From positions 3,040,001-3,104,000 of the forward strand of contig OZ251539.1 of assembly GCA_965243135.1 (NCBI GenBank): 64,000 bases of DNA, in the 5' to 3' direction. Below are positions 1 through 64,000 of the stretch, piece by piece. The translations under genes were made by a program, and so were the position numbers. This DNA is from Alphaproteobacteria bacterium. GTDB taxonomy: Bacteria; Pseudomonadota; Alphaproteobacteria; MPNO01; UBA830. The notes under the pieces are model-generated. The model was not told where the DNA came from, did no database searches, and saw only the letters and a program-made list of their open reading frames with translations. Numbering within the stretch: position 1 is the first letter of the stretch; each line of letters starts with the position of its first letter.

Positions 1-721
1 CGGACGACGCCCCGCAAGGGCCTCGCGGGTGCTCAGTCTTCAGAACAAAAGGCGAGTGTTGCCGCACCGCGCACCGCAAACCCGGTGCAAGCCGGGCCGT
101 GGCCTGAACGCAGGCGGCCAGGGGGCGGCGCCCGGCCGGCCGTGGGGTGGAATCTGCGAAAATCGCAGTCTCGGCGCGGAGAATTCGCAGTTTTCCGTAC
201 CCGAGGAAAAATTTTCGCACCCCGGAAAGCTGTCCGCATCTCAAGACATTACGTACAGCGCACGCAGCTCTGCGATGGCGACGCAGGCGTTCCGTCGCGC
301 TCGCGACGTTCGCGAATTCCGCCCCGCAAGGAAAGCGCGCCGCGGCAGGAAAACGACGACGAACCGTTTCCCGGACCGTCCGCCGCAGGGGTTCGCGAAC
401 TTCGCCGATTCGCCGAGCCTCGGGGGTCTACGCCGTCGCGGAACGGCGCGCAACGATTTTTCGTCGCGACTTTGCGGTCCCGAAACGCGGAAACTTTCGC
501 GGACCGCCGCGCCGCGCTTTCGGCAGGAGCCGGAAGCTGTCGGCGGACAAGGGCGGGCGGGACGGCTCGCCCCGAATCTGCCGCGCGTCGCCGGGGCGAC
601 AGTCCATCTTCGGCCGCCCGCCTGCGCGACCCTTGCGGGTCTGCCGACGGGCGGCCGGCAATCCGCGGGGCGCCGAACGGACGGCAGCCGACAAAATCGG
701 AACGGTGCAAACGCCTCCTCC

Positions 722-750
722 TTGACGGCTCCGGTGCGGCGGACTACTCT
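722..750 (+). promoter_or_regulatory. sigma70-type promoter, TTGACG-17bp-TACTCT, 6 nt before the ATG (leaderless)
   Basis: TTGACG 722-727, TACTCT 745-750, ATG 757, no Shine-Dalgarno; same geometry at all four paralogues. Confidence 0.7.
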
Positions 751-756
751 CTTGGG

Positions 757-2301
757 ATGGCGAGACGCATGCTGCCGACCGGCATGACCTCCCTCCGGAA
801 AATCCGGACGAGGGACTGCTACTACGTCGACAAGACGGAGCATGTGCGCCGTCTCGTCGAAGGGGGCGAGTACTATTTTCTGTCGCGTCCGCGCCGGTTC
901 GGCAAGACCCTTCTGGTGGACACGCTGCAGGAGCTGTTCGAGGGAAGCGAGGAGCTGTTCCGGGGCCTCGCCGTGCATGGCGAGTGGGACTGGTCGGCGC
1001 GCCACCCGGTCGTGCGGATCAGCTTCGGCGGCGGCAATTTCGACTCCCCGGACTTCGTTCGGAAAGATGTGGAAGACCAGCTGGAGGAAACGGAGCGGCT
1101 GGCCGGCCTCGAACTGGACCCTGTCGAGGCGTCGATCCGTTTCCGGCGCCTGATAAGAACGCTGCACGAGCGCACCGGGCGGCGGGCGGTCGTGCTGGTG
1201 GACGAATACGACAAGCCGATCCTGGACGCGCTCGGCGACCGGGAACTGGCGCTGGCCAACCGGGACTTCCTGCGCGGCTTCTACGCGATGATCAAGGACT
1301 GCGACAGGCACCTCCGTTTCGTTTTCCTGACGGGGGTAAGCAAGTTCTCGCAGGCAGGCTTGTTCTCGGGCCTGAACAACCTGCGCGACATCACCCTCGA
1401 TCCGCGTTTCGGCACCATCTGCGGCTACACGGAGGCGGAACTGGACGCCGCCTTCGCTCCGGAACTCGAGGGCCTGGACCGGGAGGAAGTCCAGCGCTGG
1501 TACAACGGCTACAACTGGCGCGGGCCGGAGAAGGTCTACAACCCGTTCGACATCCTCCTTCTCTTCGAAACGCGCGAGTTCGAGGCGCACTGGTTCCGGA
1601 CCGGCACGCCGACCTTCCTCGCCGACCTTCTGGCGCGGCGCCGGTTCGCGCCGCCGGCCCTGGAGGACCTGGTCGCGGACGACGACCTGCTGTCGGCCAT
1701 CGATATCGACCGCATTCCCGTCGAGACGCTTTTGTTCCAGACCGGTTACCTGACCATCGTCGGCGAAGAGCAGGACGAGGGCGTTCGTCTCTACCGGCTG
1801 GACTACCCGAACCGGGAGGTGAAGCGCAGCCTGAACGCGCTCCTGCTGAAGGCGATGGCGCCGGACGTCGCGGTCGCGGCGGAGAGCCGGGAGTTGCGCC
1901 GCCTGATGCGGACGAACGACTTCGCGGGCCTTGAGCGGCGCTTCCGGGCGTTCCTGGCGAGCATCCCGAACGAGTGGTACGCGAACACGGGCATGGCGGG
2001 CTACGAGGCCCACTACGCGAGCGTGTTCTACTCGCACTTCGTGGCGGCGGGGATGGACGTCCGCGCCGAGGAGAGCACGGCGCGCGGACGCTCGGACCTG
2101 ACGGTCTTGACCGGCGGCGGCGTCTACCTGTTCGAGTTCAAGGTCGCGGACGGGAAGCCGCAAGGGCGGGCGCTGGCGCAGATTCGGGAGCGCGGCTACG
2201 CGGACAAGTACCGGCGTCCGGGCGTGCCGGTCCGGTTGATCGGCATCGAGTTCGGCCGGGAGGAGCGCAACATCGTCGGGTTCGAGTTCGAGACCGTCTG
2301 A
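757..2301 (+). CDS. AAA-ATPase-like domain + C-terminal PD-(D/E)XK nuclease (DUF1703-type) protein, copy 1
   Basis: RPRRFGKTL Walker A, VLVDEYDKP Walker B, FLTGVSKFS, WYNGY, GRSDL...FEFK nuclease motif; start chosen by paralogue alignment. Confidence 0.9.
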   Translation: MARRMLPTGMTSLRKIRTRDCYYVDKTEHVRRLVEGGEYYFLSRPRRFGKTLLVDTLQELFEGSEELFRGLAVHGEWDWSARHPVVRISFGGGNFDSPDFVRKDVEDQLEETERLAGLELDPVEASIRFRRLIRTLHERTGRRAVVLVDEYDKPILDALGDRELALANRDFLRGFYAMIKDCDRHLRFVFLTGVSKFSQAGLFSGLNNLRDITLDPRFGTICGYTEAELDAAFAPELEGLDREEVQRWYNGYNWRGPEKVYNPFDILLLFETREFEAHWFRTGTPTFLADLLARRRFAPPALEDLVADDDLLSAIDIDRIPVETLLFQTGYLTIVGEEQDEGVRLYRLDYPNREVKRSLNALLLKAMAPDVAVAAESRELRRLMRTNDFAGLERRFRAFLASIPNEWYANTGMAGYEAHYASVFYSHFVAAGMDVRAEESTARGRSDLTVLTGGGVYLFEFKVADGKPQGRALAQIRERGYADKYRRPGVPVRLIGIEFGREERNIVGFEFETV

Positions 2302-2565
2302 AACCGGACGTCGAACGGGCCGGACGTCCCGTCCGCGCGTTTCGGCAAGCGACGCCGCCTCCGCGAAAGGCTGCCGACGGGCAGTCGACATGAAAACGGC
2401 GCAGCGCAAAACGGCTCCTCCCTTCCGTCGACAAGAGCCTTGGAGAACCATCGCTCTACCCGAATCGGCCAGCGGCCAAGGCGTCGTCCGCCTGTTTCCG
2501 ACCATCCAGCGCAAGCGCCCAGTCGAAGAGCGCTTGCGCGGCCGTCGCTTCCGAACGTTCGGCCT
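2302..2565. repeat. 3' flank duplicated with the AAA gene (matches 4795-5040, partly 47754-47810)
   Basis: shared text such as ccgcgaaaggctgccgacgggcagtcgacatgaaaacggcgcagcgcaaa and gaagagcgcttgcgcggccgtcgcttccgaacgttcggcc. Confidence 0.8.
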
Positions 2566-3211
2566 TTTCTCCGGCGCAAGGCTTGCCGCGGACAGCGGCC
2601 CAGAAGCGCGGCGGGCGTCCGCGCGACGGCGACCCGGGCTATCGCCCCTCGCCGGGCCTCTCGTCGCTCTTCCGCGCGGTGCGTTCGCTCTCGAACTTGT
2701 AAAGCTTGCGCGCCGCGAGCGTCGCTCGTCGAGTCGCTTCCTCCACTTCGCCGCGGGCGGCCCGCTCGTTCGCCGAAGAGGCCGACTTCAGGCGTTTCAG
2801 CTCGTTGCGCGCCGCCGCGCTGCGTTAACGTCGCCCTTGCCTCCGCGCGAAGCGCGCGCCTCGTCCCGCCGGGGCGTTGCCGACGGCAAAGCCCCCCGTC
2901 CGTCGGTCGCAAGTGCGCAAGGGTCCAGTGTCCGGTCCCCGGACGAAATTTTCCTCGTCCCCCGAGTAGCGAACGCTTATTGGAAAACTGCGAATTTTCC
3001 GCGCCGGGAACGCCGTTTTCACAGCCGCAAGCCGCTCCGCAACCGCGCGGCCCGGCTCGTCCCAAGTTTGCCGAGCGGCACCGGGGCGGCAGTTCATCCT
3101 CGGCCGCCCGCCTGCGCGACCCTTGCGGGTCTGCCGACGGGCGGCCAGCAATCCGGGGGGCACCGAGCGGACGGCAGCCGACAAAAACGGGACGGCGCAA
3201 ACCCCTCCTCC

Positions 3212-3240
3212 TTGACGGTTCCGGCGCGGCGGCCTACCCT
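3212..3240 (+). promoter_or_regulatory. sigma70-type promoter TTGACG-17bp-TACCCT, leaderless
   Basis: -35 at 3212-3217, -10 at 3235-3240, ATG at 3247. Confidence 0.65.
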
Positions 3241-3246
3241 CTTCGG

Positions 3247-4794
3247 ATGACGAGACGCATGCTTCCGACCGGCATGACCTCCCTCCGGGAGATCCGGGGG
3301 ATGGACTGCTACTACGTCGACAAGACGGACCATGTGCGCCGCCTCGTCGAGAGGGGCAAGTACTATTTCCTGTCGCGTCCGCGCCGGTTCGGCAAGACCC
3401 TCATGGTGGACACGCTGCAGGAGCTGTTCGAGGGAAGCGAGGAGTTGTTCCGGGGCCTCGCCGTCCACGACGGGTGGGACTGGTCGGCGCGCCATCCGGT
3501 CGTGCGGCTGGATTTCAGCAGAGGGGGCGATTTCCGCGCCCCGGACGGGGTTCGCGTCGCCGTGGAAAGGCAACTGGCAGCGGCGGAGAGGCGCGCCGGC
3601 CTCGAACCGTGCCTTGTCGAAGCGTCGGTTCGTTTCTGGGAATTGATCGAGGCCCTGCACGAGCGCACCGGGCAGCGGGCGGTCGTGCTGGTGGACGAAT
3701 ACGACAAGCCGATCCTGGACGCGCTCGACGACCGGGAACTGGCGCGGGCCAACCGCGACTTCCTGCGCAGCCTGTACGGGGTGATCAAGGCCTGCGACAG
3801 GCAGTTGCGTTTCGTTTTCCTGACGGGGGTAAGCAAGTTCTCGCAGGCGGGCCTGTTCTCGGGCCTGAACAACCTGCGCGACATCACCCTCGATCCGCGT
3901 TTCGGCGCCATCTGCGGCTACACGGACGCGGAACTGGACGCGGTCTTCGCCCCGGAACTCGAGGGCCTGGACCGGAAGGAAGTCCAGCGCTGGTACAACG
4001 GCTACAACTGGCGCGGCGCGGACAAGATCTACAACCCGTTCGACATCCTCCTTCTCTTCGAAACGCGCGAGTTCGGCAACCACTGGTTCCTGAGCGGCAC
4101 GCCGACCTTCCTCGCCGACCTTCTGGCGCGGCGCCGGTTCGCGCCGCCGGCCCTGGAGGACCTGGTCGCGGACGACGACCTGCTGTCGGCCATCGATATC
4201 GACCGCATACCCGTCGAGACGCTTTTGTTCCAGACCGGCTACCTGACCATCGTCGGCGAAGAGCAGGACGAGGGCGTTCGTCTCTTCCGGCTGGACTACC
4301 CGAACCGGGAGGTGAAGCGCAGCCTGAACGCGCTCCTGCTGAAGGCGATGGCGCCGGACGTCGCGGTCGCGGCGGAGAGCCGGGAGCTGCGCCGCCTGAT
4401 GCGGACGAACGACTTCGCGGGCCTCGAGCGGCTGTTCCGGGCGTTCCTGGCAAGCATCCCGAACGAGTGGTACGCGAACACGGGCATGGCCGGCTACGAG
4501 GCGCACTACGCGAGCGTGTTCTACTCGCACTTCGTGGCGGCGGGGATGGACGTCCGCGCCGAGGAGAGCACGGCGCGCGGACGCTCGGACCTCGCGGTCC
4601 TGCACGGCGGCGGCGTCTACCTGTTCGAGTTCAAGGTCGCGGACGGGAAGCCGCAAGGGCGGGCGCTGGCGCAGATTCGGGAGCGCGGCTACGCGGACAA
4701 GTACCGGCGTCCGGGCGTGCCGGTCCACCTGGTCGGCATCGAGTTCGGCCGGGAAGAGCGCAACATCGTGGACTTCAGGTTCGAGACTATCTGA
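3247..4794 (+). CDS. AAA-ATPase-like + PD-(D/E)XK nuclease protein, copy 2
   Basis: same motifs as copy 1; 3' half nearly identical to copy 1 at DNA level. Confidence 0.9.
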   Translation: MTRRMLPTGMTSLREIRGMDCYYVDKTDHVRRLVERGKYYFLSRPRRFGKTLMVDTLQELFEGSEELFRGLAVHDGWDWSARHPVVRLDFSRGGDFRAPDGVRVAVERQLAAAERRAGLEPCLVEASVRFWELIEALHERTGQRAVVLVDEYDKPILDALDDRELARANRDFLRSLYGVIKACDRQLRFVFLTGVSKFSQAGLFSGLNNLRDITLDPRFGAICGYTDAELDAVFAPELEGLDRKEVQRWYNGYNWRGADKIYNPFDILLLFETREFGNHWFLSGTPTFLADLLARRRFAPPALEDLVADDDLLSAIDIDRIPVETLLFQTGYLTIVGEEQDEGVRLFRLDYPNREVKRSLNALLLKAMAPDVAVAAESRELRRLMRTNDFAGLERLFRAFLASIPNEWYANTGMAGYEAHYASVFYSHFVAAGMDVRAEESTARGRSDLAVLHGGGVYLFEFKVADGKPQGRALAQIRERGYADKYRRPGVPVHLVGIEFGREERNIVDFRFETI

Positions 4795-5324
4795 AGCCGG
4801 GAGCCGAACGGGACGAACGTCCCGTCCGCGCGTTTCGGCAAACGAAGCCGCCTCCGCGAAAGGCTGCCGACGGGCAGTCGACATGAAAACGGCGCAGCGC
4901 AAACGGACAAGAGCCTTGGAGAACCATCGCTCGACCCAGCCAATTCGGCGGCCAAGGCGTCCTCCGCCTGTTTCCGATCATCCAGCGCAAGGGCCCTGTC
5001 GAAGAGCGCTTGCGCGGCCGTCGCTTCCGAACGTTCGGCCGTCCTTTCGTCAGGTTGACCGGCCCGGTTCGCCGCAAGCGCCGAGTTCGGAGCTTTCGCG
5101 AATTCCGAAGGAGTCATCGCAAGCAATTTTTCGCGGTTCCCGGACAACGCCGACGGTCAATTGCGCGAATCCCGCCGATTCGCCAAGCCTCGGTGATCAT
5201 TGGGCAGATTCTTCGTCGCGACGCTTCCCGTCATGCTCCCGAAACTCAGGAGCTTCCGCCCGCTCAGCCGGAACCGAACTTCCCCTGCAAGAACCTCATT
5301 CCGCCAACAGGACAACGCCGAAAT

Positions 5325-5497
5325 GCCAAACCCGCTTGTGCGTCAGAAGTGGGAATCAAACCCGCTTGACAACCACTTTCCGAAAAAAGTGAACGCCAAA
5401 CCCGCTTGTGCGTCAGAAGTGGGAATCAAACCCGCTTGACAACCACTTTCCGAAAAAAGTGAACGCCAAACCCGCTTGTGCGTCAGAAGTGGGAATC
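5325..5497. repeat. 70-bp perfect tandem repeat, about 2.5 copies
   Basis: unit GCCAAACCCGCTTGTGCGTCAGAAGTGGGAATCAAACCCGCTTGACAACCACTTTCCGAAAAAAGTGAAC starts at 5325, 5395, 5465. Confidence 0.95.
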
Positions 5498-6541
5498 CTC
5501 GCCTTCCACGATACTCAGAAGTTGCGGGAAGACAAGGATCGCCGCCCGCCGCCCGCCAGCCGGATTTATCGTGCGCAGGATACCGTCTTCGCAAAATGCG
5601 TCCAATAGCCGGCGCGCTGCACTCGCCGAAATCCCCGCCGCGGAAGCGAGGTCCGCCTTGCGGAAAATTGGCCGCCCGAATATCCAGTCCAGAACGCGAA
5701 TGGCGTACGGAGAACGGGTTAACTCCGTCGCCCTTCTCTTCGTGTCGTCGTAGAGGTCAAGAATGCTTCGGGTCTTCGCCAGATTGTCCTCGGCCCGTCA
5801 CCGCGTCCAGAAAAAACCGGCGCCAACCGGTCCAGTCGTCGTCCCGCGAAACCGCGAGCAGGCCCTCGTAATAGGCATCGCGGTTGGCTAGGCGCTGACG
5901 TAGAAGGCCGGCCTTTTGATGAAACCATGCTGCCAGAGGAAAAGGGGCACAAGCATGCGCCCCAGGCGGCCGTTGCCGTCATGAAACGGATGCAGGGCTT
6001 CGGCGTGCAGGATGGCCAGCTGCACCAGCCTGTCAGGCGCGTCCCGGATACTTTTCCCAGTCGCTCATGCCGTCGGCAAGATCGTCGGCGCCGACGGGTA
6101 CGAATCTCGCGTCTTCGACCGTGCATCCCGGAGGACCGATCCAGTTGGGAACGCGTCGGTAATCGCCGGGCGCCATTCCCTGTCCGCGCACTCCGGACAG
6201 CAACACGCGCTTCCCGCACGAGGCGTTGGGAAAGCGGCGGCCAGCAGTCGCTCCGCTTCCCGCATCGCCGTCCGGTAATTGAGGACCTCCTGAATGTCGT
6301 CATGGCGCGGCAACGTTCCCTGCCTCGAACCCCAGAACCTCTTCCGTTGTAGTCTGGGTCCCTACGGGAGGAAAGCACCGCTTCCCGGGTCGGGAGAAAG
6401 CAAAACTCCCGGGTCGGGTATGGCGGCGAGCATGCCGTCGTAACGCGCTATTGCCGCAGCCGCCGGACCGATCGACGGGATCAGCGCCGGCCAGTCCAGA
6501 CGCTCGTCCGGAGGGAAGCGTCCTGCATGAACTGCCGCCAT
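5483..6541 (-). pseudogene. Fic family protein, frameshifted
   Basis: fragments ARYDGMLAAIPDP, GTQTTTEEVL, DIQEVLNYRTAM, and Fic motif HPFHDGNGRLGR near 5960-5995; several small indels break the frame. Confidence 0.85.
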
Positions 6542-6610
6542 GGTCCCTCGCCGCCGGCCTCGGGAGGCCCGTCCGTTCCGCTGGTGCGCCGAACAACTGC
6601 AAAGCGGAGG

Positions 6611-8194
<1,584 letters not shown>

Positions 8195-8202
<8 letters not shown>

Positions 8203-9940
8203 GGACCATGCCTTCTTCGGAAACGGTCCCTCCGACCTTGTCCTCGGGTCCGAGAATCATCTGGTTGTGGGCGGCGCCAGACGGAATCATCGGAAAGCAG
8301 TTTTCCGTCTTGTCGACCCGGATGTCGGCGAGCACCGGCCTGTCGGTCGAGATCATTTCGTCGATGACGCCGTCGACCTCGCCGGGCCTGACGGCGCGCA
8401 GCCCGACCCAGTGGCACGCCTCGGCGAGCTTCACCATGTCCGGCAGGGCGTCGGTGTAGCTTTCGGCGTAACGGCCGCCGTGCAGAAGCTCCTGCCACTG
8501 GCGCACCATGCCCATGTACTGGTTGTTGATCAGGAACACCTTGACCGGCGCCCGGTACTGCACGGCCGTCGACATCTCCTGCATGTTCATCAGGTAGGAC
8601 GCTTCGCCCGCAATGTCGATCACGAGCGCCTCCGGATGCGCGACCTGGACGCCGATGGCGGCCGGCAACCCGTAACCCATCGTGCCGAGGCCTCCCGACG
8701 TCATCCACCGGTTGGGCCGCTCGAACCGGTAGAACTGGGCCGCCCACATCTGGTGCTGCCCGACTTCGGTCGTGATGAAGCAGTCGCGGTCCCGGGTCAG
8801 TTCGTAGAGGCGCTCGATCGCGTATTGCGGCTTGATGACGGAATCCGACCGCTCGTAGGAAAGGCAGTCCTTCTTCCGCCAGGCGTCGATCCTGGCCCAC
8901 CATTTCGCGAGCGCCGCGCGGTCGGACCTGCGGCCGCCGGCCTTCCAGGCCTTCAGGATCTGGTCGAGGACGACGCCCACGTCTCCGACGACGGGCAGGT
9001 CCACGGCGACGTTCTTGTTGATGGACGAAGGATCGATGTCGATCTGGATCCGCTTCGAATTCGGAGAGAAATCCGAGAGCCGCCCGGTAATGCGGTCGTC
9101 GAACCGGGCGCCGACGGCGATGATCAGATCCGCCTCGTGCATGGCGAGGTTGGCCTCGTAGGTGCCGTGCATCCCGAGCATGCCGAGGAACTGGCGATCG
9201 GTTCCCGGATAGGCGCCGAGGCCCATGAGGGTGAGCGTGACCGGCATGCCGGTCGCCTTGACGAAGCGCGCGAGCAGGCGGGACGCCTTGGGGCCGGAAT
9301 TGATCACGCCGCCGCCGCAATAGAAGACCGGCCGCTTCGCGGCCGCGATCATCGCGACCGCCCGTTCCACCTCCTCCTTCCGCGCCCGGGTCCGGGGGCG
9401 GTAGGTCTTGTGTCCCGCGCGGACCGGCCGCTCGTAGTCCGTCTCCGCCATCAGAACGTCTTTGGGAAGGTCGATCACGACCGGACCCGGACGGCCGCTG
9501 CGGGCGACGTAGAACGCCTCGTGCACGATCCTGCCGAGTTCGTCGATGCTCTTCACGAGGTAATTGTGCTTGGTGCAGGGCCTCGTGATGCCCGTCGTGT
9601 CGGCCTCCTGAAAGGCGTCGTTGCCGATCAGGTGCGTGGGAACCTGTCCGGTCAGGCAGACCACCGGCACGCTGTCCATGAGCGCGTCGGTCAGGCCGGT
9701 GACGGCGTTGGTGGCGCCGGGACCCGAGGTCACCAGAACGACCCCGACCTTGCCGGTCGATCTCGCGTAGCCTTCCGCCATGTGCACGGCGCCGCCTTCC
9801 TGCCGGACGAGGACGTGCCTCAACTCGTTCTGCTGGAATATGACGTCGTAGAGCGGCAGGACGGCGCCCCCCGGATACCCGAACACGGTATCCACGCCTT
9901 CGTCGAGCAGCGCCCTGACAACGATTTCGGACCCGTTCAT
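8195..9940 (-). CDS. ilvB: acetolactate synthase large subunit
   Basis: FGYPGGAVL, TSGPGATN, GMLGMHG, SGGLGTMGYG, GMVRQWQ; start uncertain by a few codons. Confidence 0.97.
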
Positions 9941-10038
9941 CTTCTGGTTCCCCGAAAGGCCGGCGCGCGGACGCCCCCGCCGGACCGTCCGCCGCGGGTC
10001 GTTGCTGCGCCGCACAACAAGCTATCGGCCGGCCGCGC

Positions 10039-10947
10039 TCAGGTCAACAGGAATCTGGCGAGATCCGGGAACGCCCGGCCCGGGTCCGGACCGCGGGTCA
10101 GGAGATCGGCGGCGACCTGGTTGCGAAACCACGTGATCTGGCGCTTCGCGTAGCGCCGCGTGTCGCGCCGCGCCCGCTCGAACATCTCGTCGCGGGACGC
10201 GCTTCCTTCCAGGAACTTCCGGATCGGGTCCGCGCCGATCGCCTTCCAGAGCGGGCTGCCGGCGGCCGCGGGCATGTCCGCCAGCCGCCGGATCTCCTCG
10301 ATCGCGCCCGCTTCGACCATGCGCCGGAACCTGGCGTCGCAGGCGGCGAAAAGGCGCTCGCGATTCGGCATGACGACGATCGTGAAGAACCGGAATTCTC
10401 CGGTCGCGGCGTCGCCCGTCTGCCAGCGCGCCAGGCCGCGGCCGGTATGGTTCAGCACTTCGAGCGCCCGCGAGATCCGTTGCCGGTCTCCCGGCGCCAG
10501 GCGGCGCGCCGTTTCCGGATCCCGCAGTTCGAGTTCCCGGTGAAGCGCCGCCGGTCCCTCGGCGGCGAGGCGCTCCTCCAGCCGCCGGCGAACCGCCTCC
10601 GGGATTTCAGGGATTTCGTCCAGCCCCTCGACGAGCGCCCGCAGGTACAGTCCCGTGCCGCCGACCACCACCGGAACCCGGGCGCCGCGAATTTCCGGCA
10701 GCGCCAGGCGGCGCCAGCGCCCGGCGGTGCACCGCTCGTCCGCCTCCAGCAGGCCGTACAGCCTGTGGGGAGCGCGGCGCAGCGCGGCCGCGTCCGGGCG
10801 GGCGGTCAGAATCTCCAGATCGCGGTAGACCTGCATCGAATCGGCGTTGATCACGGCGCCGCCGAACTCTTCGGCGACGGCGAGCGCGAGAACGGATTTG
10901 CCGCTGGCCGTCGGCCCGCCGACGACCACGACCGGCTTCGCCGTCAA
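10039..10947 (-). CDS. miaA: tRNA dimethylallyltransferase
   Basis: GGPTASGKS, INADSMQVY, VGGTGLY, TRRYAKRQITWFR; TTG start overlaps the degP stop. Confidence 0.95.
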   Translation of the reverse strand: MTAKPVVVVGGPTASGKSVLALAVAEEFGGAVINADSMQVYRDLEILTARPDAAALRRAPHRLYGLLEADERCTAGRWRRLALPEIRGARVPVVVGGTGLYLRALVEGLDEIPEIPEAVRRRLEERLAAEGPAALHRELELRDPETARRLAPGDRQRISRALEVLNHTGRGLARWQTGDAATGEFRFFTIVVMPNRERLFAACDARFRRMVEAGAIEEIRRLADMPAAAGSPLWKAIGADPIRKFLEGSASRDEMFERARRDTRRYAKRQITWFRNQVAADLLTRGPDPGRAFPDLARFLLT

Positions 10948-12305
10948 CCCTTCGCGAGGGCGACGAAGCGCTGCGCGCCCTCGATCTCGATCAGCATGAG
11001 AACGGCGCCGGCGTCTCCGGCCCGGCGGATCTCGCTCTCGACTTCGGACGGCGATTCCACGGCCCGCAGGTCGGAGCCGACCTTGCGGATGACCGTCCCG
11101 GGCCGGATTCCGTTTTCCGCGGCGGACCCGTCCTCCTCCACCTCGGTGACGACCACGCCGCGCGCGTCCTCCCCGATCCCGAAACGCTCGCGCAGGCTCG
11201 GCGTAATCGCCGACAGCGTCATCCCCAGCCCGCCGACGGCGACCGCCGGCTCCGGCGCGGGGGCCGCCGCGCGCTCGTCCTCGGGAAATTCGCCCAGAAC
11301 GACGGCGATCGGGACGCGTTCGCGGCGCCGCCACACCTCGATCTCGACGCGCTTGCCGATGCGGGTTTCGGAAACCATCCGCGGCAGCAGGCGCATCTCC
11401 CCGACCGGCTTGCCGTCGAACCGCAGGATGACGTCTCCCACCTCGACGCCCGCCTTCGCCGCGGGGCCGTCTTCGGGCAGGCCGGAGACCAGCGCGCCCG
11501 AGGCCTCGTCCAGGCCGAGGCTGCCGGCGAGCTCGTCGGTCACCGTCTGGATCTGGACTCCGAGCCAGCCGCGGCGCGTCCTGCCGAACTCGATCAGCTG
11601 GTCGATGACCGGGCGGGCGCGGTTCGACGGTATCGCGAACCCGATGCCGACGCTGCCCCCGGTGGGCGAGAAAATGACGTTGTTGATGCCCACCACCCGG
11701 CCCGCCAGATCGAACATGGGGCCGCCGGAATTGCCGCGGTTTATGGAAGCGTCGGTCTGGATGAAGTCGTCGTAAGGGCCGGAATTTATGTCGCGATGGC
11801 GGGCGCTGACGATGCCGGCCGTCACCGTTCCCCCCAGACCGAAGGGATTGCCGATGGCCAGCACCCATTCGCCGACCCGCAACTTCGCCGAGTCGCCGAA
11901 GACGGCGGCCGCGAGCGGTTTTTCGAAAGCGACCTTGAGCACGGCGAGATCGGTTCGCGCGTCGCGCCCCACCGCCTTCGCCGGCAGCTTGGTGTCGTCG
12001 TGCAGGGTGACCGTGATCTCGCCCGCCTCGGCGATCACGTGGTCGTTGGTCACGATGTAGCCCCGAGGGTCGACGATGAATCCGGAACCGGCCGACTCCT
12101 GAAAGCCGGGCGGCGGGCCGGGCGGCAGCCGGTTCCCGAAGAACCGTTCCCGCTCGCCGCCGTCCTCGCCGGACGCCTGGTTCACGGAGATATTGACGAC
12201 CGACGGCAGCAGGCGGCTCGCGAGATCCGCGAAGTCCGGCGGCGCGCCCGCGGCCGGCCAGGCCAGAATCGAAACCGCAGCGACGGCGAAGCTGCGAAAG
12301 CCCAC
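10944..12305 (-). CDS. degP: Do/DegQ family periplasmic serine protease with two PDZ domains
   Basis: GSGF, TNDHV, DLAVL, IQTDASINRGNSGGP; GTG start follows a GGAGG-like RBS. Confidence 0.93.
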   Translation of the reverse strand: MGFRSFAVAAVSILAWPAAGAPPDFADLASRLLPSVVNISVNQASGEDGGERERFFGNRLPPGPPPGFQESAGSGFIVDPRGYIVTNDHVIAEAGEITVTLHDDTKLPAKAVGRDARTDLAVLKVAFEKPLAAAVFGDSAKLRVGEWVLAIGNPFGLGGTVTAGIVSARHRDINSGPYDDFIQTDASINRGNSGGPMFDLAGRVVGINNVIFSPTGGSVGIGFAIPSNRARPVIDQLIEFGRTRRGWLGVQIQTVTDELAGSLGLDEASGALVSGLPEDGPAAKAGVEVGDVILRFDGKPVGEMRLLPRMVSETRIGKRVEIEVWRRRERVPIAVVLGEFPEDERAAAPAPEPAVAVGGLGMTLSAITPSLRERFGIGEDARGVVVTEVEEDGSAAENGIRPGTVIRKVGSDLRAVESPSEVESEIRRAGDAGAVLMLIEIEGAQRFVALAKG

Positions 12306-12386
12306 GCTTCCTCCCTTCCTTCGGCGCCCCTTCCCCGGCGCGGGCGCCAATTTCCGCTTCCCGAGAGCCGCGCCGGGAGGCCGCCG

Positions 12387-13259
12387 CTAGTTCAGGCCGC
12401 CGGACAGGTCGCCGAAGAAGCGGAAAAATTCGCTGTCCGGCGAGAGCACCATCGTCGTGCCCTCTCCCAGCGCCTCGCCGTAGGCCTCGAGGGACCGGTA
12501 GAAGGCGAAGAAATCCTCGTCCCGCGAAAACGCGTCGATCAGGATCCGGGTCTTCTGCGCCTCTCCCTCGCCGCGCAGAATCTGCGCCTCGCGGCGCGCC
12601 TCGGCGAGAATGACCGTGCGCTCGCGATCCGCCTCCGCCTGGATGCGGGCCTTGATCTCGGCCCCTTCGGAACGCAGCTTGGCGGCCTGCGCGACGCGCG
12701 ACGAGCGCATCCGGCTGTAGACCGATTCGCTCGTGGTGTCGGGCAGGTCGGTGCGCCCGATCCGCACGTCGACCACCGAAATCCCGAACTCCTTCGCCTG
12801 GTCCTTGAGCTGTTCGGTGATGTTCGCCATCACGTCGTCGCGCTTGCTCGACAGCACGTCGCCGAGAAGGATGCGGCCGATCTCGGCGCGCACCGCCGAG
12901 TTGAGCCGGCGGCCGAAGATGTTGATGAAATTCTGCTCGGTGTCCGCGCGTTGCCGGAACTTGAGCGGCGACACGATGAGATAGCGGACGTAGGCGTCGA
13001 CGATGATCCGCTTCTGGTCGGACAGGATGATCTCCTGAGCGGGCGGGTCGAGGCTCAGCACGCGCTGATCGTAATACGTGACGCTGCGCCACGGCAGCTT
13101 GGCGTGCAAGCCCGGCTTGCGCTCCTCGTGCCGCGGCTGGCCGAATTCGAGGATGAGCGCCTGCTGCGTCTCGTGGATCGTGTAGACGCAGCTGAAGCCG
13201 ACCATGCCGGCGACGATGACGGCGATGCCGACGATGACGAGTCGGAGATTGGACATCAC
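12387..13259 (-). CDS. hflC: FtsH modulator HflC
   Basis: N-terminal TM + SPFH domain, FYRSLEAY, SPDSEFFRFF. Confidence 0.95.
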   Translation of the reverse strand: MMSNLRLVIVGIAVIVAGMVGFSCVYTIHETQQALILEFGQPRHEERKPGLHAKLPWRSVTYYDQRVLSLDPPAQEIILSDQKRIIVDAYVRYLIVSPLKFRQRADTEQNFINIFGRRLNSAVRAEIGRILLGDVLSSKRDDVMANITEQLKDQAKEFGISVVDVRIGRTDLPDTTSESVYSRMRSSRVAQAAKLRSEGAEIKARIQAEADRERTVILAEARREAQILRGEGEAQKTRILIDAFSRDEDFFAFYRSLEAYGEALGEGTTMVLSPDSEFFRFFGDLSGGLN

Positions 13260-14368
13260 TGGGCCTCCCGCTTCCGCAATTCAGGCAGCGGCAGGTACGG
13301 AACGACTCCGCTGCCGCCCTGCCCCTTGTCGATGATGACCTTCTCGGCGTCCTTGAGCACGGTCTGCATGCGCTCGAGGTACAACCGGCGCACGGTCACG
13401 TCCTTGCCGGTCCGGTAGGCTTCGTAGACCGAGATGAACCGCTTCGCTTCGCCCTCCGCCTCCTTGACCAGCTGCTCGCGGTAGGCCGCCGCTTCCTGCA
13501 CGAGGCGTTCGGCTTCGCCCTTGGCCTTGGGCAGGATGTCGTTGCGGTAGGCGTCCGCTTCGTTCTGCTGGCGCTCCCGGTCCTGGCGCGCGCGCTGGAC
13601 GTCGTTGAAGGCGTCGATCACCTTCTGCGGCGGGTCCACCTTCTGAAGCTTGACCTCGGTGATGAACACGCCGGCCTTGTAATCGTCCATGATTCGCTGC
13701 AGCACGTCCTTGGTCCGCGCCTCCACTTCCTGGCGCTTCGTGGCGAGCGCTTCCTCGAGCGGCGTCTGACCGACGATTTCGCGTATGGAGCTTTCCGCGC
13801 CGCGCTTGATGGTCAGTTCGGGGTCGCGGATGTTGAACAGGAAGTCCCGCGGACCGCCGATCCGCCACTGGACCACGAAATCGATGTCGATGATGTTCTG
13901 GTCGCCGGTCAGCATCAGGCTTTCTTCCGAGACGTCGCGGATGCTGTCGGCGCGGGCGGCGGCGCCGAGCGCGCGAAATCCGACATTGAGCTGGTTGGTC
14001 CGCTCCACGTTGGGCCTCTGCACGGAACCGACGGGCCACGGCGCCCAGAAGTTGAGGCCGGGCTCGGTGGTCTTGACGAATCTGCCGAACAGCAGCTCGA
14101 CGCCCTTCTCCCCCGGCTGGACCCGATAGAGGCCGGTGAGCAGCCACACGAGGACGAGCAGCAGGATCAGGATCACGATGCCCTTGGCTCCGCCGAAGCC
14201 GCCGGGCAGGAATCTCTTGACCCGGTCCTGGCCCTTGCGAATCAGGTCCTCGATATCGGGCGCGGCGCCTCCGCCGCCCCCGCCGGGCGGACGGCCGCCG
14301 CCCCACGGGCCCTGACCGCCGCCGCTGTTCCAGGGGCCGCCGCCCCCGCCCTGCTGTTTCCATGGCAT
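13256..14368 (-). CDS. hflK: FtsH modulator HflK
   Basis: MPWKQQGGGGGPW N-terminus, MLTGDQNIIDIDF, DVQRARQD. Confidence 0.95.
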   Translation of the reverse strand: MPWKQQGGGGGPWNSGGGQGPWGGGRPPGGGGGGAAPDIEDLIRKGQDRVKRFLPGGFGGAKGIVILILLLVLVWLLTGLYRVQPGEKGVELLFGRFVKTTEPGLNFWAPWPVGSVQRPNVERTNQLNVGFRALGAAARADSIRDVSEESLMLTGDQNIIDIDFVVQWRIGGPRDFLFNIRDPELTIKRGAESSIREIVGQTPLEEALATKRQEVEARTKDVLQRIMDDYKAGVFITEVKLQKVDPPQKVIDAFNDVQRARQDRERQQNEADAYRNDILPKAKGEAERLVQEAAAYREQLVKEAEGEAKRFISVYEAYRTGKDVTVRRLYLERMQTVLKDAEKVIIDKGQGGSGVVPYLPLPELRKREAQ

Positions 14369-14499
14369 GACGCGAATCCAATCGGTTTCCATCGGGTTGC
14401 GAGAACCGCACGTTGCGGCTTTCGGCAACAGTCTTATATGATAGCCTGTTCGCGTCCGCAACGCACGGGCGAGATTCCAATCCCGCGGAGAAGTCGAGA

Positions 14500-15576
14500 A
14501 TGGCAACCGAACGGGAAGTGACCGACGCGCTGGCGTCGGTGCGGCTGCCCGGCGCGGCGGGCGATCCGGTTTCCGCGGGGCTGGTCTCCGGGCTGGCGGT
14601 CAAGGACGGTCACGTCCAGTTCGCGATCGAAACCGGCGAGGCCGGCGCCGAGCGGATGGAACCGGTGCGCAGGGCGGCGGAACAGGTCGTGGGGACGTTG
14701 CCGGGCGTGCTCTCGGTGACGGCGGTGCTGACGGCGCACAAGGCGTCCGCGCCGCAGCGGGAAGCCGGCCGGGCGCCCGCCCGCGACCTTCTGCCGCAGG
14801 TCGGCGCCATCGTCGCCGTGGCCTCGGGCAAGGGCGGCGTGGGCAAGTCGACCACGGCGGCCAATCTCGCGATTTCGTTCCGGGCGATGGGCCTGCGGAC
14901 GGCGATGCTCGACGCCGACATCTACGGGCCGTCGCTGCCCACGATGATGGGCGCATCGGGACGCCCGTCCTCCCCCGACGGAAAGACGATCATTCCGATG
15001 GAGGCGCACGGCGTCACCTGCATGTCGATCGGCTTCATGGTCGCGCCCGACGCGCCGACGATCTGGCGGGGTCCGATGGTGATGGGCGCGCTCGAGCAGA
15101 TGATGGGCGACGTGCAATGGGGACCGCAGGACGTCCTCGTGGTCGACATGCCGCCGGGAACCGGCGACGCCCAGCTGACCATGGCGCAGCGCGTTCCGGT
15201 CGCCGGCGCGGTCATCGTGTCGACGCCCCAGGATCTCGCGCTGATCGACGCCCGCAAGGGGCTGAACATGTTCCGCAAGGTGAACGTGCCGGTATTGGGA
15301 ATCGTCGAGAACATGAGCTATTTCCTGTGCCCGCATTGCGGCGAGCGCTCGGACGTCTTCGCGCACGGAGGCGCCCGCGCCGCGGCCATGCGGATGGGCG
15401 TCGACTTTCTCGGAGAGATCCCCCTCGACATGGCGATCCGCGAGGGGGGCGACGGCGGCAGGCCCGTCGCGGCGCTCGGCGGCGCGCACGCCGCGGCGTA
15501 CCGCGCGATCGCCGAGGCCGTCTGGCGAAAGGTCGGCGGCGGCGCGCCGGACGCGCCGAAGATCGCCTTCGAATAG
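14500..15576 (+). CDS. mrp: Mrp/ApbC Fe-S carrier ATPase
   Basis: ASGKGGVGKST, DADIYGPS, WRGPM, DMPPGTGD, CPHC. Confidence 0.95.
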   Translation: MATEREVTDALASVRLPGAAGDPVSAGLVSGLAVKDGHVQFAIETGEAGAERMEPVRRAAEQVVGTLPGVLSVTAVLTAHKASAPQREAGRAPARDLLPQVGAIVAVASGKGGVGKSTTAANLAISFRAMGLRTAMLDADIYGPSLPTMMGASGRPSSPDGKTIIPMEAHGVTCMSIGFMVAPDAPTIWRGPMVMGALEQMMGDVQWGPQDVLVVDMPPGTGDAQLTMAQRVPVAGAVIVSTPQDLALIDARKGLNMFRKVNVPVLGIVENMSYFLCPHCGERSDVFAHGGARAAAMRMGVDFLGEIPLDMAIREGGDGGRPVAALGGAHAAAYRAIAEAVWRKVGGGAPDAPKIAFE

Positions 15577-15585
15577 GCGGATCTC

Positions 15586-16482
15586 GTGAACGGCGGCGAC
15601 ATTCCCTTCCGCAAGGACATGGCGTTCGAATACGGCGCCGCCCGGGAGGTCGCTCCCGGAATCCGCCGGATCGTCGCCGAGAATCCGAGCTCCTTCACCT
15701 ACGTCGGCACCAACACCTACGTCGTCGGCCGCGGGGAAGTCGCCGTCATCGATCCCGGGCCGGCGCTCGAGCGGCACGTCGAAAACCTGACGAGGGCGCT
15801 GGCGGGAGAGACGGTGACCCATATCGTCGTGACCCACACGCACACCGATCATTCCCCGGCGTCGAACTGGTTGAGGGAAGCGACGGGAGCGCCCGTCGTC
15901 GGCGCGCATCCGCGGCCGCAGGGCGACGGCAGGCCGGTCGAGGCGGCGCAGGAGGACTTCGCGCCCGACATCCCGCTCTCCGACGGCGACTCGGTCGCCG
16001 GGCCGGGCTGGGTTCTCGACGCCATCCACACGCCGGGCCACATGTCGAACCATCACTGTTTCGCGCTGCGCGGCTCCGGGGTTCTTTTTTCGGGCGATCA
16101 CGTCATGGGCTGGAACACGACGATCGTGTCGCCGCCCGACGGCAACATGCGCGAGTACCTTGCGAGCCTGCAGGTCTGCCTCGACCGGGACGACGCGCTG
16201 TACCTGCCGGGACACGGCCCGGGGATTCCCGACCCGCGGCCGTTCGTCCGCGCCTATCTGGGACATCGCCTGATGCGCGAGCGGCAGATCGCGCGATGCC
16301 TGGAACGCGGCCTGGAGACCATCCCCGAAATGGTGAAGGAAATGTACCGTCATCTGCCGGAGGCGATGCACCGCGCGGCCGCGCGGGCGGTCCTGGCGCA
16401 CATGGAGCACATGGTGGAGACCGGTCGCGCCGATTGCGAAGGCCCGGCGACGGCCGAGGCGCGATATCGTCCGGCTCGCTGA
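15586..16482 (+). CDS. MBL-fold metallo-hydrolase (LACTB2-like)
   Basis: THTHTDH, HTPGH, FSGDHVM, LPGHG. Confidence 0.92.
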   Translation: MNGGDIPFRKDMAFEYGAAREVAPGIRRIVAENPSSFTYVGTNTYVVGRGEVAVIDPGPALERHVENLTRALAGETVTHIVVTHTHTDHSPASNWLREATGAPVVGAHPRPQGDGRPVEAAQEDFAPDIPLSDGDSVAGPGWVLDAIHTPGHMSNHHCFALRGSGVLFSGDHVMGWNTTIVSPPDGNMREYLASLQVCLDRDDALYLPGHGPGIPDPRPFVRAYLGHRLMRERQIARCLERGLETIPEMVKEMYRHLPEAMHRAAARAVLAHMEHMVETGRADCEGPATAEARYRPAR

Positions 16483-16679
16483 GCGCTTGCGGCGAAGCGC
16501 GCTCGCTCCTCCTCCCGGCTGACGGCAACCTTCGGTCAGCCCGCTCTCGGCCGCCGTCGCGCCGCGCGGTCCTCGCGCGCCTCCGGCACGACTCCGGTCT
16601 CGGCGCCGACGTCGCATGCGGCTGCAACCGATCGCCCGCGCACGGCCCGGGTTTGCCGCGCGGCGCCGGGGCAACCGAA

Positions 16680-16827
16680 TATTCCGTTTTCGTTCGCCTG
16701 CACGACCCTTGCGAACCTGTGTCGACAAGCGGCCGGAGCGGTCCGCGGGGCGCCGAGCGGACGGCAGCCGACAAAATTAACGCAACGCGAACGCCTCCTT
16801 GACGCGAGGGGGCAACAACCCCATGAT
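16680..16827 (+). repeat. dispersed intergenic repeat ending in a -35 box (family also at about 600-727, 3090-3217, 38955-39055 minus strand, 40810-40872)
   Basis: cgacccttgcg...ccgcggggcgccgagcggacggcagccgacaaaa...aacgcctccttgacg matches the AAA upstream regions. Confidence 0.75.
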
Positions 16828-16960
16828 TCGCGGCGCCCACGGTTTGCACAAGAGGTATGTTCGGCCTGCGAGGCCGGTAGAATGGTCCCTTGTATGACTG
16901 CCAGCACGGCGGCGGCGTCCGGCGGGATCGGTTCGTCAACCAGAGAACGGGACAAAGACA

Positions 16961-17278
16961 ATGCGACCGGACAATGATCTGAAGGTGAATATCGATGCGT
17001 TCGAGGCGCAACGCGAAACTCTGGAGAAGCACTACATGGGCAAACATGCGCTTTTCCACGAGGGGGAGTTCGCTGGAGCCTTCGACACGTTCCACGATGC
17101 GGCGGAGGATGCCTTACGTCGCTTCGGGAACGACACCTTCTTGATTCGTCAGGTCGGTGCGCTGAACGAGATGCCCATCCCGGCTTCGGTGGACTACAGG
17201 CCCGTTCGTCCGGCGGCCGGATGCTGGGCAGGCTCGCTCCATCCCGCCGCTTCAACCGAACGCCCGACCGGAAACTGA
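16961..17278 (+). CDS. small hypothetical protein, DUF5678-like
   Basis: IDAFEAQRETLEKHYMGKHALFHEGEFAGAFDTFHDAAEDALRRFG pattern. Confidence 0.6.
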   Translation: MRPDNDLKVNIDAFEAQRETLEKHYMGKHALFHEGEFAGAFDTFHDAAEDALRRFGNDTFLIRQVGALNEMPIPASVDYRPVRPAAGCWAGSLHPAASTERPTGN

Positions 17279-17477
17279 CCCCGACCTCGAGGTTCCCGGC
17301 GCTCACCGGCCAACCCATACCGCCCTCGCGAAAGAGGTTGCCGATCGCCTGCGTCGCAGCATGGACGACCCGAGAGTGGATCGGGGGGAAGAGGTCGCCT
17401 GACGAAATACGACCTCGCCGAAAGCTCCGAATCCACTGGCAAGAACCGGCCGCAACCGAGGCTGAACGCGGCGCGGC

Positions 17478-18410
17478 TCAAGCCTGAAAACCTGCAAATC
17501 GCCGCTCGAGCAGCTCGCGGTCCGGACGGTCATCAGGTTCGGCGGGAAGTCTGAGTTCCGCTCCCTCCAGTCCCTTCAACGAAACCAACAGGTCGCCGTC
17601 GTTCCGGTCGCGCAGCCTCGGCGAGACATGGATGCGAAAATCCGGATCGACGCCGAGCAGGTTGGCGTCGAAGGCATTGTGATGAAGGGTCGACATGCAG
17701 ATTCCGTTGCGCACTGCCGCCAGCCCTCCCTCGGCGTCCGGCACGATGTGCGCGCCCACCAGCAATTCTCTCACGGGCAGGCCGCTGAAGGCGCATCTCC
17801 AGCCGTATGCAGCTTTCGTCCGCATGCTGAACCATGCCTGATGATTCCTGTTCCGGGTCAAGCGCAGCGAGTAGGTCGCTTCGATTTCGGACGGCAGCGC
17901 AGCGAGCGACGCCGCCACGGAGCTTTCCCCGTGGCGCTCGAAATCCGCGGTCGCCACAAGCACGTACCCGTCCTCCGGCCGAAAACTCTCTATCCATACG
18001 GGAAAAACCGGCTGGTACACGCTCGGCTCCACCCCGGCAAAATATATGAGCGGCGCCTTGCGTTCCCAAGCATTTCGCAAGGCCCGATTGGTAGGGTCGG
18101 CAAGCCCGCCGCGAGCAAGCTCGTAACACAGCAAACCTGCATATTCCTGTCGGCTCTCGTCGCCAAAAACCTGATCCTGATACCACGGTTGCCTTCCCTG
18201 CCTTGGAACGGTCGTCCTGATGCTGAGCGCCGCCTCCAGCTGACGAGGCTTGAAAATCCCCCTGGGCTTGCTGGCGAACCGTATCTTCTGACCGTCGACT
18301 TCGAAGCCGGCATCGATGGCTTCCCAAGAAACCCGGCCGCCCTCCCGGAGGCACAGTCTCTCCATGGCCGCGAATGCGGCTGCTCGAACGCGTTGATCGA
18401 AGTCGCTCAT
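17478..18410 (-). CDS. HNH endonuclease, putative modification-dependent (type IV) restriction enzyme
   Basis: C-terminal AYGWRCAFSG...GAHIVPD...NGICMSTLHHNAFD; N-terminal GIFKP...LSIRT...N.AL..A...PLIYF domain. Confidence 0.8.
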   Translation of the reverse strand: MSDFDQRVRAAAFAAMERLCLREGGRVSWEAIDAGFEVDGQKIRFASKPRGIFKPRQLEAALSIRTTVPRQGRQPWYQDQVFGDESRQEYAGLLCYELARGGLADPTNRALRNAWERKAPLIYFAGVEPSVYQPVFPVWIESFRPEDGYVLVATADFERHGESSVAASLAALPSEIEATYSLRLTRNRNHQAWFSMRTKAAYGWRCAFSGLPVRELLVGAHIVPDAEGGLAAVRNGICMSTLHHNAFDANLLGVDPDFRIHVSPRLRDRNDGDLLVSLKGLEGAELRLPAEPDDRPDRELLERRFAGFQA

Positions 18411-18805
18411 TTCCAGACATACTCGCACCACAGGCCGGGAATCCGCAAGAACGAATCCGCGCTCGAGCGCCCGGACGGACGATTCGGCGGACCGGAAACG
18501 AACCACGGATCGCCGTCCGCCGCCTTTCGTCAAATAATAGTTGATTCCATGAATCGGTGACGCTACTTTCGGCGTATGCAAGTTGGACTTCACCGTTTCC
18601 ATGCGGACAGTATCGAGTGGTTCCGAGCGGCAGTCGCCGAGGGTGGTCGCACCCGGCGTCAGTTGGCCCACGGGCTGTGCGAGCGCGAGAACTGGCGCAA
18701 TGAGAAGGGCGAACTTTGCCTCGCCTCGGCGCGACGGATCCTGCCGAAGCTCGCCGAGAAACTCGGGATCGCCTTGCCGCCGCCGCAGGAGCGCCTGCCG
18801 CAGAA

Positions 18806-20449
18806 CAGAAATTCCCGCTAACTTGTAGTGGTCGTGCCAAATCAGATGTAAAGGACTTTCTCGGCAGAAGGTACGACCGTCAGGACGAACGTCTAACGTT
18901 CGGCTTAATGACCGAAGCTTTCGTTGGTTATGTTTCCCCCTGAAGAACCTGCTACACACTTCGAAAATTTATTATATCAAGAAGTATCGTAAGGTTCCAG
19001 AATCGGTTTTTTGTATCCGAACGCTATAGCACGATAAAGCGCTTCCCAGCCTGGTAGTGAAAAGTTGAAGAACATAGCTCTCAACTTCTCCCACAGGTAG
19101 ATGGAACGCTCGGCTTTCTTCCGTGCTCTTTGAAACAGATTGCAACATCTCTGCTGAATCTGGTCGATCAGGAAAGCCAGCATCATCAAGTTAGCAAAAA
19201 CATTCGACAGATGCTTGTAACCATGACCGAAGTTGTGTTCGAAGCTGTAACCTTGGTTCTTCAGGGTGTTGAAGGTCTCGTTTTCGATACGCCAACGCGC
19301 ACGCCCGGCACGCATTATCTCCATCAGGTTGTGATCTCCTACTGGCAGGTCTGTAACCCAGGAAAAGCGTTGCTTTTTGCCGTCGGGGCGCTTTTCCCAG
19401 TATTCAACAAAGTTGACTTCAAGGTCGAAATTCGCGTCGTTGAGTGGTGCCTTGTTAAGATATCTGAATTCGTGCATTATACCTTCTTCATCGGAGAATT
19501 CGGCACGTTTCACAGATCGTGACCTGTTCACTAAATCAAACAAAAATTTATGGTCTCCCGGCTTCGCTCCCAGTATGAAGCGAAGGTTCAACTCCTTGAG
19601 ATGCTTGACATGCGGGCCGTTCGAGGCAAGTCCGTCCTCTACCACTATCAATTTCAAAAACGGATGCTCCCGCCGCACATCGCGCAACAATCGTGTCGCC
19701 GCGTTGCGTTCGCAATCGTTTTTCTTCTTTCCATCTTTCTTGGTGATCGGCTCCGGCGCAAGAGGGAAAACTTCCTTTTGTTCCGGATGTACGAGAACTG
19801 CCCCTAGCATCTGATGGTAGTACGTGATTGTTCCGTCCCTGTGGTGCTTTTCACAGCAGCTTTTACAGTGCACCTTGTGAGATGAAAAATATCCCGTTCC
19901 GTCAACGGATAAAAGATAATGCCCGCCTAGACATGTGTAACCTTCCAGACCCTTTCCACGCTGAAGCAACTGGAACATCTTCGTGAAAGCGGGGCGTAAA
20001 CTATGGGGGTCCACGTCGTCCAGACGCTCGCGCAACCTGGTATCGGAAGGCGCTCTCTCTATCCCGTACAACGTCGCAAGATTATTGCGAACCGTTTCAT
20101 CAAAACGTGCGTCGCGATCAAACTTTAAAAGAGATTTGTATTTCAAACCAAATACCGCAATCCCCGACATCAGGCAATCCGAAAGAGCGACGCCTCGACT
20201 CGCCGTCAGATCCTCAATGCCGTCAAAAACCCCCCGGAGCGCCTTCAGCAATCCCGGAGCGCTGAGCGTCTTGCGCATGCTTGGCATTCTAGCCATTTTG
20301 GTACGATCCCGCCTCGCCTTCGAACCATTTTCCAGAGAAAAATTCTCCGCTCGAAGACAAATAGCCCCGAATCGCCTCGAAAAGTCTACGAAAATTTTTT
20401 TTCGGACCCCATATTTTCCAAGGGTTTCAAGCCTTAGCGGGAATTGCTG
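18806..20449 (-). mobile_element. complete IS (ISNCY-like DDE), 16-bp terminal inverted repeats, 9-bp target duplication
   Basis: left CAGAAATTCCCGCTAA 18806-18821, right TTAGCGGGAATTGCTG 20434-20449; GCCGCAGAA at both 18797-18805 and 20450-20458. Confidence 0.95.
18977..20296 (-). CDS. DDE transposase, intact
   Basis: LSVDGTGYFSS, CERNAA, VVEDGL, GRARWRIENETFNTLKNQGY; AT-richer than host genes. Confidence 0.93.
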   Translation of the reverse strand: MARMPSMRKTLSAPGLLKALRGVFDGIEDLTASRGVALSDCLMSGIAVFGLKYKSLLKFDRDARFDETVRNNLATLYGIERAPSDTRLRERLDDVDPHSLRPAFTKMFQLLQRGKGLEGYTCLGGHYLLSVDGTGYFSSHKVHCKSCCEKHHRDGTITYYHQMLGAVLVHPEQKEVFPLAPEPITKKDGKKKNDCERNAATRLLRDVRREHPFLKLIVVEDGLASNGPHVKHLKELNLRFILGAKPGDHKFLFDLVNRSRSVKRAEFSDEEGIMHEFRYLNKAPLNDANFDLEVNFVEYWEKRPDGKKQRFSWVTDLPVGDHNLMEIMRAGRARWRIENETFNTLKNQGYSFEHNFGHGYKHLSNVFANLMMLAFLIDQIQQRCCNLFQRARKKAERSIYLWEKLRAMFFNFSLPGWEALYRAIAFGYKKPILEPYDTS

Positions 20450-22657
20450 GCCGCAGAAGGCGCCGGCCCGGAATTTTCCGAACCTGTCGCTTCGCTGCAG
20501 TCTGGCGGAGGTCGGAGAAGTCGCGCTGGAACCGGTTTCTGGGAGCGCCGACAAGGAGCGGTGGCGCTCGATGATGGCAACCCATCATCCGCAGCGATGG
20601 ATGCGTCCGCCGGGCGCGCAAAGGTGTTACTGGATCGTGTCGTCCCGTCATGGCCGACTGGGCGGCATCGCTTTCTGCGCCGCCAGTTGGCACCAGAAAG
20701 CGCGCGATGAGTTCGTCGGCTGGTCGGCGGACGCACGGGTCGCCAACCTGCAACGGATGGTCAACAATAACCGGTTTCTGCTGTTGCCGGGGGTGCGCGT
20801 GCGCGGGCTTGCGTCGCACGTTCTCGACCTCGCGGCGACGCGACTGCCCGGCGATTGGGAAGCCGCCTACGGCGTGCGTCCGGCCTACACTTACGTCTCT
20901 CCCGACCATTCCGGCGCTTGCTATCGCGCGGCAGGATGGGAGCGTTGCGGCAGGCCGACGTCGGGGTTGCCGCCAGGCGCCATGGAGAGGGGCGTCGCAC
21001 GGTCGGTCGAAGCCGCTGGCCGCCGACTGGAAAGAGCGGCTGCGCCGGGAACCGGAACGGATGCTCGGCCTCGCCCCGGAGGCACCTCCGTCCGACGATT
21101 GGGCGGAATGGGACGCGGAACGCACCCGGACGGACGCATTCGCGGTGGTACGAATGGGGCGCGCATGGGAGGCACGGCCCGGCGAACCGGTACCGGTGAT
21201 CTTCCCGGACAAGGAAGATCAGAAAGCAGCCTACCGGCTGCTGTCGAATCCGAGGGTGAGCATGGAGCACGTTCTCGAGTCGCACAAGGAATGCATGGTC
21301 GAGCGCTGCCGCAAGGAGCGCGTGGTTCTAGCGGTCCAGGACACGACGATGCTGAATTACAACGGCCTGCAAGCCACCTGGTGCCGCTCGGCGGCGGCGG
21401 GTCGGGAACCAAAGGCATCGCCGCCCACTTCGGACTTGCGACCTCAAGACGCCCGCTCGGGGTCTTCGAGATCGACGCCACCATGCGCGACGACAAGGAC
21501 GAAAGCGAGAGCGTCCGCTGGCCACTTCGACAAGGCGCAGGAAATCGCGCGCGCCTGCCCCGACACGCAGGTCATCACCGTGTGCGACCGGGAAGGGGAT
21601 GGAACTGCTGTCGAGGGCGGTCGCGGCGGGTGCCGGCCTGGTGGTGCGCGCCTGCCGCTCGAAGCGGCGGCGCGTGCTGTGCGAAGATGGCAGCAAAAAA
21701 GGGCTTTGGAACCACATGGCGGAACAGCCGGTGCTGACCCGGAGGTCGCTGAACCTCGCCGCCTGCGGCGGCAAGCGGGCGCGCAAGAAACGCGAGGTGA
21801 CGCTTGACATCCGCGCCGCCCGCGTCCGGCTCGTGCCGCCCGGCGACAGGACCGGCGACGCGCCTCTCTCCATGCTCGCCGTGTCGGTCGCAGGACCGCA
21901 AGGCCTCGACTGGCTGTTGCTCACGACGGAGGGCAAACCCGAGAAAGACGACGCGGTGCGCGTCGTAAAGTGGTACGAACGGCGCTGGACGATCGAAGAA
22001 TACTTCAAGGCCCTCAAGTCCGGCATGGGCATCGAAGACCGGCAGTTCGACGATGCCGACGACCTCCGAAAGTGCCTTGCTTTCGACGCCATTACCGCAT
22101 GCCGGGTCTTCGACTTCCAGCGCATGGCGCGGGACAGGCCGGACGCCCCCGCCGCCGAAGTCGCGGACGAAGATGAAATTGCGGTGCTTTACCTTGCCGA
22201 ACGAGGCATGGTCAAGAGCAGGTCGCCGCCCGAAAACCTCGACGTCCAGACCTTCGTGGTCGACGTGGGACGGCTCGCGGGCTTCATCCCCTCCAAACGC
22301 CAGCCCTTGCCCGGGACCATCTGGCAGGGCTACGGCTACCTCAAGGCCTACGTTCAAATATACAAGGCGCTACGGAACAACGACATGCTCAAGGACTCGA
22401 CAATGGGGGGATGAAAGGTCCGCCGCCTCTCGACGCCGACCGCGTTGCAGGATCCACGATCGCGAACCGAGTCCTGAGAATCGTCGCGCCCCGATTCGAC
22501 AAAACGTTTCCGCACCAATCGCCCGAGCTTCGCTTTGGGCGCCGCGGGTCGGGCGAGCGCCAGCGGCGCGGCCGGCTCATGGACAGAAATTCCTTGGAAC
22601 TCCCTTCCTCATAACGTTAGATTGCCGCCAGCGCATGTATTGCAGGATGTTGGCGTC

Positions 22658-22978
22658 GTGACGATCACCCATCTTGTTCGCGAAGCGCGCAAACGGGCCG
22701 GGCTCACCCAGGCGGAACTGGCCCGGCGCGCAGGCGTCGCTCGATCGACGGTCGGCCGGATCGAGGCAGGAACGCGGATACCTTCCACCGATCTCGCGGA
22801 GCGTCTCGTCCGAGCCGCGGGTTTCGAGATCCGCGCATCGCTCGGAGATCCCGACCCCGAAACCGACTCGCTGTTCGAGCGGACACTGCAACGCACCCCG
22901 GCCGAGCGTCTGGCGGACGTCACCCGGGCGGTCCGCTTTGCGCAGCGCGGGCGACGCGAACTCGCGAAGAATGGGTGA
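22658..22978 (+). CDS. XRE-family HTH protein (putative antitoxin/regulator)
   Basis: ARKRAGLTQAELARRAGVARSTVGRIEAG; C-terminal LQRTPAERL. Confidence 0.85.
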   Translation: MTITHLVREARKRAGLTQAELARRAGVARSTVGRIEAGTRIPSTDLAERLVRAAGFEIRASLGDPDPETDSLFERTLQRTPAERLADVTRAVRFAQRGRRELAKNG

Positions 22979-23495
22979 TTTCGACCCGGCCGAAATGCTC
23001 TCGAAATTATCCGGCGCCGGGGTCGATTTCCTGTTGATCGGCGGGATGGCGGCGGTTTTGCACGGCGACGCGGGGGTCACGTTCGACCTGGACATCGTGC
23101 CGGCGCGCGATGCGGAAAATCTGGAGCGGCTCGCAGTCGCGCTTCGCGCCCTCGAGGCGAGGATCCGCGCTCCGGACGCTCCGTCAGGGTTGGCGTTCGA
23201 CTCGTCCCCGGAGTTTTTCCGCGATCTACCGCAGGACGCGATCCTCAACCTCACTACGCCGATCGGAGATCTCGATCTCACGTTCCGGCCAAGCGGCACG
23301 TCGGGCTACGAAGATCTGAAACGGGACGCGATCAGGATCGAGGCGGCGGCCGGCGTGCGCATTCTCGTCGCTTCCCTCGCCGACGTCATACGCTCCAAGG
23401 ACGCCGCCAACAGGGAAAAGGATCGAACCGCTTTGCCGCGGCTACGAAGACTGCAAGAAAAAAATGATCGGATTCGGGGCGAAAATTCTCGCTGA
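22971..23495 (+). CDS. Pol-beta-like nucleotidyltransferase (putative toxin)
   Basis: LIGGMAAVLHG...TFDLDIV, GDLDL, SLADVIRSKDAANREKD; start overlaps the HTH stop. Confidence 0.8.
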   Translation: MGDFDPAEMLSKLSGAGVDFLLIGGMAAVLHGDAGVTFDLDIVPARDAENLERLAVALRALEARIRAPDAPSGLAFDSSPEFFRDLPQDAILNLTTPIGDLDLTFRPSGTSGYEDLKRDAIRIEAAAGVRILVASLADVIRSKDAANREKDRTALPRLRRLQEKNDRIRGENSR

Positions 23496-23813
23496 GTTCA
23501 GTCCGGCAACCAGCGAAGCGCCCCTTAATCAGCTGTGAAGCACAACACGGGCGATCGGCAATCTCTGTCGCGAGAACAGTAGGGCTGGCCGGTGAGTCAA
23601 GGTGCCGGGGCGGTGGGGGCGTTCGCTGCGGGAAGGGCGTAGCGACCGGAGGCGAACGCCCCCAAACCGCGGCGAAAAATCCGCATCTTCCCTGATGCGT
23701 GCGTCCGGGCCAACGCCCGGTCTCGGCCTTAAATCCGTACCGAGCGTTGAACAGTTTTCATGCTGGTTCGTGACCGCACGCGCTACGATCCTGAATCCGT
23801 AATTCCCTTCCCG

Positions 23814-24644
23814 TCAGCATGCTTTTTCCGGATGTCCTCCTCGTTCGTTCACGTCGAAGAACAGGACGCGAAGCCGGCGAGCGGCTTCCTCGAAGGTCTC
23901 CCTGTCCTGCACCGCCGGGACGATCTCCACCCCCATGTCCTCGTCCATGGATTTCAGGAGCCGGTTCGGGTCGAGTCCCTCTTTCTCGCAACATCCCTCA
24001 AGCTCGTCCTTCGTCACGTCCGTTCCGGGGATAGCCGTACCCTCCGTACTCTTGGCACCGAGCCGGCCGTTATCCAGCAACTCCTTCAGCCCCTTGATGG
24101 CCATGAGGCGGTGTTGACCGTCGAACGCGAAGTAGCTCGTACGGGTCACTTCCAGGTCGACGACGAACGACCTGGTATCGAGACGTTCGACATGCAGGGA
24201 GCCCGTCAGGGCCCGCCCGTCCGGACCCCAGTTGTCGTGTCCCGGTTCGCAAACCCAATCCTGGAAAGCGACCACCAACAGAGGAGGAAACTTGCGATGC
24301 TCTCGAGTCGCAAGGTACCTCGTCATCGGCAACTGCCGACTGAAATCAGGGAACCCCTTCCAGAGACGATTCGCGGTCGCGACGTCGACCGCGGCGGCGT
24401 TGTCCCCGATTCGCTTCCTGAACATCGGGAGATCGCGAGCGAGGTAGACGTTCGCAGCAATCCAGCCGAGCGACGCCGAGGCCAAGTAAGACTTGCTGCT
24501 GCCCATCCTGGTCGGGAGCGTCACCTTGTGATTTTTCCTGCCTCCCTGCCAGTCAAGCGCGAGTCGCAGCGCTTCCTTGTAGTTCCGCTCGCGCTCCAGA
24601 ATGTCTTCGGTATCCTTTCGGAGCTTTTCCGCATCGGAGGTCAT
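23814..24644 (-). CDS. DGQHR-domain (DndB/ParB-like) protein, probably C-terminally truncated
   Basis: FAFDGQHRLMAIKG, HRKFPPLLVV, LFFDVN near the end. Confidence 0.8.
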   Translation of the reverse strand: MTSDAEKLRKDTEDILERERNYKEALRLALDWQGGRKNHKVTLPTRMGSSKSYLASASLGWIAANVYLARDLPMFRKRIGDNAAAVDVATANRLWKGFPDFSRQLPMTRYLATREHRKFPPLLVVAFQDWVCEPGHDNWGPDGRALTGSLHVERLDTRSFVVDLEVTRTSYFAFDGQHRLMAIKGLKELLDNGRLGAKSTEGTAIPGTDVTKDELEGCCEKEGLDPNRLLKSMDEDMGVEIVPAVQDRETFEEAARRLRVLFFDVNERGGHPEKAC

Positions 24645-25614
24645 GGAGCGAATTTCCAGTGTTGCGAGGCAACTAGGCGCAGGGAAACGGGAAGTTCCGC
24701 AAACGATATTTCCTGTCGAGGGTCGGCGAGATAGGAGGGACGCGAGAAAGTCTACCAGACCCGCGTCGGCAATTCTCCCTGAATTCGGCTGCGAGCGTCG
24801 AAGACGAAACGTATAGTTGACCGACCGCGGAGGCAGGTCGCGAAGGGCCAGCGCTCCATCGTTCGCGATCAACAGCCCGTACCACTCGTATAGCTTCGAT
24901 AGCCTGCCTGCCGACTTCAAGTTCCTGATCGAAGTCGGCGTCGCGCGGCTCTCACGAGCGGTCGAGGAATTTCGATGCGGGCGGCGGGCGATTTTCGAGA
25001 TCGCGTTGCCGGGTCGAACCGAGCCGCGCCTTCGGAACTAGCGACAGGAACCGCTGCATGGAAATGCGATGCAGGGTCGTCGAAGCGCCATCTTGGGCAT
25101 AGAGGTCTTCCGGGTCGATACGAAGAATTCCCGCGTCTTCCCACGACGCTCCAGAAGTCTCTTGTGCGACGGCGCCGAGGCTGTCGAGCGGAAGCCGCCG
25201 ACGACCCGGCGCTCGCTCACGGGCAACGGGCGGAACCGGTGTCAGGCCTTGCGAGCGTGCGCTTCAGCGCTCCCGGATCGTCCGGTTGGTCCGGTCCAGG
25301 AGTCTGAGCCTCATGCGCAGTACGCACGGTTTCGTCGATTTTGCCGAACCGCGCCTCCGTCGCCGGAAACCGGGTTTGCCCATATTCGGCCTATGATGCG
25401 GTATTTTGGCGCCCCAAGAGTCCTGCTTCATGAGCATTGGGCTGTCCTACGCAGAGCTCCGCCCACGGCAATGGCGTAGCAGCTTGACAGGCGTGTCAGA
25501 TGTTACTATCTGTGTATCGTCTCATCTGCCATGTGCAGGAAGCGCACTCGATATTTGTCCGGTTTCTAGCAACGGAGAGTCGTTGCGCAAGACTGCCGCG
25601 TAGAAAGAGCATTC

Positions 25615-25652
25615 GAAGCCGTCCCAAAATCGATGGGGCGGCTTCAGTCTTT
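25615..25652. terminator. hairpin followed by a T-tract on the + strand; terminator or structured RNA
   Basis: GAAGCCGTCCC-aaaatcgat-GGGGCGGCTTC then agtcttttt. Confidence 0.45.
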
Positions 25653-27715
25653 TCTGGCGGCCATAAGGTATGCATCGCGCTCGCGTCGCAGGTCGCAGGT
25701 CGGCAATCCGGCCCCGTTTCTCTGTACAATGGACGGTTTTAAGCAACCAGTAGTTCCGGCGTTGCGCGATCACCACCAGATACTCCTCTCGATACTAAAG
25801 GAGCGCGTTTATCTTGCCGCGTCGCTCGTTCCGCTATTCGTCGATTCCGGGATGAGATCCTGCGTTCTCGATCACCCAGCGGACCCAGCGGACCCATCGG
25901 ATCCTCTCGCATCGGCGCAAATCCGGCGTTCTATCCTCCTCCGCGCGACCTTCCTGCCAGAAATTCCCGCTAAGGTGGCCGCCCTTTGCGAAAGGCGCGT
26001 CGAGATAGCGTCGTTACCGAGGGACCAGCCGCCGCGACGCACCTTCCCCGCTTCGGCTTGGCGCCGACTTAGCCTTGACCATCCTGTTTCCCCTGAAAAA
26101 CTTGCTTTGGCACATTCGGTCACGGTGCCAGGTCAGGAGGTGTCGTAGGGAATTCCCGCTGCTTTCCGGTATCCAAACGCGATCGTAGAGCGTTTCCCAG
26201 TCCTTCAGGAAGTACTCGAGAAACAATCCCCGCACCTTTTCCCAGAAGTAAATGGACCGCTTGGCCTTCGTTTGCGCCTGTCAGTTTGCAACATCGCTGT
26301 TGAATCTGGCAGGAACGCCAGCATCAACGCGAAGACAGTTGACAGATTGTTGTTACCGTGACCGAAGTTGTGATCAGTAGCCTTGGTTCTTCAGGGTGTT
26401 GAAAGTTTCGTTCCTTCCAGCGCGCTCGACCGGTGCGCATCAACTCCGTTCCCTTCGTCAATTGGCAGATCCGTGACCCAGGAGAAACGTTGTTTCTTGC
26501 CGTTTGGAAGCTTCTCCCAGTGAAAGTTCACTTTGAGGTCGAAGTGCGTATCGTTCAGAGGCACTCCGTACCGGAATTCGTGCCGTATGTTGTCCTCGTC
26601 CGTGAACTCCCGGCGCTCCACGGACGGCGCGTTGTTGACCCACAGGAACTTGTGGTCGCCGGGCTTCGCCCCCAGTATGAAACGCATGTCTAACTCCTTG
26701 AGAAGATTGACATGTGGTCCATCCAGCCCATCCTCCAACACGACCAGCTTCAGGCGCGGATGTTCGCGACGTACATCTTCCAGAAGCCGTTTCGCTGCGT
26801 TCGCAATCGTTCTTTTTTGCACCGTCCCCCTTCAGGATCGGGCGCAAACGGAAAAACTTCCTTTCGGCGCACCAGTACGGCCCCCAACATCTGGTGGTAG
26901 TAGGTAATCGTACCGTGGTGTTTCTCGCAGCAGTTTTTACAGTGCACCTTGTCCGACGAGAAGTATCCCGTTCCGTCAATCGAAAGAGCATAATAGCCGT
27001 TCAGACAAGTGTATTCTTCCAACCCCTTCCCTCGTTGCAAAACCTGGAACAGCTTCGTGAAACAACGCCGCAATTGTCGCGGACAGACTGCGTCAAGACG
27101 TTCTCGCCTGTCCGACGGTACGCGTTTGATGCCGTACAGGGTTGCAAGGTTGTGCCGAACCGCTTCGTCGGCATGCGCGGCTTCGTCGAACTGCAGAAGC
27201 GATGCATACTTCATACCGAACACCGCTAAACCCGACATCAGGCAGTCCGTCTGGTTCAGCCCCCGGCTTGCAATCTTCGATACGGTCGAAACAAGCTCGC
27301 ACTTCCTTCAACAATCCCGGAGCGCTGAGCGTCTTGCGCATGCTTGGCATTCTGGCCATTTTGGTACAATCCCGCCTCGCCTTCGGACCACTTTCCAGAG
27401 AAAAATGCTCCGCTTGAAGGCAAATAGCCCCGAATCACCTCGAAAAGTCCACGAAAAATTTTTTTCAGACTCCACATTTTGCAAGGGTTTCGAGCCTTAG
27501 CGGGAATTGCTGCCTTCCTGCACAAGATGCCAGAAGGCGAACCACCGCCGGACGGTTTCCGGCATGCAGCGACAACTGACGGGCTGGCCGCGAAATCGCA
27601 GCCCACCATGGGCTATCTCCTCCCGAAAGATGCGATAGAGTTCGGCTTCATAGGCGTTCCAATCTCCGCCGAACGCTTCGAATTTTACGAGTTCCGGTGG
27701 GGCAATCCGCCATCC
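25650..27715 (-). pseudogene. conserved defence-island protein (usual DUF3800 neighbour), split by an IS and carrying stops
   Basis: GGDWNAYEAELYRIF...FWHLVQEG rejoins RAEEDRTPDLRRCERIRWV...EEYLVVIAQRRNYWLLKT after removing the IS; ends approximate. Confidence 0.7.
25958..27512 (-). mobile_element. second IS of the same family, transposase heavily frameshifted
   Basis: TIR CAGAAATTCCCGCTAA 25958-25973 and TTAGCGGGAATTGCTG 27497-27512; CCTTCCTGC at both 25949-25957 and 27513-27521. Confidence 0.95.
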
Positions 27716-27716
27716 C

Positions 27717-28400
27717 CTAAGATCTTTGAATAGCAACGTTGAACCCGAATTCCGGAGAAGCAAAACAAGAGGTCAACGTCTGAGTTCCTAGCCGCAACCG
27801 CAGGCGCTCAAGAATCGCCTCTTTGCCGGCCCCTCCCGAAAGTCCTCTATTCGCATAGGTCAGCGCACCCGCGAAGAGGTCGGCAACCTGCAGAATTTCG
27901 CTTTCGCGCGACCGGACTTGTTGAATACGTTCGACGCAATACCTATCCGTAGCACCAGCCATGTCGTGCAACCGGCGCATCATCCGATTGCCCCGCGTAT
28001 CCATTACGTTCAGATAAATGCGATAGCTCAGCGGCGAGCGGAGGACAGTATCAAATAACCGGCCATACAGTTCACCATGGAACAAATCTCGCGAGCGATC
28101 AATTGGACTATCTTCTACTTCGATTATGCCATGAAAATCCAGTCCATCATCGTCAAGAACCAGGTCGACAAGGGCCAAATAGAAATCGATCTTCGCTGGA
28201 GATACCTTGGTCCACTTTATCTCGAAGTCGGTTTTGAGGCGATGTTTTTCCTTGAGTGCGCGTACCATTTTCGAAATATTTTCTACTTGTATAGTTTGAC
28301 AAATCAGTACTCCCAGACACATCGCGAATACGCTGCCTCGCGTCAAGTGAAAGCTTTCGTTGCAATATGCGTTAAATTTGGGCTGCATCATCAGCTCCAT
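27717..28400 (-). CDS. DUF3800 family protein, possibly degenerate
   Basis: AYCNESFHL (family usually YCDES), EIKWTKVS, IQQVRSRESEILQVADLFAGA. Confidence 0.75.
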   Translation of the reverse strand: MELMMQPKFNAYCNESFHLTRGSVFAMCLGVLICQTIQVENISKMVRALKEKHRLKTDFEIKWTKVSPAKIDFYLALVDLVLDDDGLDFHGIIEVEDSPIDRSRDLFHGELYGRLFDTVLRSPLSYRIYLNVMDTRGNRMMRRLHDMAGATDRYCVERIQQVRSRESEILQVADLFAGALTYANRGLSGGAGKEAILERLRLRLGTQTLTSCFASPEFGFNVAIQRS

Positions 28401-28413
28401 TTTTTACCCAATG

Positions 28414-28810
28414 TTCAATGATCGTAGCCTGCTGCGCTCGAATTGTCCCACTCTCTGAAAACAATCCTTTGCGTTCGATATTCGCCGAATTTGTCATTTT
28501 CCTTTTTTCTAAAGTATTCGAAATGTTTCCGTCGGATAGTCGAAACCGTGGATATCGGATAGGTCGCGAATGAAGTGCAAATCATCGCGAGTCACCTCGT
28601 AGAGTCTAGCGCAGAACGGGTCTAGTTCATGGCTCGTCGTTCGGGTTCAAAAGCGAAAGGCGGTTCATTGTAGCCGACCTCATGAGCAAGGGGCCTCATC
28701 GTCTCACTTGTATAAACTAGTTCAAGCGCTCGTGGAACAATGAAATTCAAATCTGGTTTTTCGTACGTAGTCGGGGGGAGGCATGGGGTAGATTGAGACG
28801 AAATAGGCTG
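28414..28810 (-). pseudogene. C-terminal remnant of a type IIG (Eco57I-like) restriction-modification enzyme
   Basis: FIVPRALELVYTS...GYNEPPFAFEPERRA, DYPTETFR, FGEYRTQR fragments with stops and frameshifts. Confidence 0.7.
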
Positions 28811-28894
28811 TGCAGGCACCCCTTCCGGGCGCTTTTTTTGACGCCGTTGCAAGCTTTCGGGGCGGCCGTGCACGGCTCGAAAACGGGCGAATGC

Positions 28895-29983
28895 TTATGG
28901 GGCAATCGACGACAACAACTCCCGCCAAGCCTCGCGATGCTGGTATACGCCGCGCCTGTCGAGCTCTTCTCCGACTTCTCGCAGAAAACGAGGCCTCAGA
29001 TCGTCGCTCAGAAGAGCGAAGGTCGAACGAACGAAATTCTTCAATTCCACGAGATGAATGGCGAGACCGGTGTTCCATGCCTCTTCGATTTTAGCCTCGA
29101 CAGCCTCGCTGTCGGACTGGACGATCCCCGGCACGGCGAACAACAGGCGGGTTAGCCTTTCCTCCCCTTCCATCGCCTTGCTGATCGACGAACGCAAGTG
29201 AGCTATCGTCAGGTTCTCTCCCTTCACTTCCACAGCAAGCGCGATCCGGCCGTCTCGTTCCCGGCAGATAACGTCCCCGGGCACCCCGGCTGCTCTGTCG
29301 GCCTCATTCAGTCCTTGGGCATGCACTTCGGAGAACAACGAAAAGGCGTCTCCAAGGATGCGCATGACCGCTGCCGTAACCGCTAGAGGACGCAGACCGC
29401 CGCTCGGTTCCCGCAGGAACTCGTCAAGAATGGCGATAGTGCTGTCAAGGCTGATTCGGTTTGGCACCGGATAGACGAACTCCTGTCGGGAAAGTCTCCG
29501 GGCGACGCTGCGCAGGCATCTGCGAAAGATGTCCTCCAACTCGGCCGGAGAACAATTGTCCAAAACGCTGAACCAGTCCGCCAGTTGCTCCCATGCTTCG
29601 CGATATCTGAGGGCGTTCAGACCGACGTCGAGGCGAGGACGGCGGGCAGGATTGTTCACGTAAGGATCGGGACTGGTTCCGAGCACGTTATGGTTGAGAA
29701 ACACCCAAGGAACGATGACGTTCGAACAGAAGGACCTTGCATCCCATGCGCCTTGTTCGCCATCGGCAGCCTGCAGACAAAGAAGACTTCGGTCATGATC
29801 GGCGACCTTGCCCAACAGCTGGGTCACGACGACGTAGCGCAACGTTACCTGATCGGAATCCACGAAGCGGTCGATATCGGGGTCAGCTTCTGGCACCTGC
29901 GCGGCGGCGGTTTCCGGTGTCGCTTCCTCAACCACTTCCCTCCAGGTCAAGTCGAGGTACCTCTGGACCTCGTCAACGTCCAT
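28895..29983 (-). CDS. restriction endonuclease, SacI-like family
   Basis: RYVVVTQLLGK, GAWDARSFCSNVIVP, LGTSPDPYVNNPAR, GDV...AVEVK. Confidence 0.75.
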   Translation of the reverse strand: MDVDEVQRYLDLTWREVVEEATPETAAAQVPEADPDIDRFVDSDQVTLRYVVVTQLLGKVADHDRSLLCLQAADGEQGAWDARSFCSNVIVPWVFLNHNVLGTSPDPYVNNPARRPRLDVGLNALRYREAWEQLADWFSVLDNCSPAELEDIFRRCLRSVARRLSRQEFVYPVPNRISLDSTIAILDEFLREPSGGLRPLAVTAAVMRILGDAFSLFSEVHAQGLNEADRAAGVPGDVICRERDGRIALAVEVKGENLTIAHLRSSISKAMEGEERLTRLLFAVPGIVQSDSEAVEAKIEEAWNTGLAIHLVELKNFVRSTFALLSDDLRPRFLREVGEELDRRGVYQHREAWRELLSSIAP

Positions 29984-30869
29984 GCGGGTCGTTTCCCTCT
30001 TCAAAATTCAGCCAGAGCGACTCCCGGCGTGGTTTGCGGACGGAATGGCAAAGGCGCTCGTCGGCGTCTTCCCGCCGCCAGCCTCGATACAGTTCGTCGT
30101 AAAGAGCCGTCCTGTATCCGGACAGGATCACGCGGCCGCGAACCGTCCAGAGAGTCTCGGCCAACATTCGATGCTCTTCCTCCGTCATTTCGTGTCCGTA
30201 TGCCGAGGCGTCGCCGCGGGATGAATGAACGTAGGGCGGATCCAGATAAAATACCGTGCCCGCGGTATCGTAACGCCGGATCACCTCAATCGCCGGCGCA
30301 TTCTCGATCTGCACCCGCAAAAGCCTTTGAGCGATCTCCGACAGTCCGTCCACGGAGCCCAGCCACCGGGAAACTGCGCCAGCCATGCCCGCCCGCGACG
30401 TCAGGACGCAGTGGGCCCAGCGTCCCTCGCTGCTCGTTTGCGCCAATCCGGTGCGGGTTTGACGTGCGCGAACGTAGAACCGCCGCGCCCGTTCGAGGTC
30501 CGAAAGGTTCTTCGCAGGCTGGCAAGCGAGAACCAGTTCCTCGCGCGAAAACGGGGTGAGACCGATCGCCTTGATGAGCTCGGGTCCCTGCGCGCGGAGC
30601 GTACGGAAGAAAGTGACCAGTTCGGAGTCGATGTCGTTGTAGGTCTCGACCGGAAACGGCGGAAGATTCAGCAGGACCGCCGCCGAACCGCCGTAAACGT
30701 CGCAGAAATGGGTCGCATCAACAGGGATGCGAGGCAGGATGAAATCGAGATGACTGAACTTGCCGCCGTACCATCCAAAAGCGATGAGGCGCCGCGAACG
30801 TTCCTGCCGGTCGTGCGTCATGACGCGCCGACCGGTACCCGTCGAGTTGACCGAAGCGACCTTATGCAT
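29973..30869 (-). CDS. Dam-like (D12 class) DNA adenine methyltransferase
   Basis: WYGGK, DVYGGSAAV, YNDID, FYLDPPY; overlaps the REase start; alternative start 30821. Confidence 0.9.
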   Translation of the reverse strand: MHKVASVNSTGTGRRVMTHDRQERSRRLIAFGWYGGKFSHLDFILPRIPVDATHFCDVYGGSAAVLLNLPPFPVETYNDIDSELVTFFRTLRAQGPELIKAIGLTPFSREELVLACQPAKNLSDLERARRFYVRARQTRTGLAQTSSEGRWAHCVLTSRAGMAGAVSRWLGSVDGLSEIAQRLLRVQIENAPAIEVIRRYDTAGTVFYLDPPYVHSSRGDASAYGHEMTEEEHRMLAETLWTVRGRVILSGYRTALYDELYRGWRREDADERLCHSVRKPRRESLWLNFEEGNDPHGR

Positions 30870-30907
30870 CCTTACGCGCTCCTTACCTGCCTGCGAGGCT
30901 GATTTCC

Positions 30908-31114
30908 TCAAGTTCGTGCATCACTTGCCGATTCATGGCAAGCGCCGTTCCACGCTTCGCCGCCGGAAAAGCGAAGGTCGGGCGACGCCTCGCCTTTGAA
31001 AACGTGGCCGACATGCTGCGAGTGCGGCTTTTCCAAGCGAGTGACGATCTCGTCGGCAACGTTGCCGAGAACCCGCCAAGGCTCGGCTATCGTGGGGTTT
31101 TGCAGTTCAATCAT
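30908..31114 (-). CDS. small hypothetical protein upstream of the RM pair
   Basis: short co-oriented ORF after an AT-rich promoter-like stretch; no recognised motif. Confidence 0.3.
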   Translation of the reverse strand: MIELQNPTIAEPWRVLGNVADEIVTRLEKPHSQHVGHVFKGEASPDLRFSGGEAWNGACHESASDART

Positions 31115-31573
31115 GGCGTTCCGCAAGCTTCGTGATGCTCCTTATGCAAAGACATACAACGAACATAATTTGCAGATTTAACCACGGCAAGGCTTCACGG
31201 CATTTTTTTTGCGACGAAACGGCGTTTTCAGGCGCAGCCGAAAATCCCCTTATCAGCCCGGCAACTTTCGCCACGCTGGTCCGCGATGACGCAGTTCCGC
31301 CCGGCAACCGCTTCGCCGTTTTCCGTCGAGGCTGGAAACGCCCGGTCGACCATCTCCAAGCATGCCGCTGCGGTCGACTTCGCAACCCCTCGACGAAAAC
31401 GACTCGTCAGGTGCGCGCGAAGGCGCAGCGCTCCGCCTCGACGGAGCCGTTGCGCCTCGAGAGCGGATTGCCGGAGGCTGCCGGCAAAACGCCGACGACG
31501 GGGGAAACGCTTCCGCGAAAACCCGCGCTCCGCCGCCCGAGCGCCGGTTCGCAAGTCCTCCCTGGCGGCGCGG

Positions 31574-32083
31574 TCAGGGACGAATTTCGATCACGGTCCC
31601 GTTGTCCACAATTCGCCATATCTCGTCCATCTCGCGATCCGTGACCGCGATGCAGCCTTGCGTCCAGTCGAGACGGGGATGGTCGAGTTGCCGGGCGGAC
31701 CATTCCTCGGGGAGGCCATGGATCATGATCTCGTTGCCGGGGTCGACCCCCAGACGGGCCGCTCGCGCGCGATCCTGCGCATTGGGGTAGGAAATGTGCA
31801 ACGCGCGGTGGAATTTCGACCGATCCCGGTCAATCCGGTAATCGATCCTGTAGATCCCCTCCGGGGTCTTCGAATCGCCTTCCTGCGTCTTGGGACCCAA
31901 CGGGTAGCGGCCGAGCGCGACTCTATACGTCTTGAGAACGCGGCCGCCGCGCAGCAATTCGAGCCGCCGCTCGTTCTTGACGACCAGAATGCGATCCGCC
32001 TTGACCGCCGCCTCGCCGTGCGCGCATGCCGGCGCGAAAATTCCTGCCACGCTCAATATCAGTACCGCCCAGATGAAACGCAA
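31574..32083 (-). CDS. L,D-transpeptidase (YkuD family)
   Basis: signal peptide, GDSKTPEG, ISYPN, IMIHG...WTQGCIAV; TTG start with GGAGG RBS. Confidence 0.92.
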   Translation of the reverse strand: MRFIWAVLILSVAGIFAPACAHGEAAVKADRILVVKNERRLELLRGGRVLKTYRVALGRYPLGPKTQEGDSKTPEGIYRIDYRIDRDRSKFHRALHISYPNAQDRARAARLGVDPGNEIMIHGLPEEWSARQLDHPRLDWTQGCIAVTDREMDEIWRIVDNGTVIEIRP

Positions 32084-32472
32084 CTTTCGACCTCCTTCGT
32101 ACATTCGGCGAACGAATAGCAGAAAGGCACCCGAATCGGTAGACGTTCGAAATCGGGCCGCATGCCTGTCCCGCGCTGCGTCGCGCGACAAGCAGCCGGC
32201 CCCCCCTGTCGATTCCGAAGCGCAACGCGGCCGGTCGGCACGCGAGGCAGGCGAATCAAGCGTCCCGCCCCTCGTCCCGCCCCTCGTCCCTCCGAAGGCC
32301 GCTGCGCGACGCTCTTCGCAGCCACAGCGCGCAGGCCCCGCGGACGCCTTCCCGCGACCTTTCAGACGCTTACCGGTCGAGCGCCGCGCGAGGCGGCGAA
32401 CCGGCCGCCGCCGCAGGCCGAACCCGCGTGGCGTTCTTTCGCGGCGGCGGCCGTGTCCGGACAGGAAGCCGT

Positions 32473-34014
32473 TCAGGCGGCCTCGCAATCGAACCCGACG
32501 ACGTTGCGCTCCTCGCGGCTGAACTCCACTCCGATCAGGTGGACCGAACGACCGAAATGGCGGTACTTGTCCGCGTAGCCCTTCTCTCGCAGCTGCGCGA
32601 TCGCGGTCCCTTCCCGCCCGCGCTCCACCACCTTGAACTCGAACAGGTAGACGCGCCCGTCGGCGCGGATCGCCATGTCGGCGCGCCCCCGGCTGCCGCT
32701 GTCCTCGGCCACCGGCTCGAAGCCCTCCATCAGAAAGCAGCTGTGGATAACGCTCGCGTAGTGGGCCTCGTACTTCGCGACGGGGTTGTTCATGTACCAT
32801 TGGTGCGGAATGGCGGCGAAAACGCCGCGGAACAGGGTCCCGATGCGCTTGAAGTCGTTCGCCTCCAGCAATTCGCCCAGCCGCAAGCGCCCCGTCTTCT
32901 TGCGCGCCTCGGCCGGGAGCAGTTCTCCCAGCAGGGCCTCGCCCAGGCTCTGGCGCACCTCGAGGTTCGGGTAGTCCAGCCTGTAACGTCTCCCGCCGTC
33001 CTCCTCGCCGGCGATGGTCAGGTAGCCGGTCTGGAACAGAAGCGCCTCGACCGAGATATTGTCCACGTCGAAGGCCGAGAGCAGGCTCTCGCTGCCGGTC
33101 ATGCCGTCCAGGTCGGGAGTGGGCAGGCCGCGGCGCGCCAGCGTCTCGACCAGGAAGGTCGGCGTGCCGCTCTCGAACCAGTAGTTGCCGAACCTGCGCT
33201 CGGCGAGCAGCAGCAGGACGCCGAACGGGTTGTAGAGCTTCTCCGGCCCGCACCAGTTGTAGCCGTTGTACCAGCGCCGGATTTCGTCCCGGTCCAGGCC
33301 CTCCAGTTCCGGGGCGAAGACCGCGTCCAGCTCCGCGTCCGTGTAGCCGCAAATGTCGGAGAACTCCGGCGCCAACGTGATGTCGCGCAGGTTGTTCAGG
33401 CCAGAGAACAGGCCAGCTTTCGAGAACTTGCTCACCCCCGTCAGGAAAACGAAACGGAGCTGCCTGTCGCAAGCCTTGATCGCCCCGTACAGGCTGCGCA
33501 GGAAATCGCGGTTGGCCCGCGCCAGATCCCGATCGCCGAGCGCGTCCAGAATCGGCTTGTCGTACTCGTCCACCAGAACGACCGCCCGCTGTCCGGTGCG
33601 CTCGTGCAGGGCCGCGATCAGTTCCCGGAAGCGGATCGAAACTCTGGCGCTGCCCGGCTCGATGCCGGCCAGCCTCTCCGCCGCCTTCAGTTGCGATTCC
33701 GTTTCTTCCCGAACCCCGTCCGGGTCGCCGAAATCGCCCCCGCCGAAATCCAGCCGCACGACCGGATGGCGCGCCGACCAGTCCCACCCGTCGTGCACGG
33801 CGAGACCCCGGAACAGCTCCTCGCTTCCCTCGAACAGCTCCTGCAGCGTGTCCACCAGCAAGCTCTTGCCGAACCGGCGCGGACGCGACAGGAAGTAGTA
33901 ATCGCCTCCTTCGACAAGGCGGCGCAGATGGTCCGTCTTGTCGACGTAGTGGCAGTCTCTCGTCCGGATTTTCCGGAGGGACGTCATGCCGATCGGAAGC
34001 ATGCGTTTCGTCAT
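32473..34014 (-). CDS. AAA-ATPase-like + PD-(D/E)XK nuclease protein, copy 3 (divergent C-terminal half)
   Basis: RPRRFGKSL, DEYDKP, GRADM...FEFK. Confidence 0.9.
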   Translation of the reverse strand: MTKRMLPIGMTSLRKIRTRDCHYVDKTDHLRRLVEGGDYYFLSRPRRFGKSLLVDTLQELFEGSEELFRGLAVHDGWDWSARHPVVRLDFGGGDFGDPDGVREETESQLKAAERLAGIEPGSARVSIRFRELIAALHERTGQRAVVLVDEYDKPILDALGDRDLARANRDFLRSLYGAIKACDRQLRFVFLTGVSKFSKAGLFSGLNNLRDITLAPEFSDICGYTDAELDAVFAPELEGLDRDEIRRWYNGYNWCGPEKLYNPFGVLLLLAERRFGNYWFESGTPTFLVETLARRGLPTPDLDGMTGSESLLSAFDVDNISVEALLFQTGYLTIAGEEDGGRRYRLDYPNLEVRQSLGEALLGELLPAEARKKTGRLRLGELLEANDFKRIGTLFRGVFAAIPHQWYMNNPVAKYEAHYASVIHSCFLMEGFEPVAEDSGSRGRADMAIRADGRVYLFEFKVVERGREGTAIAQLREKGYADKYRHFGRSVHLIGVEFSREERNVVGFDCEAA

Positions 34015-34020
34015 CCAAAG

Positions 34021-34049
34021 AGAGTAGGCCGCCGTGCCGGAACCGTCAA
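34021..34049 (-). promoter_or_regulatory. promoter TTGACG-17bp-TACTCT, leaderless
   Basis: -35 at 34049-34044, -10 at 34026-34021, ATG at 34014. Confidence 0.7.
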
Positions 34050-34204
34050 GAAGTCGGCGGCGGCAGGCCTGTCCCGCGCTGCGTCCCCTGGCGCGACAAG
34101 CAGCCGGCAATTTCCGCGGCGGCACGGGCGGGCGGCGGGGAAAAGCGCGGAGGCGAGCGAACCCGCCGCTCCGCGGAAATCCTGCCCCGCCCGCAGCAGG
34201 CGAC

Positions 34205-34500
34205 CACGATTGCAAGTACGTTCGACACGCTCAACGAGCGGCTTGGAGGCCGCGGGCGAACGCCTACGGAAGGCGCCGCCAGCAAAGGCGACGCGCGTCG
34301 GCACCGACGTCAACGCCGGCTTCGCGAGCCTCGACGGCAAGGTCGACGCCCTCGTCGCGGAAACCAGGGCCGACGCAACGCGACGGCAAGCGCCCTCGCC
34401 AGGGAAAGCCGCGCGCCTCGAAACCAGTACGATGATCGTCGCGGCAGGCCTCGCAGCCATACCTGCAGCTGGTTCGGCGCCGGAGATCCGCGCCCGCGAC
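34205..34500 (+). pseudogene. possible remnant of a DUF1640-like coiled-coil protein
   Basis: fragments FDTL..., LEAAG, VNAGFASLDGKVDAL, LETSTMIVAAGLAAI in shifting frames. Confidence 0.3.
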
Positions 34501-34697
34501 GACATGCGCCGCAAGCGGCGAAACGCCTGAACGCCCGGCAACGGTTCCGTCGAACGAGAGCGTCGTCCGGTCGAGCGAGCGGATTTCCGCCGCCGAACCT
34601 CCATGGGCTCGTTCGAAGCCATCAACCGAAGCGGCTCGCGAAAGCGAAAACCCGGAAATGCAACGCAAAGCAGGATCACCCTGACGCGGCGCAGGCG

Positions 34698-35192
34698 TCA
34701 CCCGACTCGATCGAGAACGACGAAGGAATGATCGTGATCGTCTCCGGCGCCCGCCCGGCGACGGACCCGCGAAACTTCCCGCCATTCGGCGCGAATCCGT
34801 TGCGGAAAATAGACGTCGCCCTCGACCGTGGCGTGGACTTCGGTAAGGTAACATCTGTCGGCAAGCGGCAGCGCCGCGCGATAGATGGCTTCGCCCCCGA
34901 TCGCGAGGACCTCTCCAGCGGCTCCGATCATCGCGGCCGCGCAGGCGAGAGCGCTTTCGAAATCGGGCGCCGCCTTCACTCCGGCAAGACCGGCATTCCG
35001 CGTGACGACGATGTTCTCGCGGTCCGGCAACGGCCGGCCGATGGACTCATGGGTCTTTCGTCCCATCACGACGGGCTTGCCCGCCGTGATCCTCCTGAAA
35101 TGCCGGAGGTCGCTCGAAAGGCGCCACGGCAGGCCCCCGTTCCTGCCGATGACGCCGTTCTCCGAGACGGCGGCGATGAGCGCGAGCCTCAC
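34698..35192 (-). CDS. folA: dihydrofolate reductase
   Basis: VIGRNGGLPW, MGRKT, RPLPDRENIV, IGG, EGDVYFP. Confidence 0.97.
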   Translation of the reverse strand: MRLALIAAVSENGVIGRNGGLPWRLSSDLRHFRRITAGKPVVMGRKTHESIGRPLPDRENIVVTRNAGLAGVKAAPDFESALACAAAMIGAAGEVLAIGGEAIYRAALPLADRCYLTEVHATVEGDVYFPQRIRAEWREVSRVRRRAGAGDDHDHSFVVLDRVG

Positions 35193-35194
35193 GA

Positions 35195-35989
35195 TCAGAC
35201 CGCGACGGCCGCGGGGATGTGGGGGTGGAACCGGTAGCTCTCCAGCGTGAAGTCCTCGTAGGTGAAGTCGAAAATGTCGTCCACGGCGGGAGCCAGCCGC
35301 ATCGTCGGCAGCGGATAGGGCGAACGGAGGAGCTGCTCGTCGGCCTGTTCGACATGGTTCGCGTATAGATGGGCGTCGCCCAGCGTATGCACGAACTCGC
35401 CCGCTTCGAGGCCGGTTACCTGCGCCATCATCATCGTCAGCAGCGCATAGGAGGCGATGTTGAAGGGCACCCCCAGGAAGACGTCGGCGCTGCGCTGATA
35501 GAGCTGGCAGGAAAGACGGCCGTTCGCGACATGAAACTGGAACAGGCAGTGACAGGGCGGCAACGCCATGGCGGGGATTTCCGGAACGTTCCAGGCGCTG
35601 ACCAGCAGGCGCCGCGAATCAGGATCGGTCCTGATCTCCTCGACGACCCGGGAAATCTGATCGACGGTCGCGCCGTCGGCCGCCCGCCAGGAACGCCATT
35701 GGGCCCCGTAGACCGGCCCGAGGTCGCCTTCGGCGTCGGCCCACTCGTCCCAGATCGTGACGCCGTTCTCGTTGAGCCACGCGACGTTGGTATCGCCCCG
35801 GAGAAACCAGAGAATCTCGTAGATGACTGATTTGACGTGAATTTTTTTTGTCGTGACCAGCGGAAATCCGTCGCTCAGATCGAACCTCATCTGATGGCCG
35901 AACACGCTGTAGGTCCCCGTGCCCGTGCGGTCGCCCTTGCGGTAGCCGGTCTTGCGCACGCGCCGCATGAGGTCGAGATATTGCTGCAT
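35195..35989 (-). CDS. thyA: thymidylate synthase
   Basis: [28 protein letters not shown]. Confidence 0.98.
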
Positions 35990-36065
35990 CGTCCGTATAT
36001 CCATGAAGGGGCCCGCACGATGATATTTTTTTATTTCACTCCTGTCCGAATCGTCCTATATATAA

Positions 36066-36350
36066 GGGGCCGGCACGGTTCGGCTATGGCGATAAACGGC
36101 TTGTGGAATAAACGTCGTGGACCCGGGGGCGGTACCCGGCGCCTCCACCAAATCGCATCCTCCGTCTTCGCGGCGGGGATGAGGTGCGGGGGCGAAACAG
36201 GATCGACACGCGTCTAAAGACATGCTTTTCGCCCGGTATGGCACCGCCGTTAGCGGGCCGACAACACAAGTGCCAACGATAACGAATTGGCTCTCGCTGC
36301 CTAGATTTGGGCAAGCGCGGTTCGGGGGCGCCGGGCAACAGAAGCCCCCA
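36066..36350 (+). ncRNA. ssrA: circularly permuted two-piece tmRNA
   Basis: acceptor 3' strand CGCCTCCACCA 36140-36150 precedes the 5' strand GGGGGCG at 36188 (G3:U pair); tag ANDNELALAA-TAG at 36272-36304; ends approximate. Confidence 0.95.
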
Positions 36351-36481
36351 CTTTCCTTTTTCTACACTCTGGAACACTCAATACGCAGCCCCCGACCAAC
36401 GTGGGACCTGTGGCGGCGGGTATCTTCAAACGGCCCCAGGACGCGTGAGGGTGATCCAGCAGAATTATGCCACGTGTATGA

Positions 36482-37102
36482 ATGCGTGTCCTGTCGAACA
36501 TCCAGCCGACGCCCGAGCAGCTGAAGATATTGGTTGACGACCTTTCGGGTTTTCGGCTGATGCGAGGCGCGGCCGGCTGCGGCAAGACAACTACGGCGCT
36601 ACTGCGCCTCCGCCAACTTTGCCGGTCACGGCAGAACAGAAAGAATCGGCTGGGCCACGAAGACCCTGTCCAGGTTCTCGTTCTTACTTTCAACAGAACG
36701 CTCCGCAGCTATGTCTTGCAACTTGTCAGGGAGCGGATTCCGAACTCGGACGATTTCGTCATGCTGCTGTCCTTTCACCCCGACGTTCTCGACCACCAAG
36801 GTGTGGTTTTCACGACGACGAACAACATCTATCCCGCTTGCGAGCGCGCCGAAGGGCTTGCCGGTTTCGAAGCGATGTTCGCTGACCGGGTTGTCGGCCG
36901 TTACGGCCGAATGCATAAGGATAAGAAGCCTGCTTGGCCCACGGACCGGCAAGCGGAAGTTCTGTATCCGGGCGAATTGTCGTGCAACCACCTGCTCACG
37001 ATAGAAGTTCAGATGGAACGGACTGCCGACACGATAATGGGCGCGTTGGGGAGCCTCGACATGGATTTGTGCGTTCGCCACGCGCCGGAGGTGTTCTTAT
37101 GA
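36482..37102 (+). pseudogene. in-frame chimera: SF1 helicase N-terminus fused to the C-terminal half of a DarT-like (DUF4433) ADP-ribosyltransferase
   Basis: PTPEQ, RGAAGCGKTT, VLVLTFNRTL then FTTTNNIYP...GFEAMF...PTDRQAEVLYP; no Walker B, no N-terminal ART strand. Confidence 0.7.
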
Positions 37103-38805
37103 AGCAGCGAGACATGTTCCCCGGATCCATAGCGTCGCGTAGCGTGGAGGCTTCCGACGACCGGAGGGAAAGCACTCGGAGATCCGCTCTGTGGGCAGCT
37201 TATGGCGACGCGCTCGGGTGGATCAGCGAATTGGCGGACGAGTCGGGGCTGCGGCGTCGGACAGGCGGCGCGGCGCTGCGCCGACCCGTCGAATGGACTC
37301 GGCGGATTGGCGGCCGCGCAGGCGTTCAGGTTCCGCTTCCGCAAGGCTGCTATTCTGACGATTCGCAGTTGCGGCTCGCGACAAGCCGCGCCGTCGGCGT
37401 CGACGGCTTCGATGTCGAGGCGTTCGCCAAGGTGGAACTGCCGATCTGGCTGAGCTACGCGCTCGGCGGAGGAAAATCGACGAGCGCCGGCGCGCGCAAC
37501 CTGGCCAGGCGCGGCACGCGCTGGTTCTCCAACAGCTTCAAGGGATGGGCGCGGTCTGGAGGAAACGGCGCGGCGATGCGCGTTCAGCCGCACGTATGGG
37601 CATCGCCCGCTCCCGGCGCCGCAGAGAGCTTTCTTCCCGACGTGGTGCGCAACGCGATTTGCACTCATTCTCATCCAACCGGAATCATGGGTGCGGTTTT
37701 GCATGCGCTTACGGTCGCTCGCGCGGCGGAAACCGGTCGGCTCCCGTCTCCCGACGACCTCATGACCGCCGTTGATACCGCGGCTGCCCTCCCGGAAATG
37801 ATCCAGGGCGATACGGAGGTTGGAGTTTATTGGCGCATGGCCGTAGAAGCGGAGACGGGCGCATTCGACGAAGCGTGGGCTCGGGCGGTCGGCAAATGCC
37901 GGGAGGCCGTTGACGAAGCGATCCGGATCGTCGGTAGGAGCGCTTCCGAGCCGACGGGAGCGAATGGTTACGCAGCGCTCGTCGCAGGCTTTCGGCTACG
38001 GGACGCGGATAGAAGAGGGGACGGCATTTTGACGGCGGTGACCGCCGCAAGCTTGGGATGGTGCGAGCCGCGACCCGAAGAAGCTTTGGTCCTCGTCGCG
38101 AATGCGCTCGGCACGGATACCGACACCATCGCAACGATGGCCGGCGCGATTTTCGGCTTTATCGCCGAAGCCGAGCCGCCGGTCGATGTTCTCGACGCGA
38201 CGTTGTTCCGGTCGGAAGCTGACCGGCTGGCGGAGATCGCGCACGGCGGTGGAAGAACCGTGCACCGCTATCCTGATTTGCTGCATTGGGTGGCGCCGGC
38301 GACGCGCAGCGATGCATTGACCAGATTGGAGGATGGAGCTTTATGGGTGCGCGGGCTTGGACGGGCCGTGGCGAAAGACAATCCTATCGCCCCGGAGAAG
38401 GGCGAATTCCAGTGGCAGTGGGTCGAACTCGAAGACACGGGTCAAACTTTGTTGATCAAACGCCGCGAGGTTCTCGCCTTATACGAGGAAACGACCGGCG
38501 CGGCGCCACCCTCGGGACGCGGTGCGTCGGATCCGGCCTCTCTGCAAACCGGAAAAATCGCGGAAACTTCGTCGAAATTTGTACAGAATCCTTCAGGGAG
38601 CGCGAGCGAACGTCCCAACGCGCCGCATGACCTGCAAGGCGTTCTGGAATACATGGAGAAGAACAAGAACGATGACCGGCTTGTTGGCGCCACGTTCCGC
38701 CGTGTCGTCAACAAGGGCACGCCGGGAGAAATCGCAGCGTTCACCGCAGCGATGATAGATATGCTCCGACATCCTGCAGACGCCCAGCGCCGCAGCTCAG
38801 CGTAA
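37099..38805 (+). CDS. ADP-ribosylglycohydrolase (ARH/DraG family) with C-terminal extension
   Basis: AYGDALG, YSDDSQL, GGNGAAMR, CTH, GTDTDTIATMAGA; ATGA overlap with the upstream ORF. Confidence 0.9.
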   Translation: MKQRDMFPGSIASRSVEASDDRRESTRRSALWAAYGDALGWISELADESGLRRRTGGAALRRPVEWTRRIGGRAGVQVPLPQGCYSDDSQLRLATSRAVGVDGFDVEAFAKVELPIWLSYALGGGKSTSAGARNLARRGTRWFSNSFKGWARSGGNGAAMRVQPHVWASPAPGAAESFLPDVVRNAICTHSHPTGIMGAVLHALTVARAAETGRLPSPDDLMTAVDTAAALPEMIQGDTEVGVYWRMAVEAETGAFDEAWARAVGKCREAVDEAIRIVGRSASEPTGANGYAALVAGFRLRDADRRGDGILTAVTAASLGWCEPRPEEALVLVANALGTDTDTIATMAGAIFGFIAEAEPPVDVLDATLFRSEADRLAEIAHGGGRTVHRYPDLLHWVAPATRSDALTRLEDGALWVRGLGRAVAKDNPIAPEKGEFQWQWVELEDTGQTLLIKRREVLALYEETTGAAPPSGRGASDPASLQTGKIAETSSKFVQNPSGSASERPNAPHDLQGVLEYMEKNKNDDRLVGATFRRVVNKGTPGEIAAFTAAMIDMLRHPADAQRRSSA

Positions 38806-39958
38806 ACGAACCGGTTCACGTTCGGCTGCGCACATGACGATATCGCGCGGAACCTGCCGGGTTCTGCGAGAGAACTCCTGTATACGAAGCTGAACCCCGA
38901 ACGCTGAGTAAAACAAACCTGCTCGCTGCCCGTCCATACCCGGTTTTCGGGAGGCGTTTGCGCTGCGCTGTTTTTTGTCGGCGGCCGTCCGCTCGGCACC
39001 CCCGTGGACCCTCCGCCCACCCGTCGGCGAACCCCAAGGGTCGCGCAGGCTGGCGAAAGCGAAGCGCGAAAAATTTTCCGCCGGAAACTCGGGGAGCGGA
39101 CTTCCTGCCGTTGCGGTCGTTGTCTGAACGCGGCGTCCGGCAACGCAGGCGGCTCTGGCCGAACACGCGCTGGCGTCGAGCGCGGCGAAGCGCTTGGCGC
39201 GAAGGCGAGTTCAGCCGAGCCCACGGAGCGGTTTGCCGGGCTGCAGGGCGAGGCCGGCGCGGCGGGCGCTCGGTTTGCGCACCGTCAACCGTTCGGGAAC
39301 GACGGGCGAGCCCGTTCATGGGAACGCTCGCCGACCTCGACCGGGCGGTTTCCGGCGCCCTGTCGCCGGTGCCGATAACGAATGCCCGGAGCGGAAATGA
39401 AACCCGTCTCGTCAATGTCGCGCGCTCGGGAGACGCTCTACCGTCGCCGGGCGCCTGCCTCGAAACGTGGCGGGCCGGTTCGCCACGGCCGAGCATCCGT
39501 TTCTCGCCGAACGTTCGCCGCGAGCCTCGGCCGTGGCGCCGCGCCCGAGGCGGTTTGCCGCGGCGCGAAGAACATGCTGCGGAGAAACGCCGCCCTGCGT
39601 CGTCCGCGAGGCCGGCAAGCTTCGGCGGCGAATTCTCCGGGATTCCGTCGTCGTCCGCCCCGTAGACTGTCGACGAAAGGCCGAACGCGGAACGAACCTC
39701 CCCTGCGCCGCAAGGTCGAAGCGCTGTCGCGCGCGGAGAAAGCCGGTCTTCTTCTTGAGGAACGCACCGTCGCGGTAGCCGCCCGAGGCGGGCTGGCCGC
39801 GCTTCGGAGTTCCGGGGACGTTGCCCGGCCTTCCCCCGGCTTCGGCGCGGAAAACGGGGCGGCGCGGAAATTCGCGCCGCCTCATGCCGCCGACAGGATA
39901 GTTGCGCGGCGCGAACGTTTCGCATACGTTCGTCTTCCCGAAGTCACTGGAACATCTT

Positions 39959-40321
39959 ATGGAACAGTTCTCTTCCGAACTCGTCGCCATTCTTGGTGTC
40001 GGCGCTTCCATGCTTGGCGTCGGCATTACCGTTATCGGGCTGGTTCTTCAGCAGGGCCGCCGGATCGACCGCCGGATCGACGGCCTTGCCCTGCGCATGG
40101 ACGAACAGGACCGGCGGACGGATGACCGGTTCCGGCAGCTGACCGATCAGATGAACGAACGGTTCCGGCAGCTGACCGATCAGATGAACGAGCAATTCCG
40201 GCAGATGAACGAGCAGTTCCAGAGGTTGAGCGAGCGCGTCGCGCGAGTCGAGGGCAAGTTCGACCTGCTCGAGGCTTTCGTCGAGCACCGGAAGGAGCCG
40301 CCGGCCGAGGCGGCGGAATAG
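39959..40321 (+). CDS. small membrane-anchored coiled-coil protein, copy A
   Basis: hydrophobic N-terminus, RFRQLTDQMNE repeats, C-terminal ERVARVEG. Confidence 0.75.
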   Translation: MEQFSSELVAILGVGASMLGVGITVIGLVLQQGRRIDRRIDGLALRMDEQDRRTDDRFRQLTDQMNERFRQLTDQMNEQFRQMNEQFQRLSERVARVEGKFDLLEAFVEHRKEPPAEAAE

Positions 40322-40450
40322 CGGCGCCCCGCTTCGGCGCGGAAAACGGCGCGGCGCGGAAATTCGCGCCGTCTCATGCCGCCGAGAAGATAGTTGCGCA
40401 GCGCGCGCATTTCGCGTACGTTCGCCTTTCCGAATTCGCAAGGGCGTCGT

Positions 40451-40759
40451 ATGGAACAGTTTTCTTCGGAACTCCTCGCCATTCTTGGCGTCGGCATCGC
40501 CGTTATCGGGCTGGTTCTTCAGCAGGGCCGCCGGCTCGACCGCCGGATCGACGGCCTTGCCCTGCGCATGGACGAACAGGATCGGCGGACGGACGACCGG
40601 TTCCGGCAGCTGACCGATCAGATGAACGAGCAATTCCGGCAGATGAACGAGCAGTTCCAGAGGTTGAGCGAGCGCGTCGCGCGAGTCGAAGGCAAGTTCG
40701 ACCTGCTCGAGGCTTTCGTCGAGCACCGGAAGGAGCCGCCGGCCGAGGCGGCGGAATAG
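40451..40759 (+). CDS. small membrane-anchored coiled-coil protein, copy B
   Basis: near-identical to copy A minus one 21-bp and one 33-bp in-frame unit. Confidence 0.75.
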   Translation: MEQFSSELLAILGVGIAVIGLVLQQGRRLDRRIDGLALRMDEQDRRTDDRFRQLTDQMNEQFRQMNEQFQRLSERVARVEGKFDLLEAFVEHRKEPPAEAAE

Positions 40760-40866
40760 CGGCGCCCCGCTTCGGCGCCGCAAAGCGGCGCGCGGCGGAA
40801 ATTTGCGCTGCCGCCGGCCGTACGGGCAGCCGACGAAAAATACGACGCAGCCGCAAACGCCTCGCC

Positions 40867-40895
40867 TTGCGGAACGCCGCTTCATGGCCTAAAAT
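40867..40895 (+). promoter_or_regulatory. promoter TTGCGG-17bp-TAAAAT for the sspB-fumA operon
   Basis: -35 at 40867-40872, -10 at 40890-40895. Confidence 0.55.
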
Positions 40896-40904
40896 TCCAG
40901 CACG

Positions 40905-41378
40905 ATGGTCGAGGATTCGATGGATTACCAAAGCATCGTGGAACGCGCCATGCGGGGCGTCGTTCGCGATATTCTCAACCGCGTGGCGGACGATGGCCTG
41001 CCCGGACAACACCACCTCTACGTGACCTTCGAGACCCGGCATCCCGGCGTCCGCCTCGCCCAGTCCCTGATGCGAAGGTACCCCGACAAGATGACGATCG
41101 TACTGCAGCACCAGTTCTGGGGTCTGGACATCGACGAGGACGCTTTCGAGGTGACGCTCAAGTTTTCGGGCAGGAACGAGCGCCTGAGAATCCCGCTGGA
41201 AGCCGTAACGGCGTTCGCCGACCCTTCGGTCGAGTTCGGACTCCGTTTCCATGCGATCGAAGAAGAAGAAAGCGAACGGGCGGAAGGGGACGAACGGGCG
41301 GACGAGGAGAAGGACGCCGGGGACCCGGAAGCCGGCCAGGTCGTCGCCCTGGACTCTTTCCGCAAGAAAAAGACTTGA
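40905..41378 (+). CDS. sspB: ClpXP adaptor SspB (alphaproteobacterial type)
   Basis: [47 protein letters not shown]. Confidence 0.93.
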
Positions 41379-41388
41379 ACGCTTCCCG

Positions 41389-42990
41389 ATGTCTTCGTAT
41401 CGCGAACTGCTCCCTCTCGGCGAGGATCGCACGGAGTACCGGAAACTGACGTCGGATTTCGTTTCGACCGCGGAGTTCGAAGGAGAGGAAATCCTCAAGG
41501 TCGAACGGGAAGGTCTCAGGACGCTCTCCGCGCAGGCGTTCGCCGACATCGCGCACTTTCTGCGGCCCGGCCACCTGCGGCAACTGCGCGACATTCTCGA
41601 CGACCCCGAGGCTTCTGTCAACGACCGCTTCGTCGCCCTGGACCTGTTGAAGAACGCCAACGTCGCCGCCGGCGGCGTGCTCCCCATGTGCCAGGACACC
41701 GGCACTGCGATCGTCATGGGAAAGAAAGGCCGGAACGTCCGCACGGAGGGCGGGGACGAGGCGGCCTTGTCCGACGGCGCGGCCGCGACCTACGCCGAAC
41801 GCAACCTGCGATACTCGAACGTGGCGCCGCTCTCGATGTTCGAGGAAATCAACACCGGCACCAACCTGCCCGCCCAGATCGAGATCTACGCGACCGACGG
41901 CGACTCCTACGGCTTCCTCTTCATCGCCAAGGGCGGCGGGTCCGCCAACAAGTCGTTCCTGTACCAGCAGACGCCGGCGATCCTCGACAAGGAGAGGTTG
42001 CTTCCCTTCCTCGACGAGAAGATCCGCAGCCTCGGAACCGCCGCCTGCCCTCCCTATCACCTTGCGGTCGTGATCGGCGGCACGTCGGCGGAATTCAATC
42101 TCAAGACCGTCAAGCTCGCCAGCACCCGCTATCTCGACGGCCTGCCGACCCAAGGCAACGAACACGGCCAGGGCTTTCGCGACCTCGAACTGGAACGAGA
42201 GATTCTCCAACTTACCCGAGACGCGGGAATCGGCGCCCAGTTCGGCGGCAAGTACTTCTGCCACGATGTCCGGGTGGTGCGGCTGCCGCGGCACGGCGCG
42301 AGCGTGCCGATCGGTCTCGGCGTCTCGTGCTCGGCGGACCGGCAAGCGCTGGGCAAGATCACGCAAAACGGCATATTCCTCGAGCGGCTCGAGACCAACC
42401 CCGCCCGCTTCCTGCCGGAGGTCGAACCCGCCGATCTGGCCGGCGAGGTCGTGAAGATCGACCTGACCCGGAGCATGGACGAAATCAGAAGCGCCCTGAG
42501 CCGGCATCCCGTCCGGACGCGGCTCGCCCTGACGGGACCGATGATCGTCGCGCGCGACGCGGCGCACGCGCGGATCCGGAAACGGCTGGACGCCGGCGAG
42601 CCCATGCCCGGCTATTTCCGCGATCACGCGATCTACTACGCGGGCCCGGCCAAGACGCCGGAAGGATACGCCTCCGGATCGTTCGGCCCGACCACGGCCG
42701 GCCGCATGGACTCCTACGTGGCGGAGTTCCAGTCCAGGGGCGGCAGCCACGTCATGCTGGCCAAGGGCAACCGGTCGCGTTCGGTTACCGACGCCTGCAA
42801 GACCCACGGCGGATTCTATCTCGGCTCCATCGGCGGACCGGCGGCGCGCCTCGCCCAGGATTGCATCAAGAAGGTCGAATGCGTCGAATACGCAGATCTC
42901 GGGATGGAGGCGATCTGGCGCATCGAGGTCGAAGACTTCCCGGCCTTCATCGTCGTGGACGACAAGGGAAACGATTTCTTCGCACAATGA
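41389..42990 (+). CDS. fumA: class I fumarate hydratase (Fe-S)
   Basis: [31 protein letters not shown]. Confidence 0.96.
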
Positions 42991-43505
42991 CGGACGTTCT
43001 TCCTGACGTGCTCGCGCCCGGCCTGACCACGGTTTTCTGCGGCTCCGCGGCCGGACCGGCATCCGCCCGCGACGGAACCTACTACGCCGGGCGCGGGAAC
43101 CGGTTCTGGCAAACCCTGCACGAGACAGGCTTTACGGACCGCCGCCTCGCTCCGTCCAAGTTCCGCGAACTCCCCCGGTACGGTCTTGGACTGACCGACC
43201 TCGCGAAGCGCGAGTCCGGCGTGGACGCCGACTTGTCCCCCGGCGCCTGGGACGCCGACGCGCTGCTGCGCAAGATCGAAACCTTCCGTCCGCGCTTTCT
43301 CGCCTTCACGGGCAAACGGCCCGCCCGGCAGTTTCTCCGCGACCGCTTCGGAGCGAACGTCGCGGATTACGGATTGCAGGCGCGGACCGTCGGCGAAACC
43401 CGGGTCTACGTTCTGCCCTCGCCCTCCGGCAAAGCCTGGAGTTCGTGGACGGTCGCGCCGTGGCTCGAACTCGCCGGGCTTCACCGCGAGGAGTTCGGCG
43501 CATGA
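42987..43505 (+). CDS. mug: G/U mismatch-specific DNA glycosylase
   Basis: [34 protein letters not shown]. Confidence 0.88.
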
Positions 43506-44509
43506 AATTCTGCGTGTTCGGAGCGGGCGCCGTCGGCGGATTCGTCGGCGGCATGATGGCGCGATCCGGCGCCGAGGTTTCCCTGATCGCGCGAGGCGAG
43601 CATCTCGCGGCGATGCGCCGAGGCGGCCTGAAGGTCGTCGCCGGAGACGAAGAGTTCACGGCCTCGGCGACGGCCACCGACCGGCCGGCCGATCTCGGAG
43701 AGCAGGACGTGATTTTTCTTTCGACCAAAGCGCATGCGCTCGCCGACGCGGCGGCGGCGATGCAGCCGCTGCTTGGAAGCGACACCGTCGTCGTCGCGGC
43801 TCAGAACGGCCTGCCGTTCTGGTATTTCCACGCTCATGGCGGCCCGCATGACGGGCGGACGCTGCAGAGCGTCGATCCCGGCGGGAGGATCGCCGCCGGG
43901 ATCGGACGCCGCCGCGCGATCGGATGCGTCATCACGTCGAGCAACGAGGTGGTCGCGCCCGGCATCGTCCGCAACGTCGGAAATCGGACTTTCGCTCTCG
44001 GCGAACCCGGCGGATCGCTGTCCGACCGCCTTCGCCGCGTCGCCGCGGCCATGGAGGCGGCCGGCCTGGAGGCGCCCCTCCATTCGAAGATCCGCGACGA
44101 AATCTGGCTGAAGCTGTGGGGCAACGTTTCGTTCAGCTGCATGGCGGCGCTGACGACGGCGCGCCTCGGCCCGTTGGTCGAGCGTCCGGATCTCGGGCGG
44201 CTGGCCACCGTCATCATGGAAGAAGTCCGGAAGGTGGGAGAAGCGCTGGGCGTGACGTTCCGGGACGGCATCGACGGACGGATCGCCAACACCCGGAAGG
44301 TGGCGGGACACAAGACCTCGCTCCTGCAGGATCTCGAACGGGGACGCCCGATGGAAGTGGACGCGATCGCCGGATCCGTGATCGAACTGGCGCGCCTGCT
44401 CGGCTTGGAAACGCCGACGGTCGATCTGATCTACGCCCTGCTTCGGCAGCGGGCGCGGGAAGCAGGCCTCTACCCGGAAACCGGATTCGACCCGCTCGCC
44501 CCTACCTGA
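43502..44509 (+). CDS. ketopantoate reductase family protein
   Basis: GAGAVGG, AQNG, WLKLWGN, KTSLLQDLERGRPMEVD. Confidence 0.9.
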   Translation: MKFCVFGAGAVGGFVGGMMARSGAEVSLIARGEHLAAMRRGGLKVVAGDEEFTASATATDRPADLGEQDVIFLSTKAHALADAAAAMQPLLGSDTVVVAAQNGLPFWYFHAHGGPHDGRTLQSVDPGGRIAAGIGRRRAIGCVITSSNEVVAPGIVRNVGNRTFALGEPGGSLSDRLRRVAAAMEAAGLEAPLHSKIRDEIWLKLWGNVSFSCMAALTTARLGPLVERPDLGRLATVIMEEVRKVGEALGVTFRDGIDGRIANTRKVAGHKTSLLQDLERGRPMEVDAIAGSVIELARLLGLETPTVDLIYALLRQRAREAGLYPETGFDPLAPT

Positions 44510-44964
44510 AAGACCGCCTCGACCTCGATGGCGACGCCGAGCGGCATGGACGCCACGCCGATCGCCGTGCGCGCATGACGACCGCATTCGCCGAACAGTT
44601 CGTTGAACAACTCGGAAGCGGCGTTCAATACGTGCGGCACCGCGGTGAACTCGGGGTCGACGTTGACGTAGCCCTTGATCTTGACCACCTCCTCGATGCG
44701 GTCGAGATCGCCGAGCGCCTCCTTGGCGCAGGCCAGAACCATCAACGCGCTGGCGCGGGCGGCCTCCCTTCCTTCCTCGAGGGAGAATTCTCGCCCGACC
44801 TTCCCGACGAAAGAGACCTCGCCGTCGACGCGCGGCACCTGCCCCGAAACGAAGAGCAGATCGCCCGCCATTTTCCAGTTTCGAATTTTGGCGACCGTCG
44901 GGCTGGCGGTGCCGGGCAACGCGACGCCCATCTCCGAGAGTCTCGCTTCGATCTTTCCCGCCAT
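44470..44964 (-). CDS. RidA/YjgF family protein
   Basis: FVSGQVP, LNAASELF, GRHARTAIGV..LGVAIEVE. Confidence 0.92.
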   Translation of the reverse strand: MAGKIEARLSEMGVALPGTASPTVAKIRNWKMAGDLLFVSGQVPRVDGEVSFVGKVGREFSLEEGREAARASALMVLACAKEALGDLDRIEEVVKIKGYVNVDPEFTAVPHVLNAASELFNELFGECGRHARTAIGVASMPLGVAIEVEAVFQVGASGSNPVSG

Positions 44965-45080
44965 TTTTCCGGCTCCTTGAATTTCGGCTGGCAACCCAAC
45001 GGGTTCCCCTAATCAACTCCGAGATTGCCCCCGCCTGATTCGCACGACGGCGCGCCGACCAATCATCGCAGGATTCGCGG

Positions 45081-45476
45081 TCAAGGGTTATAGGGTTCCA
45101 TGGTCGGAGACGAAGTAACCCGCGCGGAGCTCACGGAGCTGAGCGAACTCGCGGTGGAAGGAAAGCTCCCAATGGTTGCCGCCGAGCTCGCCGTGTTTGG
45201 GGCCGAGCCGCCGACGACCGCCATCAGCGCCTCGTCCCGGAGCGTCCGGTTCGGGTCGGGAGGCATGGCCAAATGGAAGGTGTCGTGGGTGTTGAGGACG
45301 ATGTTCACGTCCACATCCATCGACACATGGATTCCATGTTCCCGCAGAACGTCCTTCGGACGCTCCTCGACCTCGCGCAGCCGATCCTCGTCGGAATGGC
45401 AGGCGTCGGCGAGGCCCTGAAGAATGATGCCCTGCTGGCGAACATATTGGTAGATGCCTTCCTGGTGAATATGCAT
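45081..45476 (-). CDS. NHLP/proteusin-type RiPP precursor with Ser/Thr-rich core
   Basis: nitrile-hydratase-like leader (ERPKDVLREHGI...VNIVLNTHDTFHLAMPPDP), cleavage motif LRDEALMAVVGG, core SAPNTASSAATIGSFPSTASSLSSVSSA... Confidence 0.8.
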   Translation of the reverse strand: MHIHQEGIYQYVRQQGIILQGLADACHSDEDRLREVEERPKDVLREHGIHVSMDVDVNIVLNTHDTFHLAMPPDPNRTLRDEALMAVVGGSAPNTASSAATIGSFPSTASSLSSVSSARVTSSPTMEPYNP

Positions 45477-45578
45477 GGTCGTCTTCCCTGCGATGTTTAG
45501 GCTCAGGACTCCCGCTATCGACTCCGAAGCGCAATACCGGCGGTCGGTGTGTGTGGCTGTGTGTGGCTGTGCAAGGAC

Positions 45579-45608
45579 AGTATGGGGATGGGTTGGCCGG
45601 TAAGTCAA
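45579..45608 (-). promoter_or_regulatory. putative promoter TTGACT-18bp-CATACT for the precursor gene
   Basis: -35 at 45608-45603, -10 at 45584-45579. Confidence 0.5.
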
Positions 45609-45749
45609 GGCGCGGTGCCGGGTCGCCAGGGCGAATTCAAGAATGGCGCGGTCATTGCCAAGCGCTGCCCGCGAGGAGGCGGCAGCGTCGCGAGATCCGC
45701 ATCGGCGAGACGATGGCGGCGCGAGGCGGCGGCGGCGCGAGGCCACCGG

Positions 45750-45960
45750 TCGGGCGTCAGAAGACCTCCGTGGTCAGCTCTCGAACGGCCTGGCGCGAAT
45801 CGTAGTGCCGGTGAGCCTGCGGCAGGTAATCGTCCGCGCAACCGAACGATGGAGATCGCGGCATTACGGGCCAGTGCACGGGCACTGCCGCCGACGTGGT
45901 TGCGGCGGCGATCCTCGTCGTAGGTCATGTCGCGAACATACGGCCGCGTTGTCCACGAAC
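45750..45960 (-). pseudogene. ISAs1-family transposase C-terminal remnant
   Basis: YVRDMTYDEDRRR...NAAISIVRLRGR. Confidence 0.65.
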
Positions 45961-46149
45961 ACGGTCGGGACCGTCGCGGTGACGCAACAGGGAATCCAGG
46001 GGGCCGCGTCGCGCCAAACGATCGACGAGACCCCTCGGGAAAGTCACCGAGGCGCGCTCGGGCATCACAGGACGCGAGGCGCCTTCCGCGAGGTTCCCTT
46101 AAAGGCATTTCGCCTTGGCGGAAGCGGCGCAGCGCAACCGCTTCTCTCT

Positions 46150-46178
46150 TTGACCGCCACGGTCCGCGGGCGTATTCT
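46150..46178 (+). promoter_or_regulatory. promoter TTGACC-17bp-TATTCT, leaderless
   Basis: -35 at 46150-46155, -10 at 46173-46178, ATG at 46185. Confidence 0.7.
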
Positions 46179-46184
46179 GTCCGA

Positions 46185-47753
46185 ATGGAAAAACGCATGC
46201 TTCCGATCGGCCTGACCTCCCTCCAGAAAATCCGGAGGAGGGACTGCTACTACGTCGACAAGACGGACCATGTGCGCCGCCTCGTCGAAGGGGGCGATTA
46301 CTATTTCCTGTCGCGTCCGCGCCGGTTCGGCAAGACCCTCCTGGTGGACACGCTCCAGAAGTTGTTCGACCCTCCTGGTGGACACGCTCCAGAAGTTGTT
46401 CGAGGGAAGCGAGGAGCCGTTCCGGGGCCTCGCCATACACGGCAAGTGGGACTGGTCGGCGCGCCGGTGCGGCTGGATTTCAGCGGCGTGGGCCGTTTCG
46501 ACACCCCGGACGGGGTTCGGGGAACCGTGGAAAGGCAACTGGCGGCGACGGAGAGGCGCGCCGGCCTCGAACCGGGTCCCGCCGGGACGGCGGTCCGTTT
46601 CCACGAGTTGATCGAGGCCCTGCACGAGCGCACCGGACAGCAGGCGGTCGTTCTGGTCGACGAATACGACAAGCCGATTCTGGACGCGCTCGGCGACCGG
46701 GAACTGGCGCTGGCCAACCGCGATTTCCTGCGCAGCCTGTACGGGGTGATCAAGGCTTCCGACGAGCAACTCCGTTTCGTTTTCCTGACGGGGGTGAGCA
46801 GGTTTTCGCGGGCGGGCATTTTCTCGGGCCTGAACAACCTGCGCGACATCACCCTCGATCCGCGTTTCGGCGCCATCTGCGGCTATACCGACGACGAGCT
46901 GGACGCGGTCTTCGCCCCGGAACTCGAGGGCCTGGACCGGCAGAAGGTCCGGCGCTGGTACAACGGCTACAACTGGCGCGGACCGGAGAGGGTCTACAAC
47001 CCGTTCGACATCCTCCTTCTCTTCGAAACGCGCGAGTTCGAGGAGCACTGGTTCCAGACCGGCACGCCGACCTTCCTCGCCGACCTTCTGGCGCGTCGCC
47101 GGGTCTCGGCGCCGGACCTGGAGGGCGCGGTCGCGAACGCCACGCTGCTGTCGGCCTTCGACGTCGACCGCATTCCCGTCGAGACGTTTTTGTTCCAGGC
47201 CGGTTATCTGACCATCGCCGACGAGAAGCGGGACGGGGACGCGCTCCTTTACCGGCTGGACTACCCGAACCAGGAGGTGAAGCGCAGCCTGAACGAGCTC
47301 CTGCTGCAGACGATGGCGCCGGGCGTCGCGGTCGCGGCGGAGAGCCAGGAGTTGCGCCGCCTGATGCGGACGAACGACTTCGCGGGCATCGAGCGGCAGT
47401 TCCGGGCGTTGCTGGCGAGCATCCCGAACGAACGGTGCGCGAACACGGGCATGGCCGGCTACGAGGCGCACTATGCGAGCGTGTTCTACTCGCACTTCGT
47501 GGCGGCGGGAATGGACGTCCGCGCCGAGGAGAGCACGGCGCGCGGCCGCTCGGACCTGGCGGTCCTGTACGACGGCGGCGTCTACCTGTTCGAGTTCAAG
47601 GTCGCGGACGGGAAGGGGCGGGCGCTGGCGCAGATTCGGGAGCGCGGCTACGCGGACAAGTACCGGCGTCCGGGCGTGCCGGTCCACCTGATCGGCATCG
47701 AGTTCGGCCGGGAAGAACGCAACATCGTGGATTTCAGGTTCGAGACCGTCTGA
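46185..47753 (+). CDS. AAA-ATPase-like + PD-(D/E)XK nuclease protein, copy 4, with a compensated internal frameshift (possibly nonfunctional)
   Basis: 34-bp tandem duplication 46336-46403 plus a 7-bp net loss near 46465 restores the frame. Confidence 0.8.
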   Translation: MEKRMLPIGLTSLQKIRRRDCYYVDKTDHVRRLVEGGDYYFLSRPRRFGKTLLVDTLQKLFDPPGGHAPEVVRGKRGAVPGPRHTRQVGLVGAPVRLDFSGVGRFDTPDGVRGTVERQLAATERRAGLEPGPAGTAVRFHELIEALHERTGQQAVVLVDEYDKPILDALGDRELALANRDFLRSLYGVIKASDEQLRFVFLTGVSRFSRAGIFSGLNNLRDITLDPRFGAICGYTDDELDAVFAPELEGLDRQKVRRWYNGYNWRGPERVYNPFDILLLFETREFEEHWFQTGTPTFLADLLARRRVSAPDLEGAVANATLLSAFDVDRIPVETFLFQAGYLTIADEKRDGDALLYRLDYPNQEVKRSLNELLLQTMAPGVAVAAESQELRRLMRTNDFAGIERQFRALLASIPNERCANTGMAGYEAHYASVFYSHFVAAGMDVRAEESTARGRSDLAVLYDGGVYLFEFKVADGKGRALAQIRERGYADKYRRPGVPVHLIGIEFGREERNIVDFRFETV

Positions 47754-47819
47754 AGCCGGGAGCCGTCCCGTTCGAACATTTCGGCAGGCGGCGCCTCCGC
47801 GAAAGGCGTCGGCAGACCG

Positions 47820-48480
47820 CGCCGCGAGTCGCCATGCATCTCGTCGAGGACGGCCGTTGTTTCCGCCGGGTTGGCGCCGACGGCCTGACGGAACGCGCTG
47901 CCGAGGGGAGGCGCCGTCCGCCATCGCACGGCGCCCCGGTGGCGCGAACCCGCGTCGCCCTCCCAGTCCCCGACCCGCGACTTCTCCTCGACGATTTCCG
48001 GGCGCACGTCCACCTGGTCGGGAATGCAGCCGCGGCCCACCTGCCCTTTGGCGCGCGAGTTCCGCTTCTTGCCGCGTCGCCATCGGAACAACGTTCCGCC
48101 AGTCCCTTCCACACGTGTCTGCCACTCGCGGCGCTCGACCCCCGAGGCGCAGGCGTCCCGAGTCCAGACTCCACTGCAGGGCCAGATTCTCATCGACTTC
48201 GCCCCGCCGCTCCGGGAGCCCGAGGCCGCGCCGAAGCCATGCTGCGGCGCTCGGTCGCCAGCCGGTCGGCCAGGTCGCGCCGGCCCGCGTTGCGGGTCGG
48301 GTCGCGGCCTCGCCGCTTTCCTTCATCATGTCAATCTGCCAACGTTCGTCGCGGGTCAGGTGATGATAGGCGTTGGCCATGGGGAAATTTCCGTTTTTGA
48401 ACTCGCTATCGCCTGACCTTTCCGCAACATCTTGCTGCAAACGGTCGGTCAGCCACCACCATGTTGCACTTCAAACTTGA
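47820..48480 (-). mobile_element. IS30-family remnant
   Basis: YHHLTRDERWQI, RPEIVEEKSRVGDWEGD fragments; terminal-like TTCAAGTTTGAAGTGCAACA at 48480-48461. Confidence 0.8.
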
Positions 48481-48573
48481 AGGAGCGGGTTGAAGAGCGG
48501 AAACGAAACGAACGGGCGAAACGCGCGGCGGCGGCCGAGACGCCGCCGAGCCGGCTTGCGGCGGACGGAGGCG

Positions 48574-49956
48574 ATGCGCATCGAACGCGACAGCATGGGC
48601 GAGATCCGGGTCCCGGCGGACAGCTATTGGGGCGCGCAGACGCAGCGCAGCCTGGAAAACTTTCCGATCGGAACGGAGAAAATCCCGGACAGCCTGATTC
48701 GCGCCTTCGGCGTCCAGAAGAAAGCGGCGGCGCTGGCCAACATGGCGCTCGGCGCGCTCGACGAAAGACTCGGGCGCGCCATCGCCGAGGCGGCGGATTC
48801 GGTCGCGTCCGGCAAGCTGTCGGATCACTTTCCCCTGCCGGTCTGGCAGACGGGATCGGGCACCCAGACGAACATGAACGCGAACGAGGTCATCGCCAAC
48901 CTCGCGAACCGAGCGTTGGGAGAGCCGCTGGGCGCCATGTTCCCGGTCCATCCCAACGACCACGTGAACCGCGGCCAGTCGTCCAACGATTCGTTCCCGA
49001 CCGCGATGCACGTCGCCGCGGCGACGGAAACCACGGATCGATTGCTGCCGTCGCTGACCGCGCTGCGGGAATCCCTGCGGAGAAAGCAGAACGAATTCGC
49101 CGAGGTCGTGAAGATCGGCCGCACCCATCTTCAGGATGCGACGCCGCTTACCCTGGGCCAGGAATTCTCGGCGCATGCGCGGCAGGTCGACGCCGGTATC
49201 GAACGAGTCGAGACGGCGCTGCCGCGGATCCTGGAAGTGGCCCAGGGCGGCACGGCGGTCGGCACCGGCCTCAACGCCGCTCCCGGGTTCGACCGCGCCT
49301 TCTGCGCCGAACTCCGAAAGCTGACGGGCCTCGATTTCCGTCCTGCGGTCAACAAGTTCGAGGCGATGGCGGCGCACGACGCGATCGTCGAAATGTCCGG
49401 CGCTCTCAACGTTCTCGCCGTGTCCCTGATGAAGATCGCCAACGACGTCCGGCTGCTCGCGTCGGGCCCGCGGGCGGGTTTCGGCGAGATCGTCTTGCCG
49501 GCCAACGAGCCGGGATCGTCGATCATGCCCGGCAAGGCGAATCCGACGCAGGCGGAAGCGCTGACCATGGTTTGCGCGCAGGCGATGGGCAACCATGCCG
49601 CGATCACGGTCGCGGGGTCGCATGGACATCTGCAGCTCAACGTTTTCAAGCCGGTGATGATCTACGACCTGTTGCAGTCGATCGGGCTTCTCTCCGACGC
49701 GGGCCGCAGCTTCGCCGAACGGTGCGTGGACGGCATCGCGGTCGACGCGGAGCGGGTGGCCGCGCTGGTGGAGCGGTCCCTGATGCTGGTGACGGCCCTC
49801 GCTCCGCATATCGGCTACGACAGGGCGGCGGAAATCGCCGGAACGGCATGGCGCGAAGGCAGGACGCTGCGCGACGCGGCACTGCGAAGCGGATACGTCG
49901 ACGGGCCGTCGTTCGACCGGTGGGTGGATCCGGCCGCCATGATCCGGCCTGCCTGA
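48574..49956 (+). CDS. fumC: class II fumarate hydratase
   Basis: [39 protein letters not shown]. Confidence 0.97.
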
Positions 49957-49974
49957 ACGCCCGCCGGGAAACCG

Positions 49975-52900
49975 CTACCGTTCGATCCCCCTCAGGAGCC
50001 CCTTGAGCAGTTCGGCGGGATCGACTTCTCCCCCTCGCGGTTCCTGGAGCTGTTCGCGGTTGGGCGGATTGTCCGTTCGCTCCCTTCGTTCGGCGGACGG
50101 GGGCTTTTCGTCGCGGACGGCGTCGAGAACGCCTTTCAACAAATCTCCGGGCGCGACGGGCATCGGCAGTTTCGCGCCGCCGGGTCCGCGGATGATGCCG
50201 TCGATCAGGCCCTCCACGCCGCGCACCGGCAACCAGTCTTCGAGACTCTTGATGTCGGGAACCGCCTGAAGACGATCCGGCGGCCCGGTGATGCGTATCC
50301 CCAGCGGAGGCAGGACAGCCTGCCCCAACAGGCGCAATTGGACGGCGACGTCGAGCGTCCAGGCCGGCAAATCGAAGGATCCCTTCGCGCTGCTGGTTCC
50401 GGCGTCGGCGACCAGTTTCAGATCGTCGGTTCGGACCACTCCGTTGTCGACCGCGAACGTGCCGTCGAGCGCGCCGAATTCCGTCCGCTTCGCAGATCCG
50501 AGCGCCTCCGGCAGCTTCAAAACGCCTCCCGGATCCCGTAATAGTTCGCCGATTCTCGCAATATCGAATCCCTTCACTGCTCCGCCCTCGATGGCGACTT
50601 TGGCGTTCCCCCCGAGGGCCTTGACCATATCGAACTGCGACCGTCCGCGCGTGGCAAGCTCCGCGTTCAGGCTCACGGTTCCGACGGCGGCTCCCTCCGT
50701 CGCGTCCAGCTTCATCCTGTCGGCGACGATCGACGCCTGGGCCGCCGGAACGTCCCGCGCGTCCAGCACGCCCTTCAATTCGAAACTGCCGTCGAACATG
50801 GATCCGGACAGTCGTTCGACGATCAGGACCTTGTCTTTCACCGCGGCGCCGACGGCGACCTCTCCGACTCGAAGGTCGCCGCGCGCCAGCGCCTCCGCCC
50901 GAAAATCGAAATCGCCGTCGAACAGATCAAGAGCGTCGAGATTTATCGGCGTCCGAGACCAGCGCCCTTTGCCGGCCGGCGCCGCGCCGTCGGGACGAGG
51001 CTCCCCGCTCGACCCGCCTTTCGCGCCGGGCGTTTCTTCGCTGCGTTCCAGAAAGTCGTCCAGCGCGACCGTGCCCGCCTGGAGAGACAGTTCCAGTTCC
51101 GGACGCGGTTCCGACGCGCGATAGGAACCCGCCCCGGAGACGCTCGCCGCGCCGATCGCGCCTTGCAGCCGGTCGACCTTGATCGACTCTTCGTCGCCCG
51201 CGAGCCCGGCCGTCAGCGCGACGGCGCCGGAACGCGGATTGGCGGGATTGAACGCGGGATCGAAATTCCGGACCAGCCGGACGAAATCGGGATGCCGAAA
51301 GTCGACGTTGAGATCGAATTCGGGGGCGTCCATGGGCTTGAGGACGGTGCCCGCGACCTTGAAGGAAGCGTCCAGCGCGCCGATCTCCGCGTCCAGAGCG
51401 ACGTTGTCCATGTCGCCCTTCGCGGAAACCTTCAACTTCGCGCCTCCTGCCTGAATGGCGGTCTCGCGGTCGGTGAACAGCGCGACGAAGCGCGCGAGAT
51501 CCGGGTGCCCGCCGTCGAGTTGCAGGTCGAAGCCGGGCGTCGCGCCCGGGTCGGAGACGAACCCTCGAAGAGTCCCGCCGAATTCGGCGACTTCCACCTG
51601 GGCGTCGACGGAGACCCGTTCGGCGGCCGCTTCGACTTCGCCGGACAACCGGATGCGCCCCAGGCGTTCCGGCGGCACCGGAGATTCGACGTCGAACGCC
51701 GCCAGCAGGCCGCCCGGATCTTCCGACGCGGCCGAAACGGTTCCCTTGAAGGCCGGCGTTCCGTCAAGGCCGGTTAGCTTGCCTTGAACGCGCGCGCCGG
51801 CTCCGGCCAAGTTGCGGAGGCTGGCCTCGCGCACGGTCAATTCGCCGTTCAGCAACGTGCCGTCGAAGCGCACGCCCTGAACGGACGTTTCCCTGTAGAC
51901 GAAATTGCCGACTCGAATGGCCAGATTGGCGTCGAACTTCTCCATGAAGGACAGCGGACCGCGTTGCGGCGCTTCCTCCGGTTCCGCCTTCCTGTCGTCC
52001 GGCGCGGGCGATTCCTTTTCCTGCGGAGCGGAAACGTACGCGTCGGCGTTGAACTGGTCGACGTTGAGGCTGGCGCCGAACGAAAGGCGGTCCTGCAGCG
52101 CGAACGTCACGCCGCCTTCGAGGCGGGAAGCATCGAACTGCATGCGGACATTCTCGATCCGGAGTTGGGACAGATCGCCCGCTATATCCGCTTCCGCGGT
52201 CATGCGGCGCAGCCGGTCGGCCCCTATGCCGGACGGGGCGGCGTCGAACCAGTCCAGCAAGGCGCGCAGGTTGGCCGAACGGAACGACATCTTCCCCGCA
52301 TAGCGCAACGAGCCGCCTTCTTCGTCCGCCGTTCCGGCGAGGCCGAGTTCCGCGTCGCCGGGAAGCGACGCGGAGAGCTTCTCCAGCGACAATGCGCCCT
52401 CTTTCAGCGCAGCCGAAAAACGGACGTTTCGAAGCGGTCTTCCCCCCGCCTGGATCTCGTCGGCCGCAAGATCGACGTTCACCTCGACGTCGCGCGGCAA
52501 ACGAATTCCAGCGGCTTCTGTCTCGCCGTCGGCCTCCTGGCCGCCGTCCGGCCGCCCTCCGGGCTCCGCGCCGGGCGGCCGGGGTTCATTCAGGAACGAA
52601 TCGGCATCGATCCGCGCCGCATTCAGATCGACGTCGACGCGAAGCGCGTCGCCTGTCGCCACGCTCGCTTTTCCCGAAACCTCCGAATCTTTCAGCCGGA
52701 ACTTCAGATCGTTCAGCGCGATCCGTCCGTCGGCCGCGACGACGTCGGCCTTGAAGGAGTACGGGAGGTCGGGCGTTTCCCGGGCCTCGCGGCCGGACAG
52801 CAGAGCCACCAGGGTCCGAAGGCTTTCCCCCTCGCCGTCAACCTCGGCCGACGCCCCGGAAGCGGAAGCTGTCCCCTTGGCGGAAACTACCGCCCCGCCG

Positions 52901-53571
52901 ACGCGCGCGCCGAGCGAAACGGGAACCGGAGGCCCATCGGCAATCCGTCCGACCGTCGCGTCGAACGTCAGGGGCGCGCCGCGGGCGATCATGCTTCCGC
53001 TCACGCTGAACGGACCGGAGAGAGACTCCGCCGCAACCTCGGCCGACAATCCCTCGATCTTCTCCGCCGCGCGGCCGTCGCGGTAGAAGACCGCCCCGTT
53101 CGTGACGGTCAGCCGGTTCACGCGAAACGCGAAGCCGGAAGGGGGGCCGAACCCGCGCTCCGGCCCCTGCCGGGAAACGGCGGCCGAGGCAAGATTCCAG
53201 TTCGCGCGACCGTCGGGCAACCGCTCCAGATGGATCTCCGGCTGAACGATCTCGATATGCGCGACTTCAAGGCGACCTCGGAGCAACGGCGCGATCTTGA
53301 TCCTGATCCTGAGAGCGCGGAGCGTGGCCATGTCGGCGCGGGCGGCGCCGCGCGCATTCGAAAGCCGCGCGTTGAAGGCCGTCAGGCGCGGCGCCGGAAG
53401 CACGTCGAGATCGAGGTCGCCGTCGATCGCCAACGTCCGACCGATCGCCTTTTCCACTTCCGCGGAGATCCGCGGCTTGTACGCGTTCCAGTCGATCAGA
53501 TCCGGCAGGATAAAAACCGTTCCCGCCAACAGGGCGACCAGAACCAGCAAGCCGTACGCCAATTTCTTCAT
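49975..53571 (-). CDS. AsmA family protein
   Basis: N-terminal TM, IDWNAYK...IGRTLAIDGDL, repeated beta-rich segments, AsmA-like C-terminus. Confidence 0.88.
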   Translation of the reverse strand: MKKLAYGLLVLVALLAGTVFILPDLIDWNAYKPRISAEVEKAIGRTLAIDGDLDLDVLPAPRLTAFNARLSNARGAARADMATLRALRIRIKIAPLLRGRLEVAHIEIVQPEIHLERLPDGRANWNLASAAVSRQGPERGFGPPSGFAFRVNRLTVTNGAVFYRDGRAAEKIEGLSAEVAAESLSGPFSVSGSMIARGAPLTFDATVGRIADGPPVPVSLGARVGGAVVSAKGTASASGASAEVDGEGESLRTLVALLSGREARETPDLPYSFKADVVAADGRIALNDLKFRLKDSEVSGKASVATGDALRVDVDLNAARIDADSFLNEPRPPGAEPGGRPDGGQEADGETEAAGIRLPRDVEVNVDLAADEIQAGGRPLRNVRFSAALKEGALSLEKLSASLPGDAELGLAGTADEEGGSLRYAGKMSFRSANLRALLDWFDAAPSGIGADRLRRMTAEADIAGDLSQLRIENVRMQFDASRLEGGVTFALQDRLSFGASLNVDQFNADAYVSAPQEKESPAPDDRKAEPEEAPQRGPLSFMEKFDANLAIRVGNFVYRETSVQGVRFDGTLLNGELTVREASLRNLAGAGARVQGKLTGLDGTPAFKGTVSAASEDPGGLLAAFDVESPVPPERLGRIRLSGEVEAAAERVSVDAQVEVAEFGGTLRGFVSDPGATPGFDLQLDGGHPDLARFVALFTDRETAIQAGGAKLKVSAKGDMDNVALDAEIGALDASFKVAGTVLKPMDAPEFDLNVDFRHPDFVRLVRNFDPAFNPANPRSGAVALTAGLAGDEESIKVDRLQGAIGAASVSGAGSYRASEPRPELELSLQAGTVALDDFLERSEETPGAKGGSSGEPRPDGAAPAGKGRWSRTPINLDALDLFDGDFDFRAEALARGDLRVGEVAVGAAVKDKVLIVERLSGSMFDGSFELKGVLDARDVPAAQASIVADRMKLDATEGAAVGTVSLNAELATRGRSQFDMVKALGGNAKVAIEGGAVKGFDIARIGELLRDPGGVLKLPEALGSAKRTEFGALDGTFAVDNGVVRTDDLKLVADAGTSSAKGSFDLPAWTLDVAVQLRLLGQAVLPPLGIRITGPPDRLQAVPDIKSLEDWLPVRGVEGLIDGIIRGPGGAKLPMPVAPGDLLKGVLDAVRDEKPPSAERRERTDNPPNREQLQEPRGGEVDPAELLKGLLRGIER

Positions 53572-53704
53572 CGTTCATCCGCCCGCGAGCCGGAGGCGCC
53601 ATCCCCCGGCCGAGAACGAACACACGGAGAGCGATGGCGAAAATCGCCGGCGAGCCGCGGCCGTTCTTCGACCCGGAACGCTTCCGGCGGCTCCCGGCAG
53701 GACC

Positions 53705-54481
53705 TCATTCGCAAACCACTCCGTCCCCGTCCGCGTCGCGCATGAAGGGGTACGCGGGATGGCCGCGCCGCACGGGCGCGATGCCGTGACGCCGCGCTTC
53801 CCGGCAACTGATTCGTCCGTTGCGGTTGTCGTCCCAGCGCTCCGGCGCGGCGCTGGAAGGCCGGTCTTTCCGCGAGGGGGGCGCAGGCGCCGCGACAGCG
53901 TCGCCCAGAACCAGTTCGGTCGAGGCGCAAGCGGAAAGAACCCTTTCGAGAGCGTTCGCTTCGCGCCGGTCGATCGTAAGGCCGTATTTGAGCCGCACCT
54001 GAAGAACGCGGTCCGCAAACCAGCAACGGTTCATCGGCGGCATCCAGTCGGCTGCGTCGTGGTGCCGCTTCAGTCTGCGGTTCACGCGTGGCCCGGCGAG
54101 CGTGAGGTTGAGAAGATCGGAAGCGAAACGCCGCCGGGTCGCGGCGTCGGCCGCGCACAGGCCGCTGTCATGGGCCTCCGACACGGCCACCATGTGTTCG
54201 ATATCCGTGTCGCGCGGCCCCGAAAACCTGCGTCCCGTGTACGGTCCGAAATAGCCCCCCAGACGGGCCGCGATCCGCCTCTCGACGGATTGCGAGTAGG
54301 GATAGTCGCGGCGGTTGTAGGGCGAGCAACGGTTTTCGGGGGCAACGACGAGGCCGCGCCAGCTCTCGGCGGCGGCGGGAACGGGAAGCGTCCAGACGGC
54401 AGTTGCGAAGAGCGCGGCAAGAAAAGGAACTCGCAATCGATTGACGCGCGCTTCGTTCCGGAAATCGGTCTGACGGATCAT
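53705..54481 (-). CDS. secreted His-Me finger nuclease (DUF1524-like) with C-terminal Excalibur Ca-binding domain
   Basis: signal peptide, DIEHMVAVSEAHDSG, DLLNLTLA...N..K, ending RDADGDGVVCE. Confidence 0.8.
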   Translation of the reverse strand: MIRQTDFRNEARVNRLRVPFLAALFATAVWTLPVPAAAESWRGLVVAPENRCSPYNRRDYPYSQSVERRIAARLGGYFGPYTGRRFSGPRDTDIEHMVAVSEAHDSGLCAADAATRRRFASDLLNLTLAGPRVNRRLKRHHDAADWMPPMNRCWFADRVLQVRLKYGLTIDRREANALERVLSACASTELVLGDAVAAPAPPSRKDRPSSAAPERWDDNRNGRISCREARRHGIAPVRRGHPAYPFMRDADGDGVVCE

Positions 54482-54670
54482 GAATTCCTCGCTTCTGCCG
54501 ACCGAATAATAACCCGAAACGCGCCTCGGACGAAATATGCCGACATGACGCCGGAAGAGGTTGCGGGGCTTTCGAACGTCGCGGCTCCTTGACTCGCCTG
54601 CCGCGCCGTTCCGATACTGCTCTCGCGGCAGAGATTGCCGAGCGCCAGCGTTGCACTTCAGGATCAAGAA

Positions 54671-55078
54671 ATGCCGACTAATGGAACGTCGCCGTTCGGT
54701 GCGGGAGGGCTTGAAGAGGCCCTCGAAGAACTGGAACGGATTGACGAGGAGGCCGGGGAAGAAGGATACCCTCCGGTTTCCGATCAAGCCAAAAGCGAAG
54801 CGCGACGCTTGCTGCATGCAGCAGGAACCTTTCCTGTCGAGCCTTCCGTGTATCCGTCGATAGACGGAGGAGTCGCAATATATTTCAAGTCGCCGACCAT
54901 GCCATCGGCGATTCTCGTTCTCGTTGAGAATAGCGGACACGCAGCTTGTTATGCTTCTATCCGCGATAAAATGGAACGCAAGGCTTACCGGAATTCATTG
55001 GAACTTCCGGATGAATTTCTGGAAACGCGACTACGCTCGCTGTGCGGATTTCCTCGACCGCACAAGCCCGGAGAGTGA
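54671..55078 (+). CDS. hypothetical protein, possibly 5'-truncated
   Basis: protein-like composition, PSVYPSIDGGVAIYF; upstream frame contains a stop. Confidence 0.5.
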   Translation: MPTNGTSPFGAGGLEEALEELERIDEEAGEEGYPPVSDQAKSEARRLLHAAGTFPVEPSVYPSIDGGVAIYFKSPTMPSAILVLVENSGHAACYASIRDKMERKAYRNSLELPDEFLETRLRSLCGFPRPHKPGE

Positions 55079-55254
55079 CGAGGCTTCGTCCAGTATCCGA
55101 CGCCTCGGCCGAAGCGCATTTCCGGCGTTATCGGCAAAGACGACCACGCTGTCGACAGTCCCGCCCAAGAGGTCTCATGCAATGGACGATCGCGTTTACG
55201 TCCGAGGGACGGACCAGGAATTTTGTCGAACCGGCGAAGGAATTTCCGGCCCGC

Positions 55255-56145
55255 CTACTCCTTCGCAGGCGCCTTAAACACCTGCTCCGCGTGCCATTCG
55301 ATATGTTTCTTCGCAGGAAAATACGATTGTCTCTGAGGAGAGTTTATCTTTGCGCGGTGAAAACGCCCCAGCCATTCCCGCGAACCCGAACCGTGAACGC
55401 GTTCCGACACAAGTATGTTCAATCGATCCGATAGCCTGAACGCTCCCCGGTCGAACAGCTGATGGTGCAAGGTGCAAAGCGCCAGTCCGTTGTCCTCCGT
55501 ATCGGGACCGTCGGCTTGGCGCCACCTGATGTGCGCCGCATTCAGTCCGACAGCGGAATTTCCAATCCTCATATCGAAGCCGCATACGGCGCACCGGTAC
55601 TCATAGGCCCTCAAGACGTTCTCGCGGAAACCGTCCCAACGCCTGTCCCGCTGCGTGGCTTCGGGAGAATCGATTGGAGAATCGAATTCTATGCCGACAG
55701 CCAACATGATGTCGTCATGATACGACAATGGAAAATGCGCGTTCAGGAGGTCGCGGACGATCCGCTGGGCCAGCACCGGGTCTTTCCGGATTTCATCGGC
55801 GATTTCCCGGGTAAATCCGCCGCTGGTCGGAGCCAAGTCCCTTTTGCTTACGTCCCCGCTCGCATTCTCGACTATCCCGTCGACATTCGTGACCTTCCAC
55901 AGCCTGTCTTTCCTCATCCGCCAATACGGGTATTGGGTGCGATCCGAGCCTGGCGTGCCGAACTCGCGCAACAGTTCTCGCAAGCGCGCGTCGACCTCCG
56001 GATAGGGAGTCAACCGCTCCCCGCCCTGCAACAACTTTCCGATCGCATACAGAACGAGCAACGGCTTGTGAGGCGCCCTTCGCCCATCCTTCGTGCTCCC
56101 TATATTCAGAGCAGCGAACTTCTCGATGACCGACTGTCTATCCAT
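55255..56145 (-). CDS. SBD-HNH endonuclease, putative phosphorothioate-dependent type IV restriction enzyme
   Basis: RAPHKPLLVL and YPYWRM sulfur-binding-domain-type motifs; AYEYRCAVCG...AAHI...NGLALCTLHHQLFDRG. Confidence 0.8.
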   Translation of the reverse strand: MDRQSVIEKFAALNIGSTKDGRRAPHKPLLVLYAIGKLLQGGERLTPYPEVDARLRELLREFGTPGSDRTQYPYWRMRKDRLWKVTNVDGIVENASGDVSKRDLAPTSGGFTREIADEIRKDPVLAQRIVRDLLNAHFPLSYHDDIMLAVGIEFDSPIDSPEATQRDRRWDGFRENVLRAYEYRCAVCGFDMRIGNSAVGLNAAHIRWRQADGPDTEDNGLALCTLHHQLFDRGAFRLSDRLNILVSERVHGSGSREWLGRFHRAKINSPQRQSYFPAKKHIEWHAEQVFKAPAKE

Positions 56146-56307
56146 CGCTCGACCCGCAAGACGGGAAGGACGGATATTCGCGCGTTCGCGGCGGCGCTCG
56201 CATCCTCGCCCCTATCGCCGGCCGCGTCATTCGGGCGCGCTCGCCGATTCCGTCGGCGGAGCGCTTCCGTTCCGCGGCGAACCCGAAAAACGGCATCCCG
56301 TCATTCC

Positions 56308-57690
56308 TCATACGCGCACCACCTTTCCCGGATTCATCAGATTGAGCGGATCCAGAGCGGTTTTCAAGCTTCGCATGAGATCCACCGCCTCGCCGTGCTC
56401 GGCGCGCAGATCGTCGATCTTCCCGTATCCGACCCCGTGCTCCCCGGTGCAGGTTCCTTCCATCTCGAGCGCGCGCGCGACCAGTCTTTCGTTGAGGGCG
56501 CGGGCGCGGGAGACCTCTTCGGCGTCGCCGGGATCCAGCACCATGTCGACATGGAAATTGCCGTCGCCGACATGGCCGACGATGGGCGCGAGCAACCCGG
56601 ACTCCTCGATGTCGCGGCGGGTCTCGGATATGCATTCCGCCAAGCGCGAAATCGGAACGCAAACGTCCGTCGGCCACGCCCTGGCGCCGGGCCGCAGCTG
56701 CATGTTGGCGTAGTGCGCGTCGTGCCGCGCCTGCCAGAGCCGGTTGCGGTCCTCGGGCTTCGACGCCCAGGAAAAGTCGTCGCCGCCCAGTTCGTCGCTG
56801 ATCGCGCGCACGCTCTCGATCTGCTCGGCGACGCCGGAAACGGAGCCGTGGAACTCGAAGAACAGCGTGGGGCGCTCGGGATAACCGAGGCCGGAAAAGT
56901 TGTTCAACGCCCGCATCTGCATCTCGTCGACGAGTTCGATCCGGGCGATCGGCACCCCGGCCTGGATCGTCCGAATGACGGTCCGCACGGCATCATCGAC
57001 CGTCGGATACGTGCAGGTCGCCGCCGAAATCGTCTCCGGAATGCCGTAGAGGCGCAACGTCGCCTCCACGATAATTCCCAGCGTCCCTTCCGAGCCGATG
57101 AAAAGCCGCGTCAGATCGTAACCAGCCGACGACTTGCGGGCGCGCGACCCGGTGCGAATCATGCGGCCGTCCGCGAGCACCACCCCGAGCGACAGCACGT
57201 TGTCGCGCATCGTCCCGTAACGCACCGCGTTGGTCCCCGAAGCGCGAGTGGCCGTCATGCCGCCCAGCGTCGCGTCGGCGCCGGGGTCGATGGGAAAGAA
57301 CAGACCCGTATCGCGCAGATGGGCGTTGAGTTGCTTGCGGGTCACGCCCGGCTCCACCGTGACGTCGAGGTCGTCGGTGTTGACGCGCAGTACCGCGTTC
57401 ATCCGGCCGACGTCGACGCAGACCCCCCCGTGCAGCGCGGCGATATGGCCTTCGAGCGAGGTGCCGACGCCGAACGGTATGACAGGCGTGCGGTGATCGC
57501 GGCAGATGCGAACGATCTCCGCGACCTCGGCGGACGTCTCGGGAAACACCACCGCATCGGGCGCCATGGGCTTGTGATAGGATTCATCCGCGCCGTGCCG
57601 CTCGCGGACCGACGGATTCGTCGTCAGCCGGTCGCCGAATCGCTGGCCGAGGACCTCGACCGCGGTACGGATCGCTGCTGCTCCGTCCAT
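56308..57690 (-). CDS. FAD-linked oxidoreductase, D-lactate dehydrogenase (cytochrome) type
   Basis: GVGTSLEG, DPGADATLGG, GSEGTLG, GHVGDGNFH, GEHGVG, MNPGK. Confidence 0.92.
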   Translation of the reverse strand: MDGAAAIRTAVEVLGQRFGDRLTTNPSVRERHGADESYHKPMAPDAVVFPETSAEVAEIVRICRDHRTPVIPFGVGTSLEGHIAALHGGVCVDVGRMNAVLRVNTDDLDVTVEPGVTRKQLNAHLRDTGLFFPIDPGADATLGGMTATRASGTNAVRYGTMRDNVLSLGVVLADGRMIRTGSRARKSSAGYDLTRLFIGSEGTLGIIVEATLRLYGIPETISAATCTYPTVDDAVRTVIRTIQAGVPIARIELVDEMQMRALNNFSGLGYPERPTLFFEFHGSVSGVAEQIESVRAISDELGGDDFSWASKPEDRNRLWQARHDAHYANMQLRPGARAWPTDVCVPISRLAECISETRRDIEESGLLAPIVGHVGDGNFHVDMVLDPGDAEEVSRARALNERLVARALEMEGTCTGEHGVGYGKIDDLRAEHGEAVDLMRSLKTALDPLNLMNPGKVVRV

Positions 57691-57805
57691 CAAATTCTCC
57701 TCCCTCGCGAATTCTCGATTTATCCGCTCCGGCCCGCCCAGTCGTCATCCCGTCGAAACGAACCGGGAATCCTTTCGGCTCCTCTGCGGTCGCCCGGATT
57801 CTTGA

Positions 57806-58205
57806 CTATATCAGCAAAATTTCTCCGGATCCGCAAACGAAAAATTTATGTATCGAAAGCATCGTCAAGCAAGCCAGAGGAACGGAGAGCGCCAATATGC
57901 AAAAAACGAGGAGCTCGGGCCAAATTCCGATCATCCGTCCGTTGCCCGTTGCAAACGTCGATATTGCGAAACCGAAAGAACGCCTGATATTCGTCCCCAT
58001 TTCTTGATTCCATTGCACGATACCGCGCATTTCGCATTTCGTCTTTGAATAGTGTCGAGCGCTGCCGCACCATCGGACGCCCGGAACGCATATAGAGCAA
58101 AATTTTTACGCCGCTTATCCAAAAGCATCGCAGAAGGTCCGCCCCAGACGCCGAAGAAAAGGGCGAACGCCGTTTCAAGAAACGAGGTATAAATTGATTC
58201 GGCAC
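57806..58205 (-). pseudogene. possible frameshifted membrane protein downstream of 58219-58839
   Basis: AT-rich; hydrophobic stretch IWPELLVFCILALSVPLACLTML lies in a different frame from the upstream part. Confidence 0.3.
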
Positions 58206-58218
58206 GACACCCTTCTTA

Positions 58219-58839
58219 TCAATCCGGTATGGAAACCAGAGGTTCGCCGCCATCGAACAGTATACGGTCGAAAACTTGAGACAGCTTTCCAGCTGTCTTC
58301 TTGTCGCCAAAATTGACGTGAGCTTTGAACTTCTCGGGGTCAGTCTCCAAACGATAAGCCCGCTCGTCAATGATTACCATATGATGACAGAACTTCTCCC
58401 TTCGAAGAAATCTAATATTGTCTTTCCGGGCTCTGCGAACTCTGAACCCGCCGCCCATCCGACCTTCGTCCCGAAGCCCGTACGCCGTATCGATCATTGG
58501 ATGATCCTCCATTCGTTGTCCCTCCATCAAATCGATAGGATTTTCTAAAACAATCCTCATGTCGGTACCGGATCTCGACAGGAAATTCCTGACTGCGGCC
58601 ACGACATGCGAATCGCCATATATTTTAAGTTCGTCCGTACGCTGCTTGAGCGTCCCCGAAAACAAACGCACCGTATTCTTCGCTTTTCTCAGAAATTCTT
58701 CGATCAGATAAATCGCATGTATCGGGCGGCCATTCTTGACGACGACATTGGCGCCCTCGTCAAGCATCCGTTCTACATAGTCAAAGTAGAAGCGCTCCGA
58801 TTCAGTCCACGTTTCCTTGTCGAAAGGACTAATTTGCAT
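58219..58839 (-). CDS. hypothetical protein with possible degenerate PLD-like fold
   Basis: AKNTVRLFSGTL, MRIVLE, HHMVIIDERAYRLE...VNFGD; AT-richer than flanks. Confidence 0.65.
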   Translation of the reverse strand: MQISPFDKETWTESERFYFDYVERMLDEGANVVVKNGRPIHAIYLIEEFLRKAKNTVRLFSGTLKQRTDELKIYGDSHVVAAVRNFLSRSGTDMRIVLENPIDLMEGQRMEDHPMIDTAYGLRDEGRMGGGFRVRRARKDNIRFLRREKFCHHMVIIDERAYRLETDPEKFKAHVNFGDKKTAGKLSQVFDRILFDGGEPLVSIPD

Positions 58840-59308
58840 TGTTCGCCCCGTCGTTGTTCAGCAGTCTAAACAATTCGTTCAGTCGACTGTCGCCTTTCGA
58901 GGCTGCACGGTTCCAATGCCTCAGTATTTCCACGAGCCGTCACCGCTCGCGTATACCGCAGATATAGGATCGACTTCCTGCGATTCAAGTAAAATAAATC
59001 AGACGTTTTCGTGTCAAGCGCGCCGCAAGGACATTCGAAGCGAGCTCCGATACGGAGCCGGTCCCTTGCCGGGTGCGCGTCCGATTTACGCCTCTGCCGC
59101 TTGAACGGAAACGCCCGCGCCGTCCAACGCGAAGGACAAACGGCGCGTCGGCGCTGCGCGACGGCCGACGGCCACGGCGGCGCCCAACTCCCTGCCACTA
59201 TGTCGCCCTCTGCAAAGGGAGCGCGGCCGGTACGCGGCGGGTTGACTACGGAGTGTCTCGAAAATCGCGCCGGCAGCGGCGCAGGGCCCGACCGGGGCTT
59301 CCGGGTCG

Positions 59309-60097
59309 CTACGGTTGCGCTCTCATGCTTTCGGACAGCAGGTCCGAGACGAACATGTAACCCGGGGCGTGGGTGATCGCCAGTCCCGGACGGGCGTTCG
59401 CGATCGCCTCCTGGGGCGTTACGCCGCACGCCCAGAAGACCGGAATCTCGCCGTCCTCCACGGTGACCGGCAGGCCGTAATCCGGCTTTTGGATGTCGCG
59501 GATTCCCAGCGCCGCAGGCTCGCCGATCCGGAGAGGGGATCCATGGGCCATCGGATAGGCAGCGGTAACCTCCGCCGCGCGAACCGCGTCCGCCGGGCTG
59601 TAGGGGCGCATGCTGACGACCAGAGGCCCTGCGAACCTGCCGGCGGGGACGGCCGGTTGCTCGGTGCGGAACATGGGCACGATTCCGCTTTCCCTGATAT
59701 GGCGCGGCTCGAGCCCGGCCGCGGCAAGAGCCTCCTCCGCCGTAAAGGAACATCCCAGAAGAAAAGTCACGAGGTCCTCGCGCCACAGATCGAGAATCTC
59801 CGATGCCTCGCCGACGGGCGCGCCGTCGCGAAAGACGCGGTATCGCGGCAGGTCGGTCCGCACGTCCGCCCCCGGCGCGCACGACCGGGGTTCCGGATTG
59901 CCGGCCTCGAGAATCTCGAGCACGGGGCACGGTTTCGGATTGCGCCGGCAGAACAGTTCGAAGTCTCCGGCGTCGGCCGCCGGAAGGATGACCATGTTGG
60001 CCTGAACGTATCCGCGGGCGTGGCCGGAGGTCGGCCCGTCGTATTCCCCCGCGCGGCAAGCGGCCCGCAACGTCGCCGGAACGGCATGAAATTCCAT
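59309..60097 (-). CDS. DUF1445 putative hydro-lyase / D-glutamate cyclase family
   Basis: GYVQANMVILP, RNPKPCP, DVRTDLPRY, GCSF, VFWACGVTPQ, THAPG. Confidence 0.9.
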   Translation of the reverse strand: MEFHAVPATLRAACRAGEYDGPTSGHARGYVQANMVILPAADAGDFELFCRRNPKPCPVLEILEAGNPEPRSCAPGADVRTDLPRYRVFRDGAPVGEASEILDLWREDLVTFLLGCSFTAEEALAAAGLEPRHIRESGIVPMFRTEQPAVPAGRFAGPLVVSMRPYSPADAVRAAEVTAAYPMAHGSPLRIGEPAALGIRDIQKPDYGLPVTVEDGEIPVFWACGVTPQEAIANARPGLAITHAPGYMFVSDLLSESMRAQP

Positions 60098-60099
60098 CG

Positions 60100-63000
60100 C
60101 TACTCCCCCGCCGCTCCGTATCCGCCGCCGCCCGGCGTTTCGATGACGTAGACGTCGCCCGGCGCCACCTCGACGCTGTCGGTGCCGCCCTGCTCCGTAA
60201 CCGAGCTGTCGGCGCGCTCGACATAGTTGCGTCCCGTCATTCCCGGCGCGCCCCCGTTCATCCCGTAAGGCGGGATTCTGCGGTGGCCCGACAATATCGA
60301 CGCCGTCATCGCTTCGCGAAAACGGATGCGGCGGATCACGCCGTCGCCGCCGCGGCGCCGGCCCGCGCCGCCGGAACCCCGCCGTATGGCGAACGACTCC
60401 AGGATGACCGGATACCGCCATTCGAGAATTTCCGGGTCGGTCAGCCGGGTGTTGGTCATGTGCGTGTGAACCGCGTCGGCTCCGTCGAAGTCCGCGCCTG
60501 CGCCTGCGCCGCCGCAAACGGTCTCGTAATACTGATACCGGGCGTTGCCGAACGTGAAGTTGTTCATCGTGCCCTGCGACGCGCCCATCAGGCCGAGCGC
60601 GCCAAGAATCGCGTCGGTGATCGCCTGCGACGTCTCGACGTTGCCGGCGACCACGGCGGCGGGATAACGGGGCCGCAGCATGCAGTCCTCCGGCACGACA
60701 ATGTCGAGCGGCTTGAGGCATCCGGAATTGAGCGGGATATCGGAATCCACGAGGAGGCGGAAACTGTAGAGCACGGCGGCGACCGCCACCGCGTGCGTGA
60801 TGTTGAAGTTGTTGTCCTGCTGCGGCGAAGTGCCGGTGAAATCGACGACGGCCGAACGGGTTTCCCGATGCACCGTCACCGCGACCCTGATCCTGGCTCC
60901 GAAATCCATCTCGTACTCGAACGCGCCGTCGGAGAGCCGGTCGATGACCCGCCTCACGCATTCTTCGGCGTTGTTCTGAACGTGCTTCATGTAGGCGAGG
61001 ACGACGTCGAGCCCGAAATGCGCCACCATCCGGCGCAGCTCCCGCACCCCTTTTTCGTTCGCCGCGATCTGCGCTTTCAGATCTCCGAGATTGTGATGGA
61101 AGTTGCGAGTCGGCCAGGGCGCGGTGGTGAAAAGCTCCTCCAACTCGCGCTCGCGAAGCCGCCCGCCGTCCACGAGCTGAAAATCGTCGATCAGCACGCC
61201 CTCTTCGTCGATATGGCGCGAATCGGGCGGCATCGATCCCGGAGTCTTGCCGCCGATTTCCGCGTGGTGGCCCCGCGAAGCGACATAGAAGAGAATCCGG
61301 TCCTCGCCCTCGTCGAAGACGGGCGTCATCACCGTCACGTCGGGCAGATGAGTGCCGCCGTTGTAGGGGGCGTTGAGAACGAAGACGTCGCCGCGCTTCA
61401 CCGTATCGCCGCGCTGGCGAATGATCGTCTTGACGCTCTCGCTCATGGAGCCGAGGTGGACCGGGATGTGCGGCGCGTTGGCCACGAGGTCTCCGTTCGG
61501 ATCGAAGACGGCGCAGGAAAAGTCCAGTCTCTCCTTGATGTTCACCGAGTACGACGTGTTCATCAGAACGACGCCCATCTGTTCGGCGATGGACATGAAC
61601 AGGTTGTTGAACACCTCGAGCATGACGGGATCCCAGCCTTCGCCGGAACCGCCGGCCGGAACCCCGGTCGGCATGCGCGCCTCGAACCGCCGCATCACCA
61701 GATGGTTGCGTTCCGTGATTTCGACGCGCCAGCCCGGGTCGACGACCGTGGTGGCGTTGTCGTCGACGACGATGGCGGGCCCCTCCACGGTCGTTCCGGG
61801 CGAAAGGGCGTCGCGGTCGAATACGGGCGCGGTCCGCATCTCGCCGGCCGCGTGCATGGCGACGAGGCCCAATGGTTCGGCGGCGGCCGCCGCCGCTTCC
61901 CCCGCAGGGTCCTCGTCCGCGGCGGAGCCGCCGCCGATCGCCTCGACCGTCACCGCCTCCACCACGTTCCTCTTTTCCGGCGCGACGAAACCGAACTGCC
62001 GCATGTGGGCGTCTTCGAACGCGGCGCGCATCTCGTCGGCCGCGCCGAGGTCGACGACCAGAGCGGTGTCCGCTCCCTCGTAACGAAGATGCGCCCTGGC
62101 GACGAACGCGATTTCGTCCGGCGGCACGCCCTGCGCTTCCATTTCCGCTCGGCCCGACGCGCCGAGTTCGCCGGAAATCGCCGCCAGTTCCGGTTCGAGC
62201 GCCGGTTCGAGAGCCTTTTCGACCGCGCGCTCCCGAATGAGCCTGTGCTCGGCGAGGCCCATGCCGTAGGCCGAGAGGACGCCGGCGAACGGATGGACGA
62301 AGACGGTCGTCATGCCGAGCGCGTCCGCGACGAGGCAGGCGTGCTGCCCGCCCGCGCCTCCGAAGCAGTTCAGGGCGTATTCGGTGACGTCGTAGCCGCG
62401 CTGCACCGAAATCCGCTTGATCGCGTTCGCCATGTTGTCGACCGCGATCCTGAGAAATCCCGCGGCGACCTCGACCGGAGGGCGCCTGTCGCCGGTCGCC
62501 GACGCGATTTCGGACGCCAGCTTCTCGAATTCGCCGCGCACCGCCCCGTCGTCGAGAGGCTGGTCGGCGCCGGGGCCGAATACCTTGGGAAAGAAGTCGG
62601 GCTGGATCCGGCCCAGCATGACGTTCGCGTCGGTGACGCAGAGCGGACCGCCGCGACGGTAACAGGCGGGGCCGGGGTCCGCGCCCGCCGACTCCGGGCC
62701 GACGCGGTAGCGCGCGCCGTCGAAACGCAGAATGGACCCTCCGCCCGCGGCGACGGTGTGAATGTTCATCATCGGGGCCCGCATGCGGACTCCGGCGACG
62801 AGGGTTTCGAAGGCGCGTTCGTACTCCCCGTCGTAATGAGCGACGTCGGTCGAGGTGCCGCCCATGTCGAAACTGATGATCTTGCCGAACCCCGCCGCCG
62901 CGGCCGCGCGCGCGGCTCCGACGATGCCGCCGGCCGGGCCGGAAAGGATGGAATCCTTGCCCCGGAAAACCCGCGCGTCCGCCAGTCCGCCGTTGGACTG

Positions 63001-63729
63001 CATGAACATCAGCCGCGCGTCGCCGACGCTCGCGGCGATCATATCCACGTACCGCCGCAGAATCGGCGACACATAGGCGTCGACGACGGTCGTGTCTCCC
63101 CGGCCGACGAATTTCATGAGCGGGCTGACCTCGTGGGACACCGAAATCTGCGCGAATCCAATATCGCAGGCGATTTCGGCAACGATCTTCTCGTGATCGC
63201 GATGCCGGTAGCCGTGCATGAAGACGATGGCGACCGAGCCGACGCCGTCATCGCGGACAGCCTGCAGAGCACGGCGGGCCGCCTCCCGATCGACCGGAAT
63301 CAGCACTTCGCCTTCGGCGGAAACGCGCTCGTCGATCTCGACCGTCCTCTCGTACAGGAGCTCCGGCAGTTCGATCCGGCGAGCGAAGATGTCCGGCCTG
63401 TTCTGGTATCCGATGCGAAGTTGATCGGCGAAGCCCCGGGTGACGACCAACGCGACGCGCTCGCCCTTGCGTTCGAGCAACGCGTTGGTGGCTACGGTCG
63501 TGCCCATCTTGACGGCGTCCACGGCGCCGTCCGGCAGGGGGGCGTCGGCGGCGAGGCCGAGGGTCTCCCGAATGCCCTGCACCGCGGCGTCAGCATAGCG
63601 TCCAGGGTTTTCCGAAAGCAGCTTGCGGGCGAGCAGCTTGCCGTCCGGGTCGCGGATCACGAAGTCCGTGAAGGTGCCTCCCCGATCAATCCAGAATTGC
63701 CAGCCCGCTCGTTTCCGAACGTCGGTCAT
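60100..63729 (-). CDS. oplA: ATP-dependent 5-oxoprolinase (fused hydantoinase A/B)
   Basis: [55 protein letters not shown]. Confidence 0.95.
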
Positions 63730-64000
63730 CGTGGCCTCCCGTGACGGCGCTCACCGAGGACGAGGCTTCGCCGCGCGGCGCCTTGCGTCGTCGCGACCTC
63801 GGCCCCCGCCCTCCGCGAGCTTCGGGCGCCTGGCCGCGCCTCCTGATTTCCGAACGAACGGCGGAAACCGTCCGAAGCGATGTCCGCTTGGTGAACTTGC
63901 CGTCGCGCCGCGCAGAAATCCCTGCACCCGAGGCACCCGAGGCACGACTATACACGACCATACACCCCGATTCACGGTGCGCATAGCCTCAAGGGGCCCG

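Follow-up and report, generated by a model that had tools for sequence, protein, structure and literature searches.

The precursor gene and its surroundings

The window analysed here is one continuous stretch of 64,000 nucleotides, in which a longer open reading frame on the reverse strand (45081-45746) holds a small gene; translation from the ATG at 45476 returns a protein of 131 amino acids. In the alignment of relatives, eight public proteins show the same MHI... start position and are also 131 residues long. The gene and the features around it are listed below.

45081..45476, reverse strand: precursor gene (P0001), 131 codons plus stop, from the ORF listing, the TIGR03793 match and the eight public relatives of equal length and start
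45207..45476, reverse strand: residues 1-90, the NHLP leader, which closes with LRDEAL (an L(X)4L motif) and VVGG, from TIGR03793, the profile match to 8TB1 and the conserved L79 and L84
45084..45206, reverse strand: core, residues 91-131, Cys-free and with 18 Ser/Thr, in which Pro-18 precedes four [S/T][S/T]X triplets and the tail reads ...SPTMEPYNP
45483..45489, reverse strand: Shine-Dalgarno-like AGGGAAG, 7-13 nt ahead of the ATG, read directly from the letters
45579..45608, reverse strand: TTGACT-18-CATACT, a sigma-70-like promoter by consensus match only, about 100 nt ahead of the start codon
45511..45613, reverse strand: copy of a dispersed element of about 100 nt, made of a promoter-like block and a block ending in a 17-nt motif (5' copy, 45511-45527)
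45006..45022, reverse strand: degenerate second copy of the 17-nt motif (14/17), at the 3' edge of the duplicated segment
45012..45613, reverse strand: duplicated 0.6-kb segment, with a second copy at C1:4192195-4192801 (99.0% over 607 nt)
44470..44994, reverse strand: YjgF/RidA-family gene by Pfam, the downstream neighbour on the same strand, no maturase
45625..45939, reverse strand: remnant of the 3' part of an ISAs1-family transposase gene, from its dispersed repeats and protein identity to a larger frame
45927..47753, forward strand: gene with AAA-ATPase_like and PDDEXK_9 domains by Pfam, the upstream neighbour, member of a very large repeat family by repeat search, no maturase

Sigma-70-like sites occurred twice in the scanned region against 0.1 expected. 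The stretch 44900-46300 returned no intrinsic terminator-like site, and none was found between the precursor gene and the RidA-family gene downstream; an Rfam search of the same stretch gave no match at E<=1. In the window the gene sits among housekeeping and defence genes and repeats. A set of 49 distinct ORFs, picked by codon-position GC from among all those of the window, was compared with Pfam and showed no match to YcaO, DUF4135/LanC, Radical_SAM or Peptidase_C39, in agreement with an earlier reading made from the letters of the window, hereafter the sequence-only reading, which had noted no maturase gene in the 64 kb. The same reading had placed an ISAs1 remnant in the flank, and this was borne out indirectly: the ORF in 45625-45939 has no family match alone, its protein shares 75% identity with a section of a longer frame (372 aa) at another place in the genome, and that longer frame matches NF033564 (ISAs1 family transposase, C-terminal part) with an E of 1.2e-19.

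The NHLP leader

The sequence-only reading had divided the protein into a 90-aa nitrile-hydratase-like leader and a 41-aa core, and both halves of this division were recovered, exact to the residue. The leader model TIGR03793 (leader_NHLP) aligned with residues 20-90 over model positions 7-77 of 77 and stopped at the Gly-Gly, with an E of 3.1e-10 and a score of 39.8 bits, which lies below the curated NCBI cut-off of 50.9. Pfam NHase_alpha also matched the leader (E 6e-4), at model positions 118-175 of 184 only, that is, the C-terminal part of the nitrile hydratase alpha chain. The metal-binding CxxCSC motif is absent from the whole 131 residues, and the leader ends in ...LRDEALMAVVGG, with VVGG at residues 87-90; homology to nitrile hydratase alpha combined with loss of CxxCSC and a Gly-Gly end is what marks an NHLP. 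When a profile of 31 subfamily members was compared with solved structures, it matched the NHLP structure 8TB1 over residues 16-94 (E 2.9e-6) and then reached nitrile hydratase alpha chains with E values of 0.008-0.06.

L79 of the LRDEAL motif does not vary among the aligned relatives, and L84 is kept in at least 90% of them. In the published account of an NHLP-dependent YcaO cyclodehydratase, the L(X)4L motif and the folded N-terminal helix are how the NHLP engages the RRE of the enzyme (PMC12455567). An AlphaFold2 model of the precursor, built from the relatives' alignment, had a mean pLDDT of 48.6, with only residues 5-46 helical at about 70. The window copy reads GGS where leader and core meet, a place at which most siblings read GGK.

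The core peptide

The core, SAPNTASSAATIGSFPSTASSLSSVSSARVTSSPTMEPYNP, consists of 41 amino acids with 18 Ser and Thr, no Cys and TASS present twice, as the sequence-only reading had described it. That reading had also pointed to a regular SS pattern, which proved to be a run of four triplets directly after Pro-18 (ST-A, SS-L, SS-V and SS-A); a run of four [S/T/C][S/T/C]X triplets was reached by 280 of 100,000 composition-preserving shuffles of the core. Since the core holds no Cys, neither a thioether, nor thiazoles, nor a Cys-derived sactionine bridge is possible. A thiocillin-family match on the core (E 0.0029, 17.8 bits, cut-off 25) was judged compositional and set aside.

Among 48 public homologues, 45 have a recognisable core and, with the window protein, give a set of 46. 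The PYNP tail occurs in 11 of these, four of the 11 being Cys-free. Cys-free cores number seven overall, one of them a truncated form, and most of the others have exactly one Cys, so that 42 of the 46 carry no Cys or one. Two fixed sites account for interchanges of residues: Cys with Ser at 'VG[C/S]A', and Cys with Thr at 'PS[T/C]', where the window gene has Ser and Thr respectively. The sole difference of a 99%-identical variant is a Thr to Cys change at the latter site. At least 90% of the aligned relatives retain P106 and S107, which are followed by Thr or Cys, the window copy having Thr. This interchange of Cys, Ser and Thr at fixed positions of the core is the pattern expected at azole-forming positions, which makes these sites candidates for such chemistry.

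Comparison of the paralogs gave dN/dS values of 0.43-0.75 for the leader and 0.65-1.48 for the core, from small samples and thus descriptive only. A moderately constrained leader next to a core near neutrality would be the usual pattern of precursor libraries. Values near 1 in the core may reflect diversification or relaxed constraint alike and cannot separate the two.

Sibling precursors and the duplicated segment

The genome is a single contig of 6.10 Mb (C1) with 65% GC, and the host appears to be an uncultured sponge-associated alphaproteobacterium. A genome scan with TIGR03793 returned 22 matches, only four of which exceed the cut-off of the model: 19 are short frames that are intact, two fall within a genuine nitrile hydratase alpha gene (with CTLCSC) and one, at C1:3813974, has an in-frame TAG. 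Six of the 19 intact NHLP-type ORFs form the lineage-specific subfamily of the window gene, here called group A, namely the window gene itself, an identical twin at C1:4192332-4192724 (1.1 Mb away) and four paralogs with 75, 64, 64 and 61% identity. The 75%-identical sibling is encoded at C1:3805683-3806090, inside a proteusin gene cluster, and one of the two 64%-identical siblings lies inside the same cluster, directly upstream of a gene for a PoyD-like epimerase. Two broken group-A fragments, one with an in-frame TAG, were also found at C1:3805342-3805540.

The search for sibling leaders that the sequence-only reading had proposed was thus productive, and its idea of a dispersed precursor library agrees with the 19 intact ORFs, the six members of group A and the identical twin; the idea itself has been described for NHLP families since 2010 (PMC2887384). 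The term orphan, which it had also used, holds locally, no maturase having been found among the ORFs scanned there, and fails for the genome, which has the other NHLP-type ORFs and a proteusin cluster about 0.7 Mb away.

The two copies of the 0.6-kb segment agree throughout the coding part, the differences being one mismatch and a 5-nt indel in the flanks. Public DNA runs from three studies contain contigs identical to the gene and also each of the two junction forms; the assembly may derive from one of these studies. Among 20 runs listed, none was of RNA. The neighbours of the twin are an NYN-domain gene, a phage VG64-like gene, IS66 debris, obg and proB, and no maturase was found among 11 ORFs scanned in the 16 kb around it. 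We take the duplication as a recent event of recombination, or one resembling transposition, between dispersed repeats, by which a unit comprising the gene with its promoter-like element and about 70 nt on the 3' side would have been copied to a second orphan site.

These observations bear on whether the window copy is a working gene at all. It might be a stray recombination duplicate decaying beside insertion-sequence debris, neither transcribed nor processed. The copy and its twin both sit amid mobile-element remnants and unrelated genes, the TIGR03793 score is under the cut-off, both the Lys after the Gly-Gly and the single Cys of most siblings are missing, the core has a dN/dS of about 1, and broken relatives exist, namely the two fragments and the TAG-bearing frame. 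Against this stand the intact frame with its Shine-Dalgarno-like and promoter-like signals, a coding sequence that is identical in the two copies while the flanks differ, a leader with dN/dS below 1, the recurrence of Cys-free cores among the PYNP-tailed members, and seven relatives at 76-99% identity that keep both the 131 residues and the PYNP tail. We consider a silent copy improbable.

Both blocks of the dispersed element recur in the same order at six loci besides the window copy and its twin, and the 17-nt motif has 39 occurrences in the genome at up to two mismatches, against about one by chance according to our own estimate. At the twin locus an exact copy of the motif occupies the matching 3' edge, and two such units stand in tandem, the first with the phage VG64-like lipoprotein gene and the second with the precursor. 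A speculative reading, to which we give little credence at present, is that the precursor is the cargo of a small cassette system composed of the element with its outward promoter, the 17-nt core motif, the gene and a closing copy of the motif. If the motif were the site of a dedicated recombinase or of a rolling-circle-type transposase, this would be an undescribed integron-like way of spreading and shuffling RiPP precursors and other small genes in a symbiont, and such a cassette mechanism, if true, would be the source of the precursor library.

A distant proteusin cluster and its enzymes

The one proteusin cluster of the genome spans C1:3.78-3.815 Mb, about 0.70-0.73 Mb from the window gene. 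A search for RRE-bearing maturases, also proposed in the sequence-only reading, led to this region, which encodes fused TIGR03882 cyclodehydratases, SagB, a LanM-type dehydratase, the PoyD-like epimerase and an exporter. Of the outcomes that this reading had named as refuting it, those accessible to sequence analysis did not occur: similarity to NHLP (under the curated cut-off), sibling precursors and RRE-bearing maturases are all there. YcaO has two matches genome-wide, both in the cluster and both fused proteins in which TIGR03882, the leader-binding (RRE) domain, is joined to TIGR03604; the two are 97% identical to each other. The SagB dehydrogenase scored 155 bits with TIGR03605 (cut-off 78). 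The PoyD-like radical-SAM epimerase (C1:3790162-3791658, 705 kb from the window gene) matched TIGR04517 over its full length with 315.7 bits, against a cut-off of 325. The NHLP export system is represented by TIGR03794, TIGR03796 and TIGR03797 (HlyD, ABC1 with C39, and ABC2), each exceeding its cut-off and located at C1:3794153-3800904, together with TolC; the association of NHLP precursors with a dedicated export and cleavage system thus exists at the level of the genome, not at the window locus. Peptidase_C39 has two matches genome-wide, one of them in the cluster and both outside the window. The cluster also contains two Asp/Asn beta-hydroxylase-like proteins, two NlpC/P60 proteins and an APH-type kinase, and among its ORFs scanned no NstA-like B12 radical-SAM methyltransferase was seen. 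Its precursors include three tandem NHLP genes of another subfamily and the two group-A genes.

DUF4135 has a single match in the genome, also in the cluster, in a protein of about 800 aa that covers LanM model positions 78-704 of 932 with a score just below the cut-off of the model; no cyclase domain was recognised in it, and LANC_like had no match genome-wide. In the polytheonamide system the LanM-N-terminal-like dehydratase is PoyF. The window gene could be read as encoding the precursor of a class II lanthipeptide of the prochlorosin kind, with a promiscuous LanM as its enzyme, and a long leader ending in Gly-Gly, a large paralog family, a Ser/Thr-rich core and a LanM-related protein in the genome would all fit. 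This reading is excluded in practice, since a core without Cys yields no thioether, the genome returned no LANC_like protein and its LanM-related protein spans only part of the model.

Relatives in other genomes

The seven public relatives at 76-99% identity have the full 131 residues and all carry the PYNP tail, and the eighth of that length (P0025) has a different tail type. When forty relatives' genomes and the source genome were searched, a match at E<=1e-8 was found in four of the 41, none outside the source genome exceeding 52% identity. A class-wide sample of 401 genomes gave a single one with a match at E<=1e-20, the source genome itself. A JGI metagenome scan based on the relatives' alignment returned 112 pattern matches and no relatives. 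In the genome sets searched, the subfamily beyond the source genome was confined to one further genome, the alphaproteobacterial MAG L060. A second candidate locus in the genome-collection scan, L061, was rejected as it showed only 34% identity over 47 residues, whereas L060 is a true relative.

MAG L060 encodes a 70%-identical precursor with the same PYNP tail as one of four tandem NHLP genes, directly followed by an epimerase that is 83% identical to the PoyD-like enzyme of the source genome. These genes lie at 0.94 Mb, and both YcaO genes of L060 lie at 3.87-3.89 Mb beside another leader subfamily, the distance between the two groups being about 1 Mb around the circle. A large ORF adjoining the L060 precursors was considered as a maturase and rejected, having no Pfam match and no good counterpart in the source genome. 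The sole conserved neighbourhood of group A is therefore the epimerase, in both of the two genomes examined, and not YcaO, so that it is the core that connects group A with YcaO and the LanM-type dehydratase.

This arrangement invites a narrower interpretation, in which the PoyD-like epimerase, perhaps along with the Asp/Asn hydroxylases, would act on group A, and neither the cyclodehydratase nor the LanM-type enzyme would; a linear peptide of mixed D and L residues devoid of azoles and dehydro-residues would result. Both genomes examined have a group-A precursor immediately upstream of the epimerase, and in L060 the pair is far from the YcaO genes, which adjoin a different leader subfamily. 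The N-terminal helices of group-A leaders are strongly unlike those of leaders adjoining YcaO genes, and the cyclodehydratase MprC is described as selective for the N-terminal helix of the NHLP and as preferring Cys (PMC12455567). The pattern of the core and the swaps of Cys, Ser and Thr at fixed sites are, on the other hand, hard to explain without side-chain chemistry there; the source genome has the epimerase and a group-A gene in one cluster with YcaO, SagB and the dehydratase, the group-A leader carries the L(X)4L motif, and in nostatin A all four enzyme types are reported to act on a single NHLP precursor (PMC11583998). On balance we regard an epimerase-only fate as unlikely, though it is the alternative to which we give most weight.

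Proposed maturation pathway

The reading that we prefer, with a probability of roughly 0.6, is that the window gene encodes a precursor matured in trans by the distant cluster into a nostatin-like, all-oxygen proteusin containing oxazoles and dehydro-residues. We infer transcription, recognition in trans and every chemical step from sequence comparisons. The 90-aa NHLP leader would fold into a small domain and recruit enzymes from the cluster about 0.7 Mb away. Triplets of the type (Ser/Thr)(Ser/Thr)X may be converted to dehydroalanine/dehydrobutyrine-(methyl)oxazole units, in the manner of nostatin A, by the fused YcaO cyclodehydratase acting with SagB and by the LanM-type dehydratase, in which no cyclase was recognised, and the PoyD-like radical-SAM epimerase, the enzyme adjoining group-A precursors in both genomes examined, could act on the same peptide. 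Cleavage after VVGG and export of a linear, sulfur-free peptide of 41 residues would fall to the NHLP-specific C39 peptidase/ABC exporter, together with HlyD and TolC. The sequence-only reading had named oxazole and dehydro-residue chemistry as plausible, and the nostatin A pathway yields both with these four kinds of enzyme and a core of comparable pattern.

Several observations were counted against the preferred reading. These are the sub-cut-off scores of the NHLP, PoyD and LanM matches, the lack of a maturase among the ORFs scanned around either copy, the difference between group-A and YcaO-associated leaders and the GGS at the predicted cleavage site. To them were added the leader selectivity and Cys preference of MprC, the epimerase-only neighbourhood, the single further genome and the fact that no NstA-like enzyme was seen.

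Under this proposal the product would have 41 residues and no sulfur and would resemble nostatin A in its dehydro-residue/oxazole units, possibly with D-residues as well, and a small ORF that looks unannotatable is now tied to a concrete pathway and a product prediction. Nostatin A is described as a low-nanomolar cytostatic (PMC11583998), and natural all-oxygen variants would thus be useful for structure-activity work. With precursor and enzymes separated by 0.7 Mb here and by about 1 Mb in the relative, a gene of this kind would escape cluster-based genome mining. For RiPP biology it adds a further example and no principle, distant precursors being already known for the NHLP class.

Comparison with known systems

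The closest counterpart is nostatin A from Nostoc sp., whose cluster is described as comprising an NHLP precursor (NstC), the cyclodehydratase NstD, the oxidase NstE, the PoyD-like epimerase NstF and the LanM-like dehydratase NstG; its product is a chain of X-Dha/Dhb-(methyl)oxazole/thiazole tripeptide blocks around a mid-core Pro-Ser-Cys, which is reported as invariant among homologous clusters of cyanobacteria and proteobacteria (PMC11583998). Compared by description, the two systems share the NHLP leader and the four enzyme types, which are present here in the genome and not at the window locus, and the X-(Ser/Thr)-(Ser/Thr/Cys) triplets after a conserved mid-core Pro-Ser-(Cys/Thr), the window copy having Thr. 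They differ in that the core of the window gene is Cys-free, has 41 residues instead of 30 and ends in its own conserved ...PYNP tail, and in that the precursor is 0.7 Mb from the enzymes. The cluster found here further includes Asp/Asn hydroxylases, NlpC/P60 proteins and an APH-type kinase, and among its ORFs scanned it has no counterpart of the B12 methyltransferase NstA.

Proteusins of the polytheonamide type share the NHLP leader, a PoyD-family epimerase and a dehydratase-only relative of LanM, but have hydrophobic cores for which the account consulted reports no azoles (PMC12426817), whereas YcaO and SagB accompany a Ser/Thr-dominated core here. NHLP clusters with YcaO and PoyD enzymes have already been surveyed in sponge symbionts, according to the description in PMC9426513, and no description of the group-A subfamily was found in the literature searched, which was a non-exhaustive selection.

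Dispersion of precursors also has precedents. NHLP precursors were described by Haft, Basu and Mitchell in 2010 as large paralog families, some of them far from the modification genes (PMC2887384), and the present genes resemble these NHLP/TOMM families in their long nitrile-hydratase-like leader ending in Gly-Gly, the many paralogs, the export by TIGR03794/03796/03797 and the distant precursors; they differ in that group A scores below the cut-off of TIGR03793 and is unusually poor in Cys. In the Mpr system of a methanotroph, one NHLP cyclodehydratase, MprC, is reported to serve ten precursors, MprE1-10, with selectivity for the leader and a preference for Cys over Ser/Thr (PMC12455567). A single enzyme for many NHLP precursors and recognition through L(X)4L and a folded leader would be common to the two systems, which differ in that MprC prefers Cys while the window gene offers a Ser/Thr-only core behind a group-A leader. 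Prochlorosins, as they are described, differ in their Nif11 leader and lanthionine chemistry, for which our case has neither the cyclase nor a Cys in the core; what they share with it is the arrangement as a dispersed precursor library with conserved leaders and hypervariable cores, there served by the one promiscuous enzyme ProcM.

Dispersed element and 17-nt motif

One element, some 100 nt long and dispersed in the genome, contains the promoter-like sequence TTGACT-18-CATACT, and a 17-nt motif forms its end. Its copies in the window and elsewhere on C1, the 6.10-Mb genome contig, include the following:

Window 45511-45613 (-), element copy
C1:4191267-4191354, element copy
C1:4209367-4209455, element copy
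C1:1943178-1943261, element copy
C1:3335839-3335926, element copy
C1:787059-787145, element copy
C1:4765091-4765168, element copy

The copies diverge fully past the motif, often into AT-rich DNA, and the twin locus of the window precursor carries two units in tandem. A search of window 44900-46300 returned no Rfam match for the element (E<=1). The motif occurs at 39 genome sites with at most 2 mismatches, in at least three kinds of upstream context, and in some cases forms the 3' arm of a hairpin.

Proteusin cluster and other precursors

Two fused cyclodehydratase genes were located at the proteusin gene cluster:

C1:3782853-3785189 (+), fused cyclodehydratase
C1:3810658-3813030 (-), fused cyclodehydratase

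Since these genes share 97% identity and face each other, one at each cluster end, a recent inverted duplication encloses the cluster. Broken relatives also lie inside the cluster, namely an NHLP-like frame interrupted by an in-frame TAG (C1:3813974-3814165 (+)) and two fragments of group A, the subfamily of the window precursor (C1:3805342-3805540 (-)), one with a TAG, which adjoin the 75%-identical sibling precursor.

The three tandem precursors beside the first cyclodehydratase have a closely similar second tandem copy at C1:2208891-2210031 (2.209 Mb), adjoining EF-Tu and a SpoU methylase, with no maturase in the 6 neighbouring ORFs scanned; this copy is another orphaned piece of the precursor library. 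A second, different NHLP-type precursor gave the top TIGR03793 score of the genome (63.5 bits) and lies about 6 kb from the second C39-peptidase transporter gene, with which it probably constitutes a separate small RiPP locus:

C1:114537-114758, NHLP-type precursor
C1:120854-121237, second C39-peptidase transporter gene

Of the 22 TIGR03793 matches in the genome, 2 fall in a true nitrile hydratase alpha gene (C1:4156268-4157173 (-)), which has the CTLCSC metal site.

Other genes of the window

Defence-type genes are dispersed in the window (17478-18959, 27717-30911, 36482-38805, 53705-56145) and include two HNH_2 proteins, DUF3800, one GmrSD_C/Excalibur protein, a SacI-like restriction enzyme accompanied by a D12 methylase, and a DarT-like ADP-ribosyltransferase followed by an ADP-ribosylglycohydrolase. 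An AAA-ATPase_like + PDDEXK_9 gene is hugely amplified in the genome: with window 46368-47754 as the query, blastn found 120 matches that span 1200 nt or more, the query itself counted among them, with identities of 74.7-92.8%, and 22 further partial matches. Four copies are found in the window:

45927-47753 (+), AAA-ATPase_like + PDDEXK_9
85-2301, AAA-ATPase_like + PDDEXK_9
2440-4794, AAA-ATPase_like + PDDEXK_9
32473-34215, AAA-ATPase_like + PDDEXK_9

Possible leader-like segment in the epimerases

Finally, the N-terminus (about residues 37-97) of both PoyD-like epimerases, that of the cluster (L041:12162-13658 (-)) and that of an Alphaproteobacteria MAG (L060:11014-12603 (+)), weakly matches NHLP-clan peptide models, with E values of 3.6e-7 and 1.6e-6 against NF038399 and of 0.005 against Pfam Frankia_peptide. 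The PoyD-like epimerase thus appears to have its own leader-like segment.
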